64,000 bases of DNA from a virus. Taxonomy: Duplodnaviria; Heunggongvirae; Uroviricota; Caudoviricetes. Below are positions 1-64,000 of the stretch, piece by piece. The notes below the pieces were generated by a model. It made no database searches. It had not been told where the DNA came from and was given only the letters and a program-made list of their open reading frames with translations. The DNA lies in IMG/VR virus record IMGVR_UViG_3300047444_000753, positions 5,256-69,255 of that record. One strand, written 5' to 3'. The position numbers and the translations under genes are program-made. Numbering within the stretch: position 1 is the stretch's first letter; each line of letters starts with the position of its first letter.

Positions 1-353
1 TCGTTGAGAAACTTGGTGAACCTGCTTTGCGGATTCCGCTGAAGAGCGCGGACGCAGCAGAATTCACGGTTGCTGAGGAATTCGTCCTGATTGTCCCGAC
101 ATACGGGGCCAACGGCAAGGATTTCGTCCCAAAGCAGGTCATCAAATTTCTAAACAACATCAATAATCGTACCCTAATCCGGGGGGTCATAGGCACCGGG
201 AACCGTAACTTTTTGGAGGATTACGCCAAAAGTGGTAGGATCATAAGTGAGAAATGCCGCGTACCGCTGCTGTATACATTTGAGCTAGCCGGTATGGATG
301 AAGACGTAACGAACGTCAAAAGAGGACTGGAAAAGTTTTGGGAAACAAAGTAA
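1..353 (+). CDS. nrdI: NrdI flavodoxin-like protein (5' end cut by window)
   Basis: ORF is open to the window start and overlaps the nrdE start by 16 nt (338 vs 353). NrdI-like sequence (FVLIVPTYG..., GTGNRNF). Confidence 0.8.
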
Positions 354-2479
354 CCGAAGAGTCGTATATCGACCTCAATTCAAAGCTGAACCTTTGGACA
401 GACGACCACAAGATTGACTTCGAGGCGGACAAGGAAGCTGCTCGGCAGTACCACCTGCAGGAAGTCAACCGCAAATTCATGTACCACCCCTCCCTTGAGG
501 AAAAGCTGGACTACCTGTTTGTCAACGGGTACTACGACAAGAGCGTCTGGGACAAGTACGACGACGCGGAGATCAAGGATCTCTACAAGTACGCCTACGG
601 ATTCAAGCACCGCTTCACGTCGTTCCTTGGTGCCATGAAGTTCTACACGGCCTATGCCATGAAGTCCTTCGACGGCGAGACATGGATGGAGCGCTTCGAG
701 GACCGCGTTGTGGCTGTGGCTCTGGAGCTTGCCAATGGCAATTCGGAAGAGGCACGCCGGATCATCGAGGAGATCATCACCGGACGCCTGCAGCCCGCCA
801 CGCCGACCTTTGCCAACTGCGGTAAGATGCAGCGCGGCGAGCGTGTCTCCTGCTTCCTGATCGACATTCAGGACTCAATGAACTCCATCGGGCGTGCCGT
901 GAACACCGGCCTGCAGCTGTCCAAGCGTGGCGGCGGTGTCGGATTCAACATCTCCAACCTGCGTGAATTCGGTGCCCCGATCAAGCAGCTGGAGAACATG
1001 GCATCCGGTGTTCTGCCGGTCTGCAAGCTCTTCGATGACGCCTTCTCCTACGCCAACCAGCTGGGCTCCCGTCAGGGTGCCTGTGCCGTCTACATCTCCG
1101 CCCACCACCCGGACGTGTTCCGCGTGCTGGATGCGAAGAAGGAGAACGCTGATGAGAAGTCGCGCCTCAAGACGCTGTCAATCGGTCTAGTCCTCACGGA
1201 CAAGCTCTACGAGCTGGCCAAGAATGACGAGGTGCTCTACCAGTTTTCCCCGTACGACGTGGAGCGCTTCTACGGCGTACCGTTCTCCAAGGTGGACATC
1301 ACCGCCGAGTACGACAACATGGTTGACAACGCGGCCATCCGGAAGTACAAGCACAAGGACTACCCCAAGGCCCGTGACCTGTTCCAGCTGATCGCGGAGA
1401 TCCAGTTCGAGTCCGGCTACCCGTACATCCTCAACATTGACACTGTCAACCGCGCAAATCCTATTGCGGGTACGATTGATATGTCCAACCTCTGCTCCGA
1501 GATTGTACAGGTCTCCACCCCCTCCGTGCTGCGTGATGACCTCTCCTACGAGGAAGAGGGCCGGGACATTTCCTGCAACCTTGCTTCCATGAACGTCAAG
1601 TACGCCATGGATGGCGGCAACCTCGCCCAGACGGTCGAGACGGCTGTGCGCCTGCTGACCGAGGTCTCCGACATCACGTCGATCGATTCGGTTCCGTCTG
1701 TGCGCAATGGTAACGACAAATCGCACTCCATCGGACTGGGCCAGTTCGGCCTTCACCAATTTTTTATCACCGAAGGCATGCAGTATGGTGATGAGGACTC
1801 GCTTGACTTCACCAACATCTACTTCATGACTGTGGCTTTCCATGCCCTACGGGCATCATGCAAGTTGGCAGCGGAACGTGGGAAGCGTTTCTACGAATTC
1901 GAGAAATCAAAGTACGCGGATCCAGCCTACTTGACGGAGAAGTACTCCGATCCGTCCATGGTGGTGCCCAATGACAACACTGTGGCAATTTTCGAGAAAT
2001 ACGGCATTTGGATTCCGAACGAAGACAGCTGGGCTAACCTTGCAGAAGAAATTGCTGAGCACGGCCTCTATAACGCTTATCTCATGGCAGTGCCCCCGAC
2101 CGGATCCATCTCCTACGTCAACGGCGGGACGGCGTCCATCCACCCGTCTGTGGCCGCTGTGGAGATCCGCAAGGAGGGCAAGATCGGACGCGTGGCCTAC
2201 GCTACTCCGGGACTGACCAATGAGAACTACGCGGACTTCAAGGACGCCTACGATCTTGGCTGGCGTGCCGTTATCGACGTATATGCTGCTGCGCAGCCGC
2301 ACGTGGATCAGGCCATGTCGCTGACCCTGTTCTATACGAACCAAGACAGTACAAGGACCTTGAATCAGGCATACATTTACGCGTGGCGAAAAGGAATCAA
2401 GTCTCTTTACTACGCAAGGGTACGTAGTGACGCTCTTGAGGGTGCTGACGAATCCCAATGTGTCTCATGTACATTGTAG
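338..2479 (+). CDS. nrdE: Ribonucleotide reductase class Ib alpha subunit
   Basis: 713 aa with conserved NrdE blocks ([37 protein letters not shown]). Confidence 0.95.
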
Positions 2480-3221
2480 TGTTTTGGTAATCTACGGTTT
2501 ACGACTTTCAACCTGCTCTGAGTATAGGTATGTGGGGCTTACCACAAAAACTGCTCAGAGCAGGTTGAAAGGGCATATAAAGAGAACGAATAACCCTAAC
2601 CAGAAAAACTATCCTGTCAATGATTGGATAGCCAAGCATGGTAGCGATATGATAGTGGTTGATGTCCTGCAAGAGCTTATTGACCAGCCTTACGATGAAC
2701 TACTGCTAGCTGAAATTTATTGGATCAGTAAATTGCGTTTGGAAGGTAACCATCTTTTAAACATTGCCGAAGGCGGCAAAAGTTCTAAAGGCCACAAGTG
2801 GACTGAAGAGCGAAGAAAGATAGTGTCCGAGCGGATGAGGGGGAATACCTATGCAAAAGGTTGGCCCCAGCCGCGAGGCCCCAAGCACTCTGAATGGCAG
2901 AAGCGTAAGTGGTCTGAAGAACGTTCCGGAAGTATTACCGGTGAGCTAAACCCTAATTTTGGTAAATTCGGAGAGGATCACCCGGCATATGGACGAACTT
3001 TTTCTGAAGAGGCTCTAAAGAAAATTTCGGATGCAAAGAAGGGATCGAAAAATCCTAACTACGGCAAAGAAATGACGCAGGCGGAAAAAGATCTACGTTC
3101 TGCAGCACTTAAGGGCGTCCCTCAACCGAAGAATGCCTCCAATGCACATAAGAGACATCACACTAATAAAGGGGTTTCCAAGCCGGAAACCTGTAGGTAC
3201 TGTAAGGAAGAAAACGACTAA
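2427..3221 (+). CDS. GIY-YIG homing endonuclease with NUMOD3-like repeats (free-standing HEG)
   Basis: VIYGL...RYVGLT...R..GH motif, then repeated NPNYGK/NPNFGK/GNTYAKG modules. AT-rich (about 42% GC) compared with its neighbours. True start is probably TTG 2484; the annotated 5' end overlaps the nrdE stop. Confidence 0.8.
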   Translation: MTLLRVLTNPNVSHVHCSVLVIYGLRLSTCSEYRYVGLTTKTAQSRLKGHIKRTNNPNQKNYPVNDWIAKHGSDMIVVDVLQELIDQPYDELLLAEIYWISKLRLEGNHLLNIAEGGKSSKGHKWTEERRKIVSERMRGNTYAKGWPQPRGPKHSEWQKRKWSEERSGSITGELNPNFGKFGEDHPAYGRTFSEEALKKISDAKKGSKNPNYGKEMTQAEKDLRSAALKGVPQPKNASNAHKRHHTNKGVSKPETCRYCKEEND

Positions 3222-4165
3222 TGGTCAAAGCGATCAACTGGAATAACGTTCCAGATTTTGAGAAAAGTATCTGGAATAAGCTCACTGAGAACTTCTGGCT
3301 GCCAGAGAAGGTACCGCTATCCAACGACCTCCAGTCGTGGGGCAAGATGACGGACCACGAGAAGGAGACCACCATCAAGGTCTTCGCCGGTCTGACGTTC
3401 CTTGACACCATCCAAGGTACTACTGGGGCCGTCTCCCTGATGAAGGACGCCGGTAACCCCTTCGAAGAGGCCATTTACGCCAACATGTGCTTCATGGAGG
3501 TAGTGCACGCCAAATCCTACTCCTCCATCTTCTCCACGCTCTGCTCCACCAAAGAAATCGATGAGGTTTTCCGCTGGACCGAGGAAAATGACCAGCTGCA
3601 GTTCAAGGCCAACACGGTGCTTGAATACTACGAGGGCACTGACCCGATGAAGAAGAAGATCGCCTCCACCATGCTGGAAGGCTTCCTCTTCTACTCCGGC
3701 TTCTACCTTCCGCTGTACTGGTCTTCACGCCAGAAGCTGACCAACACCGCCGACCTGATCCGGCTCATCCTGCGCGACGAGGGGGTCCACTCCTACATGA
3801 TCGGCCAGTGGTTCCAGCGGGACCTCGCCATGTACCCGGCAGAGGTTCAGGCTGAATACAAGCAGTTCGCCTACGACCTACTCTTCGACCTCTACGAGAA
3901 CGAAGTTGAGTATACACAGGACCTCTACGACGGACTGGGCCTCACCGAGGACGTCAAGATGTTCCTGCGCTACAACGCCAACAAGTCCCTGATGAACCTC
4001 GGCTTCGATCCGCTGTTCCCCAAGGACCAGACCAACGTCAGCCCCGCCATCCTGTCGGCACTCTCCACCAACTCCGGAGAGAACCACGACTTCTTCTCGG
4101 GATCGGGATCCAGCTATGTCATCGGCAAGGTCGAGGAGAGCACGGACGAAGACTGGGATTTCTGA
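3221..4165 (+). CDS. nrdF: Ribonucleotide reductase class Ib beta subunit
   Basis: 314 aa di-iron R2 fold motifs (FWLPEKV, EVVHAKSYS, RDEGVH). Confidence 0.95.
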   Translation: MVKAINWNNVPDFEKSIWNKLTENFWLPEKVPLSNDLQSWGKMTDHEKETTIKVFAGLTFLDTIQGTTGAVSLMKDAGNPFEEAIYANMCFMEVVHAKSYSSIFSTLCSTKEIDEVFRWTEENDQLQFKANTVLEYYEGTDPMKKKIASTMLEGFLFYSGFYLPLYWSSRQKLTNTADLIRLILRDEGVHSYMIGQWFQRDLAMYPAEVQAEYKQFAYDLLFDLYENEVEYTQDLYDGLGLTEDVKMFLRYNANKSLMNLGFDPLFPKDQTNVSPAILSALSTNSGENHDFFSGSGSSYVIGKVEESTDEDWDF

Positions 4166-4200
4166 TTTGACACTGTAGATATTTAGGGTATGCTTGAGGT

Positions 4201-4407
4201 ATGGAATTTTTTACAAACGATATCGTCAAGCTTACTTCTGACGACTCGGTGAAGCTGGGCAAGATTGCTGAAATCGACGGGGACTTGATCCTCATCGGCG
4301 AAACATGGTACGATCTAAACGTATACAGCATTGAAGTCCTCTTCTCCGAGTCGTCAGGTATCGGGAATCCTCTAGTTGACACGGTCCAAACAACCGTGAT
4401 ACAATAG
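4201..4407 (+). CDS. hypothetical protein (68 aa), doubtful
   Basis: AT-rich ORF. Its 3' end contains a strong promoter that feeds the tRNA array. Confidence 0.3.
   Translation: MEFFTNDIVKLTSDDSVKLGKIAEIDGDLILIGETWYDLNVYSIEVLFSESSGIGNPLVDTVQTTVIQ
4376..4405 (+). promoter_or_regulatory. sigma70-like promoter TTGACA-18-TACAAT upstream of tRNA-Trp
   Basis: Exact -35 hexamer, 18-nt spacer, TACAAT -10 box. Confidence 0.6.
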
Positions 4408-4414
4408 AGACAAT

Positions 4415-4488
4415 GCGCAGGTAGTTTCAATTGGTTAAAATAACGGTCTCCAAAACCGTGGTTATAGGTTCGAGTCCTATCCGGCGTG
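4415..4488 (+). tRNA. tRNA-Trp (CCA)
   Basis: Cloverleaf folds. Anticodon loop CTCCAAA, T-arm ATAGG/TTCGAGT/CCTAT, one acceptor-stem mismatch, no encoded CCA. Confidence 0.75.
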
Positions 4489-4505
4489 CTGTACAACTGA
4501 ATATG

Positions 4506-4514
4506 TGGTACAAT
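4506..4514 (+). promoter_or_regulatory. extended -10 element TGgTACAAT
   Basis: TGnTACAAT directly before tRNA-Pro. The same GGTACAAT motif recurs at 8383. Confidence 0.35.
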
Positions 4515-4526
4515 GTATAAACACCT

Positions 4527-4600
4527 CGGGGTGTAGCTCAGCTTGGTAGAGCGCCTGTTTTGGGAACAGGAAGTCGCAGGTTCAAATCCTGTCTCCCCGA
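4527..4600 (+). tRNA. tRNA-Pro (TGG)
   Basis: D-arm GCTC/GAGC, anticodon stem CCTGT/ACAGG with loop TTTGGGA, T-loop TTCAAAT. Confidence 0.85.
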
Positions 4601-4611
4601 CGCAGTACAAT

Positions 4612-4682
4612 GGGATATTAGCTCAATGGTAGAGTCTCTGTCTTCCAAACAGATTACGGGAGTTCGATCCTCCCATATCCCT
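4612..4682 (+). tRNA. tRNA-Gly (TCC)
   Basis: Acceptor GGGATAT/ATATCCC, anticodon loop CTTCCAA, T-loop TTCGATC. Confidence 0.85.
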
Positions 4683-4705
4683 CGATCTGAGAGTGAGTTG
4701 TTGAT

Positions 4706-5140
4706 TTGAAGACGTGTACGTCCTGTAACGAGTCCAAACCTTTGGATGAATTTCAGAAGCGGGCATCCGCAGCTGACGGGCACACCAGCAAATGTAAGGT
4801 TTGTAAACGAGCCTACGACAATGACCACTACCGGAACAATCCAGATAGACGAGCATATATACGGGTAAATTCAAGTACTCGACGGGAAGAAAATCGGCTT
4901 TGGCTGATTGAATACCTTAGGGATCATCCCTGTGTAGACTGCTCAGAATCTGATATAGTAGTACTAGAGTTCGACCACCAGCAGGACAAGTTGTATAATA
5001 TCTCTGATATGATCAACTCACACGGTTTGTCTCGCGTTCAGGAAGAAATCTCGAAGTGTCAGGTAAGATGTGCTAACTGTCACAAGAGAAAAACGGCCCG
5101 AGATTTTGGTTGGTTGAAAGCTATAGGTTTGCCTCAATAA
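4706..5140 (+). CDS. HNH homing endonuclease
   Basis: TTG start. HNH motifs CVDCSES...LEFDH...NISD...CANCH. AT-rich, sits between tRNAs, and its 3' end overlaps tRNA-Thr. Confidence 0.85.
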   Translation: MKTCTSCNESKPLDEFQKRASAADGHTSKCKVCKRAYDNDHYRNNPDRRAYIRVNSSTRREENRLWLIEYLRDHPCVDCSESDIVVLEFDHQQDKLYNISDMINSHGLSRVQEEISKCQVRCANCHKRKTARDFGWLKAIGLPQ

Positions 5141-5205
5141 CTCAGTTCGGCCAGAGTGTCTCCTTTGTAACGAGAAAGTCGGGGGTTCGAATCCCTCTTG
5201 AGGCT
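5131..5205 (+). tRNA. tRNA-Thr (TGT)
   Basis: Acceptor GCCTCAA/TTGAGGC, D-arm ACTC/GAGT, anticodon loop TTTGTAA with a 31-39 C·C mismatch, T-loop TTCGAAT. Confidence 0.7.
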
Positions 5206-5220
5206 CGAATAATTGAATAT

Positions 5221-5293
5221 GCCCTTGAAGCTCAGGTGGTAGAGCGCTGGTCTGAAGAACCAGAGGTTTCCGGTTCGACGCCGGAGAAGGGCA
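5221..5293 (+). tRNA. tRNA-Phe (GAA)
   Basis: Anticodon stem CTGGT/ACCAG with loop CTGAAGA. T-arm TCCGG/TTCGACG/CCGGA. Confidence 0.8.
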
Positions 5294-5329
5294 CGCTTAA
5301 GCAACAGCAACCCATCGATAGGAATTACC

Positions 5330-5485
5330 ATGGCAGGTCTAGACCCAAAGCTCCAAGGATCCCAGTACACCGAACGTACCGAGAACGCACGCATCGCACT
5401 CGTCAACCAGCAGACTGGTGAGTCCGTCGCGACCGAAAACTCGGAAAACAAGCGAATTAGCAAGGTAGCCAACAAGGGCCACTAG
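5330..5485 (+). CDS. small hypothetical protein (51 aa) inside the tRNA array
   Basis: ATG preceded by AGGAA; GC-rich third codon positions. Below the ORF-track size cut-off. Confidence 0.3.
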   Translation: MAGLDPKLQGSQYTERTENARIALVNQQTGESVATENSENKRISKVANKGH

Positions 5486-5536
5486 TCTCAGCTGAGATCA
5501 GGTCCGTTGGCTACACAGCCAGCGGGCCTTTTCTTT

Positions 5537-5607
5537 TCCCCGTTCGTCTAACGGCAGGACGCTGTCTTTTGGCGGCAGCTATCGAGGTTCGAATCCTTGA
5601 CGGGGAA
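5537..5607 (+). tRNA. tRNA-Gln (TTG)
   Basis: Anticodon stem CTGTC/GGCAG with loop TTTTGGC, T-loop TTCGAAT, acceptor TCCCCGT/ACGGGGA. Confidence 0.75.
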
Positions 5608-5621
5608 CGCAGTACATTTAG

Positions 5622-5692
5622 TCCGGTGTCGTATAGCGGCATTACGCTCCCCTCTGGAGGGAGTCACTGAGGTTCGAATCCTTGCACCGGAA
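5622..5692 (+). tRNA. tRNA-Gln (CTG)
   Basis: Paralogue of the preceding Gln tRNA. Anticodon stem CTCCC/GGGAG with loop CTCTGGA. Confidence 0.75.
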
Positions 5693-5795
5693 CGCAGCTT
5701 GTATTTTCTGGAAGACCTGTGTATGCTGATAACGGATAGGCATATGAACCGTCACCGGCCCTGAGGGGAAGCGTGGAATACAAGTCATCCGTTGC

Positions 5796-5869
5796 AGTCG
5801 CTTAGCTCAGTTGGTCAGAGCGCGTCCCTGATAAGGACGAGGTCGTGAGTTCAATTCTCACAGTGGCTA
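5796..5869 (+). tRNA. tRNA-Ile (GAT)
   Basis: D-arm GCTC/GAGC, anticodon stem CGTCC/GGACG with loop CTGATAA, T-loop TTCAATT. Confidence 0.85.
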
Positions 5870-5884
5870 CGTAGTAAGAAATAG

Positions 5885-5956
5885 GCTCCCGTCTATGTTG
5901 GTTTGGATCTCGGACTTTCAATCCGGGCTACGCCGGTTCAATTCCGGTCGGGAGTA
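5885..5956 (+). tRNA. tRNA-Glu (TTC)
   Basis: Anticodon stem TCGGA/TCCGG with loop CTTTCAA, T-loop TTCAATT, acceptor GCTCCCG/CGGGAGT. Confidence 0.75.
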
Positions 5957-5957
5957 C

Positions 5958-6080
5958 GGGCTGTAGCTCAAAGTAGAGCGCTTTGGATATCGGTAGTCAT
6001 GAATGCCGATGACCACCTTCAGGGTCGCTCCCTGAGGGTCTGTGAAAAGAAGATATTCTGGGGTAACGTCCAGACGGCCT
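5958..6080 (+). other. disrupted tRNA-like element (tRNA 5' and 3' portions separated by about 75 nt containing a 9-bp hairpin)
   Basis: 5' GGGCTGT + D-arm GCTC/GAGC at 5958–5979. A T-arm-like CTGGG/TCCAG and a 7/7-complementary 3' acceptor ACGGCCT at 6056–6080. No anticodon arm. Hairpin CCTTCAGGG/CCCTGAGGG at 6015–6037. Confidence 0.3.
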
Positions 6081-6086
6081 AACCAA

Positions 6087-6159
6087 GCTCCCTTGGACTA
6101 GCGGTAATGTCGCTTCCCTCTCACGGAAGAGATCACGGGTTCGAATCCCGTAGGGAGTA
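6087..6159 (+). tRNA. tRNA-Glu (CTC)
   Basis: Acceptor GCTCCCT/AGGGAGT, anticodon stem CTTCC/GGAAG with loop CTCTCAC, T-arm ACGGG/TTCGAAT/CCCGT. Confidence 0.75.
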
Positions 6160-6213
6160 CAGGGCATCTATGCCTGTAGTATGGGCTAACCCCTCAGAGG
6201 CAAAAATAGAAAT

Positions 6214-6300
6214 GGAAGTATGGCCGAGTGGTAAGGCAGCTGTCTTGAAAACAGTAGTCGGGTGTGAAAGCCCGCGTGGGTTCAATCCCTACTACTTCCG
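6214..6300 (+). tRNA. tRNA-Ser (TGA), type II
   Basis: Long variable arm. Anticodon stem GCTGT/ACAGT with loop CTTGAAA. Acceptor GGAAGTA/TACTTCC. Confidence 0.8.
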
Positions 6301-6342
6301 CTAGCTACAGGAGGGCCTAATGGGATGGGACCTGTAGCTTCT

Positions 6343-6411
6343 GGACGGGGCGCTGGGACGCACAGGAGTTTTACACACTCCTTCCGCAGGGATCGATACC
6401 CTGACCGTCTA
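6343..6411 (+). tRNA. tRNA-Val (TAC)-like with a defective or non-canonical D-arm (possible pseudogene)
   Basis: Perfect anticodon arm GGAGT/TTTACAC/ACTCC and T-arm CAGGG/ATCGATA/CCCTG; acceptor pairs 6 of 7. The D-stem cannot be formed. Confidence 0.4.
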
Positions 6412-6412
6412 C

Positions 6413-6493
6413 GCCTTGGTGTTGGAATGGTAGACATGCTGGCCTCAAAAGCCGGTGCCTTAGTGCGTGTGGGTTCGAGTCCCACCCGAGGTA
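6413..6493 (+). tRNA. tRNA-Leu (CAA), type II
   Basis: Anticodon stem CTGGC/GCCGG with loop CTCAAAA, long variable arm, T-arm GTGGG/TTCGAGT/CCCAC. Confidence 0.75.
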
Positions 6494-6504
6494 CGCAGTA
6501 TATT

Positions 6505-6577
6505 GGCCCAGTAACTCAGCGGTGAGAGTGCCACTCTTATAAGGTGGAAGTCGAGGGATCAACACCCTCTTGGGCCA
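6505..6577 (+). tRNA. tRNA-Ile (TAT) (AUA decoder) or Met-like
   Basis: Anticodon stem CCACT/GGTGG with loop CTTATAA. Unusual T-loop ATCAACA. Acceptor GGCCCAG/TTGGGCC. Confidence 0.55.
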
Positions 6578-6658
6578 CGCACGGACTTATTTGCTACGAC
6601 GTTGCTTATCGGATCCGGAAACAGTCTCAACCTGAGGCTGCGGTAAAAGCCCGCACCT

Positions 6659-6731
6659 GCCTTCATAGCTCAGTGGATAGAGCGCTTCGCTACGGACGAA
6701 GAGGCCGGGGGTTCGAATCCCTCTGAGGGCA
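6659..6731 (+). tRNA. tRNA-Arg (ACG)
   Basis: D-arm GCTC/GAGC, anticodon stem CTTCG/CGAAG with loop CTACGGA, T-loop TTCGAAT. Confidence 0.85.
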
Positions 6732-6742
6732 CGCTAGACAAT

Positions 6743-6827
6743 GGAGAGTAAACCCAGCAGGTGCTGTGGCTTTGATTGCTAATCAGATGGCGGGTAAAAC
6801 CGTGGGTTTCGAATACTCTGCTCTCCG
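6743..6827 (+). tRNA. tRNA-Ser (GCT)-like, type II, non-canonical (possibly degenerate)
   Basis: Acceptor GGAGAGT/GCTCTCC. Anticodon stem TTTGA/TCAGA with loop TTGCTAA. Long variable arm. The T-stem closes with T53-A61 and the 8–9 linker is extended. Confidence 0.35.
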
Positions 6828-6830
6828 CGC

Positions 6831-6858
6831 TTGACACAGGTCTAATCTGTGGTATAGT
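6831..6858 (+). promoter_or_regulatory. sigma70-like promoter TTGACA-16-TATAGT inside the tRNA array
   Basis: Consensus -35 and near-consensus -10, immediately upstream of tRNA-Leu(GAG). Confidence 0.6.
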
Positions 6859-6869
6859 AGAGTAACTAT

Positions 6870-6954
6870 GTCAGTGTGGCGGAATGGTAGACGCGCTAGC
6901 TTGAGGTGCTAGTGGGCTGAAATGCTCGTGTGGGTTCGACTCCCATCATTGATA
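6870..6954 (+). tRNA. tRNA-Leu (GAG), type II
   Basis: Anticodon stem CTAGC/GCTAG with loop TTGAGGT, long variable arm, T-arm GTGGG/TTCGACT/CCCAT. Confidence 0.8.
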
Positions 6955-6955
6955 C

Positions 6956-7038
6956 GCAGGTGTGGCGCAATTGGTGGACGCGTACGATTTAGGATCGTAT
7001 ACTTTGATACACTGTGGGTTCGAATCCCATCACCTGTA
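6956..7038 (+). tRNA. tRNA-Leu (TAG), type II
   Basis: Anticodon stem TACGA/TCGTA with loop TTTAGGA, T-arm GTGGG/TTCGAAT/CCCAT. Lies 1 nt after the previous tRNA. Confidence 0.8.
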
Positions 7039-7165
7039 CGCGGGAGTTCCTGCTCCCACTCCGATAAGTAGCTGAAGAATAAACAGGCGACTGAAACGTC
7101 GTAAATCTAATCGGTAACCGGGGAACAGTCGGCTTCAGCACCTGCAGACCCCGAAGTGCCGGTAT

Positions 7166-7236
7166 GGGTCTTTCGTTCAAAGGCAGGACCGCTGGCTTTT
7201 ACCCAGCAGATAGGGTTTCGAGATCCCTAGGACCCA
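7166..7236 (+). tRNA. tRNA-Lys (TTT)
   Basis: Anticodon stem GCTGG/CCAGC with loop CTTTTAC. Acceptor GGGTCTT/AGGACCC. T-arm slightly irregular. Confidence 0.65.
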
Positions 7237-7361
7237 CTCCCGATCAAAGCCTCTGCTTGCATGCTCAAATTCGATTGAAGTACGCCGTCTTCTAGTAACG
7301 GATCCCGGACTTCACGGACGCTGGTATACCGCTCGCGGCTCTTTGAAACCGTATACCATAT

Positions 7362-7434
7362 GCCCCCGTAGCTCAGAGGACAGAGCAGGACCCTTCTAAA
7401 GTCTTGGCCGTAGGTTCGAATCCTACCGGGGGCA
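7362..7434 (+). tRNA. tRNA-Arg (TCT)
   Basis: Acceptor GCCCCCG/CGGGGGC, D-arm GCTC/GAGC, anticodon loop CTTCTAA, T-arm GTAGG/TTCGAAT/CCTAC. Confidence 0.75.
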
Positions 7435-7435
7435 C

Positions 7436-7879
7436 GTGAATACAGAATTCAATGACGCCATCTTCGATTACGAAGAACAGTCGTACACCATCAAAAATAA
7501 GTTCGAGTCCGGCACCACGGTCGAAATGGAATTTTGGCTGACGGAGACCAACAGACTCGACCCCACCCTGTACGTTGAAGTCGGACTGAGGTCCTACACC
7601 AAGAGACGGCAGCAGGATCGCCCCGACTTTGAGTTCTCTGTAACAGGCAAGGATGGCCTACGTCCTGCAATCTGGGCGACCAATCTCCTACTCAAGTTCC
7701 CTGAGTTCGTCCTCCGCGACTGGGATTTCCGGGACAAAGATCGAGTGGTCTACACCGTTTACTGGTCTGAATCTCGCCGCAGGAGCGTCTACCACAAATG
7801 GCTGTCTAGGCACGGCTTCTACTTCGATCAGGTGCTCGGTACCAAATGCCTGACAAAGGTATTTCCACGGGTCAAATAG
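7436..7879 (+). CDS. hypothetical protein (147 aa)
   Basis: GTG start 2 nt after tRNA-Arg. Coding-like composition. Confidence 0.6.
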   Translation: MNTEFNDAIFDYEEQSYTIKNKFESGTTVEMEFWLTETNRLDPTLYVEVGLRSYTKRRQQDRPDFEFSVTGKDGLRPAIWATNLLLKFPEFVLRDWDFRDKDRVVYTVYWSESRRRSVYHKWLSRHGFYFDQVLGTKCLTKVFPRVK

Positions 7880-7922
7880 TCGGTAGTGTATACTGAAAGT
7901 ACACTTACTATGAAGGAGCCTC

Positions 7923-8183
7923 ATGATGTCACTCTGGGCAATGGTACAAGGAGACCCAGTCTTCATGCGGCGCGTCAACGGATGGCTCGCCATCTTCTGG
8001 CTGGCCATGATTCCCGTCAGCATCGTCACCGGCTGGGTCAGCTCGGTCGAGTACGTCTCCGCACTCTCCATCTGGGCTCTGGTCTCTGGTCACTGGTCCG
8101 CTTGGCAGGCTGCTCGCGTCGAAGTCCGTCAGGAAGAGATCGAGAAGCAGCGTCAGGACGAATTGGACACCACAAACAACTAG
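7923..8183 (+). CDS. small membrane protein (2 predicted TM helices)
   Basis: AAGGAG RBS, then an ATG-ATG start. Hydrophobic segments WLAIFWLAMIPVSIV and ALSIWALVSG. Confidence 0.7.
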   Translation: MMSLWAMVQGDPVFMRRVNGWLAIFWLAMIPVSIVTGWVSSVEYVSALSIWALVSGHWSAWQAARVEVRQEEIEKQRQDELDTTNN

Positions 8184-8361
8184 CTGTATACTTTTACACA
8201 TGCGAATCTACAAAATGTGTGGCAGCGGTATCCGCAACGGATACCTTGAGTACGGCATCTACAAGGGCGGCACGATCCGCTGGAACATCGGCATCGGGGC
8301 TCGCCCGACGATGTCAAAGGGTGTCAAAGCCCTCGGCCCCTTCTGGTGGTCCAAGCGGTAC

Positions 8362-8390
8362 TAGACATCACTGAAAAATAGTGGTACAAT
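8362..8390 (+). promoter_or_regulatory. promoter TAGACA-17-TACAAT (with TGG extension) upstream of tRNA-Lys(CTT)
   Basis: -35-like hexamer, 17-nt spacer, extended -10 GGTACAAT. Confidence 0.45.
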
Positions 8391-8434
8391 TACTTTAGAC
8401 ACTTAGCCCCTCTGGCAACAAGGGCTAGGTTTTC

Positions 8435-8507
8435 GCCTCCATAGCTCAGTGGTTAGAGCTACTCCCTCTTAAGGAGAAGGTCCGGGGTTCAAATCCCTGT
8501 GGGGGCA
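8435..8507 (+). tRNA. tRNA-Lys (CTT)
   Basis: Acceptor GCCTCCA/TGGGGGC, D-arm GCTC/GAGC, anticodon loop CTCTTAA, T-arm CGGGG/TTCAAAT/CCCTG. Confidence 0.75.
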
Positions 8508-8508
8508 C

Positions 8509-8682
8509 ATGGCACAGACAAGAGAAGACCGTGTCTATTTGGCTTACAGGGTCTACAACATTCATTTCGTGAAGCAGGGGTCAAAGACCCCTCGCGCTCA
8601 CGCAATTCTTGAGGTCTGCGCACGATTCAACATGACGGTAAATGATGTACGAAACATCGTAAACGCCCGAGTGAAGAAGTGA
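8509..8682 (+). CDS. small hypothetical protein (57 aa), possible HTH
   Basis: ATG 2 nt after the tRNA 3' end; the GGGGG run in the tRNA tail could serve as an SD. Basic C-terminus. Confidence 0.3.
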   Translation: MAQTREDRVYLAYRVYNIHFVKQGSKTPRAHAILEVCARFNMTVNDVRNIVNARVKK

Positions 8683-8762
8683 TTTGACACTGTAGATGTA
8701 GTAAGCTAAGCTTTAGATATACGCAGTACCAACGACAAAAGACTAACGACTTAAGGAATCCA

Positions 8763-9497
8763 ATGACCAAGCTCAACCAGATCATCGCCATTGAAGGCGG
8801 ACTCAAGAACACTTCCAAGCGCGATATCACCGACGCTTACCACAAGATCCAGCGCACCACGAGCCTCAACGGCATCTCCCGTACCTACAAGCCCAAGGAC
8901 GAAGAGGGCGACCAGCTCCCGTCCGAAAGCACCCTCGTGCAGACCCGTGTTGAGGACGTACTCACCGAGGTCTCCGACTCCCTGACCCGACTCTTCGATG
9001 TCACCCTGACCAAGGAGACCGCCAACGGCTCGGCCAAGGCCGATGTCGTCGTGGACGGCAAGGTCATCGTCAAGGACGCCCCGGTCACCTACCTGCTCTT
9101 CCTTGAGAAGCAGCTCGTTGATCTGAAGACCTTCGTCGCGGCCCTCCCGACGCTGGATCCGGCAGAAGTCTGGAACCAGAACACTGCAACCGGCGACTGG
9201 GCCACCGAGGTCACTCAGACGGTGAAGACCAAGAAGATCCCGAAGAACTGGGAGAAGTCTCCGGCAACGGACAAGCACCCGGCACAGGTCGAGATCTTCC
9301 ACGAAGACGTCATCGTCGGCACGTGGAGCACCACCAAGTTCTCCGGTGCCCTGCCCCGTGAGCGCCGCAATGCGCTCCTGACCCGCGTCGATGACCTGCT
9401 GACCGCAGTCAAGTTTGCCCGCGAGGATGCAAACTCCACCACGGTCACCGATGTCGCGACCGGCAAGAAAGTTTTCGACTTCCTGTTTTCAGCGTAG
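8763..9497 (+). CDS. hypothetical protein (244 aa)
   Basis: AAGGAA RBS. No recognisable motifs. Confidence 0.7.
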   Translation: MTKLNQIIAIEGGLKNTSKRDITDAYHKIQRTTSLNGISRTYKPKDEEGDQLPSESTLVQTRVEDVLTEVSDSLTRLFDVTLTKETANGSAKADVVVDGKVIVKDAPVTYLLFLEKQLVDLKTFVAALPTLDPAEVWNQNTATGDWATEVTQTVKTKKIPKNWEKSPATDKHPAQVEIFHEDVIVGTWSTTKFSGALPRERRNALLTRVDDLLTAVKFAREDANSTTVTDVATGKKVFDFLFSA

Positions 9498-9575
9498 TCG
9501 AACAAGAATCCCCGTTGAGCGCGGGGTAGGTGCCATGCGGCACCCAAACTGAAACTGACGATTCAGATTCAAAAT

Positions 9576-9650
9576 AGCTCTCAGTGGTGGTTCGAGTCCA
9601 CCCCCTCCGACCAATCAACGGAGGGTAGCCCAAATGGTAGAGGCAGGCTC
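9576..9650 (+). other. permuted tRNA-like element: 3' half (T-arm + acceptor 3' strand + encoded ACCA), then a 5-nt linker, then 5' half (acceptor 5' strand + D-arm)
   Basis: GGTGG/TTCGAGT/CCACC + CCCTCCG + A + CCA at 9581–9611, then ATCAA, then CGGAGGG-TA-GCCC...GGGC at 9617–9645. The two acceptor strands pair 7 of 7 but in inverted gene order. Confidence 0.35.
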
Positions 9651-9729
9651 TTAGATTCAGATTATCGCTCTAGATTCAGAAGCTTCACGCTAGACTGATC
9701 GACCGTATACACGCCTTAGCTTTGAAATA

Positions 9730-9810
9730 AGGGTTCGATTCCCTTCCCGGCCTCTGTGTCCTAGACACTGTTTCACCCAAATGGCCGGGTGGCATAATGG
9801 TAATGCGCAA
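9730..9810 (+). other. second permuted tRNA-like element (T-arm + 3' acceptor upstream of the cognate 5' acceptor + D-arm)
   Basis: AAGGG/TTCGATT/CCCTT + CCCGGCC at 9730–9753. About 30 nt later comes GGCCGGG-TG-GCAT/AATGGTA/ATGC at 9784–9807. The acceptor strands pair 7 of 7. Confidence 0.3.
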
Positions 9811-9922
9811 ACTTCTTAAATTGATGTGTATACTTAAATGTGCAGTAGACTAGCATAATGTGGCTATAAACACTCAATCGAAGAGCGGCGGGAGCCGGAT
9901 ATGCTCCCGTCGCTCGCCACAT

Positions 9923-9994
9923 ATCCCTGTAGCTCAGTGGTAGAGCATCGGCATGACTCGCCGTGCGTCGGAGGTTCGAATCCTCTCGGGGATA
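9923..9994 (+). tRNA. tRNA-Val (GAC) (atypical position 37)
   Basis: D-arm GCTC/GAGC, anticodon stem TCGGC/GCCGT with loop ATGACTC, T-arm GGAGG/TTCGAAT/CCTCT, acceptor ATCCCTG/CGGGGAT. Confidence 0.55.
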
Positions 9995-10022
9995 CACAGA
10001 GACAGTTACTACGAAGGACGCT

Positions 10023-10475
10023 ATGTCGGATTACTCAGACTCTATCGCAATTATGTTCCCGGCGAATTACCCGGACGATAGGGCCGATCCGCACTGCACC
10101 CTGATCTGGCTGGGAGAAACTACCAGCTTCATGTTCTCCAAGGAGGACGTGCTGGCCGTTCTGAAGGCCGATGACTACACCCCGAACGACGAATACACCC
10201 CTCTCCCGCCCAAGATCTTCGGCAAGGATGACGAGCGCGTGGTCGTTCTCCCGCTCGATGATGCGGACGGCTCCCTGCAGGCCCTGCGTGACAAGCTAGA
10301 GAAGGCTCTGGGAGCCCTCGGGATCCAGTCCCCGTCCGAATACACCACCTATGTCCCACACGTGACCACAGAGGACTACGTCCCCGGCGTCACCAAGATG
10401 GCCAACTACCCGGTGCCGGACAAGATCAAGCTGGGCGCTGCCGAGCTCTGGTGGGGCGACGAGCGAGTCTCATAA
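10023..10475 (+). CDS. 2H phosphoesterase superfamily protein (LigT / 2'-5' RNA ligase-like or Acb1-like cyclic-nucleotide phosphodiesterase)
   Basis: 150 aa with the two H-x-T/S-x motifs of the 2H fold (HCTLIW and HVTT). GAAGGA RBS. Sits directly after a tRNA. Confidence 0.65.
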   Translation: MSDYSDSIAIMFPANYPDDRADPHCTLIWLGETTSFMFSKEDVLAVLKADDYTPNDEYTPLPPKIFGKDDERVVVLPLDDADGSLQALRDKLEKALGALGIQSPSEYTTYVPHVTTEDYVPGVTKMANYPVPDKIKLGAAELWWGDERVS

Positions 10476-10528
10476 AACGTAATACACCATGATAAAATAG
10501 TGGGACGCCCCACTATCAAGGATTTATC

Positions 10529-10924
10529 ATGGCACTTGTCGGACCCAACGCTGTCCCGGACTACACATACAAGGCAACCGTCGATAGGTGGGTGGACGGG
10601 GATACTGTCTGGCTCACCGTCGATCTCGGTTTCCGCTTCACAATGAACTCCGATTTCCGTCTCTACGGAATCAACACCCCGGAACACAACCAGCCCGGAT
10701 TTCATGAGGCCACAGCCTTTGCGGAAGCCCACGCACCGGCAGGGTCCCCCGTAGTCATCCGCAGCTACAAGGACCCTGACAAATATGGTCGCTGGATCGT
10801 ACAGATCTTCGTCGGCGGCACGGTTCTCGTCGGCCAGACGGACCTAAACGATGCCCTCGTGGCCAGCGGACTGGCTGTCCCATACTTCGGTGGAACCAAG
10901 GCTCCCGTAGCTACTGCAAAGTAG
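10529..10924 (+). CDS. SNase-like (thermonuclease family) nuclease
   Basis: RLYGINTPE motif and D..D/W pattern typical of the staphylococcal nuclease fold. Confidence 0.65.
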   Translation: MALVGPNAVPDYTYKATVDRWVDGDTVWLTVDLGFRFTMNSDFRLYGINTPEHNQPGFHEATAFAEAHAPAGSPVVIRSYKDPDKYGRWIVQIFVGGTVLVGQTDLNDALVASGLAVPYFGGTKAPVATAK

Positions 10925-10995
10925 ATAGTCTATCAGACAATGTCCAGATAAATCAAGGTAGAATGGTTATACACCATCTATTTTTGGAGATCCTT

Positions 10996-12699
10996 ATGGG
11001 ATACATCTGGCCAGTCAATGCTAGCATCAGTCAGGAATTCGGCGCTCTGCCGAACAACGGCTTCAACCCCTCCGGAGGGCACACAGGGCGCGACTTCGCG
11101 GTCTCTGTCGGCACGCCCATCCACGCAATCGGGGATGGTGTAGTCAAGGCTGTCGGACAGCTCACTGGCCTGTACAGTGACAACCCGTGGTGGATCATGC
11201 CGTCATGGGCCGGAAACATCGTCGTCATTGACCACGGCCCGATCCTGTCTATCTATGCCCACCTCTCGGCATGGAACGTCAACGTCGGAGACCGCGTCAC
11301 ACAGGGCGAAATCATCTGCCACTCCGGAGCATCGGGTGGGGCCTCAACGGGGCCTCACCTTCACTTCGAGATCATGCCGGACGGCTGGAACTTCGGCAAC
11401 GGCACCTATGGCCGCGTGAACCCGTCCCTCTACTGCAGCGGCTTCGCATCCAACGCCCTCGCGGGAAACCAGCGCATCGTCGGAAAGTACGGCGTCAACC
11501 AGCGTGCGTCTGCGTCGGCCACCGGCAAGGTCATGAACAACTTCGCTGCCGGTCTGGTGCTCGACTTCAAGGGTTATGTCCACGGCGAGACGGTCAACGG
11601 GACCAATATCTGGTTCGTCGGGGCACACACTGGCGGATACTTCTCAGCATCGGCCTTCGATGACGGAAGCGTCAACGGTCTGGCAAACCTCACCCCCGCA
11701 CCTGCGGCACCGGCCCTGAAGCCAAACCAGCGCATCACTTCGGAACCGGCAAATCAGCGCAGCGCCCCATCCACTTCCGCCCAGATCGTGAAGACCTTCG
11801 ATGCGGGTGTCATCCTTGACTTCAAGGGATTCACTCGCGCCGAAAACATCGGCGGAAACTACATGTGGTTCGTTGGTGCCTACTCAGATACCTACTTCTG
11901 GTCCGGCAACTTCAACGACAAGTCCGTAACCGGACTTGCGGATCTGACACCTAAGCCAGCTCCTGCCCCAGCACCAGCCCCTAAGCCTGTGCCAGCTCCT
12001 GCGCCTGCGCCGAACCCTACACCGGCTCCAGCGCCTGCACCTGTCCCTGCGCCGACACCGGCCCCACAGAACACCGGAGCATACTCCTTCACACCGGACT
12101 TCGACTTTGTTGAGTACCACCCAGCGGACATCAATAACGTCCGTCTCGGGGACTTCCCGGCCAACCCGGACCATGCGGTGATCCACCAGTTCGGCACACC
12201 GGGCGTGGACACCATCGGCAGCACGATCAACCAGTTCACGAACCCGAACCTCGGGCTCAAGGCTGTCTCGGCCCACTTCGTGGTTTCCGGGAACCGTATT
12301 GTTCAAATGGTATCACTAAAGGACCGTGCGTACCACGCCTACGTCGTTGGCAACAACTACGTCGGCATCGAGACGGACCCGAATCAGGATCCGGCCACCA
12401 TTGCGTCGGTAAACAAGCTGCTCCGCGCCCTCAAGGCCAAGTTCGGATACACACTCACTACGATCCGTCACAAGGACGTCCCGCAGTGTGTCACCAACTG
12501 TGGAGCCCTGATCAATCTCGCCAACTACCAGATTGATGCGCCTACTCCGGCCCCTGCACCGACCCCCACACCGGCTCCGGTGCCCACCCCTACACCAGCA
12601 CCTGTATCTACTGACCTGACAGTAGATCAGAAGCTCAAGGTCATCGCTGAATACCAGCAGTGGCAGCTAGATGCATGGAAACTGTATCTAGAAAAGTAA
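10996..12699 (+). CDS. endolysin (lysin A-like): M23 peptidase + two cell-wall-binding repeats + amidase_2/PGRP domain, joined by Pro/Ala-rich linkers
   Basis: M23 motifs HTGRDFAV...D and HLHFEI. A duplicated domain (VLDFKG...NIWFVGA). Amidase-like block AHFVVSGN...YHA...GIET. GGAGA RBS. No esterase-type lysin B is visible in the window, which would fit a non-mycolata actinobacterial host. Confidence 0.85.
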   Translation: MGYIWPVNASISQEFGALPNNGFNPSGGHTGRDFAVSVGTPIHAIGDGVVKAVGQLTGLYSDNPWWIMPSWAGNIVVIDHGPILSIYAHLSAWNVNVGDRVTQGEIICHSGASGGASTGPHLHFEIMPDGWNFGNGTYGRVNPSLYCSGFASNALAGNQRIVGKYGVNQRASASATGKVMNNFAAGLVLDFKGYVHGETVNGTNIWFVGAHTGGYFSASAFDDGSVNGLANLTPAPAAPALKPNQRITSEPANQRSAPSTSAQIVKTFDAGVILDFKGFTRAENIGGNYMWFVGAYSDTYFWSGNFNDKSVTGLADLTPKPAPAPAPAPKPVPAPAPAPNPTPAPAPAPVPAPTPAPQNTGAYSFTPDFDFVEYHPADINNVRLGDFPANPDHAVIHQFGTPGVDTIGSTINQFTNPNLGLKAVSAHFVVSGNRIVQMVSLKDRAYHAYVVGNNYVGIETDPNQDPATIASVNKLLRALKAKFGYTLTTIRHKDVPQCVTNCGALINLANYQIDAPTPAPAPTPTPAPVPTPTPAPVSTDLTVDQKLKVIAEYQQWQLDAWKLYLEK

Positions 12700-12715
12700 C
12701 AACGATAACAGCTGT

Positions 12716-12752
12716 GGAGGCAGAGGTTTGTATACCTCTGCCTCTTCTGTTA
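12716..12752 (+). terminator. rho-independent terminator
   Basis: 10-bp stem GAGGCAGAGG/CCTCTGCCTC, 8-nt loop, T-rich tail. Confidence 0.7.
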
Positions 12753-12815
12753 CAGTTGGTTGTTATGTCCAAGCAGTCGTAATATAGACAGCGTAAACAC
12801 AACAGAAAACGGAAT

Positions 12816-13514
12816 ATGAAGAACCTACAGAATACCTTTTTGACAGTTGCCATGGCCATTGGATTGGCCATCACCGGGCTCACTCCCGCTCACGCAAGCA
12901 CACCGCACACATCTGTCCAGCGAGTGACAGAAACCGTCTCTATCCCTGCCCCATCGATCACAGCCCCGGTTGTCAAGCTTCCTCCTTTTGAGAGGCCTGC
13001 CGTCCACACCAGCGCCCCCGTCCGCCAGCTACCGGCAACTGTTGTCGATGCTCCGGTGGAAATTGTTCAGCCCCCTATCAAGTCTGAATCAGTGTCCACT
13101 GTAGCTACAACCACCGTCGCAAAGGCAGCTGCACCAGCTGTCTCCCCGGCTCCAGCCCCTGCTCCTGTCCTACCAATCGCCCACTCATTCTCTGGTGGCG
13201 CAGTTGTTGCGGCAGCACTGGCCCAGTTGGGCGTTGAACAGGACTGCACGGCCCTCGTGACGCACTCCATCGCTGCGGTCGGCATCAATTTCCACGGATG
13301 GCCCGCTGGCTACCTGTCCCTAGGCCACACGGTTCCGGCATCAGCAGCACAGCCCGGAGATCTCGCCTACTACGAAAACGGCGGAATGGGCGTGCCCCAC
13401 ATCGCTGTATACGTTGGTAACGGAATGGCCGTTCACGGCGGCTGGAACGGTGGAATCACCGCACTCGCCTCTGTAAACATCGGATCCGGCCCTGTCTTCA
13501 TCCGTCTCGGATAG
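12816..13514 (+). CDS. secreted NlpC/P60-family cysteine peptidase
   Basis: Signal peptide ending AHA. Pro/Ala linker. Catalytic-type DCTALV...H...H arrangement. Confidence 0.7.
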   Translation: MKNLQNTFLTVAMAIGLAITGLTPAHASTPHTSVQRVTETVSIPAPSITAPVVKLPPFERPAVHTSAPVRQLPATVVDAPVEIVQPPIKSESVSTVATTTVAKAAAPAVSPAPAPAPVLPIAHSFSGGAVVAAALAQLGVEQDCTALVTHSIAAVGINFHGWPAGYLSLGHTVPASAAQPGDLAYYENGGMGVPHIAVYVGNGMAVHGGWNGGITALASVNIGSGPVFIRLG

Positions 13515-13617
13515 ACAGCCGTCAAATAATAAGCTACAATGGTAATGCCTGTTGCGTCTGGTGACCGGAACTCTCTCATAAGGAGCTCTAGCGGGGATCG
13601 TAACCCCGAACAGGTAC

Positions 13618-14331
13618 GTGAATGACATACTGACACCCTTCTGGACCCGTCCGCTGTGCGCCCTCGACACGGAGACCACCGGAGTTGATTCGTTCAACGA
13701 CCGGATAGTCACCTGTTCCATGATTTACGATGATGGACGAGGAAACCAGACCGAACGGGACTGGCTCATAAACCCCGGCGTCGAGATACCCACGGGTGCA
13801 TCCGACGTGCACGGCATCACCAATGAAGTTGCCCAGCGGGACGGCATGGAGCCCCAAAAAGGCATCTACGAAATTGCCACCTCGCTCTACCAGATGGTCA
13901 GTGCTGGTGTTCCGCTGGTGGTCTACAATGCACCCTTTGACCTCACCCTGCTGATCGCCGAGTTCCGGCGTTGGGGTATCGGCTGGGATCCTGTGTTCAA
14001 CAAGGTCATCGATCCTCTTGTGATCGACAAGGCCGTGGACAAGTACCGAAAGGGCAGTCGCAAGCTCATCGACACTGCCAAGCACTACGGCTACGACCTC
14101 ACCAACGCCCACGCGGCAGATGCGGACAACAAGGCGGCTATCCACATTGCCCGCCATATCTTCCCGGCCCACTTCACACCGGACACGACGCTGGAAGAGG
14201 TCCACCAGCTGCAGATCGGCTGGAAGGCGGCACAGGCCCGGAGCTTCCAAGCGTATCTGCGCAAGGAGAAGGACCCAGAGGCCGTCATCAATCAGGAATG
14301 GCCCGTCATGACAACACAGGAGAACCGATGA
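13618..14331 (+). CDS. DnaQ-like 3'-5' exonuclease (DEDDh family)
   Basis: Exo I ALDTETTG, Exo II YNAPFD, Exo III H..ADADNKAA. GTG start. Confidence 0.8.
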   Translation: MNDILTPFWTRPLCALDTETTGVDSFNDRIVTCSMIYDDGRGNQTERDWLINPGVEIPTGASDVHGITNEVAQRDGMEPQKGIYEIATSLYQMVSAGVPLVVYNAPFDLTLLIAEFRRWGIGWDPVFNKVIDPLVIDKAVDKYRKGSRKLIDTAKHYGYDLTNAHAADADNKAAIHIARHIFPAHFTPDTTLEEVHQLQIGWKAAQARSFQAYLRKEKDPEAVINQEWPVMTTQENR

Positions 14332-14537
14332 AAGTAGATGACCGCAAGCTCTACACAGACAGAGAGATGAACGTGTATATCCAAGGACAGCTCTCCATCC
14401 TCGACATCTTGGCCAAGAACATAGAGAAAAGCGGCTCATGGATACTGGTCACCTTTGCTTTACCCGTAATTGTTGAAACAAGAGGGCTAATGTTGGACAA
14501 ATATCGTAAAATCTTTCCGAAAAGCGATGTGTCTTAG
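14328..14537 (+). CDS. small membrane protein (69 aa), holin-like candidate
   Basis: AGGAG RBS. Start overlaps the previous stop (ATGA). One TM segment, WILVTFALPVIV. Confidence 0.6.
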   Translation: MKVDDRKLYTDREMNVYIQGQLSILDILAKNIEKSGSWILVTFALPVIVETRGLMLDKYRKIFPKSDVS

Positions 14538-14542
14538 GCACG

Positions 14543-14571
14543 TTGACACACATAAAATAAGTGTGTATAGT
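14543..14571 (+). promoter_or_regulatory. sigma70-like promoter TTGACA-17-TATAGT
   Basis: Consensus -35, 17-nt spacer, TATAGT -10. Upstream of 14607. Confidence 0.65.
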
Positions 14572-14606
14572 TGTTACATAAGCTTCCAACAACCTGAAAG
14601 AAGAAA

Positions 14607-15116
14607 ATGTCAAGACAAGATGTAAAAGACGGCGCTAAGATTCTCGGCGGCGGTTTCGGAATCCTGCTCCTCGTCATCCTCGGATTCATGGCCATCGGTG
14701 CCGTCATCTGGGGTGTCTCGGTCGCCACGAGCGATGTCCGTGGTCAGGGTGACGCGCAGATGCAGATCAACTCCGGCACCAACCGGATCGACCAGTATAC
14801 CCACTTCTGGACGCTGGACAAGGACATCCGTGCTGAGTCCGCGAACATCGCCACGGCAAAGCAGCAGCTGGCCGACTTCAACAAGTCGATGCCGATCTCC
14901 AAGGATGAGCCATTCAACATCTCGGAGCAGCGCACCAGCCTTCAGAACAACTACAATGGCCCGCTTCAGCTCTGCCGAGCCAACGTGGCCCAGTACAACA
15001 ACGACTCCAAGGCCTACACGTCGGCCAAGTTCAAGGACTCCCAGCTTCCGTGGAGCTACGATCCCTCGGTCTGTGACAACCCTGCCGCACTTCCTGTAGC
15101 CCCGCCCGCCCCGTAA
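14607..15116 (+). CDS. membrane-anchored hypothetical protein (169 aa, one N-terminal TM)
   Basis: TM segment ILLLVILGFMAIGAVIWGV. Coding-like. Confidence 0.7.
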   Translation: MSRQDVKDGAKILGGGFGILLLVILGFMAIGAVIWGVSVATSDVRGQGDAQMQINSGTNRIDQYTHFWTLDKDIRAESANIATAKQQLADFNKSMPISKDEPFNISEQRTSLQNNYNGPLQLCRANVAQYNNDSKAYTSAKFKDSQLPWSYDPSVCDNPAALPVAPPAP

Positions 15117-15152
15117 TTTTTTTTTACCAATGACAAAAGACGAAAGAAGATC

Positions 15153-15728
15153 ATGAAAAACACCCGAATCAAGGCATTCTCCGCTGCAGCTATTGCAACT
15201 GCTGCAGCTATCTCCCTCTCCGCCTGTGGCGGTAATCCACCCAGCTCGCAGGAAGCCAACCAAAAGGTGACCGAGCAGTATTCACAGAAGCTCACCAACG
15301 CCGAGGCGTACCCACTGTCTCAGATGAACGATTCGGCTGAACGTGCCAACCTGCGCGAAAAGCTGTTGCGTCTGAACGATCCCAACAAGATCGGTTACGT
15401 CTACGAGATGACCCAGAACGGTCAGATCATTGCCAGCTACACGGTCAAGGGCAAGGTCTCGTCCAACTCCTCGCAGCTGACCAACACCCAGAACATCAAC
15501 ACGGGCTACACGGGAAACCCGGTCACGGAGTCGATGGGTGATGATGGCTCCTACGGACCTTCGGAGCCCGGTGTCTTCTTCTTCACCACGACCGGTCAGA
15601 TGATCACGTGGAACGGGCTCTACCAGTACTCCGATGCCCCCGTGACGCTGACCTCCAAGCCGCTCATCACGATGGATGCCAATGCCCAGCCGTCCTCGAC
15701 TGCTGGACAGCTGAAGACTAGTAAGTAA
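15153..15728 (+). CDS. lipoprotein (lipobox LSAC)
   Basis: Signal peptide plus lipobox cysteine. A T9 run lies just upstream. Confidence 0.75.
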   Translation: MKNTRIKAFSAAAIATAAAISLSACGGNPPSSQEANQKVTEQYSQKLTNAEAYPLSQMNDSAERANLREKLLRLNDPNKIGYVYEMTQNGQIIASYTVKGKVSSNSSQLTNTQNINTGYTGNPVTESMGDDGSYGPSEPGVFFFTTTGQMITWNGLYQYSDAPVTLTSKPLITMDANAQPSSTAGQLKTSK

Positions 15729-15734
15729 GCCTCT

Positions 15735-15774
15735 CCAGAGGTACCGTGTTAGAGATTTGACACGGTACCTCTGG
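15735..15774 (+). terminator. 14-bp perfect inverted-repeat hairpin (terminator-like, no T tract)
   Basis: CCAGAGGTACCGTG ... CACGGTACCTCTGG. Confidence 0.45.
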
Positions 15775-15798
15775 GCATGGTATCATTGTTATACACAA

Positions 15799-15872
15799 CA
15801 CGGAGTGGGGAAGTTCGGTAACCCGTTGGGCTCATAACCCGAAGATCATCGGTTCAAATCCGATCTCCGTAA
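15799..15872 (+). tRNA. initiator tRNA-fMet (CAT)
   Basis: C1·A72 mismatch. Three consecutive G-C pairs in the anticodon stem (TTGGG/CCCGA), loop CTCATAA. T-arm ATCGG/TTCAAAT/CCGAT. Confidence 0.8.
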
Positions 15873-15888
15873 CGCAACAACTAAATAA

Positions 15889-15961
15889 TCCCCGGTAGCT
15901 CAGTTGGCAGAGCGCTTGACTGTTAATCAGGATGTCGCAGGATCGAGACCTGCCCGGGGAG
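15889..15961 (+). tRNA. tRNA-Asn (GTT)
   Basis: Acceptor TCCCCGG/CCGGGGA, D-arm GCTC/GAGC, anticodon stem CTTGA/TCAGG with loop CTGTTAA. Confidence 0.8.
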
Positions 15962-16042
15962 CGCAATTTAATGCCGCGAGGCCGTTAAACATCCCAACAG
16001 GAGTGGCGAACCCAATTCGCACAGCCGCTAGGACCGGCAACT

Positions 16043-16115
16043 GGGGAATTAGCTCATCTGGTAGAGCGCCTGCCTTGCAAGCAGGAGGCGAGCGGTTCAA
16101 GTCCGCTATTCTCCA
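16043..16115 (+). tRNA. tRNA-Ala (TGC)
   Basis: Anticodon stem CCTGC/GCAGG with loop CTTGCAA. T-arm AGCGG/TTCAAGT/CCGCT. Confidence 0.85.
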
Positions 16116-16244
16116 CAAACGCCCAGACACTTTCTTCGGGGGTAGTCTGGCGGGTCATTGCTTTGGCGAGGGAGAGATCCCCGAATGCTGCGGCACGCAA
16201 TGGCTAACCCACCCCCCATGTGGGTCGCGGCAAATGGGGATCTA

Positions 16245-16319
16245 GGCCCTGTGGTCCAGCTTGGAATGGACGCCTCCCTGTCACGGAGGAGATCGACGGT
16301 TCAAATCCGTTCAGGGTCG
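16245..16319 (+). tRNA. tRNA-Asp (GTC)
   Basis: Acceptor GGCCCTG/CAGGGTC, anticodon stem CCTCC/GGAGG with loop CTGTCAC. Confidence 0.8.
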
Positions 16320-16321
16320 CT

Positions 16322-16392
16322 GTGGCTATAGCTCAATGGTAGAGCGGCTGGTTGTGGTCCAGCATATGAGGGTTCAATTCCCTCTAGTCACC
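16322..16392 (+). tRNA. tRNA-His (GTG)
   Basis: Anticodon stem GCTGG/CCAGC with loop TTGTGGT. T-arm GAGGG/TTCAATT/CCCTC. Confidence 0.8.
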
Positions 16393-16393
16393 C

Positions 16394-16906
16394 GTGGATG
16401 ATGATAAGCATATAGGTATACACTGGCACCGAAGAAAATACAGCAAAGATCAGTTCATCGAAGCTTGGCGGACTGGCGATAGCATCACGGATGTCGTACG
16501 AAAACTGGGTCAGTATGGCTTTGCCGGAAATATTAATACAGTATCTAGAACAGCGGCTAAACTAGGCCTAACTCGGGAGCATTTCCAATATGAGGCACTG
16601 AGTAGATCTGCTGGACGAAAATTAACCATACCACTTGAAGAAATTCTTGTTTCTGGCTCTAGCTACGGTACCGATAGACTGAAACAGCGACTTTTCAAGG
16701 CAGGACTAAAAACTAGGCAGTGTGAGCAATGCAATATCACAGTCTGGCAGGGGGTTCCGGCCCCACTTAGTCTAGATCATATAAATGGTATAAGTGATGA
16801 CCATAGGCTTGAGAACCTTAGAATACTATGCTACAATTGCCATGGACTAACGGAAACTTACTCAGGTAAGAATCGTAAACCGCTTGGCCGTACCTCAGAG
16901 GTCTGA
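16394..16906 (+). CDS. HNH homing endonuclease
   Basis: GTG start abutting tRNA-His. HNH motifs CEQCN...LDHINGISDDHRLENLRILCYNCH. AT-rich. Confidence 0.8.
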   Translation: MDDDKHIGIHWHRRKYSKDQFIEAWRTGDSITDVVRKLGQYGFAGNINTVSRTAAKLGLTREHFQYEALSRSAGRKLTIPLEEILVSGSSYGTDRLKQRLFKAGLKTRQCEQCNITVWQGVPAPLSLDHINGISDDHRLENLRILCYNCHGLTETYSGKNRKPLGRTSEV

Positions 16907-17043
16907 GAATCGAGCTGTAACCTCGATGTCATTGCGACAATGTAGGATCGTTACCTACTGCGGTCACTTGGAAGTTAAGCGTATCTGTGTTAAAATACAC
17001 AGGTACGCTTTTCTTTTCAGGTTATTTTGATGAAAGACTATTA

Positions 17044-18120
17044 ATGACACAACGAATTCTTCTCACTGGCGCATCGGGATTCGTCGGCAGCCACGTTCTC
17101 CGGCACATTCTGACCACTACTGACTGGGACGTTGTATGTCCTGTTACCTTCCGCCACAAGGGCATCTCGGATCGACTGGAAACAGCGCTGGACGGACAGG
17201 ACGAGAGCCGCGTCACGATCGTCAAGACGGATCTCACCGCCCCAATCTCCCCGGTCACCGCCCACAAGTTCGGCGAAATCGACTTCATCCTCAACGTGGC
17301 CTCCGAGTCGCACGTGGACCGCTCGATCGAGGAGCCCGCAGAGTTCATCCAGAACAATGTCGCCTTGATCACCAACGTCCTCGACTACGCCCGTACCCTG
17401 CCCAACCTCAAGATCTTCCTGCAGGTCTCCACGGACGAGGTCTACGGCCCTGCGGCCCCCGGAGAAGCACACAGGGAGTGGGTGGACGGCTACAAGCCCT
17501 CCAACCCGTACTCGGCCTCCAAGGCTGCACAGGAAGCCATCGCGTACTCCTACTGGCGCACCTACGACATCCCGCTGATTATTTCAAACACCATGAACAT
17601 TATCGGCGAGACACAGGATTCCGAGAAGTTTTTCCCGAAGACTCTCAAGAAAGTCCTTGCTGGCGAAGAGATGCCAATCCACGCCTCGGCAGCCGGTGAG
17701 ATCGGATCCCGTTTCTACCTGCACGCCCGCAATCAGGCGGATGGCCTGCTTTTCCTGCTGGAATACTACGATCTTCAGCAGGTCCTTGGCGCACCCGCCC
17801 CCATATTTGACCCGGAGTCCGGTGAATACGAGTCCCTGCGCTATTCGCATGGCGGAACCGTCCCGTACCGCTTCCACATCGTGGGAAACCGTGAAGTGGA
17901 CAACCTTGAGCTGGCCCAGATGATTGCCGCCGCTGTCGGAAAGCCGCTGTCTTACCGGCTGGAGGACTTCCACTCCTCCCGGCCCGGACACGACCTGCGG
18001 TACGCCCTGAACGGCGACAAGATCGAAGCCCTTGGCTGGAAGGCACCCGTCTCGCTGGAGGATTCCATCAAATCCACCGTGGACTGGACATTGGCCCACA
18101 AGGAATGGTTGAAACTGTAA
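17044..18120 (+). CDS. NAD-dependent epimerase/dehydratase (SDR, RmlB/GalE-like)
   Basis: Rossmann GASGFVGSH motif and catalytic YSASK. Start moved to ATG 17044 (MTQRILLTGASG). Confidence 0.85.
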   Translation: MTQRILLTGASGFVGSHVLRHILTTTDWDVVCPVTFRHKGISDRLETALDGQDESRVTIVKTDLTAPISPVTAHKFGEIDFILNVASESHVDRSIEEPAEFIQNNVALITNVLDYARTLPNLKIFLQVSTDEVYGPAAPGEAHREWVDGYKPSNPYSASKAAQEAIAYSYWRTYDIPLIISNTMNIIGETQDSEKFFPKTLKKVLAGEEMPIHASAAGEIGSRFYLHARNQADGLLFLLEYYDLQQVLGAPAPIFDPESGEYESLRYSHGGTVPYRFHIVGNREVDNLELAQMIAAAVGKPLSYRLEDFHSSRPGHDLRYALNGDKIEALGWKAPVSLEDSIKSTVDWTLAHKEWLKL

Positions 18121-18137
18121 GCTGCGTATGTTAGACT

Positions 18138-18184
18138 GAGTCGGTGCAGGAAAAGAGCTTGACCTGCGCCGACTCTTTTCTTTC
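18138..18184 (+). terminator. rho-independent terminator
   Basis: 13-bp stem GAGTCGGTGCAGG/CCTGCGCCGACTC with one mismatch, followed by TTTTCTTTCT. Confidence 0.7.
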
Positions 18185-18201
18185 TCACGACAAAGGACAT
18201 C

Positions 18202-18807
18202 ATGACAAATCCAGACTATACAGCTCTGCTCTTCATTATCGATGAATCCGGTTCCATGTACGGCATCGCCCGTGATATGGAGGGCGGCATCGAAACGATC
18301 CTCGAAGAGCAGGCCAAGCTTCCCGGCAAGCTCACCGTGGATGTTGCCTACTTCGACGGCGACTTCCGCTACCCGACCTCCATGGTTGCCGCAGCAGAAG
18401 CCGACATCAAGATCATCCCGCAGGGATCCACCTCGCTCCACGACGCCATTGTCCGCGCCAGCACTCAGTTCGGGAAGACCCTCTCGGATCTCCCTGAAGA
18501 CGAGCGCCCCGGCAACGTCATCGTCACCATCGTCACTGACGGTTTCGAGAACTCCAGCACTGAATCCACCAAATCGGACGTGAAGGAGCTCATCACCAAG
18601 CAGCAGGACGAATTCAACTGGAGCTTCCTGTTCCTCGGTGCCAATCAGGACGCTGTTCTCACGGGCGAATCCTTTGGCCTGCGCAAGGGCGCTTCGATGA
18701 CCTACAACGCAACCTCCGCAGGCACAGTCGATGCAGCCACCATCACTGCCGGAACCATCACGTCGGCCCGCATCAAGGGTGGACCGGCCACGTTCCTCAA
18801 TGTCTAA
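18202..18807 (+). CDS. von Willebrand factor A (vWA) domain protein
   Basis: MIDAS motif IIDESGSM, plus ...TDGFEN. Confidence 0.8.
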   Translation: MTNPDYTALLFIIDESGSMYGIARDMEGGIETILEEQAKLPGKLTVDVAYFDGDFRYPTSMVAAAEADIKIIPQGSTSLHDAIVRASTQFGKTLSDLPEDERPGNVIVTIVTDGFENSSTESTKSDVKELITKQQDEFNWSFLFLGANQDAVLTGESFGLRKGASMTYNATSAGTVDAATITAGTITSARIKGGPATFLNV

Positions 18808-19048
18808 TCAGCAGGCCACTGACTCCCTCGGCAACCTTGTCTCCATTGGGGACAGGGTTGCCGTGGTCTTCAGGGAAGAACAGTTGCGCATCGGCACCGT
18901 GGACTCCTTCAGCAGCCGCCAGTATATGGGCTACGATGTGCCCACCATGCGCGTGAAGTGGGAGAAGAGTAGCGGGTACCTGCCGGACAAGGTCACAGCG
19001 GTTGACTTTCATTCTCGGCTCTTTTTGAAACTCTTTGAGGAAAAGTAG
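18800..19048 (+). CDS. hypothetical protein (82 aa)
   Basis: ATG overlaps the vWA stop (translational coupling). Confidence 0.55.
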   Translation: MSNQQATDSLGNLVSIGDRVAVVFREEQLRIGTVDSFSSRQYMGYDVPTMRVKWEKSSGYLPDKVTAVDFHSRLFLKLFEEK

Positions 19049-19056
19049 TCACAGAG

Positions 19057-19085
19057 TTGCACACTGATGTTTAGGTGTGTATAGT
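19057..19085 (+). promoter_or_regulatory. promoter TTGCAC-17-TATAGT
   Basis: Near-consensus -35 and -10. Upstream of the rIIA-like gene. Confidence 0.55.
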
Positions 19086-19124
19086 AGTTACTACAAGACA
19101 TACCAACGACAAAAGGACAAAGAA

Positions 19125-21260
19125 ATGATCATTGAGGCCAGCAAGAACGAAACCACCATCGTCTCCAACATCACTGTTGGCGAGGTGATCGAGATGACCG
19201 TCAGTGAAGCAGGCATGGCGTACGCAATGAGCGCGCTGTCCAACATGTACAACGACCCCAAGCTGGCAGTTATCCGTGAGTACTTCACGAATGCTCTGGA
19301 CTCCCACACCAAGGCCGGACAGACGGATCCGGTGCTGGTCAGCCTGCCGACCAACTACAACAAGATGTATGTTGTACAGGATTTCGGCGTCGGCATGGAC
19401 ATTGACACCATCCGGTCGGTCTACTCCAAGTACTGGGAGTCCACCAAGCGCGACTCGAACACCCAGATCGGCGCTTTCGGTCTTGGAGCCAAGTCGGCTC
19501 TGGCCATCGCCAACCAGTTCACGCTGGCCTCGGTAAAAGACGGTGTAAAGGTCACCGTGATCGTGCAGAAGGCAGGGGACGGTTCCGGCAAGCCTAAGAT
19601 GCTTGTGGTGTCCGCCATCGAAACCGATGAGCCCAACGGCGTCATGATCTCCATCCCGATCGATGACCCTTACACCTTCAACAACAAGGCCCGGGAATTC
19701 TTCCGCTTCGTGGATCCGGAACTGGTGCTCGTTGACGGCTACAAGCCCTCCTCGGTCTTCGATTCTGTGAAGCGTCTGGAGGACATCTCCGTCCCCGATG
19801 TAGACATCTACGTTGATCTGGACAACAGGTACGGCACCTCCTACGTCATCATGGGTCAGGTGGCCTACGCCCTGACCACCTCCAACATCGAAGAGGCTGC
19901 CGAGCGTCTGGGGATCTCCGCCAGCTACGAACTGCGCAGCATGCCGGTCTACTTCAAGGTCGGCATCGGCGATGTGAACCTGACCCCGAACCGCGAAGGC
20001 TTGCTCTTCGATGACAAGACCAACGCACTGATCGACTCCGTCATTGAAGCCTACTTGGAGACGGTCAAGAAGACGGCACAGGAGGAAATCGACGCGATCG
20101 AGAGCCGCTTCGATGTCTACTCGGTGGCCGAACGCTGGTCCGACCGTCTGGGTGTCAAGCTGGAATGGCGCGGGGAGAAAATCCGCACCAAGATCGGCAC
20201 GGCAGAGCCCTCCAGCACCATCAAGCGCACCTCATGGGACAAGTCCACCCACGGCAGCACGTACGATGTCAATGTCAAGGACCTCTCCACCAAGAAGATC
20301 ATCGTCACCGGCAAGCCGTTCGACAAGTACAAGCGGATGGCCAACTACATCACGGACTACTTGGCCATGATGGACATCAATAACGGTGCCAACTTCTACT
20401 TCCGCGAAAACTTGGATGAGCTGGACAACGAATGGGTTACCGAAAACCCGGCGTTCATCTTCGAGGACTTCGAGGATATGATCCAGCGCGTCAAGGACCA
20501 CCGGAAGGCCGAAAAGGCAGCTGCCAAGGCTCTGCTCCCGAAGGAGCTGCGGGACCGTCCGGCCAAGCTGGAGTACCCGGTGCTGGATATCGATGACAAA
20601 ACCCTCACCCGCACTGCCTACGACGCCATCCCTGCAGGATCCTTCTACATCCACGCTAATGATGTTGTGGACCCGGCAAAGCACAAGGACTTCTTCGAAG
20701 GCATCTACGCATCGCCCGGATACGTGGAATACCTGAAGGACATTGTGGGGGAGGGTGCAACGGTGGTCTTCATCTCCAAGGTCCGTTCGCTCGAATCCTT
20801 CAAGGCCCGCACAAAGGACATCCACGGCCTGCGTAGCATCCACGACGCCCTTCCTGATGTTCAGGAGCGCATCAACGAGCTCATGACCGATGATGTTCTG
20901 CGTGCCCGCAACCTGCGGCTCACACACACTGCTAACCGCAACCTCGCACGCCTCAGCCCCAAACTGATCGCGCAGATTCTGGATGACGAAGTGCGCGAAC
21001 AGCTGACCCCTGCGGACCCGGCACTGCTTGAGCAGGGTAACGCCGCTGTCTCGCTCTTCAGCTCCGTAATCCGCTTCGGTATCGCCCCGACCACCGTAAC
21101 ACTGCCGGAACTGGCAGAGGAGGCTGTGGAACTGGACACGTCGGATAAGTACCCGCTCACCGAGCTGCTCGGGATCTGGCCGAGCGAGGCTGCGCAGAAG
21201 GACATCATCCGCTACATGAACATGGTCTACACCGAGCAGTTGACACTTGTAGATGCATAA
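19125..21260 (+). CDS. rIIA: RIIA-like protein with N-terminal GHKL (HATPase_c) ATPase domain
   Basis: Bergerat-fold motifs: N-box EYFTNALDS, G1 DFGVGMD, G2 GAFGLGAKS. 711 aa (from ATG 19125), similar to T4 rIIA (725 aa). Followed by an rIIB-like gene. Confidence 0.7.
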   Translation: MIIEASKNETTIVSNITVGEVIEMTVSEAGMAYAMSALSNMYNDPKLAVIREYFTNALDSHTKAGQTDPVLVSLPTNYNKMYVVQDFGVGMDIDTIRSVYSKYWESTKRDSNTQIGAFGLGAKSALAIANQFTLASVKDGVKVTVIVQKAGDGSGKPKMLVVSAIETDEPNGVMISIPIDDPYTFNNKAREFFRFVDPELVLVDGYKPSSVFDSVKRLEDISVPDVDIYVDLDNRYGTSYVIMGQVAYALTTSNIEEAAERLGISASYELRSMPVYFKVGIGDVNLTPNREGLLFDDKTNALIDSVIEAYLETVKKTAQEEIDAIESRFDVYSVAERWSDRLGVKLEWRGEKIRTKIGTAEPSSTIKRTSWDKSTHGSTYDVNVKDLSTKKIIVTGKPFDKYKRMANYITDYLAMMDINNGANFYFRENLDELDNEWVTENPAFIFEDFEDMIQRVKDHRKAEKAAAKALLPKELRDRPAKLEYPVLDIDDKTLTRTAYDAIPAGSFYIHANDVVDPAKHKDFFEGIYASPGYVEYLKDIVGEGATVVFISKVRSLESFKARTKDIHGLRSIHDALPDVQERINELMTDDVLRARNLRLTHTANRNLARLSPKLIAQILDDEVREQLTPADPALLEQGNAAVSLFSSVIRFGIAPTTVTLPELAEEAVELDTSDKYPLTELLGIWPSEAAQKDIIRYMNMVYTEQLTLVDA

Positions 21261-21311
21261 CAAACCTGCTAAACTGATATTACTCAACCACCAACGACAA
21301 AAGGACTCGAA

Positions 21312-22448
21312 ATGACAATGTTTTCCATGGCCGGTACGACTCCGGATCGCACCCTCTCGGTTATCTATGCCACTGGCGACACCGCCACCATCCCGGAATC
21401 GCACGACCGCTTCGAAGAGCTCCTTACCCTGCTCTTCTCGGGGGCCGAAGACGAAGAGGTCGGCGATCTCGTAGATGTGATGCTGGCTGTCACCAAGAGG
21501 ATGGCCCAGCTCTCCGAACGCGTCAGCATCCGTGGTCGCTCGGTCTACTTCGACGGAGACCAGCTGCGCGGCGAACTCGCTGACGTTCTCGTGGAGATCT
21601 TCGAGACCGGAAACCCAGAGTCCCTGCGCCCGGTGGTCAACTTCCTTGAGAAGGCCGCGACCAACCCATCCCGCCAGTCGGTCGATGACCTCTACCGCTG
21701 GATCACCAAGGGTGATCTCATCATCCACGAGGACGGCGACTTCCTTGCCTACAAGGGCACCCGCACCACGAAGGATGGAACCCGCACCTCGATCAACGAG
21801 GGAACGGCATTCGTGGACGGCGTGGAAGTCACCGGACACATCCCCAACCCGGACGGTGCTGTCGTCACGATGCCGCGTTCGGAGGTGGATGACAACTCCA
21901 TGGAAGGCTGCTCCACCGGACTGCACGCCGGTACTGCGGACTACGCGTTTGGATTCGCTTGGTCCGAGACGGTTCTGGTCAAGATCAACCCCCGTGACGT
22001 TGTGTCGGTCCCGACAGACTCCTCCAACCAGAAGCTGCGCGTCTGCCGCTACGTGGTTCAGGGCAAGGTCGAGGAGCGCCGCACCAGCCGGGTCTTCCGC
22101 GAGCCGGTTGCGGATGGGGTCACTGCGCCCCTGTTCACCGTGATCGGCTTCGACGTCTTCGATGCCAACGAAGATGACGGCGAGCTGGAGGTCGATGGGT
22201 CGATCGAAGAGTCCACGCTCGATGACTCGGTCCAGACTGACGAGGAGCGTCTGGCAAGCGAGGAGGCCCTTGCGGCTCTCCGCGAGAAGCTGCAGGATCT
22301 GCAGACTCCGCCGCAGAGCGAGGCCGAGGCAGAAGCTGAGGCCGAAGCTGCCGAAAAGGTCATCCGTGACGCCAAGGGCCGCTTCACCAGCGAGAGCGCG
22401 GCGAAGGCAGTCCGCAACGCCAAGGGACAGTTTACAAGGCAGTCCTAG
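21312..22448 (+). CDS. rIIB: RIIB-like protein
   Basis: Follows the rIIA-like gene. Acidic EAEAEA C-terminal tail. AAAGGA RBS. Confidence 0.55.
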   Translation: MTMFSMAGTTPDRTLSVIYATGDTATIPESHDRFEELLTLLFSGAEDEEVGDLVDVMLAVTKRMAQLSERVSIRGRSVYFDGDQLRGELADVLVEIFETGNPESLRPVVNFLEKAATNPSRQSVDDLYRWITKGDLIIHEDGDFLAYKGTRTTKDGTRTSINEGTAFVDGVEVTGHIPNPDGAVVTMPRSEVDDNSMEGCSTGLHAGTADYAFGFAWSETVLVKINPRDVVSVPTDSSNQKLRVCRYVVQGKVEERRTSRVFREPVADGVTAPLFTVIGFDVFDANEDDGELEVDGSIEESTLDDSVQTDEERLASEEALAALREKLQDLQTPPQSEAEAEAEAEAAEKVIRDAKGRFTSESAAKAVRNAKGQFTRQS

Positions 22449-22459
22449 TCGTATACAAT

Positions 22460-22497
22460 AGAAGCACCACTCCTACAGGGGTGGTGCTTCTATTTTG
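22460..22497 (+). terminator. rho-independent terminator
   Basis: 11-bp stem AGAAGCACCAC/GTGGTGCTTCT followed by ATTTTG. Confidence 0.75.
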
Positions 22498-22568
22498 CCT
22501 ACATCGTCCAAGGGATAGGGCGACAGCCTCCTAAGCTGTAAATTCTGGTTCGAGTCCAGATGTAGGTA
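22497..22568 (+). tRNA. tRNA-Arg (CCT)
   Basis: Acceptor GCCTACA/TGTAGGT, D-arm GTCC/GGGC, anticodon stem ACAGC/GCTGT with loop CTCCTAA, T-arm TCTGG/TTCGAGT/CCAGA. Confidence 0.75.
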
Positions 22569-22569
22569 C

Positions 22570-23073
22570 ATGATCAACATATATCAAGACGTAGACGGTG
22601 TCCTTAGCCCCTTCTCCAAGGGTGCCCCGAGGACAAACACCATGTGGAAGGGCGAGTGGCGCACGGAGCGTATAGCAGGCTTTGACATGCTGTGGTCCGT
22701 AGAGCTCATCGACGCCCTGAAGGAGCTCGACAACCGGGAGGATGTCAAGTTCATCTGGCTCACCTCATGGGAGGACATGGCGGTCGAATTCTTCGCCCCC
22801 GTGGTCGGTATCGGCGCAGACTGGCCGGTACTCTCCTCCAACGACGCACAGGACGATCTCAAGACGTGGTGGAAGCTGCGTGCGATCCACGAGCACATCG
22901 CCGCAACAGCACCGGAAAAAGCTGTCTGGCTGGATGACGACATCAACTACGATGTCGGCGGAAAGACGTTCGTACAAGAGATGGGTGACAGCTTGCTGGC
23001 CGTCAACCCCAACCGAAACCATGGACTGACTGTAAAGCACCTCAAGAGGATACAGGAATTCATTGACAACTAG
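22570..23073 (+). CDS. HAD-superfamily hydrolase/phosphatase-like protein
   Basis: N-terminal DVDGVL (HAD motif I, DxDG). Starts 2 nt after the tRNA. Confidence 0.5.
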   Translation: MINIYQDVDGVLSPFSKGAPRTNTMWKGEWRTERIAGFDMLWSVELIDALKELDNREDVKFIWLTSWEDMAVEFFAPVVGIGADWPVLSSNDAQDDLKTWWKLRAIHEHIAATAPEKAVWLDDDINYDVGGKTFVQEMGDSLLAVNPNRNHGLTVKHLKRIQEFIDN

Positions 23074-23134
23074 CAGCTTATGTGCAGTGCCCTGCTAGAA
23101 TTAAGTGATAACGTATCACGATTCTAAGGCGAAC

Positions 23135-23680
23135 ATGGAACTCCTCGGACAGGTCGGGCTCATCCCGGACGGCAAGACATTCATCCCCGAACTCATCGAC
23201 TGGGCCACGCGCTCCACTGTCCATCACGTGATCATGGCGATCTCCGAGACGGAGTGCATCGGAGCCGAGCCCAATGGCGCGATCATCCGCCCGCTGTCGT
23301 TCTTTCCCAACGCCATCTGGTCCCAGTTCGACCTCACCCCACAGCAGGCCCGAGACGCTGCTGACTGGGCTCGTGCCCGCGAGGGACGCCCCTACAACTG
23401 GGTGGACGACGGGATCATTGGGTTCCAGTGCATCACAGGCATCGTCTTCCCGAAGTTCGTCACAGACCACTATGACAACGACGACTCCTACGAATGTGCA
23501 CAGCTGGCGGACGCGGCCCTGACCCACGGTGCCAACTTCAGCGTCTTTGACGATAACCGCCCACCCGGCCTTGTCTACCCGGGATCTTTCGAGAAACTGT
23601 ATCGTCAAAATGGCTGGTGGACTCGCCCGGACCTGCTCCCGCGTTCCCCGAAGGGTACTCCGGTCCTCGCCCGACTGTAA
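23135..23680 (+). CDS. hypothetical protein
   Basis: ATG with AAGGCG RBS. An upstream GTG at 23105 is also possible. Confidence 0.6.
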   Translation: MELLGQVGLIPDGKTFIPELIDWATRSTVHHVIMAISETECIGAEPNGAIIRPLSFFPNAIWSQFDLTPQQARDAADWARAREGRPYNWVDDGIIGFQCITGIVFPKFVTDHYDNDDSYECAQLADAALTHGANFSVFDDNRPPGLVYPGSFEKLYRQNGWWTRPDLLPRSPKGTPVLARL

Positions 23681-23687
23681 CTCGGGT

Positions 23688-23715
23688 TTGACACATACTT
23701 GTATCATGATATACT
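23688..23715 (+). promoter_or_regulatory. promoter TTGACA-16-TATACT
   Basis: Consensus -35, good -10. Upstream of tRNA-Cys. Confidence 0.6.
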
Positions 23716-23732
23716 GTGACATGTATGTTCTT

Positions 23733-23803
23733 GGCGGTTGGGATGGATGGAAAGTCGCTCCCCTGCAAAGGGATAGATGCCGGTTCGATTCCGGCAATCG
23801 CCT
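23733..23803 (+). tRNA. tRNA-Cys (GCA)
   Basis: Acceptor GGCGGTT/AATCGCC, anticodon loop CTGCAAA, T-arm GCCGG/TTCGATT/CCGGC. Confidence 0.7.
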
Positions 23804-23870
23804 CCAAGTAGTTTACTTCTGTGTGTTTTTATGCTAATCTTGACGTAACGATTCGAAGAAAGGATGACAA

Positions 23871-24371
23871 GTGAGTACTATTACATCATCGGCAATACGC
23901 GTGGATGTTATGAACGCGACCTATGAGCCTCTGGGGGCTGCAAAGCTCTCACGCGCCCTAGCGCTTGTCATCGAAGGCCGAGCCGTCATCGTGGAGTCGG
24001 ACGACACTCGGATGGTCCGTTCCATGGGCGTGGATTTCCCACTTCCCAAGGTGATCCGGCTGCTCTCCGCCCTCAAGGTCCCCTTCTACACGGCTGAGGT
24101 CTACTTCTCCCGCGAGGGTCTGCTGGACCGAGACCGCCACAAGTGCGGCTACTGCAGTGAGCACGCCACCACCCACGACCACATCCTGCCGAAGTCCCGT
24201 GGCGGACGTGACGAGTGGATGAACGCGATCGCTGCCTGCAGCCGCTGCAACAACCGCAAGGGTGACAGGACTCCGGAAGAGGCAGGAATGCCACTTCTGT
24301 TTAAGCCGACCATCCCCATGAGGATCTACCTGCGCAGTGACAAGAAGCCGCGCCGCAAGGTCCGCAACTAG
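23871..24371 (+). CDS. HNH endonuclease
   Basis: HNH motifs CGYC...HDHILPKSRGG...N...CSRCN. GTG start with AAAGGA RBS. Confidence 0.8.
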   Translation: MSTITSSAIRVDVMNATYEPLGAAKLSRALALVIEGRAVIVESDDTRMVRSMGVDFPLPKVIRLLSALKVPFYTAEVYFSREGLLDRDRHKCGYCSEHATTHDHILPKSRGGRDEWMNAIAACSRCNNRKGDRTPEEAGMPLLFKPTIPMRIYLRSDKKPRRKVRN

Positions 24372-24378
24372 CTGTACC

Positions 24379-24451
24379 GCCTTTGTAGCTCAGTGGATAG
24401 AGCACGGTCCTCCGGAGACCGGGGTCGGGAGTTCGATTCTCCCCAAGGGCA
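24379..24451 (+). tRNA. tRNA-Arg (CCG)
   Basis: D-arm GCTC/GAGC, anticodon stem CGGTC/GACCG with loop CTCCGGA, T-arm GGGAG/TTCGATT/CTCCC. Confidence 0.85.
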
Positions 24452-24476
24452 CTCCATCAACGACGAATGAGGACCC

Positions 24477-24983
24477 ATGATTCAGATCAATGTTGGCTGC
24501 GGAGAATTCCGTGCTGAAGGCTGGCTCAACGTAGACATCTACAGCGGAGACGAAGGCCCTCAGCCTGACATCATCGCTTCCGCCGATGACCTGCCGTTTG
24601 GCAGCGGTACCGTGGACCGGATCTACGCCGGACATATCCTTGAGCACATCGAGCTGAGCAAGGTTCCAAAGATCCTCCGGGAGTTCAAGCGTGTCCTCTC
24701 ACCCACTGGAGGTCTCCTTGTGGTCGGCCCTGATCTAGACCGCGCTGAGGTTGACTTCCCTGAAGAGGTCGAGCTGATCAAGACGGGCGGTCACCGCTGG
24801 CCCGGGGACGCACATCTCTGGGAGAGCCGGGAATCCACCATGCTGGCACTGCTAGTCACTGGCGGCTGGGATGTCGCTACAGCTGACGTACATGAGGTAT
24901 ATTCTTCCGGGACGTGGCCGGTAACCAGTGGTGTCGGCTGGCAGTTTGCAATTTTTGCAACAAAGCTCCCAGAGGTGGCCTGA
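24477..24983 (+). CDS. class I SAM-dependent methyltransferase
   Basis: Motif I VGCGEF and DLPF acidic loop. 168 aa. Confidence 0.65.
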   Translation: MIQINVGCGEFRAEGWLNVDIYSGDEGPQPDIIASADDLPFGSGTVDRIYAGHILEHIELSKVPKILREFKRVLSPTGGLLVVGPDLDRAEVDFPEEVELIKTGGHRWPGDAHLWESRESTMLALLVTGGWDVATADVHEVYSSGTWPVTSGVGWQFAIFATKLPEVA

Positions 24984-24984
24984 C

Positions 24985-25395
24985 GTGGGGATGTACACCG
25001 AAATCCACTTCAGGGCAGAGCTTATCAAAAATGTCCCGGAAGAAGTCATCAAAGTGCTGCAGCACCTGATTGATCGAGAATTCGCTCAAGAGTTTACTGA
25101 CCCGCTTCCAGATCACGAGCTCTTCCAGTGCCCTCGCTGGGATCTGTTGGCGCGCTGCAATTCCGCATACTTCCCGGACCACCCGGAGTCCTTTATCCAC
25201 GAGGACGAATACACTGGCCGATGGCACGTCACCATGAATGCCGACCTGAAGAACTACGGCGGAGAGATCGCGAAGTTCTTTGACTGGATCGATCCGTACG
25301 TCAGTGGGCATGAGGGCCAGTTCCTTGGGTACTCACTCTACGAAGAGTCCGATGATCCGATCATTTACCACAAACAATCAGCTAGCAGCTGGTAA
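24985..25395 (+). CDS. hypothetical protein
   Basis: GTG 24985 (or ATG 24991) after a GAGGTGG RBS. Confidence 0.55.
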   Translation: MGMYTEIHFRAELIKNVPEEVIKVLQHLIDREFAQEFTDPLPDHELFQCPRWDLLARCNSAYFPDHPESFIHEDEYTGRWHVTMNADLKNYGGEIAKFFDWIDPYVSGHEGQFLGYSLYEESDDPIIYHKQSASSW

Positions 25396-25396
25396 A

Positions 25397-25434
25397 GAAA
25401 TACCCCGCCAAATTCGATTCGACGGGGTATTTCT
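25397..25434. terminator. bidirectional terminator between convergent genes
   Basis: Perfect 12-bp stem AGAAATACCCCG/CGGGGTATTTCT, with A/T tracts on both sides. Confidence 0.75.
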
Positions 25435-25443
25435 ATGTCCTGA

Positions 25444-26472
25444 TTACTTCTGTGTTGCCAGCCATGCGTTCGCAGCTGTCTTGAGGTACGCCGGGAGGTT
25501 GTGGTGGGCGAGTGCGCGTTCCAGTGCCGCTACCAGATCCTTGTCCACCGTGTCTGCCGGAACAGGCGCAGGCGTCGGCTCCGGGGCTGGAGCAGGGGCA
25601 GGAGCCGGTGTCGGCTCAGGAGTGGGTGCCGGAGCCGGAGCAGGCGTCGGAAGCGGGAGATCGCCGCCTGTGAGCTGCTTGAACAGGCTCGCCAGCGTCG
25701 GCAGGTCGATGCCCATGAGGAAGGACTTGTCCTTGAGCATTTCGGGCCAGATGACCACCCATGCCTCATCTTCCTGCTGGGTGACGAATCCGCGAGTCAT
25801 GGCGACATCGGTAGCCCACGTGATGATGTCCACGCGGTCAGAGGCCGTGCCGGACGGGTCGTTGTACTTTCCGGCCAATACGGCGTGTCCGCCCCAGTCC
25901 GGGGATCCCGAGACATAGTCCCAGACCTTCTGGCGCTGCTGCGCGGTCTTCAGGCTCAGGCCGAGCAGGACGCCGCCGAAGAGGGCAATCGCCTTGTCCA
26001 AGGTATCCATGTCGCCCGGTGCGATCTTGGCGAAGGCGACAGGCTTGGCTCCGCCGATGCCACCCTTCATCAGAGCCTCAAGCATGGTCTGCATGTCCAC
26101 GCCGTTGTCGTCCTGCTTGGAGGAGCCGTCCGGCAGCGTCGGATCAAACTTGGGGTTGCCCGAGCGGCGGTACAGATCGAAGACATCGTTGAGTGCCGGA
26201 GCCTGCTCTGCGCCCAGCATGGCCGAAGTCACGAGACGACGGTGGTTGGCCACGGAGGTAGGGCCGCAGGTGCCGAAGCGGTCATTGGCTCCGAGCTCCC
26301 AGCCGGTTGCCTGTGAGAAGTGGTCCACGAAAGTCGGAACTTCCGGAGTAGTTCCAGTGAGGAAATCGCGGAGCATCAGTGCGGGCTTGTGGGAAGGGTT
26401 GCGCTTTCCGAGTTTTACGGACTCGAATGGGAATTCAGTGTTGTCAGAAGTAGACATTGGTGACTTTCTCAA
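25444..26472 (-). CDS. putative papain-like cysteine peptidase with Pro/Ala/Thr linker and C-terminal helical domain
   Basis: Candidate C/H/D triad (GTCGPT ... GGHAVLAG ... DIITW). TPAPAPAP linker resembles the endolysin linkers. Confidence 0.45.
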   Translation of the reverse strand: MRKSPMSTSDNTEFPFESVKLGKRNPSHKPALMLRDFLTGTTPEVPTFVDHFSQATGWELGANDRFGTCGPTSVANHRRLVTSAMLGAEQAPALNDVFDLYRRSGNPKFDPTLPDGSSKQDDNGVDMQTMLEALMKGGIGGAKPVAFAKIAPGDMDTLDKAIALFGGVLLGLSLKTAQQRQKVWDYVSGSPDWGGHAVLAGKYNDPSGTASDRVDIITWATDVAMTRGFVTQQEDEAWVVIWPEMLKDKSFLMGIDLPTLASLFKQLTGGDLPLPTPAPAPAPTPEPTPAPAPAPAPEPTPAPVPADTVDKDLVAALERALAHHNLPAYLKTAANAWLATQK

Positions 26473-26517
26473 AGATTTACAGGAGCATGGACTAGTATAC
26501 GCGGCAAAGCTGGGAAT

Positions 26518-27843
26518 TTACTCATAGTCCATGAATTTAATCTTGCCATTACGGGTCAAGAATGTGACTGCGGACGGATTTCCGACCAAACCAGTGCGGT
26601 GGCGGAAATATGTGGACTCTTTCTCGAATGCAGGCGTCCGGATCATGTGCTTGAAGTTCTGCTGCTCGTAAACGCCGGAGTGCAGGTGGCCGCAGATGAG
26701 AATATCGGCCTTACCGGGCTCGTGATCGCCCCAGTGCTGTCCGCGCCACCACTCCCAGTGCTTACCACGCGCCCACTGGTGTCCGTGGGCGTGCGTGATG
26801 ATGCTGCCAGCGACCTCTACAGTCGTCGTAAGCTCGTCGTAGGGCACAACTTCACAGGTGACGTGTCCGAAGGCCTCAGGATTGAAGGAAAGGGCCTCCG
26901 AGACGGCTACAAGGGCGTCAACTGCCCAAGAATCCGAGAAATCGGTCGCCACGGGCTCGCGCTGGGCCTCATCGTGGTTTCCGGGGACGGAAACGACGCG
27001 CAAATCGTCAGTCAGCGGGGCAAAAGCCTTGATTGTCTCGGTCATGAGCAGACGGAGGAGCTTTGCCTGCTGTGTGGTACTCAATTCGGTCCTGCGGGCG
27101 TTCCTACCGCCCTGTGAGACCATGCCCTCGATGCAATCGCCCACCCACGAGATGAGAATGGGACCGTACATGTCCCGGAGGGCGTGAGCCTTGTTCACGG
27201 CCAGCTGGAGGGATTCCCGGTAGCGTTTTACGATTCCCTCCGTACCATCAGCATCGGATTTTCCGAGCTGGAGATCTCCTGCGGCGAATACGAAGGCGTA
27301 ATCTCCGGGAGAATCGACTTCGGCGTGCGGTACGACGTCCTTGATGTTCTCAACGATGTACGCAATGTCCTGAATGGTCTTACGCTTGCGGATGTTGAAC
27401 TTGTAGTAGGAGAGCCAGTCACCGCCGTAGGCCTGCCACTGGCGGACCTGAATGGTCTCATCGATGACCTCGAAAACGTCGGGATCAATCTGGAAAAAGC
27501 GCAGGATGTCGGAGAAATCCTTCAGATCCGGCTTGTTCTGTGCCGGGGAGCAGACCTCGCCCTCATCGCCCTTGACCGTCGCCTGCGGTTCCCAGCCCTT
27601 GGGCGGCTTTCCGAGGAAAGGCTGCACAGGTTTGTCGCTCTTCTTGGCGTGGAACCTGCGGTGATTTGACAAAGCCTTGCGTGATATGGATATATTGTAG
27701 GTAGAGAGAAGTCGGCGGGAGATCTCGGCAGACTCCACTTGCTCATCGAACCAGCCGTGGATCTCATTTGCGATATTGTCTCGCAAATTGCAGGTGAGGC
27801 ACTGTGGATTGTAGTCAAACAGTGCGGTTTTTTCTGTTGTCAT
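26518..27843 (-). CDS. calcineurin-like metallophosphoesterase with N-terminal CxxC zinc-finger
   Basis: MPP motifs GDLQLG, GNHDE, GHLH; N-terminal CLTC. Confidence 0.7.
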   Translation of the reverse strand: MTTEKTALFDYNPQCLTCNLRDNIANEIHGWFDEQVESAEISRRLLSTYNISISRKALSNHRRFHAKKSDKPVQPFLGKPPKGWEPQATVKGDEGEVCSPAQNKPDLKDFSDILRFFQIDPDVFEVIDETIQVRQWQAYGGDWLSYYKFNIRKRKTIQDIAYIVENIKDVVPHAEVDSPGDYAFVFAAGDLQLGKSDADGTEGIVKRYRESLQLAVNKAHALRDMYGPILISWVGDCIEGMVSQGGRNARRTELSTTQQAKLLRLLMTETIKAFAPLTDDLRVVSVPGNHDEAQREPVATDFSDSWAVDALVAVSEALSFNPEAFGHVTCEVVPYDELTTTVEVAGSIITHAHGHQWARGKHWEWWRGQHWGDHEPGKADILICGHLHSGVYEQQNFKHMIRTPAFEKESTYFRHRTGLVGNPSAVTFLTRNGKIKFMDYE

Positions 27844-27945
27844 ACTGGGTATCGTACCACATTTTGGTGTGGTAGTATAACTTTCATGCCGAATACGACA
27901 TTGACACCCGCAAATAGTGAAACACCATCAACAAACGAAGTGGAT

Positions 27946-28164
27946 ATGGTGAATTCACCACCCCACTACAATGGCCACCCCAAAGGGTACGAAGCCATTG
28001 ACATCATCGAGGACAACACCTTCCTGAACCTCGGAAACGCCATGAAGTATCTCTGGCGCGTCTCATGGGGCAGCAAGGGCCGCGACATCGAGGACCTGCA
28101 AAAGGCCATCTGGTATATCCAGCGCGAGATCTCCCGCCGTCTCAAGAATGCGGTGAGCAAGTAA
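27946..28164 (+). CDS. DUF3310-family phage protein
   Basis: Characteristic SPPHYNGHPKGYEAIDII...NAMKYLWR...DL.KA.WY signature. Confidence 0.7.
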   Translation: MVNSPPHYNGHPKGYEAIDIIEDNTFLNLGNAMKYLWRVSWGSKGRDIEDLQKAIWYIQREISRRLKNAVSK

Positions 28165-28382
28165 TGGCGTTCATCGATCCGGGCAACTCCCAGACCTACG
28201 AAGCGACCGTCAAACTCACGTGGTCCAGCGAAATCTTCGAGGGTGATCCCGACGACGTGTTCGAACTGGCAGGCCTTGAGCGGGTCTTCCTTGCAACCGT
28301 CTTGGACACTGCGGTACTCGCACTGAATCCCGAAGACGCCACCTTCGACATCATCGCCATCGATCCGGTTCTGGAGCCCTAA
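28164..28382 (+). CDS. hypothetical protein (72 aa)
   Basis: ATG overlaps the previous stop (TAATG). Confidence 0.55.
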   Translation: MAFIDPGNSQTYEATVKLTWSSEIFEGDPDDVFELAGLERVFLATVLDTAVLALNPEDATFDIIAIDPVLEP

Positions 28383-29437
28383 TGAAAATTCTCGCCCTCT
28401 CCGCCGATGAAGGTGGCTGCGAGTTCTACCGCATCAAGGAGCCTGCGAGAGTAGCGCGTCAGCTCGGCGTGGACATCGAGGTATCACACTCCATCGATGT
28501 CCGCGCCGAGACAACCCCTGATGGCCTGACAACGGTGCACGAGATCCACTCGGACGCCGACATCATCATCATGCAGCGCCCACTGGACAACTCCTTTACC
28601 TCGCTGATCAAGCAGGCCAAGCGTCAGGGCATCACCACTGTGGTGGAGCTCGATGACGACTACGAGACGATCAGCACGGCGAACGTCGCCTACGGGCAGG
28701 TCAATGGTAAGACTGCCATGGGTCCGTACTGGCTGCGACAGGCCACCGAATCCGCCGACCATGTCACCGTCTCAACCCCCGCGCTGGAGAAGTACGCACC
28801 CCATGGCCGGGTGTCGCTGCTGCGCAACTGCGTCCCCGAACGATTCTTCGAGATGCCTCCCGCCTATGAACTGCACGACGGGATCCCGCCAGTGCTTGGC
28901 TGGTCCGGAACTGTCGGCACCCACCCCTATGACCTGCAGGAGGCTGGCCGGACGGTTGGCGAGATTCTGCGGAAGAACGACCTGAATTTTTACGTGGTCG
29001 GAGACGGCGGAAGGGTAGAGCAGAATCTCGACATCCGGAACGGGAAGATGCAGGCAAGTGGCTGGGTCGATGTCAACGAGTACCACAAGTACCTTCTGGG
29101 CATGACCCTCGGTATCGTCCCACTGGAGATTACCCCCTTCAATCAGGCCAAGTCCTCCCTCAAGGGCATGGAGATGGCGGCAATGGGCATCCCGTTCGTG
29201 GCATCCCCAACCCGTGAATACCTCCGTCTGGAAGCCTACGGCGTAGGCAAGACCGCCCGGAACCCGAGTGAGTGGCGCAGGCACCTGCAGCGCTGGATTG
29301 ACCGCCCTGAGGAGCTCCGTAGGGACGCGGAGCGCTACCGCAGTGAGGTACAATTGTCTATGACGTATGAAAAAAATGCTGCCGATTGGGTAGCTGCATG
29401 GAACAAAGCTTTGTCCTACAGAAAGTCCCAGTCATGA
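28382..29437 (+). CDS. glycosyltransferase (GT-B fold, family 4-like)
   Basis: 351 aa. GT4-type C-terminal domain with an EX7E-like region and GIPFVAS. Confidence 0.65.
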   Translation: MKILALSADEGGCEFYRIKEPARVARQLGVDIEVSHSIDVRAETTPDGLTTVHEIHSDADIIIMQRPLDNSFTSLIKQAKRQGITTVVELDDDYETISTANVAYGQVNGKTAMGPYWLRQATESADHVTVSTPALEKYAPHGRVSLLRNCVPERFFEMPPAYELHDGIPPVLGWSGTVGTHPYDLQEAGRTVGEILRKNDLNFYVVGDGGRVEQNLDIRNGKMQASGWVDVNEYHKYLLGMTLGIVPLEITPFNQAKSSLKGMEMAAMGIPFVASPTREYLRLEAYGVGKTARNPSEWRRHLQRWIDRPEELRRDAERYRSEVQLSMTYEKNAADWVAAWNKALSYRKSQS

Positions 29438-29679
29438 CACCCGAAGAACTGATCTCCTTTGTACAGAAGAACCCCACCAGCCTCATCTTGGTGGCATCCG
29501 ACGCAGAGGGCAACAGTTTCTCCTCGCTCGATGAGGTCTGTGCAGCCTACGTGCTGAAGGACTATGAGGGCGGGCGCACCGACGAGGTGTTCGACGCTGT
29601 GGACCTTGTCGATGAAACGGACCCGGATGAGGCAGTGCTGGAACACTTCAAGCCGGTTCTGGTCATCTATCCGTCTTAG
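29434..29679 (+). CDS. hypothetical protein (81 aa)
   Basis: ATGA overlap with the glycosyltransferase stop. Acidic. Confidence 0.55.
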   Translation: MTPEELISFVQKNPTSLILVASDAEGNSFSSLDEVCAAYVLKDYEGGRTDEVFDAVDLVDETDPDEAVLEHFKPVLVIYPS

Positions 29680-29714
29680 GGATCAAAGTCCGTCAAAAGA
29701 TTTTTTCCATAGGT

Positions 29715-29743
29715 GTTGACATAAATTTCTTGAGGGCCTAAGC
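29715..29743 (+). promoter_or_regulatory. promoter TTGACA-17-TAAGCT
   Basis: Consensus -35, weaker -10. Confidence 0.45.
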
Positions 29744-29786
29744 TATTTACAAGAGCAAGGCACAGACCAAGAAAAGGAAAAACACC

Positions 29787-30743
29787 ATGGCACACGCACT
29801 CGAAATCAAGGCAGACGGCAAGGCAAGCATGTTCTCCGGCGAGGGAAAGACCCCTTGGCACGGACTCGGTGAGGTAGTCTCCGGACTGGCCACCGCAGCA
29901 GAGGCACTGGAGTACGCAGGCCTTGACTGGACTGTCGAAAAGCAGCCCATCTTCTTCGGCGAACAGTTCAACGGTTTCCCGGGACGCTTCGCCACTGTCC
30001 GGACCTCGGATCAGAAGCCGCTCGGCATCGTCTCCGATGGCTACCACATCTTCCAGAACGTCGAAGCCTTCGACTTCTTCGACGCCGTCACCGATCACGG
30101 TACCGGCGAGGCACACTACACTGCAGCTGGATCCCTCTTCGGTGGGCAGCGCGTTTTCCTCACGGCCAAGATCGGCGATACCTTCGAGGTGGCCGGTCAG
30201 GATGCACACGACATGTATCTCCTGATCACTAACTCCCACGACGGCACGCAGGCCTTCACGGCAGCCATCACCACCATCCGCGCCGTCTGCAACAATACGG
30301 TCACCCTCGGCCTGAACTCCGCGAAGACCAAGTGGTCCATCCGCCACAAGTCCTCGCTCGAAGGCAAGGTCCACGAGGCCCGCGAGTCGCTGATGATGTC
30401 CTACAAGTACCGTGACGCCTTCCAAGAGGAAGTCGAAAAGATGATGGCGGTTCAGGTCAACAAGGACCAGTTCAAGAAGATCATCGAGGGCATCGTCCCT
30501 CCCTCCAAGTTCCAGCACGACAAGGCTGTTGCCGGAATGATGGACGTCTTCGAGAACGAGCCCACGGTCATCAACACTGAGGCCAACGGCACCGGCTACG
30601 GCGCATACAACGCCGTCACCTTCTGGTCCGACTGGGTCCGCAACTACCAGACCACCGACTCCCGCTTCAAGTCCCTTGTCGGCGGCGGCATCGCCGAGAC
30701 CCTGCGGGACAAGATGCACAGCAAGGTTCTGGCTCTCGGATAG
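29787..30743 (+). CDS. DUF932-family (phage/plasmid-like) protein
   Basis: N-terminal MAHALE...ADG signature typical of DUF932. Confidence 0.65.
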   Translation: MAHALEIKADGKASMFSGEGKTPWHGLGEVVSGLATAAEALEYAGLDWTVEKQPIFFGEQFNGFPGRFATVRTSDQKPLGIVSDGYHIFQNVEAFDFFDAVTDHGTGEAHYTAAGSLFGGQRVFLTAKIGDTFEVAGQDAHDMYLLITNSHDGTQAFTAAITTIRAVCNNTVTLGLNSAKTKWSIRHKSSLEGKVHEARESLMMSYKYRDAFQEEVEKMMAVQVNKDQFKKIIEGIVPPSKFQHDKAVAGMMDVFENEPTVINTEANGTGYGAYNAVTFWSDWVRNYQTTDSRFKSLVGGGIAETLRDKMHSKVLALG

Positions 30744-30808
30744 TATTGAAGCCTAGTAGTAAAAGTGGTAGGGTGTCTATAGATGCCCTACCACTTTTAT
30801 GAGGACCT

Positions 30809-31459
30809 ATGTATAAAGTCGGGATCGGTGTCATCACCATCCAGAAACGCGAACTCCACCCCAACCTGCTGAACCTGATCAGCCGCCCCACACAGTTCTA
30901 TGTCTACACGGACTACGAGCGCCGGGGTCCGGCCTACGGGCGCAACGAGTGCATCAAGAATCTGTACGAGGCAGGGTGCGACTTCATCTTCCTGTTCGAT
31001 GACGACACGTACCCACAGCTGGAGAACTGGCAGGAATATCTGATCGGCTGCCACGAACAGAGCGGCTACCACTGCTTCAGCTACCCGGACAAGAGAATCG
31101 CCACGCTCTACAAGAGCGAAGATCTCATCGACTTCTGGGCACACAACACCGGCTGTTTCAAGTCCATCACGCGTGAGCTGGTGGAGATGATCGGCTACTT
31201 CAACACCGCCTACAAGACCTACGGGCACGAGGACATCGCGTACCTGTACCGTGCCCGTGCATCAGGTCTGTCCGGAGACGGGATGGCAGACGCCAGCCCA
31301 AAGCTGATCCACGAGTACATCTTCAGCGAGGACATCTCCGGAAACCCTACGATACACAACATGACAGTGGCCGAGAAGACCGCTGCCATTGAGGCTAACC
31401 GCCCCGCATTCACGCAGGAGGTCTCCTCAGGAGTGCTGTATTACCCGTACACCAACTAG
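30809..31459 (+). CDS. nucleotide-diphospho-sugar (GT-A fold) glycosyltransferase-like protein
   Basis: DxD motif FLFDDDTYP. GAGGA RBS. Confidence 0.55.
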   Translation: MYKVGIGVITIQKRELHPNLLNLISRPTQFYVYTDYERRGPAYGRNECIKNLYEAGCDFIFLFDDDTYPQLENWQEYLIGCHEQSGYHCFSYPDKRIATLYKSEDLIDFWAHNTGCFKSITRELVEMIGYFNTAYKTYGHEDIAYLYRARASGLSGDGMADASPKLIHEYIFSEDISGNPTIHNMTVAEKTAAIEANRPAFTQEVSSGVLYYPYTN

Positions 31460-31526
31460 ACTTGCACTGTAAGTCCCTGTATGTTAGAGTTATTACACAA
31501 GCCCACCAACGACAGAAAGACATCAA

Positions 31527-32516
31527 ATGCCCGGAATTATTATCTTCCTCATTCTCACCCTTGTGGCCCTCGGGTTCGCAAAGTTCTTCAAGCACGAGGT
31601 CCCCGGCGTTACCGAGGACATGTACGGTCGCAAGAAGAGCGACGGAACGATCAAGACCAACCGCCTGCCCAACCGGATCGCGTACGGTGTTGCAGGACTC
31701 TTTGGAGCCCTTACCCTGCTGTTCTTGATGCTCAGCACCGTCTACACACAGGGCGTCGGAGAAGCCAGCGTCATCAAGTCCTTCACAGGTGAGATCGTAG
31801 GCTACAACGACAAGAGCGGCCTTGCTACTAAGGCACCGTGGGATGACCGTATCACCTACGACATTCTGAACCAGCAGGCCATCTTCTCCAACCCGAACAA
31901 CGTCCACGAGGACCAGAAGGACTTCGTCAAGGGCGGCGAGATCTCAGTCACTGACTCGGAAGGCGTTGGAGCCAATGTCGATGTCGCGGTCACGTACTCG
32001 ATTCGGGCCGACAAGGTCATTGACACCTTCAGCCACTACGGCGATCAGAAGGCTTTCGAAGCGAAGCTCGTGACGCAGGATGTGCGGACCATGGTCCGTG
32101 AGGCACCGTCAACCTTCACCACGATTGAAGTGCTCACCAAGCGCGATCAGGTCGAGGCCAAGATCGTTGAGGAGCTGAAGGCCCGCTGGGAGAAGGAGGG
32201 TGTTCAGGTAGAGAAGGTACAGCTGCAGGACATCCGCTACCCGGACTCCACCCGCCAGAAGTTCACTGATGCCCAGAACGCCCGGACTCAGGCAATTCAG
32301 GCTCAGGCCGAGCTGGACGCCACTAAGATCTCCTCGCAGCAGAAGGTTGTTCAGGCCAAGGCTGACGCAGAGGCCAACCGCGTGCTCAACGCATCCCTGA
32401 CCCCGGCAATCCTCCAGATCCGTGCACAGGATGCCTTCAAGGACGCAGCCAGCCACGGCAACATGGTAGTCACCGATGGAAGCACGATGCTCCAGCTTCC
32501 GGTAGCCAAGAAGTAG
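31527..32516 (+). CDS. SPFH/band-7 (stomatin/prohibitin-like) membrane protein
   Basis: N-terminal TM, band-7 core, coiled-coil tail (AQAELDATK...). Confidence 0.8.
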   Translation: MPGIIIFLILTLVALGFAKFFKHEVPGVTEDMYGRKKSDGTIKTNRLPNRIAYGVAGLFGALTLLFLMLSTVYTQGVGEASVIKSFTGEIVGYNDKSGLATKAPWDDRITYDILNQQAIFSNPNNVHEDQKDFVKGGEISVTDSEGVGANVDVAVTYSIRADKVIDTFSHYGDQKAFEAKLVTQDVRTMVREAPSTFTTIEVLTKRDQVEAKIVEELKARWEKEGVQVEKVQLQDIRYPDSTRQKFTDAQNARTQAIQAQAELDATKISSQQKVVQAKADAEANRVLNASLTPAILQIRAQDAFKDAASHGNMVVTDGSTMLQLPVAKK

Positions 32517-32525
32517 TAACAAGCA

Positions 32526-32580
32526 AAAGGGAAGCAGTCTGGCGTTCATTCGTCGGACTGCTTCCCTTTTTGTTGCTTTT
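32526..32580 (+). terminator. rho-independent terminator
   Basis: 14-bp stem AAAGGGAAGCAGTC/GACTGCTTCCCTTT followed by TTTGTTGCTTTT. Confidence 0.8.
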
Positions 32581-32617
32581 CCCGTGCTAATATTTCAGTA
32601 GTGTATAGTTAATTGAA

Positions 32618-32902
32618 ATGGTTACAACACCGATGGCGGGAACCCCAATGCTCGAATACGTATACACCAAACAACAACACAAGAGGACGATGACGATCCT
32701 CTTGACTCTTTGGGCGTTGCTATTTGTTGCCCGGATCGTCCTCTTCTCCATCTACTCGTGGGACTTCGTCTACTCCAGCTACAACCTGACGCTGGTGTCC
32801 GTCTCAGGCATCCTCGTAGGCCTCATCATCAGGACCCTGATCATCCGTAAGAGGTCCGTCGAACTGTCCCCGGAGACGATCGTCCTGCCCGTCCAAGAGT
32901 AG
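32618..32902 (+). CDS. small membrane protein (2 TM)
   Basis: Hydrophobic segments LLTLWALLFVARIVLF and LVSVSGILVGLII. Confidence 0.65.
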   Translation: MVTTPMAGTPMLEYVYTKQQHKRTMTILLTLWALLFVARIVLFSIYSWDFVYSSYNLTLVSVSGILVGLIIRTLIIRKRSVELSPETIVLPVQE

Positions 32903-32931
32903 TTGACACTCTGGAAGATACTGTGTATTCT
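32903..32931 (+). promoter_or_regulatory. promoter TTGACA-17-TATTCT
   Basis: Consensus -35. Confidence 0.45.
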
Positions 32932-32996
32932 TGTAATACAAACCAACGCAGTATCTCACCAGAGGTACAATGTACTAACTACTTAGAGGAGACACC

Positions 32997-33278
32997 ATGA
33001 CTACCACCGCCACCGCTCCGGCTGCATCCGCTCACAAGGTCAGCGAAAAATCATGGGAAGAGGGTACGGCCCCCCGTTTCAATGCCAAGGACCGCTGCGA
33101 TCTCTGCGGGGCTCAGGCCTATGTCGAGGCCGTCTTCACCAGCGGAAACAAGCTTCTATTCTGCTCCCACGACGCCAACGCCCAGCGCCCGCACATGGAA
33201 TCCAAGGGTGTTTTGGTGCTGTGGTACTCAGAAACTGGCCGTCTCAACGAGAACCGCAAGCAAGGATCCGAAAACTAA
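32997..33278 (+). CDS. hypothetical Cys-rich protein (93 aa)
   Basis: GGAGA RBS. CDLCG...CSH zinc-binding-like pattern. Confidence 0.6.
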   Translation: MTTTATAPAASAHKVSEKSWEEGTAPRFNAKDRCDLCGAQAYVEAVFTSGNKLLFCSHDANAQRPHMESKGVLVLWYSETGRLNENRKQGSEN

Positions 33279-33348
33279 AGGTTTACAGCACGGCCACTAT
33301 GGTGTAGAATGGGATACTGTAAGACGATTCCTGTTCCTACCAGCGTAA

Positions 33349-34632
33349 GTGAACAATATGCCAGCAATCATGGTTCTTGATACGAGTGTACTTCTAGCCG
33401 CAGGGAAGAAGGCCTTGTACTCATTTGAACAAAATGATCTGGTCATTCCTTACACCGTGCTGAAAGAGCTTGAGTCCAAGAAATCCGATCCGGAACTGGG
33501 CCGCATGGCGCGTTCGGTAATCAAGGAGCTCGACAACCTCAACGAGACGGGCGACATCAAGACCGGCGTCAGCCTTGGAGAAGATTTCGGTAGCATTCGG
33601 GTCGAGGTCAATCATGTCGGAGATGTCCCGGAGATCCTTCAGCCGTATCCTTCAAACGATACCAAGATCATCACGGTTGCCGCCTACCTGACCGGACAGG
33701 CCGATCAAGAAGTCTTCCTCGTTTCCAAGGACATCGCGCTCCGCATCGTCGCCTCTACGGTGGACGTCAAGACCCGGGACTTCACCCCGAACTTCGACGG
33801 CAACTTCATTGACAAGGTGGAGTCCTTCGACGTTCCGGTCGAGGCCATCGATGAGATCCACGAAGAGGGCGACGTCAAGCTGACGCTAAAGGTGCCCATG
33901 AACGCTGGTGTCATCCTGCGCTCCGAGATCAACCCCAAGCACTCGGCCCTCGCCATCGCCAAGGGGGATTACTCCTTCAAGATCATCGATGACCAGAAGG
34001 TCAAGGGCCTTGAATCGCACAGCGCCGAACAGGCCATCGCGATCGAGTACCTGATGGATCCGAAGATCAAGATCGTCTCCCTCGGTGGCCGTGCCGGTAC
34101 AGGTAAGACCACACTGGCGCTGGCCGCTGGCATCGAGCAGCTGAACGACTACAAGAAGATCACGGTGTTCCGCTCCATGCACGCTGTCGGCGGCGAGGAG
34201 CTTGGCTTCCTCCCGGGCACCGAGCAGGAGAAGATGGATCCTTGGACACAGGCGATCTACGACTCCCTCGAATCCTTCATGGACAAGAGCCAGATCAACG
34301 CTCTCAAGATGAAGGGCCAGATCGAAGTCCTGCCGCTGACCCACATCCGTGGCCGTACGCTCCACAACCGCTTCGTGATCGTGGATGAGGCGCAGAACCT
34401 CCACAAGGATGTCCTGATGACCGCTCTGTCCCGTCTGGGTCAGAAGTCCAAGGCCGTCCTGAGCTGGGACGCCGCACAGCGTGACAACATGTACGTTGGC
34501 CGCTTCGATGGGGTCTATGAGGTCGCCAGCCGACTTCTCGGGGAAAAGCTCTTCGGCCACGTATCGCTGCAGCGCTCCGAGCGTTCGGACGTTGCGGACC
34601 TTGTGACCCGGAAGCTGGACGATCTCAACTAG
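33349..34632 (+). CDS. PhoH-like ATPase with N-terminal PIN domain (YlaK-like)
   Basis: PIN-like IMVLDTSVLL, then Walker A GGRAGTGKTTLA. Confidence 0.85.
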   Translation: MNNMPAIMVLDTSVLLAAGKKALYSFEQNDLVIPYTVLKELESKKSDPELGRMARSVIKELDNLNETGDIKTGVSLGEDFGSIRVEVNHVGDVPEILQPYPSNDTKIITVAAYLTGQADQEVFLVSKDIALRIVASTVDVKTRDFTPNFDGNFIDKVESFDVPVEAIDEIHEEGDVKLTLKVPMNAGVILRSEINPKHSALAIAKGDYSFKIIDDQKVKGLESHSAEQAIAIEYLMDPKIKIVSLGGRAGTGKTTLALAAGIEQLNDYKKITVFRSMHAVGGEELGFLPGTEQEKMDPWTQAIYDSLESFMDKSQINALKMKGQIEVLPLTHIRGRTLHNRFVIVDEAQNLHKDVLMTALSRLGQKSKAVLSWDAAQRDNMYVGRFDGVYEVASRLLGEKLFGHVSLQRSERSDVADLVTRKLDDLN

Positions 34633-34657
34633 AAACTGGGTATACAATAGATAGACT

Positions 34658-35350
34658 ATGATAAATCTATTGGCCAGTGGGCTTCTCCTAGCAATTTCCG
34701 CCGTAGCGCCTACACCTTCTCCGGACTGTGTAGGTGCTACGGTCGCGCCAATAATCTCTACCACTGTGTGCCCACTACCCACAGATCCAGTGACACTCCC
34801 GCCTGCGGTGTCCGTGACGCCTCCAACTGCTCTGCCAGTGCCTCCGGTGACGATCACACTGCCTCCGGCACTTGTTGTACCATCGAAGCCCCCGGTACAC
34901 ACACCTGCGCCCGTGCCTGCCCCCGCACCAGCTCCGCTTCCGTACGTGCCCTACCAGCCTCCGGTCTACCAGCCTCCTGTGTATCAGGCTCCGACACCCG
35001 CCCAGCCGGTCCCGGACATCACCACAGCACCTGTCCACGTGCAGAAGCTCCCGACCCCTGCAGCACCTGCCACACGGCCAGCAGTCACAGGCCTACAGCT
35101 GATCAAGCACTTTGGTACCGGAACCGCGAAGCCTCAAGACTCTGTGACGGCCCCCGAGGCTGTTCCGCACCGCCAGCCGCCCTTTGACAACTCCATTGCC
35201 GGGGTCATCGGAAACACGGCGGCACAGTTCCCAGACCTTGGCTGGATCTTCCTTGCCCTCTGCGGGCTCGGCGTTATTGTGCTGACCGAAAAACTTGATA
35301 GATCACCAAAAATCAAGCCGGTCGGACGCCACTCAACTAAGCTGAAATAG
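34658..35350 (+). CDS. proline-rich secreted/membrane-anchored protein
   Basis: N-terminal signal peptide, PAPVPAP repeats, C-terminal TM. Confidence 0.55.
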   Translation: MINLLASGLLLAISAVAPTPSPDCVGATVAPIISTTVCPLPTDPVTLPPAVSVTPPTALPVPPVTITLPPALVVPSKPPVHTPAPVPAPAPAPLPYVPYQPPVYQPPVYQAPTPAQPVPDITTAPVHVQKLPTPAAPATRPAVTGLQLIKHFGTGTAKPQDSVTAPEAVPHRQPPFDNSIAGVIGNTAAQFPDLGWIFLALCGLGVIVLTEKLDRSPKIKPVGRHSTKLK

Positions 35351-35402
35351 TCTGATTCTTAAAAATCTTGTCATTTTGGCTTACCCTGTGTATACTCAAT
35401 AG

Positions 35403-36845
35403 GTGTTGAAGGACAGCACCGATATACTAAAGGGACACGTGAAACGCATAATCTCAGACATGTTCAAATCCAGCGGATCACCCGAGAATGACGGGAAGCT
35501 GGATACACTGGAAATTCTCCGGGAGATGACGACCATTGTCTCGCTTTCGGCAAACCTCACCGGCAACAAGCGCCTCGCCAAGGCCGTCACCGGAATCAGT
35601 GTCGCAACATCCCTGAGCACCGTGGCAAGCCACTTCATCGGTATCTACCAGAAGCGCGGGTCCTCCTCTGAATTCGTGATCAAGATCTCCGAGACCGATC
35701 CGATCTTCACTGTCGCCGAGAAGTGGCTGAATGACGCCCTGCCCGCCGACCAGCAGAAGTCCATCTTTCTCCGGACCAGCACACCCGCCAACGCCAACTA
35801 CGCATCCCACACCGACCACCCGGTGTCCGACACCCCGGGCAGCGCACGCCCCGCACGCATCGATCTCAAGCGACAGATCGACGGCACGATTACCCAGAGC
35901 GTCACCATCGCCGGGTTCCCCGTGACCATTGGAACCAACAACCCGTCGATCTCGGACGACAAGCAAAAGAAAAACTTCTACACCGCCCGGTCCATCGTCA
36001 TCACCTGCCGGTCCCTCGCGGCCCGTGATGCAGTGCTGGGGCGGCTGGATCTAGAAGCCCAGAAGTTGATCAACCAGAAGCCCACCTTCAGCACCTCGAT
36101 GAGCTGGGGAAGCTTCCGCGTTGTCTCCGACACCCCCGTGCGTCCGATCGACTCCGTCATCCTCAAGGACGGGCAGATGGAGCGCATCCTCGCCTTCCTG
36201 CGCCGGTTCCTCGACAATGAGGCGACCTACGTCAAGCTCGGAATCCCCTACCGCACCGGACTGATGCTGCATGGCAACCCGGGGTCCGGAAAGTCCTCCA
36301 CGGCCACGGCGATCGCCAACGAACTCGGCCTGAACATCTACTACATCTCCCTGTCCGGACTGGACGACGATGATGCACTGGCCCGCGCCTTCGGTGAAAT
36401 CCCCGCCTACTCTCTCGCTGTCCTCGAAGACGTGGATGTCTACAGCAGCACCAAGATCCGCACCGACAAGGATACCGGCGAATCCAAGGGAATCACCAAG
36501 GCAGGCCTGCTCAACTGTCTTGACGGTCTGACGGCACCACACGGTGTCATCACCGTCATGACCACCAACTTCCTCAACGCCATCGACCCGGCCATCATCC
36601 GGCCCGGACGCGTGGACCTGATGGAAGAGCTCAACGAGCTGGACACCGATCAGCTGCGCCGCCTCTGCGAGTACTTTGTCGGCTACGTGCCCTTCGGTCT
36701 GCCTGAGGTTACCGTGGAGGACGGAATCACCAGTGCCCAGATCGTGGACATCATCCGGAAACACATCCCGATGGTCGAAGATTCGGCGGATGATATCCTG
36801 AAATTCGTCGTAAGTAAAGTACGTAGCTTTACAAAAATATCTTGA
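35403..36845 (+). CDS. AAA+ ATPase (BCS1-like)
   Basis: Walker A GNPGSGKSS and Walker B LAVLEDVD. GTG start, uncertain. Confidence 0.75.
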   Translation: MLKDSTDILKGHVKRIISDMFKSSGSPENDGKLDTLEILREMTTIVSLSANLTGNKRLAKAVTGISVATSLSTVASHFIGIYQKRGSSSEFVIKISETDPIFTVAEKWLNDALPADQQKSIFLRTSTPANANYASHTDHPVSDTPGSARPARIDLKRQIDGTITQSVTIAGFPVTIGTNNPSISDDKQKKNFYTARSIVITCRSLAARDAVLGRLDLEAQKLINQKPTFSTSMSWGSFRVVSDTPVRPIDSVILKDGQMERILAFLRRFLDNEATYVKLGIPYRTGLMLHGNPGSGKSSTATAIANELGLNIYYISLSGLDDDDALARAFGEIPAYSLAVLEDVDVYSSTKIRTDKDTGESKGITKAGLLNCLDGLTAPHGVITVMTTNFLNAIDPAIIRPGRVDLMEELNELDTDQLRRLCEYFVGYVPFGLPEVTVEDGITSAQIVDIIRKHIPMVEDSADDILKFVVSKVRSFTKIS

Positions 36846-36891
36846 TAGTGTAGAATCATATGGTACGCCCCCAATTTGAGGACACCCCCAT

Positions 36892-37140
36892 ATGCCAAAT
36901 TACACGGTACAGTATGCATTTAGTAACGATACTGCAGACACAAAAGAGAAGAAATTTGGGTATGCCAAGACCCAGATCAATACCGACCTCCCGGTGGAAA
37001 CCGAGGAGCACCGGATCGAAATCGGCAGGTTCATCGGCCAGAAGAACGGCTACACTGCCGTAGGCATCATGGACATCCAGCCGTCTGACCACTTCACCGA
37101 TGACTCCGAGACCGTCTACGAGGGCGAAATTGTCATCTAA
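36892..37140 (+). CDS. hypothetical protein (82 aa)
   Basis: GAGGACA RBS. Confidence 0.6.
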   Translation: MPNYTVQYAFSNDTADTKEKKFGYAKTQINTDLPVETEEHRIEIGRFIGQKNGYTAVGIMDIQPSDHFTDDSETVYEGEIVI

Positions 37141-37534
37141 TTCCGGGAAACATTGGACAGATGACGCGGCCTGCCTTGGGCTAGAACAGTTCTTCCACTC
37201 CTACAAGGATGAAGAAAAGAAGATCGCCAAGGGCATCTGCGCCGAATGCCCGGTGAGACTGGAGTGCTTGCAGGATGCTCTTGACATCCACGAACGTTTC
37301 GGGATCCGTGGTGGCGTGGACGAGCGCGAGCTCCGTATCGCACAGGGCATCAACCATAAAGGTGAGACAGCTGTAGACCCCAACAGGCGTATCCGCTGCC
37401 TGTACTGCGGCCCGCGCACCAGCGACCAGCTGGAGGTCGTGGAACGCAAGCGGACCAAGACCGAAGTAAAATGTACGGTGTGTGGCCTAAAGTGGTGGAC
37501 TCGCAAGCTTATCAATAAGAAGAACAATTTCTAA
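37100..37534 (+). CDS. WhiB-family transcription factor
   Basis: Four conserved Cys (AACLG...CAECPVRLECL) and GIRGG turn. Start could be TTG 37130. Confidence 0.8.
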   Translation: MTPRPSTRAKLSSNSGKHWTDDAACLGLEQFFHSYKDEEKKIAKGICAECPVRLECLQDALDIHERFGIRGGVDERELRIAQGINHKGETAVDPNRRIRCLYCGPRTSDQLEVVERKRTKTEVKCTVCGLKWWTRKLINKKNNF

Positions 37535-37613
37535 AATATGCTTGATTGACAATGTATATGCCACCCTGTAGGCTTCCACATAGGAACCAACAAGGATCAG
37601 GTAGGATATACAA

Positions 37614-39716
37614 TTGACAACATGGACTGAAGTCTTCGCGCCTGTCGCCGCAAAGGGCCGGGAAGCAAGATCAGGACAGGCACTTCTGGGACAGGCCGTC
37701 CTCGACGTGATCGAAAAGGGCGGGTCCCTGATGGGCGAAGCCGCCACCGGCACGGGAAAATCATTCGCCACCCTCATCCCCATCATCCACGCCATCCGCA
37801 CGGCCAAGAATGAGAAGAAGACATACAGGGGTGTCGTCTCCACGGAGACCCTGACGCTGCAGCGCCAGCTTACCCAGAAGGATCTGCCCTTCCTCGAAAC
37901 CCTCTACCCGGGGTTCACGTTCCGGAAACTCATGGGACGTGCCAATTACCTGTGCCTGCCGCAGGCCAAGCTCAACGGTCGCGGCAACGCCCAGACCGCT
38001 GCCATGGTGGAGAAGCTGAAGATCCGCCAGAGCAACCTCGGCGACGGGGAGCTTGGCGACGTGTGCCGGGTGCTGGGACGCGAGATCTCCAAAGAGGAAT
38101 GGGATTCCCTCACGGGATCCTCCAAGTTCTGCGCGGACAACCAGTGCGATGCCAAGGACTGCTACTCCACTGCCGCACGTGCCAAGGCCATGGCGGCGGA
38201 CCTTGTCGTCGTCAACCACGCCCTGCTCATCACCGACGTGGAGATGAAGGTCAACAACGGCGGAGGACCATTCGCTGACGGCATGCTGGGGCAGATCGAC
38301 TGCCTTGTGGTGGATGAGGCCCACAAGCTGGAGGGCGTGATGATCGACCAGTGGACGAAGAAGATCAACGACTGGGAGCTCTCCGAGATGTCCGCCTCCG
38401 TCATGGACGGGATCGAAGCGGGCAAGAACTTTGTCTCCAACGCCTCCATCGGATACACGGTGGACGAGGGTCTGGAGAAGTTCACGGACGTGCTCAACAA
38501 CATCCGGAAGTACTTCGCCGCCATGGCCCAGAACGGCAACGAAGAGTGGAAGAACAACTCCTTTGCCCTCTGCCCGAAAAACCATAGTTCATCGGATCCC
38601 CAGCACATCCTGACCATGATGACGGAGTTTGAGACGGAGAACCCGGCGCGTCTGGTAAAGGTCATCGAAGTGCTCGAAAAGGCTACCAAGTACCTCAAGG
38701 CAGCACAGGAGCCAGCGTCGGAGCAAAAGGGCACCGGCCTGCGGAAAATCAACAAGGCCATCCGCGCCTGCAAGGACCTCACCGAGACCGCTGAGATCAT
38801 TTCTAAGGCCCTAGAATCCTCCAACGGGGTAGTCAGCCAGTACGGTGCCTACGGGGCGATCGTAGACGGCTGGGAGCGCCGCAACGGGGAAAAGGGGATG
38901 ACCTTGCGTCTGGTGCCTTTGGACGTCTCCACGCGGGCCAAGTCGGTCTGGAAGGAAAACCGGACCAACATCATGGTCTCGGCCACCTTGACCGACCTCA
39001 CGGACGGCACCCTGAAGTACGCCCGCGAGAGCGTGGGCTTCCCGGAAGGCCGGGAGCTGAAGGTTGGCACCCCGTTTGCCCTCTCGGATGTCCAGCGTGT
39101 ATACCTTACTTCCGCCAAGGGCGAGAAAACCGAGGGAGCCCAGTACGATTTCAACGAACTGGTGGCGCTCCTCAAGGTATCCAAGGGGCGTGCCCTTGTC
39201 CTGTTTACCTCCCGGGTGGAGCTGGACACGGCAGCCATGATGCTCCGGGCACTATACAACAGTGGCGAATTCCCGTATCGTGTTCTGGTGCAAGAAAAGG
39301 ATTCCGATAAGGACAAGCTGGCAGACGACTTCAAGGAAGACGTGCACTCGGTCCTGCTGGCAACCAAGTCCTTCTTCACGGGATTTGACGCTCCGGGCGA
39401 GACGCTGTCTATGGTAGTCATGTGCAAGTTCCCGCTGCCCCGGTACTCTGTCGAATGCAAGATGATGATCGAGCACTGGCGTAAGCGGGGCTTCCCGAAC
39501 TGGTACTCGCGTCTGGCACTGACGGATCTTGAACAGGCCTTTGGCCGACTCATCCGATCCAGCCAGTGCCGGGGCATTCTGGCCATGCTGGACTTCCGGG
39601 TAGTCGCCTCCAACACGAATGTGGGTAAGACCGCCGCCATTGGCCTGAGCGCCATTGGATCCCCGATCACCTATGACATGAACGCTGCCGGGGCCTTCAT
39701 CGACCAAGCAGCATAA
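37614..39716 (+). CDS. DinG/XPD-family (Rad3-like) SF2 DNA helicase with Fe-S domain
   Basis: Walker A AATGTGKS, DEAH box VVDEAH, and CADNQCDAKDC cysteine cluster. Confidence 0.85.
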   Translation: MTTWTEVFAPVAAKGREARSGQALLGQAVLDVIEKGGSLMGEAATGTGKSFATLIPIIHAIRTAKNEKKTYRGVVSTETLTLQRQLTQKDLPFLETLYPGFTFRKLMGRANYLCLPQAKLNGRGNAQTAAMVEKLKIRQSNLGDGELGDVCRVLGREISKEEWDSLTGSSKFCADNQCDAKDCYSTAARAKAMAADLVVVNHALLITDVEMKVNNGGGPFADGMLGQIDCLVVDEAHKLEGVMIDQWTKKINDWELSEMSASVMDGIEAGKNFVSNASIGYTVDEGLEKFTDVLNNIRKYFAAMAQNGNEEWKNNSFALCPKNHSSSDPQHILTMMTEFETENPARLVKVIEVLEKATKYLKAAQEPASEQKGTGLRKINKAIRACKDLTETAEIISKALESSNGVVSQYGAYGAIVDGWERRNGEKGMTLRLVPLDVSTRAKSVWKENRTNIMVSATLTDLTDGTLKYARESVGFPEGRELKVGTPFALSDVQRVYLTSAKGEKTEGAQYDFNELVALLKVSKGRALVLFTSRVELDTAAMMLRALYNSGEFPYRVLVQEKDSDKDKLADDFKEDVHSVLLATKSFFTGFDAPGETLSMVVMCKFPLPRYSVECKMMIEHWRKRGFPNWYSRLALTDLEQAFGRLIRSSQCRGILAMLDFRVVASNTNVGKTAAIGLSAIGSPITYDMNAAGAFIDQAA

Positions 39717-39723
39717 GGAAAAA

Positions 39724-40905
39724 ATGAGACTCGCAGATAAGCGCGGAGAGATCGAAATCTCCGCTGACCTTGCCAAGCAGTACGTCAAGGCGTGGTTCAA
39801 GCCAACGGACTTGATCACAATCGTCGGACGGCGTTCTGTTCCGACCGGGAATTTCGATACAATAACGCAAACAGTGGTGGCCAAGGAGTTTCTTGAGCAC
39901 CTTGATAATGATTCACTACAGTCAATTGTCTTCGATTCCGATGGCAGCTCGTGGAACATCTACGCCGGAATCTGCCCGGTCAAGGAAGAGCTGAGCATTT
40001 ACCGGCGCGGGACCAAGGAGAATATCGCCTACGTTCCCGGGCTCTGGGCCGACATCGACATCAAGGCCGGATCCTTCGACACCGAGCAGGACATCATCAA
40101 CTGGCTCCACTCTCTGGACCTGCAGCCCACGATGATCTGCGGGTCCGGGTCCGGTGGCATCCACGCCTACTGGCGGGCGCACTGGACCGAACAGTTCGAT
40201 GAAAATCTGGTCGAGCGCTGGTGGAGCTACCTCGATGAGAAGGCCGGGGAGAACCGACACATTGACAAGCTGATCGACAGCACCCGCATGCTCCGTCTTC
40301 CCGGCACCGTGCACTTCCCCAAGCTGACCTCCTCTTCCAGTGACGCCTCGCGCAAGCTGGGCATGGTCAAGATCATCGAGCTGACCGGCATAACCTACGG
40401 CACACAGCAGGTCATGGACATCTCCGAGGGTGCCTACCTGCGTCGTGGCGAGCGCCGCAAGCGGCTGGTCGGCGAGGATGCACAGCGCCGGATCGACGGG
40501 GATGCACTGGCCAAGAGCCTGCTGTCCGGCCAGAAGCCCGGTCGCTGGAAGCTGCTCCGGGCCATTGCATATGTCGAGGACATTGTCAACGACACCTACT
40601 CATGGGACGAGATCCTTGCCCCCATGGGCTGGACGTGGATGAAGGAACTTCGGGACGGGTCCAACGAATGGGCACGCCCGGGACGCTCCGAACGCTCGGC
40701 TGTGGTGGATTTTGAGGGTTCCCCAGTGATGAGCCTGCTGTCCACCTCGCTTGAGACGGGGCTGGCGGATCTCAAGGATGCCGGGATCCACCTCAGCAAG
40801 TACCGCGTGCTGCTCCGTCTGCACTTCAACGACGACATCGATGCCCTGATTTCAGCGGTCATCGGTAGAAACAACCAACAGGAACAGGAACCATACTATG
40901 TCTAA
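39724..40905 (+). CDS. bifunctional primase-polymerase (AEP/PrimPol)
   Basis: D.D motif (ADIDIK) and sGsGGIHAYW motif. Confidence 0.75.
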   Translation: MRLADKRGEIEISADLAKQYVKAWFKPTDLITIVGRRSVPTGNFDTITQTVVAKEFLEHLDNDSLQSIVFDSDGSSWNIYAGICPVKEELSIYRRGTKENIAYVPGLWADIDIKAGSFDTEQDIINWLHSLDLQPTMICGSGSGGIHAYWRAHWTEQFDENLVERWWSYLDEKAGENRHIDKLIDSTRMLRLPGTVHFPKLTSSSSDASRKLGMVKIIELTGITYGTQQVMDISEGAYLRRGERRKRLVGEDAQRRIDGDALAKSLLSGQKPGRWKLLRAIAYVEDIVNDTYSWDEILAPMGWTWMKELRDGSNEWARPGRSERSAVVDFEGSPVMSLLSTSLETGLADLKDAGIHLSKYRVLLRLHFNDDIDALISAVIGRNNQQEQEPYYV

Positions 40906-41074
40906 TGATGATTTTGGCGCGGCTTTCGGGAGCAAGAAAATTGTGATCGAGCCCACTGCAGAGATGCGTCAGAACGCCACAGCACTGTTTCAGATGAAGC
41001 AGGCATGGATCGATGCCGGGTTCACCGAGACGCAGGCCATGCAGCTCGTCCTTGCAATAATTGCAAAAGGTTGA
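40898..41074 (+). CDS. small hypothetical protein (58 aa)
   Basis: ATG overlaps the previous stop. GGAAC/AGGAA RBS. Confidence 0.45.
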   Translation: MSNDDFGAAFGSKKIVIEPTAEMRQNATALFQMKQAWIDAGFTETQAMQLVLAIIAKG

Positions 41075-41077
41075 TCC

Positions 41078-41380
41078 ATGCCAGTGACACGGGGGACTTC
41101 AAACTCGAACTCGCGTGGCAGCTCTGAGGACAGGCGTCGTCGCCGGAAGTACGTCATTGACACTTTCGGCGACGGCGTCACCGCACGCTGCAGTTTCGAC
41201 GGCTGCACGGTGATGCTCACCGTTGACACCGTCACCATTGACCGGATCAAGCCCGGTGCACTCGGCGGAAGATATACACGTGACAATATCCGTCCAGCGT
41301 GCGGACCCCACAATTTCTCGGACGGCGCTACCAATGTCAAGGAACAAGTGAGGAAGGCACGACTTGAAGTATTTGCGTGA
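41078..41380 (+). CDS. small HNH endonuclease
   Basis: C..C ... DRIKP ... N ... CGPHN pattern. Confidence 0.65.
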   Translation: MPVTRGTSNSNSRGSSEDRRRRRKYVIDTFGDGVTARCSFDGCTVMLTVDTVTIDRIKPGALGGRYTRDNIRPACGPHNFSDGATNVKEQVRKARLEVFA

Positions 41381-41651
41381 TGATGTAGACCAGTTTTATC
41401 GTCTCCGTATGATCGCCACCTTCAAAAGCGGGCGCATACATCAGGAGATCTACGGCCCTTTCACCAAGGAGTCCAAGGCCCGAGAAATTCGGACCCGCAT
41501 GACTAAGGTCTGGTCCGGATGCTTTTCGGATCGCAGACAGAATCCGGCACGTGGTGATAACCACATTGTCCAAAGTATTCGATTCGTTACCGAAGTTCTT
41601 CCCAGCTTTGGATGGCATATCAAATCCGACGACACCATTACGACGGATTGA
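41364..41651 (+). CDS. hypothetical protein (95 aa)
   Basis: TTG start with GAGGAAGG RBS. Confidence 0.55.
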   Translation: MKYLRDDVDQFYRLRMIATFKSGRIHQEIYGPFTKESKAREIRTRMTKVWSGCFSDRRQNPARGDNHIVQSIRFVTEVLPSFGWHIKSDDTITTD

Positions 41652-41682
41652 CCCCAACTCCTACAGCATGTAGAATAGACAG

Positions 41683-41712
41683 GTGCGAACTTCGGTTCGC
41701 ACTTGCTGTTTA
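41683..41712 (+). terminator. rho-independent terminator
   Basis: Stem GTGCGAAC / TTCG loop / GTTCGCAC, then TTGCTGTTT. Confidence 0.65.
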
Positions 41713-41803
41713 CGCAGTAAATATACACCCCCAACAGCTAAAGCTCCAACTAAGGCATGCTAGAATTATTGCCTAATGATATGAAGAAATACAGGTAAAG
41801 AAA

Positions 41804-42088
41804 ATGAGTGAAACCCCCGCCTCTGTACGACGCCGCGTCGGTAACAAGAAGATCTGGCGTTTCGTGAATGTCATCCTTGACCACGAACCCGGCAAGTACA
41901 TCTGCATCCAAGAACTTGACGGCGATTTCGGTGAGCCCAACGTTGACGGCCACGATGAAAACGGCTGGCGAGACGCCGACATTCCGGCATCCACGCGCAT
42001 CATCCGCGTCACCATTGACGACTCCGGTACCGCACGCACAGATCACAAGCCGTATGACGGCGACAGGATTTCGCTGCGCGACTCCTAA
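41804..42088 (+). CDS. hypothetical protein (94 aa)
   Basis: Coding-like. Confidence 0.55.
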   Translation: MSETPASVRRRVGNKKIWRFVNVILDHEPGKYICIQELDGDFGEPNVDGHDENGWRDADIPASTRIIRVTIDDSGTARTDHKPYDGDRISLRDS

Positions 42089-42145
42089 ATGACTGAGTGA
42101 CACAAGACAAAGAAAATAACATACACAGTCATATAAAGGTAAGGC

Positions 42146-43828
42146 ATGGGAGAAACAGATATCCTAGCGAGACTCCGGAAGGAGCTTCGCCTCGACGTAT
42201 GGTGGCACGACCTGATTGGTCAGGCCCCACGAGTCGAAGGTTTTGATTACGACAAAGCCGCAGAGGCATTGCCTCGCACTGAGGCCACGGCATCCGCCGC
42301 GATTGCCTCCAAGCTCAAAGACCTCTTGTCCTACACCGAAAAGGACAACCGCTGGTACCTCTGGGATGAACGGATCCACACACCCTGTGACGGCGAGATC
42401 GTGGCGCTTCAGGTTGCCAAGATCTTCTACGATGCCCTCTGTGACGCGCTGGAATTCATTCAGGACGCGTGCTACAGCAACGCGGACCAGATGGCCATCT
42501 CCGGTGTTCCAGACGCCGACAAGAAGGCTCAGGCCATCCGGGACGCCTACGACAAGTTCATCTTCCCCAAGCACCGCGCATTCCGCGACCGCATGGCGGA
42601 GAGCTCCGGGATCAGTGCCCTGATCAAGATGCTCCGGATCGACTGCGTCGTGCCCGGGGACTACTACGAAAATGACCAACGCTGGTTCGTCATGCGCAAC
42701 AAGGTCCTTGATCTGGACGCGCTCCGGGACTTTTCTTCGGGGAAACTGCAGTGGGTCTTCCTTGACCACTCCCCGTCACGCCCAGTGACCAAGTACTTCG
42801 ACGCGGACTGGGAAGCTGTCTTGGGGACGGATGACTGGGTGAACTTCCTTGGCCGGTCCATCCCGGATGAAGCCAGCCGCAACTACATCCAGCGTGTCGT
42901 CGGCGCGGCCTTCATGGGCACGTCAAAGCTCAAGTGTGTCATAAACCTCCAAGGACCACCCAACTCGGGCAAGTCGGTCTTCGGCGGTACCCTGTTCAAG
43001 CTGGGGAAGCCCGGTGCAGGCTATTCGGCCATGCCGGACTCCAAGGTGGTTACCAAGGTGAACGGACAGAACTTCGAGCAGGATTCCTGCCGTGGCCGAC
43101 GTGTCGTCGTTATCTCCGAGCCGAGCTCCTCCGAGCGGATCGATGATGACTTCATCAAGCAGTTTACAGGTGACGACTGGATCGAGACCCGTACCCTGAA
43201 CGTTAAGAGCTCCGGCTGGGTCCCACAGGGTGTCATCTTCGTGCTGTCCAACGACCGGCTCAAGATCAACACCCGTGACAAGGCCATCGTGGACCGTGTC
43301 CAGACCATCTCCTTCCCGATCCACTTTGAGGCGGAGATCCCGGGCATTTCACACGTTCCCGAAGAACGGCGCATGATCGAAGGGCTGGAGGGGAAGCTGA
43401 TGGATGACCGTGCGGCCATCCTGCAGTGGATCGTCTATGGCATGGGCCACTTCGTCAAGGAGGGCCAGAAGCTCAACCCACCGGAGTCTGTGAAGCAGCA
43501 GGCTGGTGACGCCGTTGCGGACGCCTCACAGGCCCTGCGGTGGCTCGGTGAATACGTGGAGGAAGGCCTGCTGGAGATCGATTTCTCCGAAGAGGCCCAG
43601 TATTTCCTGCCTGTCATGGAAGCCTACTCGCGTTACAAAATGTGGGCAGTGTTTTCCGGGGAGAACCGTCCTTTGTCTAAGAAGCTTTTTGAAAAGGATA
43701 TCGAAAATAGGTACGGAGCAAAGGTCCGTGCCGCTGATGAATTGCGATTTACTGCAATAAAACCCACCCTCAAGTACCGTAAAAAGTACGGAATTGGAAT
43801 AGATAATTCCGTTGACGCCGGGTTCTGA
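42146..43828 (+). CDS. D5/P4-type primase-helicase (SF3 NTPase)
   Basis: Walker A GPPNSGKS, Walker B VVVISE, D5-N-like N-terminus. Confidence 0.8.
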   Translation: MGETDILARLRKELRLDVWWHDLIGQAPRVEGFDYDKAAEALPRTEATASAAIASKLKDLLSYTEKDNRWYLWDERIHTPCDGEIVALQVAKIFYDALCDALEFIQDACYSNADQMAISGVPDADKKAQAIRDAYDKFIFPKHRAFRDRMAESSGISALIKMLRIDCVVPGDYYENDQRWFVMRNKVLDLDALRDFSSGKLQWVFLDHSPSRPVTKYFDADWEAVLGTDDWVNFLGRSIPDEASRNYIQRVVGAAFMGTSKLKCVINLQGPPNSGKSVFGGTLFKLGKPGAGYSAMPDSKVVTKVNGQNFEQDSCRGRRVVVISEPSSSERIDDDFIKQFTGDDWIETRTLNVKSSGWVPQGVIFVLSNDRLKINTRDKAIVDRVQTISFPIHFEAEIPGISHVPEERRMIEGLEGKLMDDRAAILQWIVYGMGHFVKEGQKLNPPESVKQQAGDAVADASQALRWLGEYVEEGLLEIDFSEEAQYFLPVMEAYSRYKMWAVFSGENRPLSKKLFEKDIENRYGAKVRAADELRFTAIKPTLKYRKKYGIGIDNSVDAGF

Positions 43829-43897
43829 TTGCTGATACTGTGTATATTGTAGTTACAATGTACGTAATTGCAATTCACTACCAAAGATAGGCCCCCA

Positions 43898-44185
43898 ATG
43901 ACTGCACTGCGCGGCGACAAAATCGAATCACTCCTCTGGGAAAACGGATTCGAGGTACGACACAGACTGCAGCTTCAGGGGCCATCCGAGGTAGAGGTGT
44001 TCGCCGACTCCTTTTCGATCATTCTCGGTGAGACATGGGTCGAAGACGGCGACTGGATGCTGGACGGGTTCTCCACCTACTACGAATGTGTTCAGGGCGG
44101 GGAAGTGTTTGACATGGGCTATCTCGATGACGCCCACACGGAAGATGATCTGGTGGCGCGGATCGTGGAGATAGGGGAACGATGA
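43898..44185 (+). CDS. hypothetical protein
   Basis: ATG 43898; an alternative TTG at 43868 exists. Confidence 0.5.
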   Translation: MTALRGDKIESLLWENGFEVRHRLQLQGPSEVEVFADSFSIILGETWVEDGDWMLDGFSTYYECVQGGEVFDMGYLDDAHTEDDLVARIVEIGER

Positions 44186-44188
44186 GTC

Positions 44189-44362
44189 ATGGTGCTCTTC
44201 AGCAGGGAAACGAAGCGTCTCCGAGCTAGGCGCAACCAACTTCAAGCCGAGGTCTACGGCCTTGCCTCACGAGAGAGGCGGCTTGCGGACCAGCTCCGCA
44301 AGCTCGCCCAGCGGGAGGACATGCTGCGGGCTGACAAGACTGAGATGGATGATGGAGACTGA
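44189..44362 (+). CDS. small coiled-coil protein (57 aa)
   Basis: Overlaps both neighbours. Charged heptad-like sequence. Confidence 0.35.
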   Translation: MVLFSRETKRLRARRNQLQAEVYGLASRERRLADQLRKLAQREDMLRADKTEMDDGD

Positions 44363-44546
44363 CTTCAGCGACGGGCAGACGTTCCGGTTCCACCGCTTCG
44401 GCGTGGGGCCGGACATCTATGTCGCCATCAGGCAAAACTCGCTCTGGAGCGTTACTCTAGAGGGGAACACCAACCTGTGGATGTGCTGGCTGATCAATGA
44501 TGCAGGCGTTCGGGATCGGTGTTGGGACTACCGCTTGACAGACTGA
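44349..44546 (+). CDS. hypothetical protein (65 aa)
   Basis: ATG-ATG start. Confidence 0.5.
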   Translation: MMETDFSDGQTFRFHRFGVGPDIYVAIRQNSLWSVTLEGNTNLWMCWLINDAGVRDRCWDYRLTD

Positions 44547-44604
44547 CTCAATGTGGCCTATTGTATATATTACAAGTCAACCACTGAGACAAAGGAGCAA
44601 GACA

Positions 44605-44967
44605 ATGACCGAGACCCAGATTCAGACACAGGCCGAGATCGCCCTCGCGGAAGAACTCGAAGCAGCACGGCAGGAAGGTGCCGAGCCGATCAGCGCTGAA
44701 ATCCTCGAACTCGTGGAGCGCTACCGTGAACTCAACAAGCTCATGGCCCCATTCAAGGTCGAGCAGGATGCGATCAAGGAACTGGTCATTGACCTGATGC
44801 ACAAGGACCACGTCAAGACCCTGACCCTCAACGGCGTTCCTCAGGTCGAGCTCGTCAAGGCCACCCGCCAGAAGACGGACACCAAGGCCCTCGCTGCGGA
44901 TCTGCCGGAGGTCTACGCCGCCTACGTCTCCACCACCACCTACGAGCGCTTCGACGCGAAGAAGTAG
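44605..44967 (+). CDS. hypothetical protein (120 aa)
   Basis: AAAGGAG RBS. Confidence 0.7.
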   Translation: MTETQIQTQAEIALAEELEAARQEGAEPISAEILELVERYRELNKLMAPFKVEQDAIKELVIDLMHKDHVKTLTLNGVPQVELVKATRQKTDTKALAADLPEVYAAYVSTTTYERFDAKK

Positions 44968-44969
44968 TC

Positions 44970-45116
44970 GTGGCTGAACTAACCAACGCACAGGTAGCCC
45001 TGCAGGCTGCGGTAGCAACCTACGCCGAAGTCTCAGGGACCTACCTATCCACCTCCACAATCATTAATCGGGCCGATGAGTTCAAGAAGTGGCTCGACAA
45101 GAAGGACAGAGAATGA
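44970..45116 (+). CDS. small hypothetical protein (48 aa)
   Basis: GTG start after the previous stop. Its stop overlaps the macro gene start (ATGA). Confidence 0.35.
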   Translation: MAELTNAQVALQAAVATYAEVSGTYLSTSTIINRADEFKKWLDKKDRE

Positions 45117-45613
45117 CATTCGAAATCATCCAAGGGGATCTGTTTGATCCCGACCACGACTTCACCGCCATCGCTCAGGGCGTGAACTGTCAGGGCGTCA
45201 TGGGTGCCGGGATAGCCGTTCCTTTCCGTCTACGCTATCCGGAGATGTACGAGGAATATAAGGCCCTCTGCAGCACCAATAAGCACCTCCTGCCGGGAAC
45301 TGTTCATTCGTACATGGTAGACCAGTCGGACAGCCGACCCGATGTGTTCAATCTCTTCACGCAGTTCCAGCCGGGGAGTAATGGGGACTACGCCTATCTT
45401 GAGCAGGCCATCTACAATATGAAGAATGCCATCGCAATGACCAAGAGTGTGTTTCACATCATCTACGGGCAGTCCCTGCCGTACCGGGTGGGCATGCCTT
45501 GGATCGGCTGCGGCATTGCGGGTCTGGAGAAGCACAACGTGGAGCACATTCTGCGCTGGCACCTGACCGATTCTGTGGACGAATTCGTCCTCGTAGAGCA
45601 GCCAACAGTGTAA
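45113..45613 (+). CDS. macro-domain (ADP-ribose binding/processing) protein
   Basis: IIQGDLF...AIAQGVNCQGVMGAGIA signature of the macro / Appr-1-p fold. Confidence 0.75.
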   Translation: MTFEIIQGDLFDPDHDFTAIAQGVNCQGVMGAGIAVPFRLRYPEMYEEYKALCSTNKHLLPGTVHSYMVDQSDSRPDVFNLFTQFQPGSNGDYAYLEQAIYNMKNAIAMTKSVFHIIYGQSLPYRVGMPWIGCGIAGLEKHNVEHILRWHLTDSVDEFVLVEQPTV

Positions 45614-45716
45614 GTTGCATTCTCCTGCTGGAGATGTTAGAATTACATTGTTGGTCAAACAACAGAGAACAGGGCGTTTGTCTCCTTTAGTCCTGCTGTT
45701 GGGCGCATAGCGCCGG

Positions 45717-45771
45717 GTCCCCGTAGTTGAGCGGTTGTTGGTACCATAAGCTCCTACGGGGATCTTTTTTG
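45717..45771 (+). terminator. terminator (8-bp stem, large loop, T6 tail)
   Basis: TCCCCGTA ... TACGGGGA, then TCTTTTTTG. Confidence 0.55.
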
Positions 45772-45780
45772 CCCAAAACC

Positions 45781-45809
45781 TTGACTACACACATACAAAG
45801 CTGTACACT
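45781..45809 (+). promoter_or_regulatory. promoter TTGACT-17-TACACT
   Basis: Upstream of the HTH gene. Confidence 0.55.
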
Positions 45810-45831
45810 ACTAAAAGCGAAAGGATATCGA

Positions 45832-46170
45832 ATGCCCAAGGTCGATCTAGCAATTCCCAGCAATAGGGTACGAGTAAACATCGGTGGCGTCTCTTACTGG
45901 CGTGAGCCTGAGAAGGTCACCGTTCGTGTCCCGTCGCGCATGGGACCTATGCGCCTGTTCATGGGCGAGGTCCTGCGGGAAGAGCGGAAGGCTCAGGGAA
46001 AGAGTCTCCGGGACATCGACGGCATTGCCCTCGGGTTCGTGTCGGAGATCGAGCGCGGAATCAAGGAGCCCTCCAGTGAAGTACTGGAAACGTTCTGCAA
46101 GAACCTTGATCTGGACCTTGTGGAAGCCCTTCGCCGAACCGCTGACAAAATCGAAACCGCACGTATTTAA
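45832..46170 (+). CDS. XRE-family helix-turn-helix transcriptional regulator
   Basis: HTH region SLRDIDGIALGFVSEIERG. AAAGGA RBS. Confidence 0.7.
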   Translation: MPKVDLAIPSNRVRVNIGGVSYWREPEKVTVRVPSRMGPMRLFMGEVLREERKAQGKSLRDIDGIALGFVSEIERGIKEPSSEVLETFCKNLDLDLVEALRRTADKIETARI

Positions 46171-46181
46171 AGGATAGTCTT

Positions 46182-46382
46182 TTGGAAAAAGTGTACTACA
46201 GCAACGTCCTGATCCCGAAGCAACTGGACTGGAGGTTTGAGGCCACCCACCTGATCGAAGACATCATGGCCGGGTTCCGGCTGGTCAACACCACCCGTTC
46301 CGGTAACTGGGTGGTCCAGATTTCCTCGGCGGAAAAGAAGAACCTCAAGAAGATTCTTGATCGAGCGATCGAGAAATACTAA
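46182..46382 (+). CDS. hypothetical protein (66 aa)
   Basis: TTG start with AAGGAT RBS. Confidence 0.5.
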   Translation: MEKVYYSNVLIPKQLDWRFEATHLIEDIMAGFRLVNTTRSGNWVVQISSAEKKNLKKILDRAIEKY

Positions 46383-46537
46383 TGCCCGAGGATCCGGCAC
46401 TGGTATTCTTCAACCAAGCCAACCGGACAGCACACGAGAACTGGGATTTTGATGTCACCGGATACCTCCAGCGGTCGGCGACTGACCTCTACAACGCGCT
46501 TGCGAGGTCGGCACGAGAGCTGGACGAAACAGCGTAA
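46382..46537 (+). CDS. small hypothetical protein (51 aa)
   Basis: ATG overlaps the previous stop. Confidence 0.4.
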   Translation: MPEDPALVFFNQANRTAHENWDFDVTGYLQRSATDLYNALARSARELDETA

Positions 46538-46540
46538 AGA

Positions 46541-46575
46541 AAAATCCCCCGTCAATCACTGGCGGGGGATCTCTC
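46541..46575. terminator. bidirectional terminator
   Basis: Stem ATCCCCCG/CGGGGGAT between convergent genes. Confidence 0.65.
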
Positions 46576-48012
46576 TTAGCGTCTGCGTATGGATGGCCTG
46601 TGTGGCTGCGTACGCCCTGTTGCCAGTCCTGTGGGTAGTTTACGGTGCGCTGCGGAAGTAGTGGACACCTTACCCACTTTGAGCTCCTTAGGCGGCGTCA
46701 CGAGGGTTGCAATGACGCCCCAGACAAACGCGTCCATCCTGTCCGGAGAATAGGTCGAGTTGGCCGGGTCGAAGAACAGTAGCTGCTCCTCTAGCGTCGG
46801 CATGTAGTCCACGAACCTGACACGCTTCTGCTGCATGGCAATCACGACAGGTTCCGCACGGACGGTCTTACCCTTGACGGCGACCACCAGCATGACCTTC
46901 AGGGTCGGATCGACGGCATTGATCGCCATCTGCAGGAGCTGTCCGCCCTGATTCTTCTCCACGACAACGAACTTGGTGCGGTGCGCTTCGGCGGCATCGA
47001 CAACCTGCTTGGCCCAGATATCCGGCGAGGCACGCAGCGAGTAGTCACCCAGCACGTAGGCACGGCGGCGGGAGAGGTCACGCTCGGCTGTGGCACCGAT
47101 GGCAATGATGCCGCACTCGTCGGCTGCGGACGGATCGCCGGAGACGGACGGATCCACGGCGATGATGCGCAGCGGCAGGTTCGGCACGATCTCGTTGTCC
47201 AGAAGACGCGCATCGTCAATCATGCTCTGCTTGAAGACCAGACCTTCGGCGTCGTCCAGCATCTGCCCGTAGAGCTCCTGCTTGGCGAGATCCGAGTTGC
47301 CGTATCTGCGGACAAGGTTTTCGATGTACAGGTTGGACAGCGAGGTGTTATCGAAGGTGGAGCCACGGATGATGTTGATGCGCTCCTTGGGGTCCTGAGA
47401 GAGCTTCATCAGATCCTGCATGACCTTGGTACGCTTGGGCGTCGTGGCAAGCAGGATCTGCGGATTCTGCCCCAGACGGGTGGCAGCGATCATGTTGGAG
47501 TACAGCGTGGCACCGGAGGAGTCCACGGTGGTCTTCCACGCCGCAAACTCGTCCCCAACCGAAAAGTGGAACTGCGGACCACGGGCGGAGTCGGGGGATT
47601 CCGAGGACAATAGTAGGGCACTGGAGCCGTTAGGCCAGTGCAGGGAGGTGGTGGACGGCTTGTACTCTGGCATCTCGGACGGCGAGTGCACGGACATGAC
47701 GCCGGACTCTCCAGTGATCACGGTACTTCGGTGGTCGGCGGCACGACGGGCGGCAATGCCGATACGGCAGCCCGGGTTTTCCAAGGCCTTGCGCTTAATC
47801 CAGTGGGCGATGGCCAGCGTCTTTCCGAAACCACGACCAGCGACAAGGGCGGTAATTCCCCAGTCACCGTCAGGAATCATCTGCTCTGGACGCAGCCAGA
47901 ATTTGGCGTCGAACTGCAGATTGGCCGCGTCTTCCATTGATAGTTCATTAAGAACTTCGAGACGCTGTGCCTCCGGCAGTTCGGCTAGTTGTTCAGCTAG
48001 GGATTTTCCCAT
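46576..48012 (-). CDS. terminase large subunit
   Basis: Walker A-like GRGFGKT, ATPase and nuclease blocks. 478 aa from ATG 48012, with AAGAAGG RBS. Confidence 0.85.
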   Translation of the reverse strand: MGKSLAEQLAELPEAQRLEVLNELSMEDAANLQFDAKFWLRPEQMIPDGDWGITALVAGRGFGKTLAIAHWIKRKALENPGCRIGIAARRAADHRSTVITGESGVMSVHSPSEMPEYKPSTTSLHWPNGSSALLLSSESPDSARGPQFHFSVGDEFAAWKTTVDSSGATLYSNMIAATRLGQNPQILLATTPKRTKVMQDLMKLSQDPKERINIIRGSTFDNTSLSNLYIENLVRRYGNSDLAKQELYGQMLDDAEGLVFKQSMIDDARLLDNEIVPNLPLRIIAVDPSVSGDPSAADECGIIAIGATAERDLSRRRAYVLGDYSLRASPDIWAKQVVDAAEAHRTKFVVVEKNQGGQLLQMAINAVDPTLKVMLVVAVKGKTVRAEPVVIAMQQKRVRFVDYMPTLEEQLLFFDPANSTYSPDRMDAFVWGVIATLVTPPKELKVGKVSTTSAAHRKLPTGLATGRTQPHRPSIRRR

Positions 48013-48265
48013 GGGGAGCCTTCTTTGTAGACAAAGGCTCGACAAGCAGGAACAGGGCGGACGGGCCGAGATCCTTCTGGTGTGCAAGTAGCTGGTCCGC
48101 TACGTCAACCGGGAGCCCCTGTGGCAGTGTGGGGGATAGCCGGTGCAGGCACTCGTTTTCCGGGAAATGTTCGTTGGTAATCGACGTTGCAATTTCTGCA
48201 AGTCGCGCCGTTCCGGGGTCTTCCGCCAGAAGAAATGTCGCACCGTGGTATGTAGAATTCGTCAT
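47993..48265 (-). CDS. hypothetical protein overlapping the terminase start (small-terminase candidate)
   Basis: 90 aa. GGAGT immediately abuts the ATG (no spacer), so ribosome-binding support is weak. Ends 20 nt inside the terminase gene. Confidence 0.4.
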   Translation of the reverse strand: MTNSTYHGATFLLAEDPGTARLAEIATSITNEHFPENECLHRLSPTLPQGLPVDVADQLLAHQKDLGPSALFLLVEPLSTKKAPHGKIPS

Positions 48266-48367
48266 ACTCCATTGTATCTTGGGGAAAAAGCCCGATTGTG
48301 TGGAATAGACAGCTAGCTTATGGTATTATGTATAGGTTAACGAAACTAGACAGATTGGTTATAACTA

Positions 48368-48535
48368 ATGGGATCTCTTGCAATTTGGATTATCGGAATC
48401 GCGCTCGCGCTTATCGTCGGCCTTTGGCTGGCGTTCGCGGCAGCCGGACTCATCATCCACATTCTGGGCTACATTCTTCTGATCGCTGCGGTGATCGGTA
48501 TCTTCAAGCTCGCAACCCGAGGCAGTACCCGCTAG
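48368..48535 (+). CDS. small membrane protein (55 aa, 2 TM)
   Basis: Very hydrophobic. Followed by terminator 48552..48594. Confidence 0.4.
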   Translation: MGSLAIWIIGIALALIVGLWLAFAAAGLIIHILGYILLIAAVIGIFKLATRGSTR

Positions 48536-48551
48536 CTAGCAGACACAAAGT

Positions 48552-48594
48552 GCACCCCCTGTTGACATTGATCAGCAGGGGGTGTATCTTTTAT
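48552..48594 (+). terminator. rho-independent terminator
   Basis: 9-bp stem CACCCCCTG/CAGGGGGTG, then TATCTTTTAT. Confidence 0.65.
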
Positions 48595-48597
48595 ATA

Positions 48598-48780
48598 TCA
48601 GTTCACCGGAAAAACAGTGAGGCTGCTGCGGTCTCTACTGATGCTGTAGCAGAAGCGCTGGTGATCTGAGAAGAACTGAGTGTAGATCGCATGCGCCAGA
48701 CCAATGATCTGCTCGGAGTTGTACCCTGCGGGGACAGGTACCGAGACACCGTTGTCTGGCTTGCGGGAAGAATTGGCCAT
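48598..48780 (-). CDS. hypothetical protein (60 aa), possibly leaderless
   Basis: TATAAT box 7 nt upstream of the ATG on the − strand, with no SD. Confidence 0.4.
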   Translation of the reverse strand: MANSSRKPDNGVSVPVPAGYNSEQIIGLAHAIYTQFFSDHQRFCYSISRDRSSLTVFPVN

Positions 48781-48848
48781 GTTGCAATTATACAGCACAT
48801 GGATGTAAGATTAATCACACACTACGACAAAAGACAAAGGACAAGAAC

Positions 48849-49193
48849 ATGACCGACCTCAAAGCATTCCACCTCGGAGACCTGATCTCCATTACGGACG
48901 GCCATCTCGTGGCCCCCCGCCACATGGATGCCATCTATGACATTCTTGGATACCTCGCGGAGGATGACGGCCTCACCACTATCGCACTGCCGATGGTCGG
49001 TCGGATCATGGAGCCCGTGGTCCGGGAGCAGCACCCGTTCCTGAACGACATCGTCTGGGACGAATCGATCAGCGACATCGAAGACATTGACGAGCGCAAG
49101 GCCGCGATCGATGTCTGGCTGAAGAACCTGACCGACCAGTACGGTGAATTCCACACCGTCGTACCGGCCTCTGACTGGAAGGCAGGCAAGTAA
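48849..49193 (+). CDS. hypothetical protein (114 aa)
   Basis: AAAGGACAAG RBS. Confidence 0.7.
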   Translation: MTDLKAFHLGDLISITDGHLVAPRHMDAIYDILGYLAEDDGLTTIALPMVGRIMEPVVREQHPFLNDIVWDESISDIEDIDERKAAIDVWLKNLTDQYGEFHTVVPASDWKAGK

Positions 49194-50077
49194 TGGGACG
49201 CGAGATCAAGCGAGTAGCCCTCGATTTTTACTGGCCGCTCAACAAGGTCTGGGAAGGGTTCCTGCTGCCCCAGACTCTTCGGCAGACCACCTGTGAGACG
49301 TGCGATGGCCGAGGATACAGCCCGGAAGCTCTGCACCTTGAGCAGCGCTGGTACGGCAAGGTACCCTTCTCGCCGGAGGAAACCGGCTCCACGCCGTTCA
49401 CGCCGGAGACTCCTGAAGTCCGGGCCTTCGCGGAGCGCAACGTCTCCGGGGCTGAGTGGTATTACGGATCGGGAGAGATGGCCATCCAGAAGGAAGCCCG
49501 ACGCCTTTCCGATCTGTGGAACGGGATGTGGATGCACCACCTCTCGCAGGATGAGGTGGATGTGTTGGTTGCAAATGATGGCCTTCGCGACTACACCCAT
49601 GCGTGGTCGAGGGAGGATGGGTGGCAGAAGATCGAGCCTACACCTGAGGTTATCGCAGAGCAGGTCAACCGCCGATCTTTGTCAAGCTGGTCGGGGTCCA
49701 GTGGTTTGGGTACCTTGATGGAACACTACCTGAAACTGCAGGGCAAGAGCGACAGGTGCAAGGTGTGCGACGGCCACGGCTGCATCGAGTCCTATCCCGG
49801 ACAGCGTGCCGAACAGGAGAAGTGGTACGAGGAAGAACACGAACCTCCGGCAGGTGAAGGCTGGCAGGTCTGGGAAACCGTCTCGGAGGGCTCACCGATC
49901 TCTCCGGTCTTTGCCGACCGGGAGGGACTGATCCAGTGGCTCATGTCCCCCGCATACACATGGGGCACGTCCCGACCGCTGACCCGGGAGCAGGCCGAGA
50001 ATTTCACTGAAGCTGCATGGGCACCCACAGGCATCGTGACGTCTGAGGGCGTCTTCCCCGGAGACCAGATGAGTTGA
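49193..50077 (+). CDS. hypothetical protein with two CxxC pairs (zinc-ribbon-like)
   Basis: CETC...CKVCDGHGC. Confidence 0.65.
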   Translation: MGREIKRVALDFYWPLNKVWEGFLLPQTLRQTTCETCDGRGYSPEALHLEQRWYGKVPFSPEETGSTPFTPETPEVRAFAERNVSGAEWYYGSGEMAIQKEARRLSDLWNGMWMHHLSQDEVDVLVANDGLRDYTHAWSREDGWQKIEPTPEVIAEQVNRRSLSSWSGSSGLGTLMEHYLKLQGKSDRCKVCDGHGCIESYPGQRAEQEKWYEEEHEPPAGEGWQVWETVSEGSPISPVFADREGLIQWLMSPAYTWGTSRPLTREQAENFTEAAWAPTGIVTSEGVFPGDQMS

Positions 50078-50082
50078 CATCT

Positions 50083-50111
50083 ATGTCTCCTAGCCCTAGA
50101 CTGGATATATA
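50083..50111 (+). promoter_or_regulatory. promoter TTGACA-17-TAGACT
   Basis: Consensus -35. Confidence 0.45.
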
Positions 50112-50146
50112 CCGACCAACAACCTAGGATATACAAGGAGACCACG

Positions 50147-50431
50147 ATGCCCACGCATAGCTACGATACAGAGGTATACTACAAGATCCTCATTCCCACA
50201 CCCAAGATCAGAAACCAGATGAAAATCTGCACGCTGCAGGACTTCGATGAGTATCATTACGTCGAGTCCGAGTGGCTGGCCGACGATGACGGCGTCGTGA
50301 GCTTTGACACCGAGCAGGAGGCACGGCAGTATCTCGCGGACCACGTCGATGACGTATGGATCTGCGATGCCGACCGGCTCCCGAAGTCCCACGTCAGCAA
50401 CTGGAAGGCCCATCACCACCATGAGGACTAG
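50147..50431 (+). CDS. hypothetical protein (94 aa)
   Basis: AAGGAGA RBS. His-rich C-terminus. Confidence 0.7.
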   Translation: MPTHSYDTEVYYKILIPTPKIRNQMKICTLQDFDEYHYVESEWLADDDGVVSFDTEQEARQYLADHVDDVWICDADRLPKSHVSNWKAHHHHED

Positions 50432-50603
50432 TGATGAGGTCTACCGGGAACTCGAAGCCACCAGCGGCTTGATCGCCATGGCCAAGTACATGGGAGAAGA
50501 CGTCAGCTACATCTATGCCCTTACAATCAAGAGAGACAATCTGCGCAATGAATACAACCTCCTCAACACAGTCCCGGGTAAAGACACGCCGGGACAGGGT
50601 TAA
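50421..50603 (+). CDS. hypothetical protein (60 aa), doubtful
   Basis: Weak RBS. Overlaps the next gene by at least 56 nt. Confidence 0.3.
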   Translation: MRTSDEVYRELEATSGLIAMAKYMGEDVSYIYALTIKRDNLRNEYNLLNTVPGKDTPGQG

Positions 50604-50739
50604 AGCTCTGGCCCTCAAGGGCAAGAGCCGTGCCGAGATCTCCCGAGAGCTGGGCACCGACTACCAGACCATCCGTCAGGACCTCAAGGTCTTGGGAATC
50701 ATCCCGGCCTCCACCTACAAACTCAAGGAGAAAGCATGA
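50548..50739 (+). CDS. small HTH DNA-binding protein
   Basis: KGKSRAEISRELGTDYQTIRQDL helix-turn-helix. Start uncertain (ATG 50515 or 50548). Confidence 0.5.
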   Translation: MNTTSSTQSRVKTRRDRVKALALKGKSRAEISRELGTDYQTIRQDLKVLGIIPASTYKLKEKA

Positions 50740-51002
50740 ACGACAACGACCTTACCGACATGATGGAGCACATTGCCTCCGACTACTGGGACTCGCGCAT
50801 CATGATCGATGGCCGGGAACCGTGGTCCGAGCAGCCTGTCGCTGTCAAGAACCAGCTCAAGGAAGCGATCCTGCCATGGGTCTTCCGGGCAGCGCCGCTG
50901 CTGGAGCAGAAAGTCATCGAGGGCAACCGCAGCTTCATCGCACAGGCCCGCGAGGCGGGTGCCACCGACACGGAAATCCTCGACCTGATGCTGGCAGCCT
51001 AG
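50736..51002 (+). CDS. hypothetical protein (88 aa)
   Basis: AAGGAGAAAG RBS. Overlapping ATGA start. Confidence 0.7.
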   Translation: MNDNDLTDMMEHIASDYWDSRIMIDGREPWSEQPVAVKNQLKEAILPWVFRAAPLLEQKVIEGNRSFIAQAREAGATDTEILDLMLAA

Positions 51003-51040
51003 AGGGTGGTGGACGCTAGACTAGTCACGGGAGGAGAGGA

Positions 51041-51340
51041 ATGACAATGGACGACATTGACATCGCGATCCTTGACATGAGCGCCTTTGAATTCAAGGTC
51101 GAGTGTGACGTGGCCTACAAGCACAAGGGTGACGGCGTGATCATGCACCGTGGTTCGACCGAGGCAACACACTTCGTCAAGGCCACGTGCGCCTACTGCC
51201 AGACCGAGACGGAGGAGACTGCCGTATGCCTCAGCTTCATTGCCGAGGCGTACGGCAAGCTCAATCTGCAGTGGCGGTGCCTGCATTGCCGGAGCCTGAA
51301 TCGCTATTCGGCCACCTTGAAGGCCGTCGAGATTCGATGA
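51041..51340 (+). CDS. hypothetical Cys-rich protein (99 aa)
   Basis: GGGAGGAGAGG RBS. CAYC...CLHC zinc-ribbon. Confidence 0.7.
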   Translation: MTMDDIDIAILDMSAFEFKVECDVAYKHKGDGVIMHRGSTEATHFVKATCAYCQTETEETAVCLSFIAEAYGKLNLQWRCLHCRSLNRYSATLKAVEIR

Positions 51341-51416
51341 TATACAGCGTCAAGTAGACATCTGTGGCCTTTGGTGTTAGAATCGACCTAATTCTATCAA
51401 TTACAAAGGACACACG

Positions 51417-51794
51417 ATGGCTGAACTGACAGCAATTGATTTTTCCGACATCAAGGCCGGGGATACAATCCGCACCATCCGCAAGAGCGATGGACTGCTC
51501 ACCACGATCGAGGGTGTGGTGTCTCAGCAGGATAGCGACGGGGACTGGCTCAACGACCAAGACGATCTCATTACCTACTCGGATGGTTATGCCGAGACCT
51601 ACTTCCTTGTCCGTGGTGATCTTCCGGAGGACCCGGGGTCCTACATCACCTTCGGCAGCACCACGAGCGACAGCCCGGTGTTCGCGGTGAAGATGTATGG
51701 CGGGGCCGGATGGCTTGCGTCCTTCCCGGACGGCAGCTACGGCGTCTTCTCGGACACCTACATCGGCAACAAGGACTGGGCTCTGATTCGCTAA
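51417..51794 (+). CDS. hypothetical protein (125 aa)
   Basis: AAAGGA RBS. Confidence 0.7.
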   Translation: MAELTAIDFSDIKAGDTIRTIRKSDGLLTTIEGVVSQQDSDGDWLNDQDDLITYSDGYAETYFLVRGDLPEDPGSYITFGSTTSDSPVFAVKMYGGAGWLASFPDGSYGVFSDTYIGNKDWALIR

Positions 51795-51807
51795 GCTTAG
51801 GGGAATC

Positions 51808-51834
51808 GGCACCTTCGGGTGCCTTTTCTTTTGC
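51808..51834 (+). terminator. rho-independent terminator
   Basis: Stem GGCACC / TTCG loop / GGTGCC, then TTTTCTTTTG. Confidence 0.75.
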
Positions 51835-51900
51835 TTGCACTATCGACAACTGTATGTCATACTGATAAGAGATAACCCAAAGACTACGAAAGGCACTGAC

Positions 51901-52341
51901 ATGGCAGACAACCTAGTGAATGACCTCGCCACCTCCATCTCGGACTCTCTCTTGCAGGGAGGCCCGAGTAGCGCTGCCCGGGATATCCTTGAGGACTACG
52001 CCGTCATCCCGGTCTCCGAGCTCCCCAAGGTCGAGCGCGAAGGTGACACCCTATGGATCAATGGACATATCTTCGCCTACGGGATGGTGACAGAGCAGGC
52101 GATGCACCAGATGGCCCTCAGGGGCCTTGCCGGGTTGCGTTTCTTAGAGCTTGAGGCCGAGGCCAGAGCTAAGGCTGAACAGGCTGAGAAGGATGCCCTG
52201 CTCACCGAGGCCTTCACCCTCTGGAAATCCACCCACCCAGAGCCCATGGCCCAGTGGGAGTTCGAGATTCTGGTGAACGACGAGGAGCGGGAGAAGTGGC
52301 TCAGCATTGCCCGTGCCGCCCGGAGTCTCCACGTAAAGTGA
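51901..52341 (+). CDS. hypothetical protein (146 aa)
   Basis: GAAAGG RBS; start chosen at the internal ATG. Confidence 0.65.
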   Translation: MADNLVNDLATSISDSLLQGGPSSAARDILEDYAVIPVSELPKVEREGDTLWINGHIFAYGMVTEQAMHQMALRGLAGLRFLELEAEARAKAEQAEKDALLTEAFTLWKSTHPEPMAQWEFEILVNDEEREKWLSIARAARSLHVK

Positions 52342-52405
52342 CTAATCTCGGCGGGTCGCGTAATATAGTCAGTGCACTTACTCAACCACACAGAAGGATG
52401 TCCCG

Positions 52406-52756
52406 ATGAGCAAACTGCACGACGCGATCCTAGCCGAGACCAAGAAGCGGAAACCCACCACCGGATCTGGCTCCACCTACGGTAAGGGCTGGAATGCGGC
52501 GATGGAGAACATCGCTCGCATGTTGGAAAGCTTTGAGGACGACGGCTCCAGTGAGAGCCGGGTCCGCTATGAGTGGGCCATCCGGGATGACACTGGGGCC
52601 GTTCACGGCATCACCGTGGCCCGATCCATTGCCGAGATTGAGCTGACACAGCAGCTGGAGCGACATCCGGGAATCAAGGCCGAGCTGGTTTCCAGCCGAG
52701 TGGTGGGCGAAATGCGCAGCGCTTGGACTGTTCCGAGCGAGGCTGGGGTATACTAG
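52406..52756 (+). CDS. hypothetical protein (116 aa)
   Basis: GAAGGA RBS. Confidence 0.7.
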   Translation: MSKLHDAILAETKKRKPTTGSGSTYGKGWNAAMENIARMLESFEDDGSSESRVRYEWAIRDDTGAVHGITVARSIAEIELTQQLERHPGIKAELVSSRVVGEMRSAWTVPSEAGVY

Positions 52757-52783
52757 CACCCGCATTATACCACAGTCTCTAAA

Positions 52784-52825
52784 GCCGCCTGTAGTGTTTC
52801 CCCTCACACTGCAGGCGGTTTTTTG
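52784..52825 (+). terminator. rho-independent terminator
   Basis: 13-bp stem CCGCCTGTAGTGT/ACACTGCAGGCGG, then TTTTTTG. Confidence 0.8.
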
Positions 52826-52829
52826 CGTC

Positions 52830-52858
52830 TTGACAGCTGTACACGTCAGTTGTACACT
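52830..52858 (+). promoter_or_regulatory. promoter TTGACA-17-TACACT
   Basis: Directly after the terminator. Confidence 0.6.
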
Positions 52859-52864
52859 GTATAT

Positions 52865-53017
52865 ATGACAACCAAGAAGGCAGCCACACCGGCTTGTGGC
52901 ATCGATGATCGCCCCACCCAGTGGGATCCCGAAGTCAAGGCGTGGCGCTGCACACGCTGCGGAGCCTACTGGACCGAAACCAACGGCGCGGACTACGCGC
53001 CACCGAAGGAGAACTAA
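52865..53017 (+). CDS. small zinc-ribbon protein (50 aa)
   Basis: CG...C..C pattern. Start moved out of the promoter. Confidence 0.55.
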   Translation: MTTKKAATPACGIDDRPTQWDPEVKAWRCTRCGAYWTETNGADYAPPKEN

Positions 53018-53022
53018 GACTC

Positions 53023-53388
53023 ATGGCACCAACAAACTCAACCAAGCTCATGGAGTGGACCGACCCGCCCGAGCCCGGACGCAGCGCCGACGACTGGCCC
53101 TACCCCACGACACACGTCAAGTACCTGATCAGCGGGGAGCTCGCCGATCGGATCCGTGCGCGTCTGGGCCAGCCTGCCGAGACTCCGGTAGTCATGACCG
53201 AGGATCAGGAGAGCGGTGGGTACTCCGAGTACACGCAAGAGACGGATTACAGCCATACTATCGACTGCGGGCCTCACACGGTCCAATTGGGCTATGCCCC
53301 TTGGGGCCTCAACTCGATCTCCGCATACGGGAGGAACGGCCTGACAAACCTGCTCGAATGGCTGGACAAGGTCGATGAAGGCCTGTGA
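53023..53388 (+). CDS. hypothetical protein (121 aa)
   Basis: AAGGAGAAC RBS. Confidence 0.7.
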   Translation: MAPTNSTKLMEWTDPPEPGRSADDWPYPTTHVKYLISGELADRIRARLGQPAETPVVMTEDQESGGYSEYTQETDYSHTIDCGPHTVQLGYAPWGLNSISAYGRNGLTNLLEWLDKVDEGL

Positions 53389-53716
53389 GTACTGTGGTGG
53401 GGAATTTTCTCCATACAGTATTGAACAAGTCTACTGCAGCCGATCCCATGCCAAGAAGGCCTCCAAGAAGCGGGCAGAAGAGCGCAAGCTGATCCGTGAG
53501 ATGACCATCAACGGGACAGGCCATGGCATCTGCCCGCACCCCTACAAGCGCGGTTACAGCTCTCCAGAGCAGGCGGCACTGGATGAGTTCCCCGCCGCCA
53601 ACTACGAACTTTACAGATGTGTATGTGGTGGGCTACACTATACAAGTAACCTAACGAGAAACCCGAACAGAAAGACATTCAATGATAGACGAGAGCCTGC
53701 TGGAGCCATTCTTTGA
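53375..53716 (+). CDS. zinc-finger protein (113 aa)
   Basis: CEYCG...CSRSH and CVCGG motifs. Confidence 0.65.
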   Translation: MKACEYCGGEFSPYSIEQVYCSRSHAKKASKKRAEERKLIREMTINGTGHGICPHPYKRGYSSPEQAALDEFPAANYELYRCVCGGLHYTSNLTRNPNRKTFNDRREPAGAIL

Positions 53717-54077
53717 GATCGTCCTCTCCGAGAGCATCGGGGACTACCAAGGCGACACGCTGCTGGTACTGAGGAACAAGAGCGACTACGGCTGGCGCTG
53801 GACGGACTCTGAGAGCAAGGTGTGGGGCTTCCTTGTCACCGGCTACGGGTCCTGCTCCGGCTGTGACGTATGGGAGGGAGCGGAGACCGGAACCCAGAAG
53901 TTCGCACTGCTGGCCGAGGAGATTGAGGGCATCAGGTGGTTCCAAACCCTTCCTCAGCTTCAGGCCTACGTCACCGACAAGTACACCACGGAGCTGGAGT
54001 GGTGGGGCAACGAGCCTGACTACAAAGCTTTTGCAAAGACAGTATCGGAACTAACGGGAGGAGAGACAGATGGGTAA
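53682..54077 (+). CDS. hypothetical protein (131 aa)
   Basis: Coding-like. CSGC motif. Confidence 0.65.
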   Translation: MIDESLLEPFFEIVLSESIGDYQGDTLLVLRNKSDYGWRWTDSESKVWGFLVTGYGSCSGCDVWEGAETGTQKFALLAEEIEGIRWFQTLPQLQAYVTDKYTTELEWWGNEPDYKAFAKTVSELTGGETDG

Positions 54078-54630
54078 CATTTTCTACACGTCAGATCTAC
54101 ATTTCAACCACGACTTCGTCGCAGCGACCCGCGACTTCTCCACGGCGGAAGAGCACGACGAGGCCTTGATCGAGCGCTTCAACAAGGTGCTCACCAAGCG
54201 TGACCAGCTCTGGGTCCTCGGGGACGTGTTCATGGGCTCGGTGGCCAAGGGGCTGCCTCTGGTGGCTCGGATCAACGGCACCAGTCATCTGGTGCTGGGC
54301 AACCACGACGCACCCCACCCGCGACACAAGAAATCGCACACGCAGCAGCGCCGGTTCCTTGAGGTCTTCGAGTCGGTCCACGTGCACGAACAGCACGTGA
54401 TCGCCAGTCAGAAGGTACTGCTGAGCCACTACCCGTACACCGGGGACCACTCCGACCGGGAGGACCGCGATGTCCAGTGGCGTCTGCGGGACGAGGGCCA
54501 GCCCCTGCTGCACGGCCACGTGCACGACGAGTGGCTGCACAACGGTCGGCAGTTCAACGTCGGCGTAGACCACAGCCCGGAGCCGGTGCCTGTGGACGCG
54601 GTGGCGGAGTGGCTTGCCAACCTCAGCTAA
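54070..54630 (+). CDS. metallophosphoesterase (lambda-phosphatase-like Ser/Thr phosphatase family)
   Basis: SDLHFNH, GDVF, GNHD and GHVH motifs. GGAGAGA RBS. Confidence 0.8.
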   Translation: MGNIFYTSDLHFNHDFVAATRDFSTAEEHDEALIERFNKVLTKRDQLWVLGDVFMGSVAKGLPLVARINGTSHLVLGNHDAPHPRHKKSHTQQRRFLEVFESVHVHEQHVIASQKVLLSHYPYTGDHSDREDRDVQWRLRDEGQPLLHGHVHDEWLHNGRQFNVGVDHSPEPVPVDAVAEWLANLS

Positions 54631-54642
54631 ACCATATACACT
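54614..54642 (+). promoter_or_regulatory. promoter TTGCCA-17-TACACT
   Basis: Lies in the 3' end of the previous gene. Same -10 as 56727 and 59119. Confidence 0.45.
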
Positions 54643-54673
54643 TGTAGTAACGACGACGACGAAAGGAAAACAC

Positions 54674-54934
54674 ATGAGCTTCTCAGAGGAATTCGACAAG
54701 AGATTGCGCCGCGTCTGCGGTGTCGAGGATGACACCCGCAGTGTCAGCTACGAGGTCGAATTCGACAAGGCCTACTTCACCGGCTGCGACACTTGTGGGT
54801 ACGGCGGCGACGATGACCGAACCTACGTCACGGTAACCGTAATGGGCGAGGACAACTCGTGGCGTGGACAGACGAGCCGTGAATTTCCGGACCTAGGCTC
54901 GTTGATGCGTGCCGTGGATGATGTGACCTTGTGA
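54674..54934 (+). CDS. hypothetical protein (86 aa)
   Basis: GAAAGGAAAA RBS. Confidence 0.7.
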   Translation: MSFSEEFDKRLRRVCGVEDDTRSVSYEVEFDKAYFTGCDTCGYGGDDDRTYVTVTVMGEDNSWRGQTSREFPDLGSLMRAVDDVTL

Positions 54935-55188
54935 AAGAGGACATCGACTACCATACATGGCCGAAGGGTGAGATATTCGAGAGAAAGAGGACTCTGCTGG
55001 AACGAATCGCCTCTGACTACTCGGATACAGGTGAGGTCACCGAGAACGACTTCAACTACCTATGGGACAAGAGCAAACACTTTTGGGTGCTCTTCAACCA
55101 CTTCGCTGAGTCCCGCGTGCAATGGATGACGGAAGCAATGTTGAAGGATATCGAAATCGCTGACCTGCGCAAGCAGATCGGTAAATAA
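54931..55188 (+). CDS. hypothetical protein (85 aa)
   Basis: GTGA overlap start. Confidence 0.55.
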   Translation: MKEDIDYHTWPKGEIFERKRTLLERIASDYSDTGEVTENDFNYLWDKSKHFWVLFNHFAESRVQWMTEAMLKDIEIADLRKQIGK

Positions 55189-55216
55189 CAAACACTACAA
55201 AGAAAAGGACAAGACA

Positions 55217-55813
55217 ATGGGAACACGCGGACTGATGGCCTTTGCCCACAACGGCGAGATCAAGGCAATGTACAACCACTGGGACTCCTACCCCACGGGA
55301 CTGGGCGAGGTTATGGTCAAGTGGATGCTGGCGCAGGACGGCGACTTCTCCGATGCCATCGAGAAGTTCGACCGTCTCACTGCCGTGGACGAGAACGCGG
55401 AGCCGACCGAAGACCAGAAGCTGGCACTGGTCCGGTATCTGAACCTGAGCGTCGGAAGCCGGACGGACAGTGACTGGTACAACCTGCTGCGGGACACACA
55501 GGGAAATCCCGTAGGTGCCCTTGAGGCTGGTTTCTTTGCGGACTACTTCAAGTTCGGTGAGGACTCACTCTTCTGCGAATACGGCTACGTCGTGGATCTG
55601 GACCGGAAGGTGCTGGAGGTCTACAAAGGCTTCCAGACCGCTCCACACGAGGAGGGCCGCTGGGCAGGTGGGGCGAGCCGTACCGTGGATTTCGGTAGCC
55701 GGGATACCTACCACCCGATCAAGCTGATCGAGGAGTTCACCCTTCCGGACCTGATCCAGAATCCAGACGTCATGGAGATTCTGGAAGCGAAGCTGGACTC
55801 CGAAGAGGATTAG
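55217..55813 (+). CDS. hypothetical protein (198 aa)
   Basis: AAAGGACAAG RBS. Confidence 0.75.
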   Translation: MGTRGLMAFAHNGEIKAMYNHWDSYPTGLGEVMVKWMLAQDGDFSDAIEKFDRLTAVDENAEPTEDQKLALVRYLNLSVGSRTDSDWYNLLRDTQGNPVGALEAGFFADYFKFGEDSLFCEYGYVVDLDRKVLEVYKGFQTAPHEEGRWAGGASRTVDFGSRDTYHPIKLIEEFTLPDLIQNPDVMEILEAKLDSEED

Positions 55814-55843
55814 TTGACAGGTATGTATCCAGTGGTCTACACT
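55814..55843 (+). promoter_or_regulatory. promoter TTGACA-18-TACACT
   Basis: Consensus -35. Confidence 0.5.
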
Positions 55844-55879
55844 GGATACATACCAACAACCACTACAAAGGAGAACTAA

Positions 55880-56119
55880 ATGTCATACGGATACCGAAAC
55901 CGCGAACAACGCCTCAACGACCGCAGAGCCACTGAACTCATCGGGGCGGCAAAGAAGGCGGCTAGTTCCAACGTCAACACTGACCTGCTGCTCGGCAAGC
56001 TGATTGCCGAAGTCCAGCTCTCCAACCTCCTCGCTGTCGCCAATGGTGAGAGCTTCCCCAAGGCTGTCCGGGATGAGGCTCGGGACACCGCGCTGGATAT
56101 CCTGAGGGAGCAGGCATAA
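55880..56119 (+). CDS. hypothetical protein (79 aa)
   Basis: AAAGGAGAAC RBS. Confidence 0.7.
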   Translation: MSYGYRNREQRLNDRRATELIGAAKKAASSNVNTDLLLGKLIAEVQLSNLLAVANGESFPKAVRDEARDTALDILREQA

Positions 56120-56313
56120 TGGCCGGAGGATACGCTGACGCACAGCAAGAACTGCGGATGTGCGTTCAGGTTGCTTGGGAGAAGGCCATGGACGTCTTCT
56201 ATGAGAATCTGGACAGAATCCCGCGTGACAACGACGATGATGTTCTGGGTGCTGTTCGTACCCAAATTGACGAAGAGACGGCAGATGCCTATCAGGAATG
56301 GATTGACGCATGA
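56119..56313 (+). CDS. hypothetical protein (64 aa)
   Basis: TAATG overlap. Acidic. Confidence 0.55.
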   Translation: MAGGYADAQQELRMCVQVAWEKAMDVFYENLDRIPRDNDDDVLGAVRTQIDEETADAYQEWIDA

Positions 56314-56639
56314 GCTACGACGTTTCCCTTGGCACCTACGTGCGGGACCGCTGGTACGAGATCATCGACATCGGCAACATGACCTCCAACGTGGCGGGCA
56401 TGTGGCGTCTCGCCAGCCCCGACACGGACGGCCTGAAGGGTCTGCACGGTATGACGGCGGGGGAGGCCATCGGACCCCTGAGCAAGGCGATCCTGCGCAT
56501 GCGTGCGGATCCTGACGCCTACGCCCCACTGACCCCGTCCAACGGGTGGGGCAGCTACGAGGGGGCAATGGGATTCATGGATGACATCCTCAGGGCTTGC
56601 CGCTCGCACCCATGGCTCACGATCAGTGTTGACGTCTGA
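56310..56639 (+). CDS. hypothetical protein (109 aa)
   Basis: ATGA overlap. Confidence 0.65.
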   Translation: MSYDVSLGTYVRDRWYEIIDIGNMTSNVAGMWRLASPDTDGLKGLHGMTAGEAIGPLSKAILRMRADPDAYAPLTPSNGWGSYEGAMGFMDDILRACRSHPWLTISVDV

Positions 56640-56655
56640 TATACTGGTACCAACA

Positions 56656-56700
56656 CGACTGGTCACCTTTCCTAGATGGAACGGTGGCCAGTTCTTTTTG
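56656..56700 (+). terminator. rho-independent terminator
   Basis: Stem GACTGGTCACC/GGTGGCCAGTT, then CTTTTTG. Confidence 0.75.
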
Positions 56701-56703
56701 CCC

Positions 56704-56732
56704 TTGCGCACCCCAAACTAATGGCATACACT
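56704..56732 (+). promoter_or_regulatory. promoter TTGCGC-17-TACACT
   Basis: Part of a 38-bp unit repeated at 59096. Confidence 0.5.
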
Positions 56733-56767
56733 TGTAATAGATATAGACAAATGACACAGGAGACACC

Positions 56768-57010
56768 GTGACAGACAGCAAGCACGCCATCCATGTCCGC
56801 AGGGCATGGTACGACCACGAGCCGGAACGACTGACGGTCTCCGTCGAGTCGGACGGCCAGACCGGCGATCGGTACACCGTGTTCACCACCTCCAGCACAT
56901 GGCTGGACCCGACGCAGGTGGACCAGCTGATTGACTACCTGCAGTACTGCAAGGTGGTCATGGCGGAGGAGGACACCTTCGACGGCGTAACCAAAGAACT
57001 GAAAGACTAA
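56768..57010 (+). CDS. hypothetical protein (80 aa)
   Basis: GTG start with AGGAGA RBS. Confidence 0.65.
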   Translation: MTDSKHAIHVRRAWYDHEPERLTVSVESDGQTGDRYTVFTTSSTWLDPTQVDQLIDYLQYCKVVMAEEDTFDGVTKELKD

Positions 57011-57019
57011 GGAGAAAAC

Positions 57020-57265
57020 ATGTTCCCCAAATTCACTCCAGAAGAGCTCCACGTTGCTCGCGACATGCTGGGCTTCTACGGACTGCCCGGTGGCTATAGC
57101 CCCGGATCCTTCACTACCAACCTGATCCGGACACTGGAAGTGGCCGACTCATACAACACCGCACGAATCCTGAACGAGTTCCACGAGTTCCGGACGGCCT
57201 ACTCTGTGTTGACCACCTACGGCGGGGAGACCCTAGCCAAGATGGTTGAGGAACAGTCGAAGTAA
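57020..57265 (+). CDS. hypothetical protein (81 aa)
   Basis: AAGGAGAAAA RBS. Confidence 0.7.
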   Translation: MFPKFTPEELHVARDMLGFYGLPGGYSPGSFTTNLIRTLEVADSYNTARILNEFHEFRTAYSVLTTYGGETLAKMVEEQSK

Positions 57266-57347
57266 ACTAGACAGTTGCGTAGTTGACATGCACGTGCCAT
57301 ACTAAGGAGTACTAGCAGTAACCAAACAAACAACAAGGAGAAAGATC

Positions 57348-57911
57348 ATGAAAAAGCTCGCTATCAGTACAGCCATCGCCGCCTTCGCCATCGCTGCCCT
57401 CACCGGCTGTGGGTCCGAGTCGTCAGGAAACACCATCAGCAGTGCGTCCGCTGCTGCACCTGCGGCAGCTGCAGCCCCAGCCTCTTCGGCTCCGGCAGCC
57501 ATCCCGGGAGCGGCCAAGTTCGGCCAGACCGTTACCTTCCCGTCCGGCGTCTCGGTTACCGTCACGCCCGAGGTACACACCGCCAGCGAAAGTGCAGCTG
57601 GGGCCATCGATGGAAAGATCGTCTACTTCAACGTCAAGATCCACAACGGATCCAAGGCCACGATCAATGGCTCGCTCTCCTCCTCTCCGACCGTCAGCTA
57701 CGGTGCTGACGGGACCGAGGCGTCCTCCGGCGTGGACTTGGGTACCAAGGGCGGCGACACCGGCTGGGTCAGGACTCTCCTGCCCGGTGAGACGAAGACT
57801 GCACGCTCCGGCGTCGGTATCCCCACCAAGTACTTCGGTGATGTCCGGGTTGAGGTCTCCTCTCCCGACATGTCTGACGAGCCCGCCATCTTCAAGGGCT
57901 CCGTCAAATAG
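57348..57911 (+). CDS. lipoprotein (lipobox LTGC)
   Basis: Signal peptide plus Cys. AAGGAGAAAG RBS. Confidence 0.75.
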   Translation: MKKLAISTAIAAFAIAALTGCGSESSGNTISSASAAAPAAAAAPASSAPAAIPGAAKFGQTVTFPSGVSVTVTPEVHTASESAAGAIDGKIVYFNVKIHNGSKATINGSLSSSPTVSYGADGTEASSGVDLGTKGGDTGWVRTLLPGETKTARSGVGIPTKYFGDVRVEVSSPDMSDEPAIFKGSVK

Positions 57912-57995
57912 CATTTCCGGTAGGGGACTAGACACCTAGTTCCCTACCGTGTATGCTTGATTTATACCAACCAAGACAAAGAAAAGGGACAGACC

Positions 57996-58574
57996 ATGAC
58001 ACTCAGCACCGACATCTACCTCACCGGACCCGTGGACGCCAAGGAGGTCTTCGACTTCTGCAACTCCCTGATGGGAGCGAAGAACCCCTCCTTCAGCAAC
58101 GAGGAGTCCAGCTGGAGCGAGGGCCGCTGGTCCTACCTGAATGCCCCCGGACAGGGCTACAACGCGTGGATGGGCGTCTACTACCGTCCGGATGGGCCGC
58201 TGGCTGCGGAGGATGTCTGGGTTGAGGATACGGATGTCTGGACTGAAGACGGTAGTGTCTACCGCTATCTGGATCAGAAGGCGTGCACCGTCCGGATCAA
58301 CTTCGACACCGGCTACGGCTACCGGGACGAATTCGGCGGATGCTCTGAGCTCCATGGCCGGTACATCGTCGCACTGCACCGCTGGGCCGAGGATCACGGG
58401 GCCACGCTCGAATGGCAGAACGAATTCACGGGCGAGTACTTCAAGGGTCTGGACGGGCTCTCGGACTTCGGCGGCGAGGGAGACAAGGCCGCTGACTGGG
58501 TGAAGGAGATCTACCAGCTCATCAAGGCCAGCGTTGTCGAGGACATCGCCAAGAAGTTTGAAGACACCAAGTAA
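57996..58574 (+). CDS. hypothetical protein (192 aa)
   Basis: AAAGGGACAG RBS. Confidence 0.7.
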   Translation: MTLSTDIYLTGPVDAKEVFDFCNSLMGAKNPSFSNEESSWSEGRWSYLNAPGQGYNAWMGVYYRPDGPLAAEDVWVEDTDVWTEDGSVYRYLDQKACTVRINFDTGYGYRDEFGGCSELHGRYIVALHRWAEDHGATLEWQNEFTGEYFKGLDGLSDFGGEGDKAADWVKEIYQLIKASVVEDIAKKFEDTK

Positions 58575-58601
58575 CCACACCAATCTAGGAAGAGAATCAA
58601 T

Positions 58602-59051
58602 ATGGGTTATTACGACGAGAAGTTTACGGCACTGAACGGAAAGACCGTTCGCGAGATCTGGATGAGCGACGACTACCTGACCTTTGTCACGGACGACGGC
58701 AAGGTCACCTACGCGGTATACGGGGACTGCTGCTCCGACAGCGCGTTCTTCGACTTCTACGGGGTCGAGAACGTACTGGGCCGGGAGGTTGTGGCCTTCG
58801 AATCGGTCAGCCTATCACCGGGGGATCCCGGCTACCGTGCGGAGACCTTTGAGACCCCCGCAAATGACTACGGTGAGACACAGGTCTACGGCTACCGGAT
58901 CACCACGGAGCACCCGATGTTCGGCCACGTCTCGGCGGTGATGAGTTTCCGGAACGAGTCCAACGGCTACTACGGCGGCTGGATGGAGCTGACGGACTAC
59001 GAGCCGACGTACCTGCCTGAATGTCAGCTGCTCACCGACAAGGTCGGCTAA
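58602..59051 (+). CDS. hypothetical protein (149 aa)
   Basis: AGGAAGAG RBS. Confidence 0.7.
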   Translation: MGYYDEKFTALNGKTVREIWMSDDYLTFVTDDGKVTYAVYGDCCSDSAFFDFYGVENVLGREVVAFESVSLSPGDPGYRAETFETPANDYGETQVYGYRITTEHPMFGHVSAVMSFRNESNGYYGGWMELTDYEPTYLPECQLLTDKVG

Positions 59052-59054
59052 CAC

Positions 59055-59092
59055 ACTGGCCGTCACCGAAAGGTGGCGGTCAGTTTTGTTTG
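59055..59092 (+). terminator. rho-independent terminator
   Basis: Stem ACTGGCCGTCACC / GAAA loop / GGTGGCGGTCAGT, then TTTGTTT. Confidence 0.75.
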
Positions 59093-59095
59093 GGC

Positions 59096-59124
59096 TTGCG
59101 TCCCGAACCAATAGGGTATACACT
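59096..59124 (+). promoter_or_regulatory. promoter TTGCGT-17-TACACT
   Basis: Repeat of the unit at 56704. Confidence 0.5.
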
Positions 59125-59157
59125 TGTATTACCAACCAAGACAACCAAGGAGACACC

Positions 59158-59454
59158 ATGAACGACATCGACCCGAACCTCGTCAAGCAGATGGCAAACA
59201 TGCCGGAAACGCACGCCCTCACCATCGGCATGGGCGTCAAGATGATGGGCATGAAGCAGGCCGTCGTCACCATCTTTGACGGAGCCCTCTTCAAGGACGA
59301 GACCCTGAAAGACCTCGCCATGAACGCGTTCCGCGTCTGGATGGACAACAGCGAAGAGGCCAACAACTGGGAGCCCTCGATGATCTGGCTGGACGAGAAG
59401 GACGGCGGAGCCTACCGGGCTACCCGCTACGTCACCATGCGGAAGATGCGATGA
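59158..59454 (+). CDS. hypothetical protein (98 aa)
   Basis: AAGGAGACACC RBS (identical context to 56768). Confidence 0.7.
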   Translation: MNDIDPNLVKQMANMPETHALTIGMGVKMMGMKQAVVTIFDGALFKDETLKDLAMNAFRVWMDNSEEANNWEPSMIWLDEKDGGAYRATRYVTMRKMR

Positions 59455-59636
59455 CCGGCGTAACCACGGGCCGCATGTCTCGCAAGGAGAACACCGCGCT
59501 CTGGCTAGGCCGCAAGGCCTTCGTGCCCAACAAGGACACCGTCTACGTGCTGGATCAGCACATGTCTAAGCTGCTGCTGGACTACGATCCCGGTGAGGGA
59601 TTCGAAGTCCATCTGCCTGCCGTGAGCCGTGATTAA
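59451..59636 (+). CDS. hypothetical protein (61 aa)
   Basis: ATGA overlap. Confidence 0.5.
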   Translation: MTGVTTGRMSRKENTALWLGRKAFVPNKDTVYVLDQHMSKLLLDYDPGEGFEVHLPAVSRD

Positions 59637-59702
59637 AGTCACACACTTGTTTAATCTTCATGATAGACTTGCAAGTAATGCACCGTCTATCATGGGACTG
59701 AT

Positions 59703-60440
59703 ATGGCCAACCCCGCGAACCTACAATATTGCAAAGTCTTTGGAAGTTTCAAGGCCTTTGTAGCTGACTCCTCGGACGCGGACGATCTTCCAGACCTCAT
59801 CCCGATGACAGGCACAGGCGAGATCTACGCCAACATCGACCGCGCCAAGGACCTAACGCCGGGACAAAAGTCGATCTACTTCAACACGTCGATTCCGGTC
59901 ACGGTCGATTCCGATGGAGACCTCTCGCAGGGTGGCCGCAAGTATGTCATGGTGCTGGCCCCGTCCGATACCATCAGCCCCGTAGGATTCAACTACACCA
60001 TCAAGCTGACGCTGAGTGTTCCGGGGATTTCGGGTACCCGAACCTTCGGACCCTTCGCCATCCCCGTTGTCGGCGGAACCGAGGTCGATCTGGCGGACTT
60101 CCTGCCGGTCTCGTCATCGGCGGGCACCCCTGTCATTACCGGACCCATGGGACCAGCGGGACCTCCCGGGGCGTCGGTCACCGGACCAGCTGGGCCTGCA
60201 GGTCCTGCCGGACCACAGGGACCTGCGGGGGAGTCAATCACAGGCCCTGCGGGACCTGTAGGTCCTGCCGGTCCAATGGGGCCTGCGGGGGCCGACTCAA
60301 CCGTTCCGGGTCCGAAGGGTGATACGGGTGCGACGGGTCCAGTCGGTCCTGAGGGGCCAGTCGCAGGGGCAAAGGTCACCGTCTCCGCTACTGCACCCGC
60401 AAGCCCTGCCGAGGGTGACGTCTGGTTCGACATTTCATGA
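59703..60440 (+). CDS. minor tail / tail-fibre protein with collagen-like Gly-X-Y repeats
   Basis: About 25 consecutive GPxGPx triplets ([31 protein letters not shown]...). Confidence 0.75.
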
Positions 60441-61117
60441 CAGACTATAGTCTTTTCCAGAGCTTTCCGGATGTTCAGCCAGCGCTCAGCGACAACGATG
60501 CTGTCACGCTTGGCACCCAGTTCTCCGTCACTGGTCCTGCGTGGCTGACAGCGATACGTTACCCGCATGCCGTAACCGCTGACGAGTTCGCCCAGCGCAC
60601 GGCAGCGCTCTATAAGCTGACCGACCTCAACTGGGGTGTTGTAGCTACAGGACCATTGACCATGCCGGTCCCGGTTGCCGGGGAATGGTGCGTCGTGGAG
60701 CTACCAACACCGTTCCAGTTGGAACAGGGGGCCAGTTACCGCGTAGCCGTTCTGCACCCGGGCGGACATTACCCGGCTACCGGAGCCTACTTCAAGGACG
60801 GCCCCGGCAGTACGGAGCAGGATTTCGGCCCACTACACCTGCCCAATATGGACAACGTCGCCTACTACAATCAGGGCTCGTTTTTCTATGGCACGGCGAT
60901 GACATTCCCCGACAAGTCCTTTAACGGCGCGTCCTACTTCTCTGACGTTGTAGTCTCCGACGTGGACCCGGCACTGGCAGGGCCTAGGGTAAGTCTCAAG
61001 ACCCTTGAGTCCGGCCTGTGGGCCACGCACAGCGCCACCCCGAAGGTCTTTTCTGCCGGGGCATGGGTGCCAAAGGCACCTAAGCGCTGGGACGGAACGG
61101 GATGGGTCAATCTCTAG
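60437..61117 (+). CDS. tail-fibre-associated / minor tail protein candidate
   Basis: ATGA-coupled to the collagen-like gene. Confidence 0.55.
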
Positions 61118-61119
61118 GG

Positions 61120-61148
61120 TTGACATCTAACCATCTTTAGATTAGTCT
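61120..61148 (+). promoter_or_regulatory. promoter TTGACA-17-TAGTCT
   Basis: Consensus -35, weak -10. Confidence 0.4.
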
Positions 61149-61188
61149 TAGTACATAGGGATTACCAACACCCACTAAGGAGAGACTA

Positions 61189-61353
61189 ATGGAAGAGAAC
61201 GACCTGAAGAACCTCATCCCGGAGCGGATCTCGATGACCCCCATCCAGTTCGAGCGCTTCGAGAAGATGCTGGACGCCGAGCCCAAGGACATGCCCAAGC
61301 TACGTGCCCTGATGAACCGTCCGGTGATCTGGACAGACGAGCCGTGCTCATGA
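61189..61353 (+). CDS. small hypothetical protein (54 aa)
   Basis: Strong AAGGAGAG RBS. Confidence 0.55.
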   Translation: MEENDLKNLIPERISMTPIQFERFEKMLDAEPKDMPKLRALMNRPVIWTDEPCS

Positions 61354-61625
61354 GCACCAAGGCACGCGTCGAGGCATTCTGCGCGAAACACAACATCGAG
61401 CTCGATGATTCGAGTACCCGCTACGACATCGACATCTCCGTGTATACGCCCAAGGGGATCCGCTTCAAGGCTACGAACTGCCACAGCGCCGTGACGGCCT
61501 TCAGCTATCTCGAAGGCAACAAGGAGGACGGATGGCGTCATGTCTGGGACGACCTGTCTTTCGGGCTGGAAGAGTGCGACGAGCCCAACTGCGGCTTCTG
61601 CGAGCGGGGATTGCGTAACGTCTAG
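61350..61625 (+). CDS. hypothetical Cys-rich protein (91 aa)
   Basis: ATGA overlap. CDEPNCGFC motif. Confidence 0.65.
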   Translation: MSTKARVEAFCAKHNIELDDSSTRYDIDISVYTPKGIRFKATNCHSAVTAFSYLEGNKEDGWRHVWDDLSFGLEECDEPNCGFCERGLRNV

Positions 61626-61683
61626 CTTGGTAGACATCAAGGGGATATCGTAAGGTGGTCTCATCAACCACCAAAGGAGTCAC

Positions 61684-62010
61684 ATGTCTCGGTCCACGAA
61701 CAGCCACTCTGACAACGAAAGAGCGGGGTCTAGTTTTGAGGAAGAGGGCATCCACGAGATCAGATACTACGACGCCGTGGGGCGTCCCCGGAAACTCGCC
61801 AGCGGGGCCATGACAGCCATGCAGCGCGAGTTCCAGTACGGGACACCCACCAAGGAGCTTGCCAGCCGGTACGGAGTCTCTGTCTCGCTTGTGCTAACAA
61901 TCTGCTATCACGTACCCAAGGGACAGCCACGCAAGCGTCCGGCACCGCAGAGCATGCGTCCGGTCATCTATGCCGTCCCTGATGACTCAACAGGAGTTGC
62001 AAATGATTAG
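61684..62010 (+). CDS. HTH DNA-binding protein (108 aa)
   Basis: AAAGGAG RBS. TPTKELASRYGVSVSLVLTI helix-turn-helix. Confidence 0.65.
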   Translation: MSRSTNSHSDNERAGSSFEEEGIHEIRYYDAVGRPRKLASGAMTAMQREFQYGTPTKELASRYGVSVSLVLTICYHVPKGQPRKRPAPQSMRPVIYAVPDDSTGVAND

Positions 62011-62461
62011 TCTCAACGACATCACGGCGGCGAACACTCTGCTTATCTCACTCGGCGGAGAGGACCAGATGAGCCGGATCGCCGCCACCGCGATTGACCG
62101 CTCACTCGAACTGCAGCACCGGGTGGACCGGGCATTGAAGTATGCGTCGGAGGCACCGGCAAACTCGGTGCACGCCAAGAACATGGCCCGCATCCTAGAC
62201 GGATCCATCACCGTGGACGATGAGCTGAATGAGGTCGCGGAGCAGAACCTACCGCAGCCCCAGCGGCTCAAGGCAGTCGTGGCCAAGAGTTCCCGGGGGA
62301 TGGGGCTCAAGGGCCGGTCCACGAAGGAGCGGAAGGCCTTCCGTGACTGGCTGCAGACCCACAACATCGACCTGCCCAAGTACGGGCCGATCGACCAGAG
62401 CTACATCGATGCGTTCGATGAGGACATGGCCAACAAGGGCAGAGGCACCGTCAGCGCCTAG
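62003..62461 (+). CDS. hypothetical protein (152 aa)
   Basis: CAGGAG RBS. ATG overlaps the previous stop. Confidence 0.65.
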   Translation: MISLNDITAANTLLISLGGEDQMSRIAATAIDRSLELQHRVDRALKYASEAPANSVHAKNMARILDGSITVDDELNEVAEQNLPQPQRLKAVVAKSSRGMGLKGRSTKERKAFRDWLQTHNIDLPKYGPIDQSYIDAFDEDMANKGRGTVSA

Positions 62462-62465
62462 GAGA

Positions 62466-62500
62466 GCCCAGCCTCAGTCTTGGGGCTGGGTTTCTCTTTG
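62466..62500 (+). terminator. rho-independent terminator
   Basis: Stem CCCAGCC / GGCTGGG, then TTTCTCTTTG. Confidence 0.75.
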
Positions 62501-62509
62501 TCTGGGTAG

Positions 62510-62561
62510 TTGACAGGCCTGTATGGTGGAACTAGACATAGCCACACATAATGTGTACACT
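62510..62561 (+). promoter_or_regulatory. tandem promoters TTGACA-17-TAGACA and TAGACA-17-TACACT
   Basis: The first -10-like hexamer doubles as the -35 of a second promoter. Confidence 0.45.
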
Positions 62562-62593
62562 GTATGTAATAGACCAACAACTAAGGAGTAAAT

Positions 62594-62800
62594 ATGGGCG
62601 ACAGCAACATCGAACTGAGTTTCACTGATGACGACGAAGAGGTGTTCACCGTCAAGGATCTTGCGGACGGGCACATGATCGAGCTGTCAGTAAAGACCCC
62701 TGACGGATCTTACAAGAACATCCAGTTCTACACGGCGGACGCTAAGACGTTGGTCCACATGATCGCGACTGTCGCCCGGGGTCAGGGGGTGGAGGTGTGA
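62594..62800 (+). CDS. hypothetical protein (68 aa)
   Basis: TAAGGAG RBS. Confidence 0.7.
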   Translation: MGDSNIELSFTDDDEEVFTVKDLADGHMIELSVKTPDGSYKNIQFYTADAKTLVHMIATVARGQGVEV

Positions 62801-62952
62801 CCTTCGACCCGATGTTCATCACGACGAACTTCTTCCTGCAGTCCCAGCGGGCTGCAGAGCTTATGGCCGAGCGCGACGAGAAGATGATCAAGGTCATCGA
62901 AGACCTGCGGGTGTCCGGCTACTCGCTCAAATCCATCAGCTACGACTACTGA
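62797..62952 (+). CDS. small hypothetical protein (51 aa)
   Basis: GTGA overlap start preceded by GGGGGTGGAGG. Confidence 0.45.
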   Translation: MTFDPMFITTNFFLQSQRAAELMAERDEKMIKVIEDLRVSGYSLKSISYDY

Positions 62953-62965
62953 AAGGACATACACT

Positions 62966-63343
62966 ATGACAAGTTTTGAAGATGCCGAAAGACGCATTGG
63001 TATGCATATCAAGTCTGACCACCCCTACGCCTACAACTCCGGCAAATGGGCCACGATCGTCTCGGTCGAGCAGCGCCCTGACCGGATCGTCTGGGGTCTG
63101 GTCTGGCCGGACGGCAAGGCGGACACGTGGGTCGTGGACGACGAGCTGGGGGACTACAAGTTCCGGGACCCCTTCCAGTCCGTGGAGATCGCTCTGCGGG
63201 CACTGGACACCCTGCAGGAGATCGCGCTGGCCGTAATGTGGGACGAGATGACGGAAGGTGTCCGTGCCCCGCGTGAGCTGCGCAACGAGCTGAAGCGGCT
63301 CCTTGAGGACTACCCCCGGAAGAAAGCGGCGGCGGAAGCATGA
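62966..63343 (+). CDS. hypothetical protein (125 aa)
   Basis: GAAAGGACAT RBS. Confidence 0.7.
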   Translation: MTSFEDAERRIGMHIKSDHPYAYNSGKWATIVSVEQRPDRIVWGLVWPDGKADTWVVDDELGDYKFRDPFQSVEIALRALDTLQEIALAVMWDEMTEGVRAPRELRNELKRLLEDYPRKKAAAEA

Positions 63344-63564
63344 CCGAACGCGAGTGGGGCGTCGTCTACACCCGGCACGGGAACATCCACACCAAGTGGG
63401 GCTACATCCGGAACCCGCTGGACCAGCTTGACGCGGACGGACAGATCAATATCGGCAAGCGCGACTGGGTCGATGTCTACGAGATCAAGAGCCGTCCCGT
63501 AATGGAAGAACGCAGTGAGTGGCAGTCACCTGACTGCCCGTGGAGAAAGGAAACCGACGCGTGA
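63340..63564 (+). CDS. hypothetical protein (74 aa)
   Basis: ATGA overlap. Confidence 0.6.
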   Translation: MTEREWGVVYTRHGNIHTKWGYIRNPLDQLDADGQINIGKRDWVDVYEIKSRPVMEERSEWQSPDCPWRKETDA

Positions 63565-63692
63565 GAAACTTCAGCATTCTGACCCCGTTCTGCGCCCTGA
63601 TGGGGCACGACTACCGGGACACACGGAACACCACCAACTACATCTATCAGGAGTACAGGCTGTGCAGCGCGGAACGGAAGCTCAAGAAATGA
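63561..63692 (+). CDS. small hypothetical protein (43 aa)
   Basis: GTGA overlap at its 5' end and ATGA overlap at its 3' end. Confidence 0.35.
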   Translation: MRNFSILTPFCALMGHDYRDTRNTTNYIYQEYRLCSAERKLKK

Positions 63693-63898
63693 GCCTGCGC
63701 CGGGGAGGAAACTACGATGACTACGCCTTTGTCAAGGTGGTAGACATCGAGAAGCGGGCATGGGCCGATGTTGAACGCCTGCGCCTCAAGGGGGCGTCGG
63801 ATGCCGATGTCGAACGCGCCACGCTGCGAGCACAGAGCTGGACGGATCTGATCCACACATACCTCAAGGGAAAGAAGATGCAAGATGGAGTTGAGTAA
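63689..63898 (+). CDS. hypothetical protein (69 aa)
   Basis: ATGA overlap. Confidence 0.55.
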   Translation: MSLRRGGNYDDYAFVKVVDIEKRAWADVERLRLKGASDADVERATLRAQSWTDLIHTYLKGKKMQDGVE

Positions 63899-64000
63899 AT
63901 TCGCGGAGAAATACTTCTCCGAATACGCCGGTCGGAGCGTTCCACTGGATCTGCTTCTCGCATGGCTGTCAGAGAACCACTGGCACCCGGAGCCTGATGA
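63885..64000 (+). CDS. hypothetical protein (3' end cut by window)
   Basis: ATG overlapping the previous gene. Open to the window edge. Confidence 0.45.
   Translation, partial: MELSKFAEKYFSEYAGRSVPLDLLLAWLSENHWHPEPD

What the first reader, a model, noticed from the sequence alone, without database searches (positions are those of the whole stretch)
45113..45613. Stand-alone macro-domain protein: candidate anti-defence ADP-ribose processing enzyme
The 166-aa protein has the GDLF...AIA.GVNCQGVMGAGIA signature of macro domains, which bind or hydrolyse ADP-ribose and its derivatives. In a phage this could reverse DarT-type DNA ADP-ribosylation, remove protein ADP-ribosylation, or hydrolyse or sequester ADPR-derived immune signals of the Thoeris type. 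It is translationally coupled to a small upstream ORF and is followed by a terminator, a promoter and an XRE-type HTH gene.
Basis: partly seen in the sequence, partly recalled or inferred. Interest (0 to 1): 0.65.

Follow-up and report, generated by a model that had tools for sequence, protein, structure and literature searches.

The report
Phage Tk.4/Adpp-type macrodomain hydrolase
The 166-residue protein is a genuine macrodomain enzyme from a large phage family whose two tested members defeat ADP-ribose/NAD-based bacterial defences, so it is a credible counter-defence gene but an ordinary new member of a known kind.

Summary
The ORF at 45113-45613 (+) is real. It passes the Pfam Macro threshold. 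Its AlphaFold2 model (pLDDT 93.9) superposes on DarG, Poa1p and TARG1 macrodomains. It belongs to PHROG 335; about 1,800 of 50,697 phage records hold a tblastn homologue. Two relatives have been tested. T4 Tk.4 ("AdfM") is needed to resist DarTG2. Vibrio phage Gary Adpp dephosphorylates ADPR-1''-phosphate so that NARP1 can rebuild NAD+ against aRES. The query shares their motifs (FNLFTQFQPG, IGCGIAG). Like them it has Gln where DarG and TARG1 have the catalytic Lys. Its closest relatives outside its own lineage lie 3-5 kb upstream of Adps+Namat (NARP1) in Mimi-like actinophages. Here the gene sits between the replication genes and a reversed terminase. No NARP1 is present in the 83.5 kb of the contig that could be read. 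The contig covers only about half of a Mimi-like genome, so NARP1 elsewhere is not excluded. The most likely chemistry is hydrolysis at ribose C1'': ADPR-1''-P about 0.45, DarT2-modified DNA about 0.3. It is a new member of a known kind. In passing: the 160-nt spacer after the gene is 94-95% conserved, against 58-71% for the gene, and shows compensatory changes. It is a candidate small RNA.

The parts
45113..45613 (+). Macrodomain gene, 166 aa. Gln-type member of the phage Tk.4/Adpp family (PHROG 335).
   Evidence: Residues invariant in 53 homologues: N25, G31, G33, N80, F82, Q84 and G132-C133-G134.
44970..45116 (+). Conserved 48-aa ORF of unknown function. Its TGA overlaps the macro ATG (ATGA).
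   Evidence: tblastn finds it at 54% in L038 and 57% in L044. In L003, L049 and L050 it is called with the same 4-nt overlap. It has no Pfam hit.
45615..45643 (+). Possible promoter directly after the macro stop codon: TTGCAT-17-TAGAAT. It would drive the structured RNA below. This is inferred only.
   Evidence: Read from the sequence. In relatives the -10 varies as TAGAAT, TATGAT, TAGTAT or TAAAAT, keeping TANNAT. It falls below the scan's threshold.
45650..45770 (+). Conserved structured intergenic RNA element: candidate small RNA of about 120 nt, or a structured 3' end. It contains a CU-rich apical loop GUUUGUCUCCUUUA (45676-45689), a GGCGC-AUA-GCGCC hairpin (45702-45714) and a terminal terminator hairpin (45715-45764) followed by T6 (45765-45770).
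   Evidence: The MFE z-score is -3.45. RNAalifold predicts 47 pairs, 6 of them with compensatory double changes. The 45614-45775 spacer that contains it is 94-95% identical at nucleotide level to three relatives, against 58-71% for the macro CDS. It occurs only in this phage lineage. There is no Rfam match.
45781..45809 (+). Sigma-70-like promoter TTGACT-17-TACACT in front of the XRE gene.
   Evidence: The TTGAC -35 box is invariant and the -10 keeps TA..A.T in the four relatives aligned.
45832..46170 (+). XRE/Cro-type HTH gene, 112 aa. It is a separate transcription unit downstream. It is context, not shown to act with the macrodomain.
   Evidence: Pfam HTH_3 at 25.2 bits against a gathering score of 23. 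The same gene follows the macro gene in L038, L044 and L048.

Best explanation
The gene encodes a catalytically competent, single-domain macrodomain of the phage Tk.4/Adpp family (PHROG 335, 'Poa1p-like', Gln-type).

Mechanism: it binds the ADP-ribose moiety in the canonical cleft, formed by N25, the G31-x-G33-I-A loop and the G132-C-G-I-A-G loop. It then hydrolyses whatever is attached to C1'' of the distal ribose. It is expressed with the replication and early genes and serves as a counter-defence enzyme.

Most likely substrate (p about 0.45): ADP-ribose-1''-phosphate, the product of RES-domain NAD+ phosphorolysis (aRES or MbcT-type). Conversion to ADP-ribose lets a phage Adps/Namat pathway (NARP1) rebuild NAD+.

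Close second (p about 0.3): DarT2-type ADP-ribosyl-thymidine on phage ssDNA, as inferred for T4 Tk.4. The two are not exclusive.

Shown: the fold, family membership, conservation of the pocket residues, and the gene contexts. Inferred: the enzyme activity, the substrate and the biological role.
For: Fold and family:
- Pfam Macro is above threshold. The AF2 model has pLDDT 93.9. The best PDB fold matches are Poa1p, DarG and TARG1 with ADP-ribose.
- PHROG 335 holds the query (2e-38), T4-like Tk.4 (1e-71), Gary Adpp (1e-49), the Pseudomonas phage PN09 macrodomain protein and Mimi gp63.
- The query shares FNL[FY]TQFQPGxNxxY with T4 Tk.4 and IGCGIAG with the T4-like ime09 Tk.4 (T4 itself has IGAGIG). 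It is 29% identical to T4 Tk.4, E 3e-14. The equivalent motifs in Gary Adpp are NVYGQY and IGCGLAGG.
- Active-site residues are invariant in 53 homologues.

Tested relatives:
- Purified Gary Adpp converts ADPR-1P to ADPR and is required for NARP1-AP to overcome aRES (bioRxiv 10.64898/2026.01.28.702374).
- A clean T4 tk.4 knockout is sensitive to DarTG2 (bioRxiv 10.1101/2025.11.20.689424).

Context:
- The closest relatives outside the window's own lineage lie 3-5 kb upstream of Adps+Namat on the same strand. These are P0003/L041 (65% identical), Mimi gp63 (54.6%), 9 of the 10 closest IMG/VR loci, and P0049/L045.
- Those neighbouring genes are homologous to experimentally validated Adps and Namat (E 1e-15 to 1e-132).
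- In the NJ tree the query is sister to the NARP1-linked P0003.
Against: - No Adps, Namat, Nampt or Nmnat gene is present in contig positions 2574-86134. That is 83.5 of 97.5 kb, reaching about 55 kb upstream and 28 kb downstream of the gene. Six lineage-mates (54-66% identical) keep the gene at this NARP1-free site. An ADPR-1P phosphatase without NARP1 has no obvious benefit, which favours the DarT2 reading.
- Caveat to that point: the phage is Mimi-like (terminase 64-65% identical; colinear with Mimi 122-145 kb). In Mimi, NARP1 lies next to the portal gene, a region this contig does not cover.
- The His found in Poa1p (H23), TARG1, Tk.4 and Adpp is Gln22 here.
- T4 Tk.4 and Adpp are only 26-29% identical to the query.
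- The Tk.4 evidence is genetic only, and both key papers are preprints.
- No activity was measured here.
Confidence: 0.75

Rival explanations
1. Anti-DarT2 factor, like T4 Tk.4 ('AdfM'). The enzyme removes ADP-ribose from thymidine on phage single-stranded DNA made by a DarT2 toxin of the actinobacterial host, and so restores replication. It would do this with Gln84 in place of the catalytic lysine of DarG.
For: - T4 Tk.4 shares the FNLxTQFQPG motif, and its T4-like ime09 homologue also the IGCGIAG motif (T4 itself has IGAGIG). Its knockout sensitises T4 to DarTG2.
- T4, like this contig, has the gene without adjacent NARP1. In the tree Tk.4 is nested among NARP1-linked Adpp proteins, the same pattern as here.
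- The PADLOC DarG model matches the query at 3e-19, better than it matches Tk.4 (5e-7).
- The best sequence match in PDB is the M. tuberculosis DarG macrodomain, 2.5e-16 with the family profile.
- The gene lies at the end of the replication module: D5-like helicase/primase and a RecE-C-like gene.
- Six lineage-mates retain it at a site with no NARP1 nearby.
Against: - The lysine essential in DarG2 (K80), and kept in the biochemically proven phage enzyme PhiKZ AdfM (K78), is Gln here.
- No biochemical proof exists that any Gln-type macrodomain cleaves thymidine-linked ADP-ribose.
- The closest relatives are NARP1-linked.
- There is no DarT-binding domain.
Confidence: 0.3
2. Eraser of ADP-ribose on proteins or RNA. 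It would reverse a host ART defence such as CmdT-type mRNA ADP-ribosylation, or tune the phage's own ADP-ribosyltransferases.
For: Macrodomains of the TARG1/MacroD kind do this in other systems (established knowledge; PMC9503650). TARG1 is a fold and profile match.
Against: - No ART, Sir2 or similar gene was seen in 83.5 kb of the contig.
- TARG1 K84 and D125 are both replaced (Q84, A136).
- No family member has been shown to do this.
Confidence: 0.1
3. Hydrolase or sponge for ADPR-derived immune signals: Thoeris 2'cADPR/3'cADPR or His-ADPR.
For: Macrodomains bind ADPR derivatives, and some ThsA effectors use a macrodomain to sense the signal (PMC11204291, listed).
Against: - No homology to Tad1 or Tad2 was seen.
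- The known phage enzyme that degrades these signals is a RyR-domain protein, not a macrodomain (PMC13232231).
- No family member has been tested on these signals.
- Invariant catalytic-loop residues argue for an enzyme rather than a sponge.
Confidence: 0.06
4. Housekeeping Poa1p-like role: clearing ADPR-1''-phosphate produced by Tpt1/KptA during repair or splicing of the phage's many tRNAs.
For: Poa1p is the top Foldseek hit. The phage carries 28 tRNA genes. The related phage Mimi has RNA ligase and polynucleotide kinase genes.
Against: No Tpt1/KptA or 2H phosphoesterase family was recorded in the contig. Poa1p residues H23, S30 and F152 are not conserved (Q22, V29, A136).
Confidence: 0.04

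Closest known systems
T4 Tk.4 ('AdfM' of the HIDEN-SEQ preprint, bioRxiv 10.1101/2025.11.20.689424)
   Same: Same PHROG (335). Single-domain protein of about 155-166 aa. Nearly identical motif FNL[FY]TQFQPGxNxxY, with the IGCGIAG loop shared with the T4-like ime09 Tk.4. Gln at the DarG/TARG1 lysine position. Stand-alone gene among early genes with no adjacent NARP1.
   Different: Only 29% identical. Tk.4 has His where the query has Gln22. The host is Gram-negative. The anti-DarTG2 role of Tk.4 is shown genetically only.
Adpp, the ADPR-1''-phosphate phosphatase of NARP1-AP (Vibrio phage Gary gp137; bioRxiv 10.64898/2026.01.28.702374)
   Same: Same PHROG. Motifs N-x-[YF]-x-Q and IGCG[IL]AG. The query's closest relatives are linked to Adps+Namat as Adpp is.
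   Different: 26% identical. Adpp lies within two genes of Adps/Namat. Here no NARP1 is present in the 83.5 kb read, and in Mimi-like relatives the spacing is 3-5 kb. His becomes Gln22.
DarG2 antitoxin macrodomain (M. tuberculosis 5M3I, T. aquaticus 5M3E) and PhiKZ AdfM gp104 (PMC13309987)
   Same: Best sequence match in PDB (2.5e-16 with the family profile). TM-score 0.81/0.88. The Asn of the first loop (N25, equivalent to DarG N22) is conserved.
   Different: The catalytic Lys (K80, or K78 in AdfM) is Gln84. There is no C-terminal DarT-binding domain and no neighbouring DarT.
Yeast Poa1p (6LFQ-6LFU), ADP-ribose-1''-phosphate phosphatase
   Same: Top Foldseek hit (E 8.6e-13). It also lacks the Lys at the TARG1 K84 position. 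Same overall size.
   Different: 23% identical. The residues H23, S30 and F152, which were mutated in the deposited Poa1p structures, are Q22, V29 and A136 here.
Human TARG1/OARD1 (4J5S)
   Same: ALC1-like macrodomain class. Profile E 5e-16. The GCG loop is conserved.
   Different: The catalytic pair K84/D125 is replaced by Q84/A136.

Membership tests
Macro domain superfamily (Pfam PF01661) | Profile match above the curated threshold | tested here: met
   25.3 bits against a gathering score of 22, E 1.5e-5, covering residues 23-146.
Macro domain superfamily (Pfam PF01661) | Alpha/beta macro fold with the ADP-ribose cleft loops (Asn of loop 1, the GxG loop, and the second Gly-rich loop) | tested here: met
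   AF2 pLDDT 93.9. TM 0.76-0.88 to ADP-ribose-bound Poa1p, DarG and TARG1. N25, G31, G33 and G132-C-G134 are invariant.
Phage Tk.4/Adpp family (PHROG 335) | Profile match, together with both experimentally studied members matching the same profile | tested here: met
   Query 2e-38. T4-like Tk.4 1e-71, Gary Adpp 1e-49, PN09 5e-55, Mimi gp63 7e-31.
Phage Tk.4/Adpp family (PHROG 335) | Gln-type motif N-[LV]-[FY]-x-Q and I-G-[CA]-G-[IL]-[AG]-G | tested here: met
   FNLFTQ and IGCGIAG are present. Q84 is invariant in 53 homologues.
NARP1-AP pathway (Adps-Adpp-Namat) | Macrodomain gene encoded with Adps and Namat (the authors used within two genes) | tested here: not met
   No Adps or Namat homologue is present in contig 2574-86134. 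The feature is met at 3-5 kb in the closest relatives L041, Mimi, L009-L017 and L045. The rest of the genome is unseen.
NARP1-AP pathway (Adps-Adpp-Namat) | ADPR-1''-phosphate phosphatase activity | not testable with these tools
   Needs an LC-MS assay with purified protein.
DarG2 antitoxin / AdfM of PhiKZ (Lys-type) | Catalytic lysine (Taq DarG K80, PhiKZ AdfM K78, TARG1 K84) | tested here: not met
   HMMER alignments to 5M3I and 4J5R place Gln84 at this position. It is Gln in all 53 homologues.
DarG2 antitoxin / AdfM of PhiKZ (Lys-type) | C-terminal DarT-binding domain and an adjacent DarT gene (for DarG2 itself) | tested here: not met
   The protein is 166 aa and matches only positions 3-145 of the 329-position PADLOC DarG model. 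The neighbours are a 48-aa ORF and an XRE gene.
Anti-DarT factor (functional class, T4 Tk.4 type) | Protects the phage from DarTG2 or removes DarT2 ADP-ribose from DNA | not testable with these tools
   Needs a toxicity-rescue assay and an oligonucleotide de-ADP-ribosylation assay.
Poa1p (yeast) orthologue | Conservation of H23, S30 and F152, the residues mutated in the deposited structures | tested here: not met
   The alignment gives Q22, V29 and A136 at these positions.
TARG1 | Catalytic pair K84 and D125 | tested here: not met
   The alignment gives Q84 and A136.

The most novel reading that the evidence does not exclude
The actinophage 'double-Gln' macrodomains (Gln22 and Gln84) might be NARP1-independent erasers that cleave DarT2-type thymidine-ADP-ribose, or another C1''-linked adduct, without the catalytic lysine. 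That would be a new catalytic solution. In this lineage the gene might also form a unit with the unusually conserved small RNA of about 120 nt immediately downstream, which might regulate it or the neighbouring XRE gene.
Probability: 0.15. Interest if true: 0.55.

Novelty: new member of a known kind. Interest (0 to 1): 0.3.

Why it matters
It adds an actinophage branch to a family for which two different counter-defence roles were reported only in 2025-2026. The branch has Gln at both position 22 and position 84. It occurs both next to NARP1 and, in this lineage, far from it.

That makes it a convenient natural test of an open question. Can one Gln-type macrodomain serve both NAD+ reconstitution (ADPR-1''-P) and reversal of DNA ADP-ribosylation (DarT2)? 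Or has the substrate switched between the two contexts? Actinobacteria carry both RES/MbcT-type NAD+ phosphorylases and DarTG2.

The practical consequence is modest. The gene is a sensible candidate for anti-defence screens, but it is not a new kind of system.

Tried and rejected
1. I first took the missing DarG/TARG1 lysine (Gln84) as evidence against DarT reversal. I rejected that argument because T4 Tk.4, which is genetically required against DarTG2, has the same Gln motif.

2. I first took the absence of NARP1 from the contig as absence from the phage. I withdrew that claim. The terminase and gene order show a Mimi-like phage of about 190 kb, and its portal-proximal NARP1 region is not covered by the 97.5-kb contig.

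3. Megablast of 44000-47000 against the phage collection gave no match.

4. The simple terminator scan found nothing because of its loop limit. Folding and alignment replaced it.

5. Rfam, at gathering and at permissive thresholds, gave no family for the intergenic element.

6. Exact-pattern scans for the element found only the one related contig in IMG/VR and nothing in metagenome contigs.

7. A search of IMG/VR with the 560-aa helicase/primase gave only one contig. I therefore could not intersect lineage contigs with Namat-bearing contigs.

8. Isoelectric point as a clue to a DNA substrate was uninformative: query 5.05, Tk.4 5.03, Adpp 7.8.

9. A toxin-antitoxin reading of the macro + XRE pair was rejected. 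The two are separate transcription units, no toxin-like partner is present, and the pair is conserved in an apparently lytic phage lineage with no close copy in bacterial genomes.

10. Literature searches for further AdfM or Adpp studies found none.

Full report
**1. The observation**

The ORF at 45113-45613 (+) encodes 166 aa beginning MTFEIIQGDLFDPDHDFTAIAQGVNCQGVMGAGIA. Its ATG overlaps the TGA of a 48-aa ORF at 44970-45116 (ATGA).

The Met at 45113 is invariant in 53 homologues, so the upstream GTG at 45089 is not the start.

The evidence that the protein is a macrodomain is as follows.
- It passes the Pfam Macro gathering threshold, 25.3 against 22 bits.
- It matches PHROG 335 ('phosphatase') at 2e-38.
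- With a 53-sequence alignment it gives an AlphaFold2 model of pLDDT 93.9 and pTM 0.89.
- Foldseek against PDB returns Poa1p with ADP-ribose (E 8.6e-13), T. aquaticus DarG macrodomain (TM 0.81/0.88, rmsd 2.2 A), M. tuberculosis DarG, and TARG1.
- The BFVD viral library returns phage macrodomain proteins, including a tk.4 product.

The macro fold is therefore confirmed.

The downstream features are also real.
- A long GC-rich hairpin at 45715-45764 is followed by T6. The simple scan missed it because of its loop limit. Folding gives z = -3.45.
- A TTGACT-17-TACACT promoter lies at 45781-45809.
- The next gene, 45832-46170, is an HTH_3 protein.

**2. Where the window comes from**

The window is positions 12237-76236 of a 97.5-kb metagenomic contig, Logan SRR26075503_25820. 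Tiling the contig from 2574 to 86134 shows the following:
- DNA polymerase A, ThyX, ribonucleotide reductase, MazG and 28 tRNA genes
- rIIA/rIIB-like genes, a RecA-like gene and WhiB
- a DEAD helicase, a primase and a D5-like 560-aa protein
- the macro gene, followed by a terminase large subunit on the minus strand

The terminase is 64-65% identical to that of Arthrobacter phages Mimi, Atuin, Racecar and Talia1610, which have genomes of 192-194 kb. The contig is colinear with Mimi 122-145 kb. No portal or capsid gene was seen. The contig therefore seems to cover only about half of a Mimi-like genome.

**3. What family the protein belongs to**

A tblastn search finds homologues in 1,822 of 50,697 phage records. 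These include T-even tk.4 genes annotated 'phosphatase'. PHROG 335 holds the query, T4-like Tk.4, Vibrio phage Gary Adpp, the Pseudomonas phage PN09 macrodomain and Mimi gp63.

Two members have experimental support.
- T4 tk.4 was the single hit of a transposon screen on a DarTG2 host. A clean knockout is DarTG2-sensitive. The authors named it AdfM and inferred DNA de-ADP-ribosylation (bioRxiv 10.1101/2025.11.20.689424).
- Purified Gary Adpp converts ADPR-1''-phosphate to ADPR. ADPR-1''-phosphate is the product of the RES-domain defence aRES. The conversion lets the Adps/Namat pathway (NARP1) rebuild NAD+ (bioRxiv 10.64898/2026.01.28.702374).

A separate phage macrodomain, PhiKZ gp104 (also called AdfM), removes DarT2 ADP-ribose from DNA in vitro. 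It keeps the DarG residues N23 and K78 (PMC13309987).

**4. Active-site comparison**

Profile alignment to PDB sequences ranks M. tuberculosis DarG (2.5e-16), TARG1 (5e-16), T. aquaticus DarG (2e-13) and Poa1p (3e-8). It also fixes the residue equivalences.

| Position in query | Equivalent in known enzymes |
|---|---|
| N25 | DarG N22 (conserved) |
| Q84 | TARG1 K84 / DarG K80 (invariant Gln in the query family) |
| A136 | TARG1 D125 / Poa1p F152 |
| Q22 | Poa1p H23 (TARG1, Tk.4 and Adpp also have His here) |

The missing lysine does not argue against an anti-DarT role. T4's own Tk.4 reads FNLYTQFQPGPNFEY, against FNLFTQFQPGSNGDY in the query. Gary Adpp reads FNVYGQY. The family is therefore a 'Gln-type' branch of the TARG1/DarG/Poa1p class.

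Lys-type, TARG1-like macrodomains also occur in viral contigs and in Paenibacillus genomes. Gln-type ones also occur in Chloroflexota, Planctomycetota, Myxococcota and some actinomycetes, at no more than 41% identity to the query. No close copy lies in any reference bacterial genome, so the query clade appears phage-specific.

**5. Gene context in relatives**

Two contexts exist.

(A) The window's own lineage. This comprises L038/P0007, L044/P0011, L046 (= L008), L048/P0004 and L049/P0006, with macro proteins 54-66% identical to the query. It always shows the order: D5-like helicase, small genes, 48-aa ORF, macro, spacer, XRE, 66 aa, 51 aa, terminase on the minus strand.

(B) Mimi-like and other large actinophages. 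Here the macro gene lies 3-5 kb upstream, on the same strand, of a Prs-like gene and a Nampt-like gene. This holds for Mimi gp63/gp68/gp70, for 9 of the 10 closest IMG/VR loci, for L041 (P0003, 65% identical and the query's sister in the NJ tree) and for L045.

The context-B neighbours are homologous to the experimentally validated Adps and Namat of phages Gary and SPbetaL1 (E 1e-15 to 1e-132). The window and the rest of the readable contig have no such hit, and no Nmnat hit either. In Mimi this macro-NARP1 block lies just upstream of the portal gene, a region the present contig does not reach.

It follows that 'no NARP1 nearby' is shown, but 'no NARP1 in the phage' is not.

**6. Most likely mechanism**

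The invariant cleft residues, the confident fold and purifying selection in two contexts argue for an active hydrolase that cleaves the substituent on ribose C1''.

I give about 0.45 to ADPR-1''-phosphate. This is the only biochemically shown activity of a Gln-type member, and it fits the context of the closest relatives.

I give about 0.3 to DarT2-type ADP-ribosyl-thymidine on ssDNA. This reading rests on four points:
- T4 Tk.4 shows the same pattern, a stand-alone copy nested among NARP1-linked ones.
- The gene sits at the end of the replication module.
- Six lineage-mates retain it at a NARP1-free site.
- The DarG model scores 3e-19.

The two roles may coexist. Protein or RNA de-ADP-ribosylation, Thoeris-signal processing and an RNA-repair by-product role have no specific support.

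**7. Novelty and verdict**

Macrodomains are reported as the commonest ADPr-processing domain in phages: about 40% of medium-sized and 56% of jumbo phages (PMC9503650). The query's family already has two described counter-defence roles.

The finding is therefore correct but ordinary: a new member of a known kind. Three wrinkles are modestly interesting.
- The branch has Gln at both position 22 and position 84.
- The gene is displaced from NARP1 in this lineage.
- The published survey of NARP1-associated macrodomains used a two-gene window, and its table lists no Arthrobacter phage. It therefore did not capture the 3-5 kb linkage seen in Mimi-like actinophages.

**8. Seen in passing: the spacer after the macro gene**

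The spacer at 45614-45775 is 94-95% identical at nucleotide level to three lineage-mates. Their macro CDS is 58-71% identical and their XRE CDS 67-86% identical.

RNAalifold predicts 47 pairs, 6 with compensatory double changes. Examples:
- A-U becomes G-C in the terminator stem of L038.
- CAGGGC/GUCCUG becomes CAGGAU/AUCCUG in L048.
- A whole stem is replaced in L044.

A possible promoter, TTGCAT-17-TAGAAT, lies right after the macro stop codon. Its -10 box varies within TANNAT. The apical loop GUUUGUCUCCUUUA is conserved and CU-rich.

The element is single-copy. It is found only in this lineage and has no Rfam match. It is a candidate small RNA of about 120 nt, or a structured 3' end, and may deserve its own follow-up.

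Noticed in passing
window 45614-45775 (+): The intergenic element after the macro gene is far more conserved than the flanking genes: 94-95% nucleotide identity, against 58-71% for the macro CDS. It has a multi-hairpin consensus structure with 6 compensatory pairs, a CU-rich conserved loop, a terminal terminator and a possible promoter of its own. There is no Rfam match. It is a candidate small RNA of about 120 nt, found only in this phage lineage.
   Followed up: partly
window 4415-24452 (+): There are 28 tRNA genes, most of them in two arrays at 4415-7435 and 15799-16393. They cover 19 of the 20 amino acids (no tRNA-Tyr). ARAGORN and Rfam agree.
   Followed up: no
window 46576-48087 (-), and the whole window: The terminase large subunit lies alone on the minus strand among plus-strand genes. 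It is 64-65% identical to that of Arthrobacter phages Mimi, Atuin, Racecar and Talia1610 (about 193 kb). The window is colinear with Mimi 122-145 kb. No portal or capsid gene was seen in 83.5 kb, so the 97.5-kb source contig is probably only about half of the genome.
   Followed up: partly
L001 6001-6492 (Arthrobacter phage Mimi gp63, MN234211.2 26091-26582): The closest cultured-phage homologue (54.6% identical) is annotated 'ADP-ribosyltransferase'. It is a macrodomain, that is a hydrolase or eraser fold, so the annotation is probably wrong.
   Followed up: yes
L001, L009-L017, L041, L045: In Mimi-like actinophages the macro gene lies 3-5 kb (about 5-9 genes) upstream of Adps+Namat (NARP1), just before the portal gene. 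The published survey used a window of two genes either side, and its table lists no Arthrobacter phage, so this linkage was not captured there.
   Followed up: partly
L045 13125-13508: A YAcAr (SLOG-family, PF10686) gene lies between the macro gene and Adps/Namat in one relative. A vWA-TerF-like gene follows Namat. This looks like an extended NAD/ADPR-themed neighbourhood.
   Followed up: no
L026 2860-4911: A Lys-type (TARG1-like) viral macrodomain lies near a Nampt-like gene and a weak Nmnat-like hit. This is a possible NARP2-type neighbourhood.
   Followed up: no
window 19077-21260 and 21312-22448 (+): An HATPase_c_3 protein (711 aa as called; the open frame from the GTG at 19077 is 727 aa; I read it as rIIA-like) and a Phage_T4_rIIB-family protein sit side by side in an actinophage.
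   Followed up: no
window 2427-3221 (+): A NUMOD3 (homing-endonuclease-type) gene is inserted between the large and small ribonucleotide reductase subunit genes.
   Followed up: no
L043 10706-10987 (contig 76630-76911, just beyond the window end): A 93-aa protein has a weak hit to Nlig-Ia, the NMN-binding Ia domain of NAD+-dependent DNA ligase. It is another possible NAD-related small protein.
   Followed up: no
window 44617-44964 (+): The gene upstream of the 48-aa ORF matches the C-terminal part of PHROG 434 ('RecE-like recombination exonuclease', 4.5e-9). It corresponds to Mimi gp201. The segment between this gene and the terminase differs between Mimi and this lineage.
   Followed up: partly
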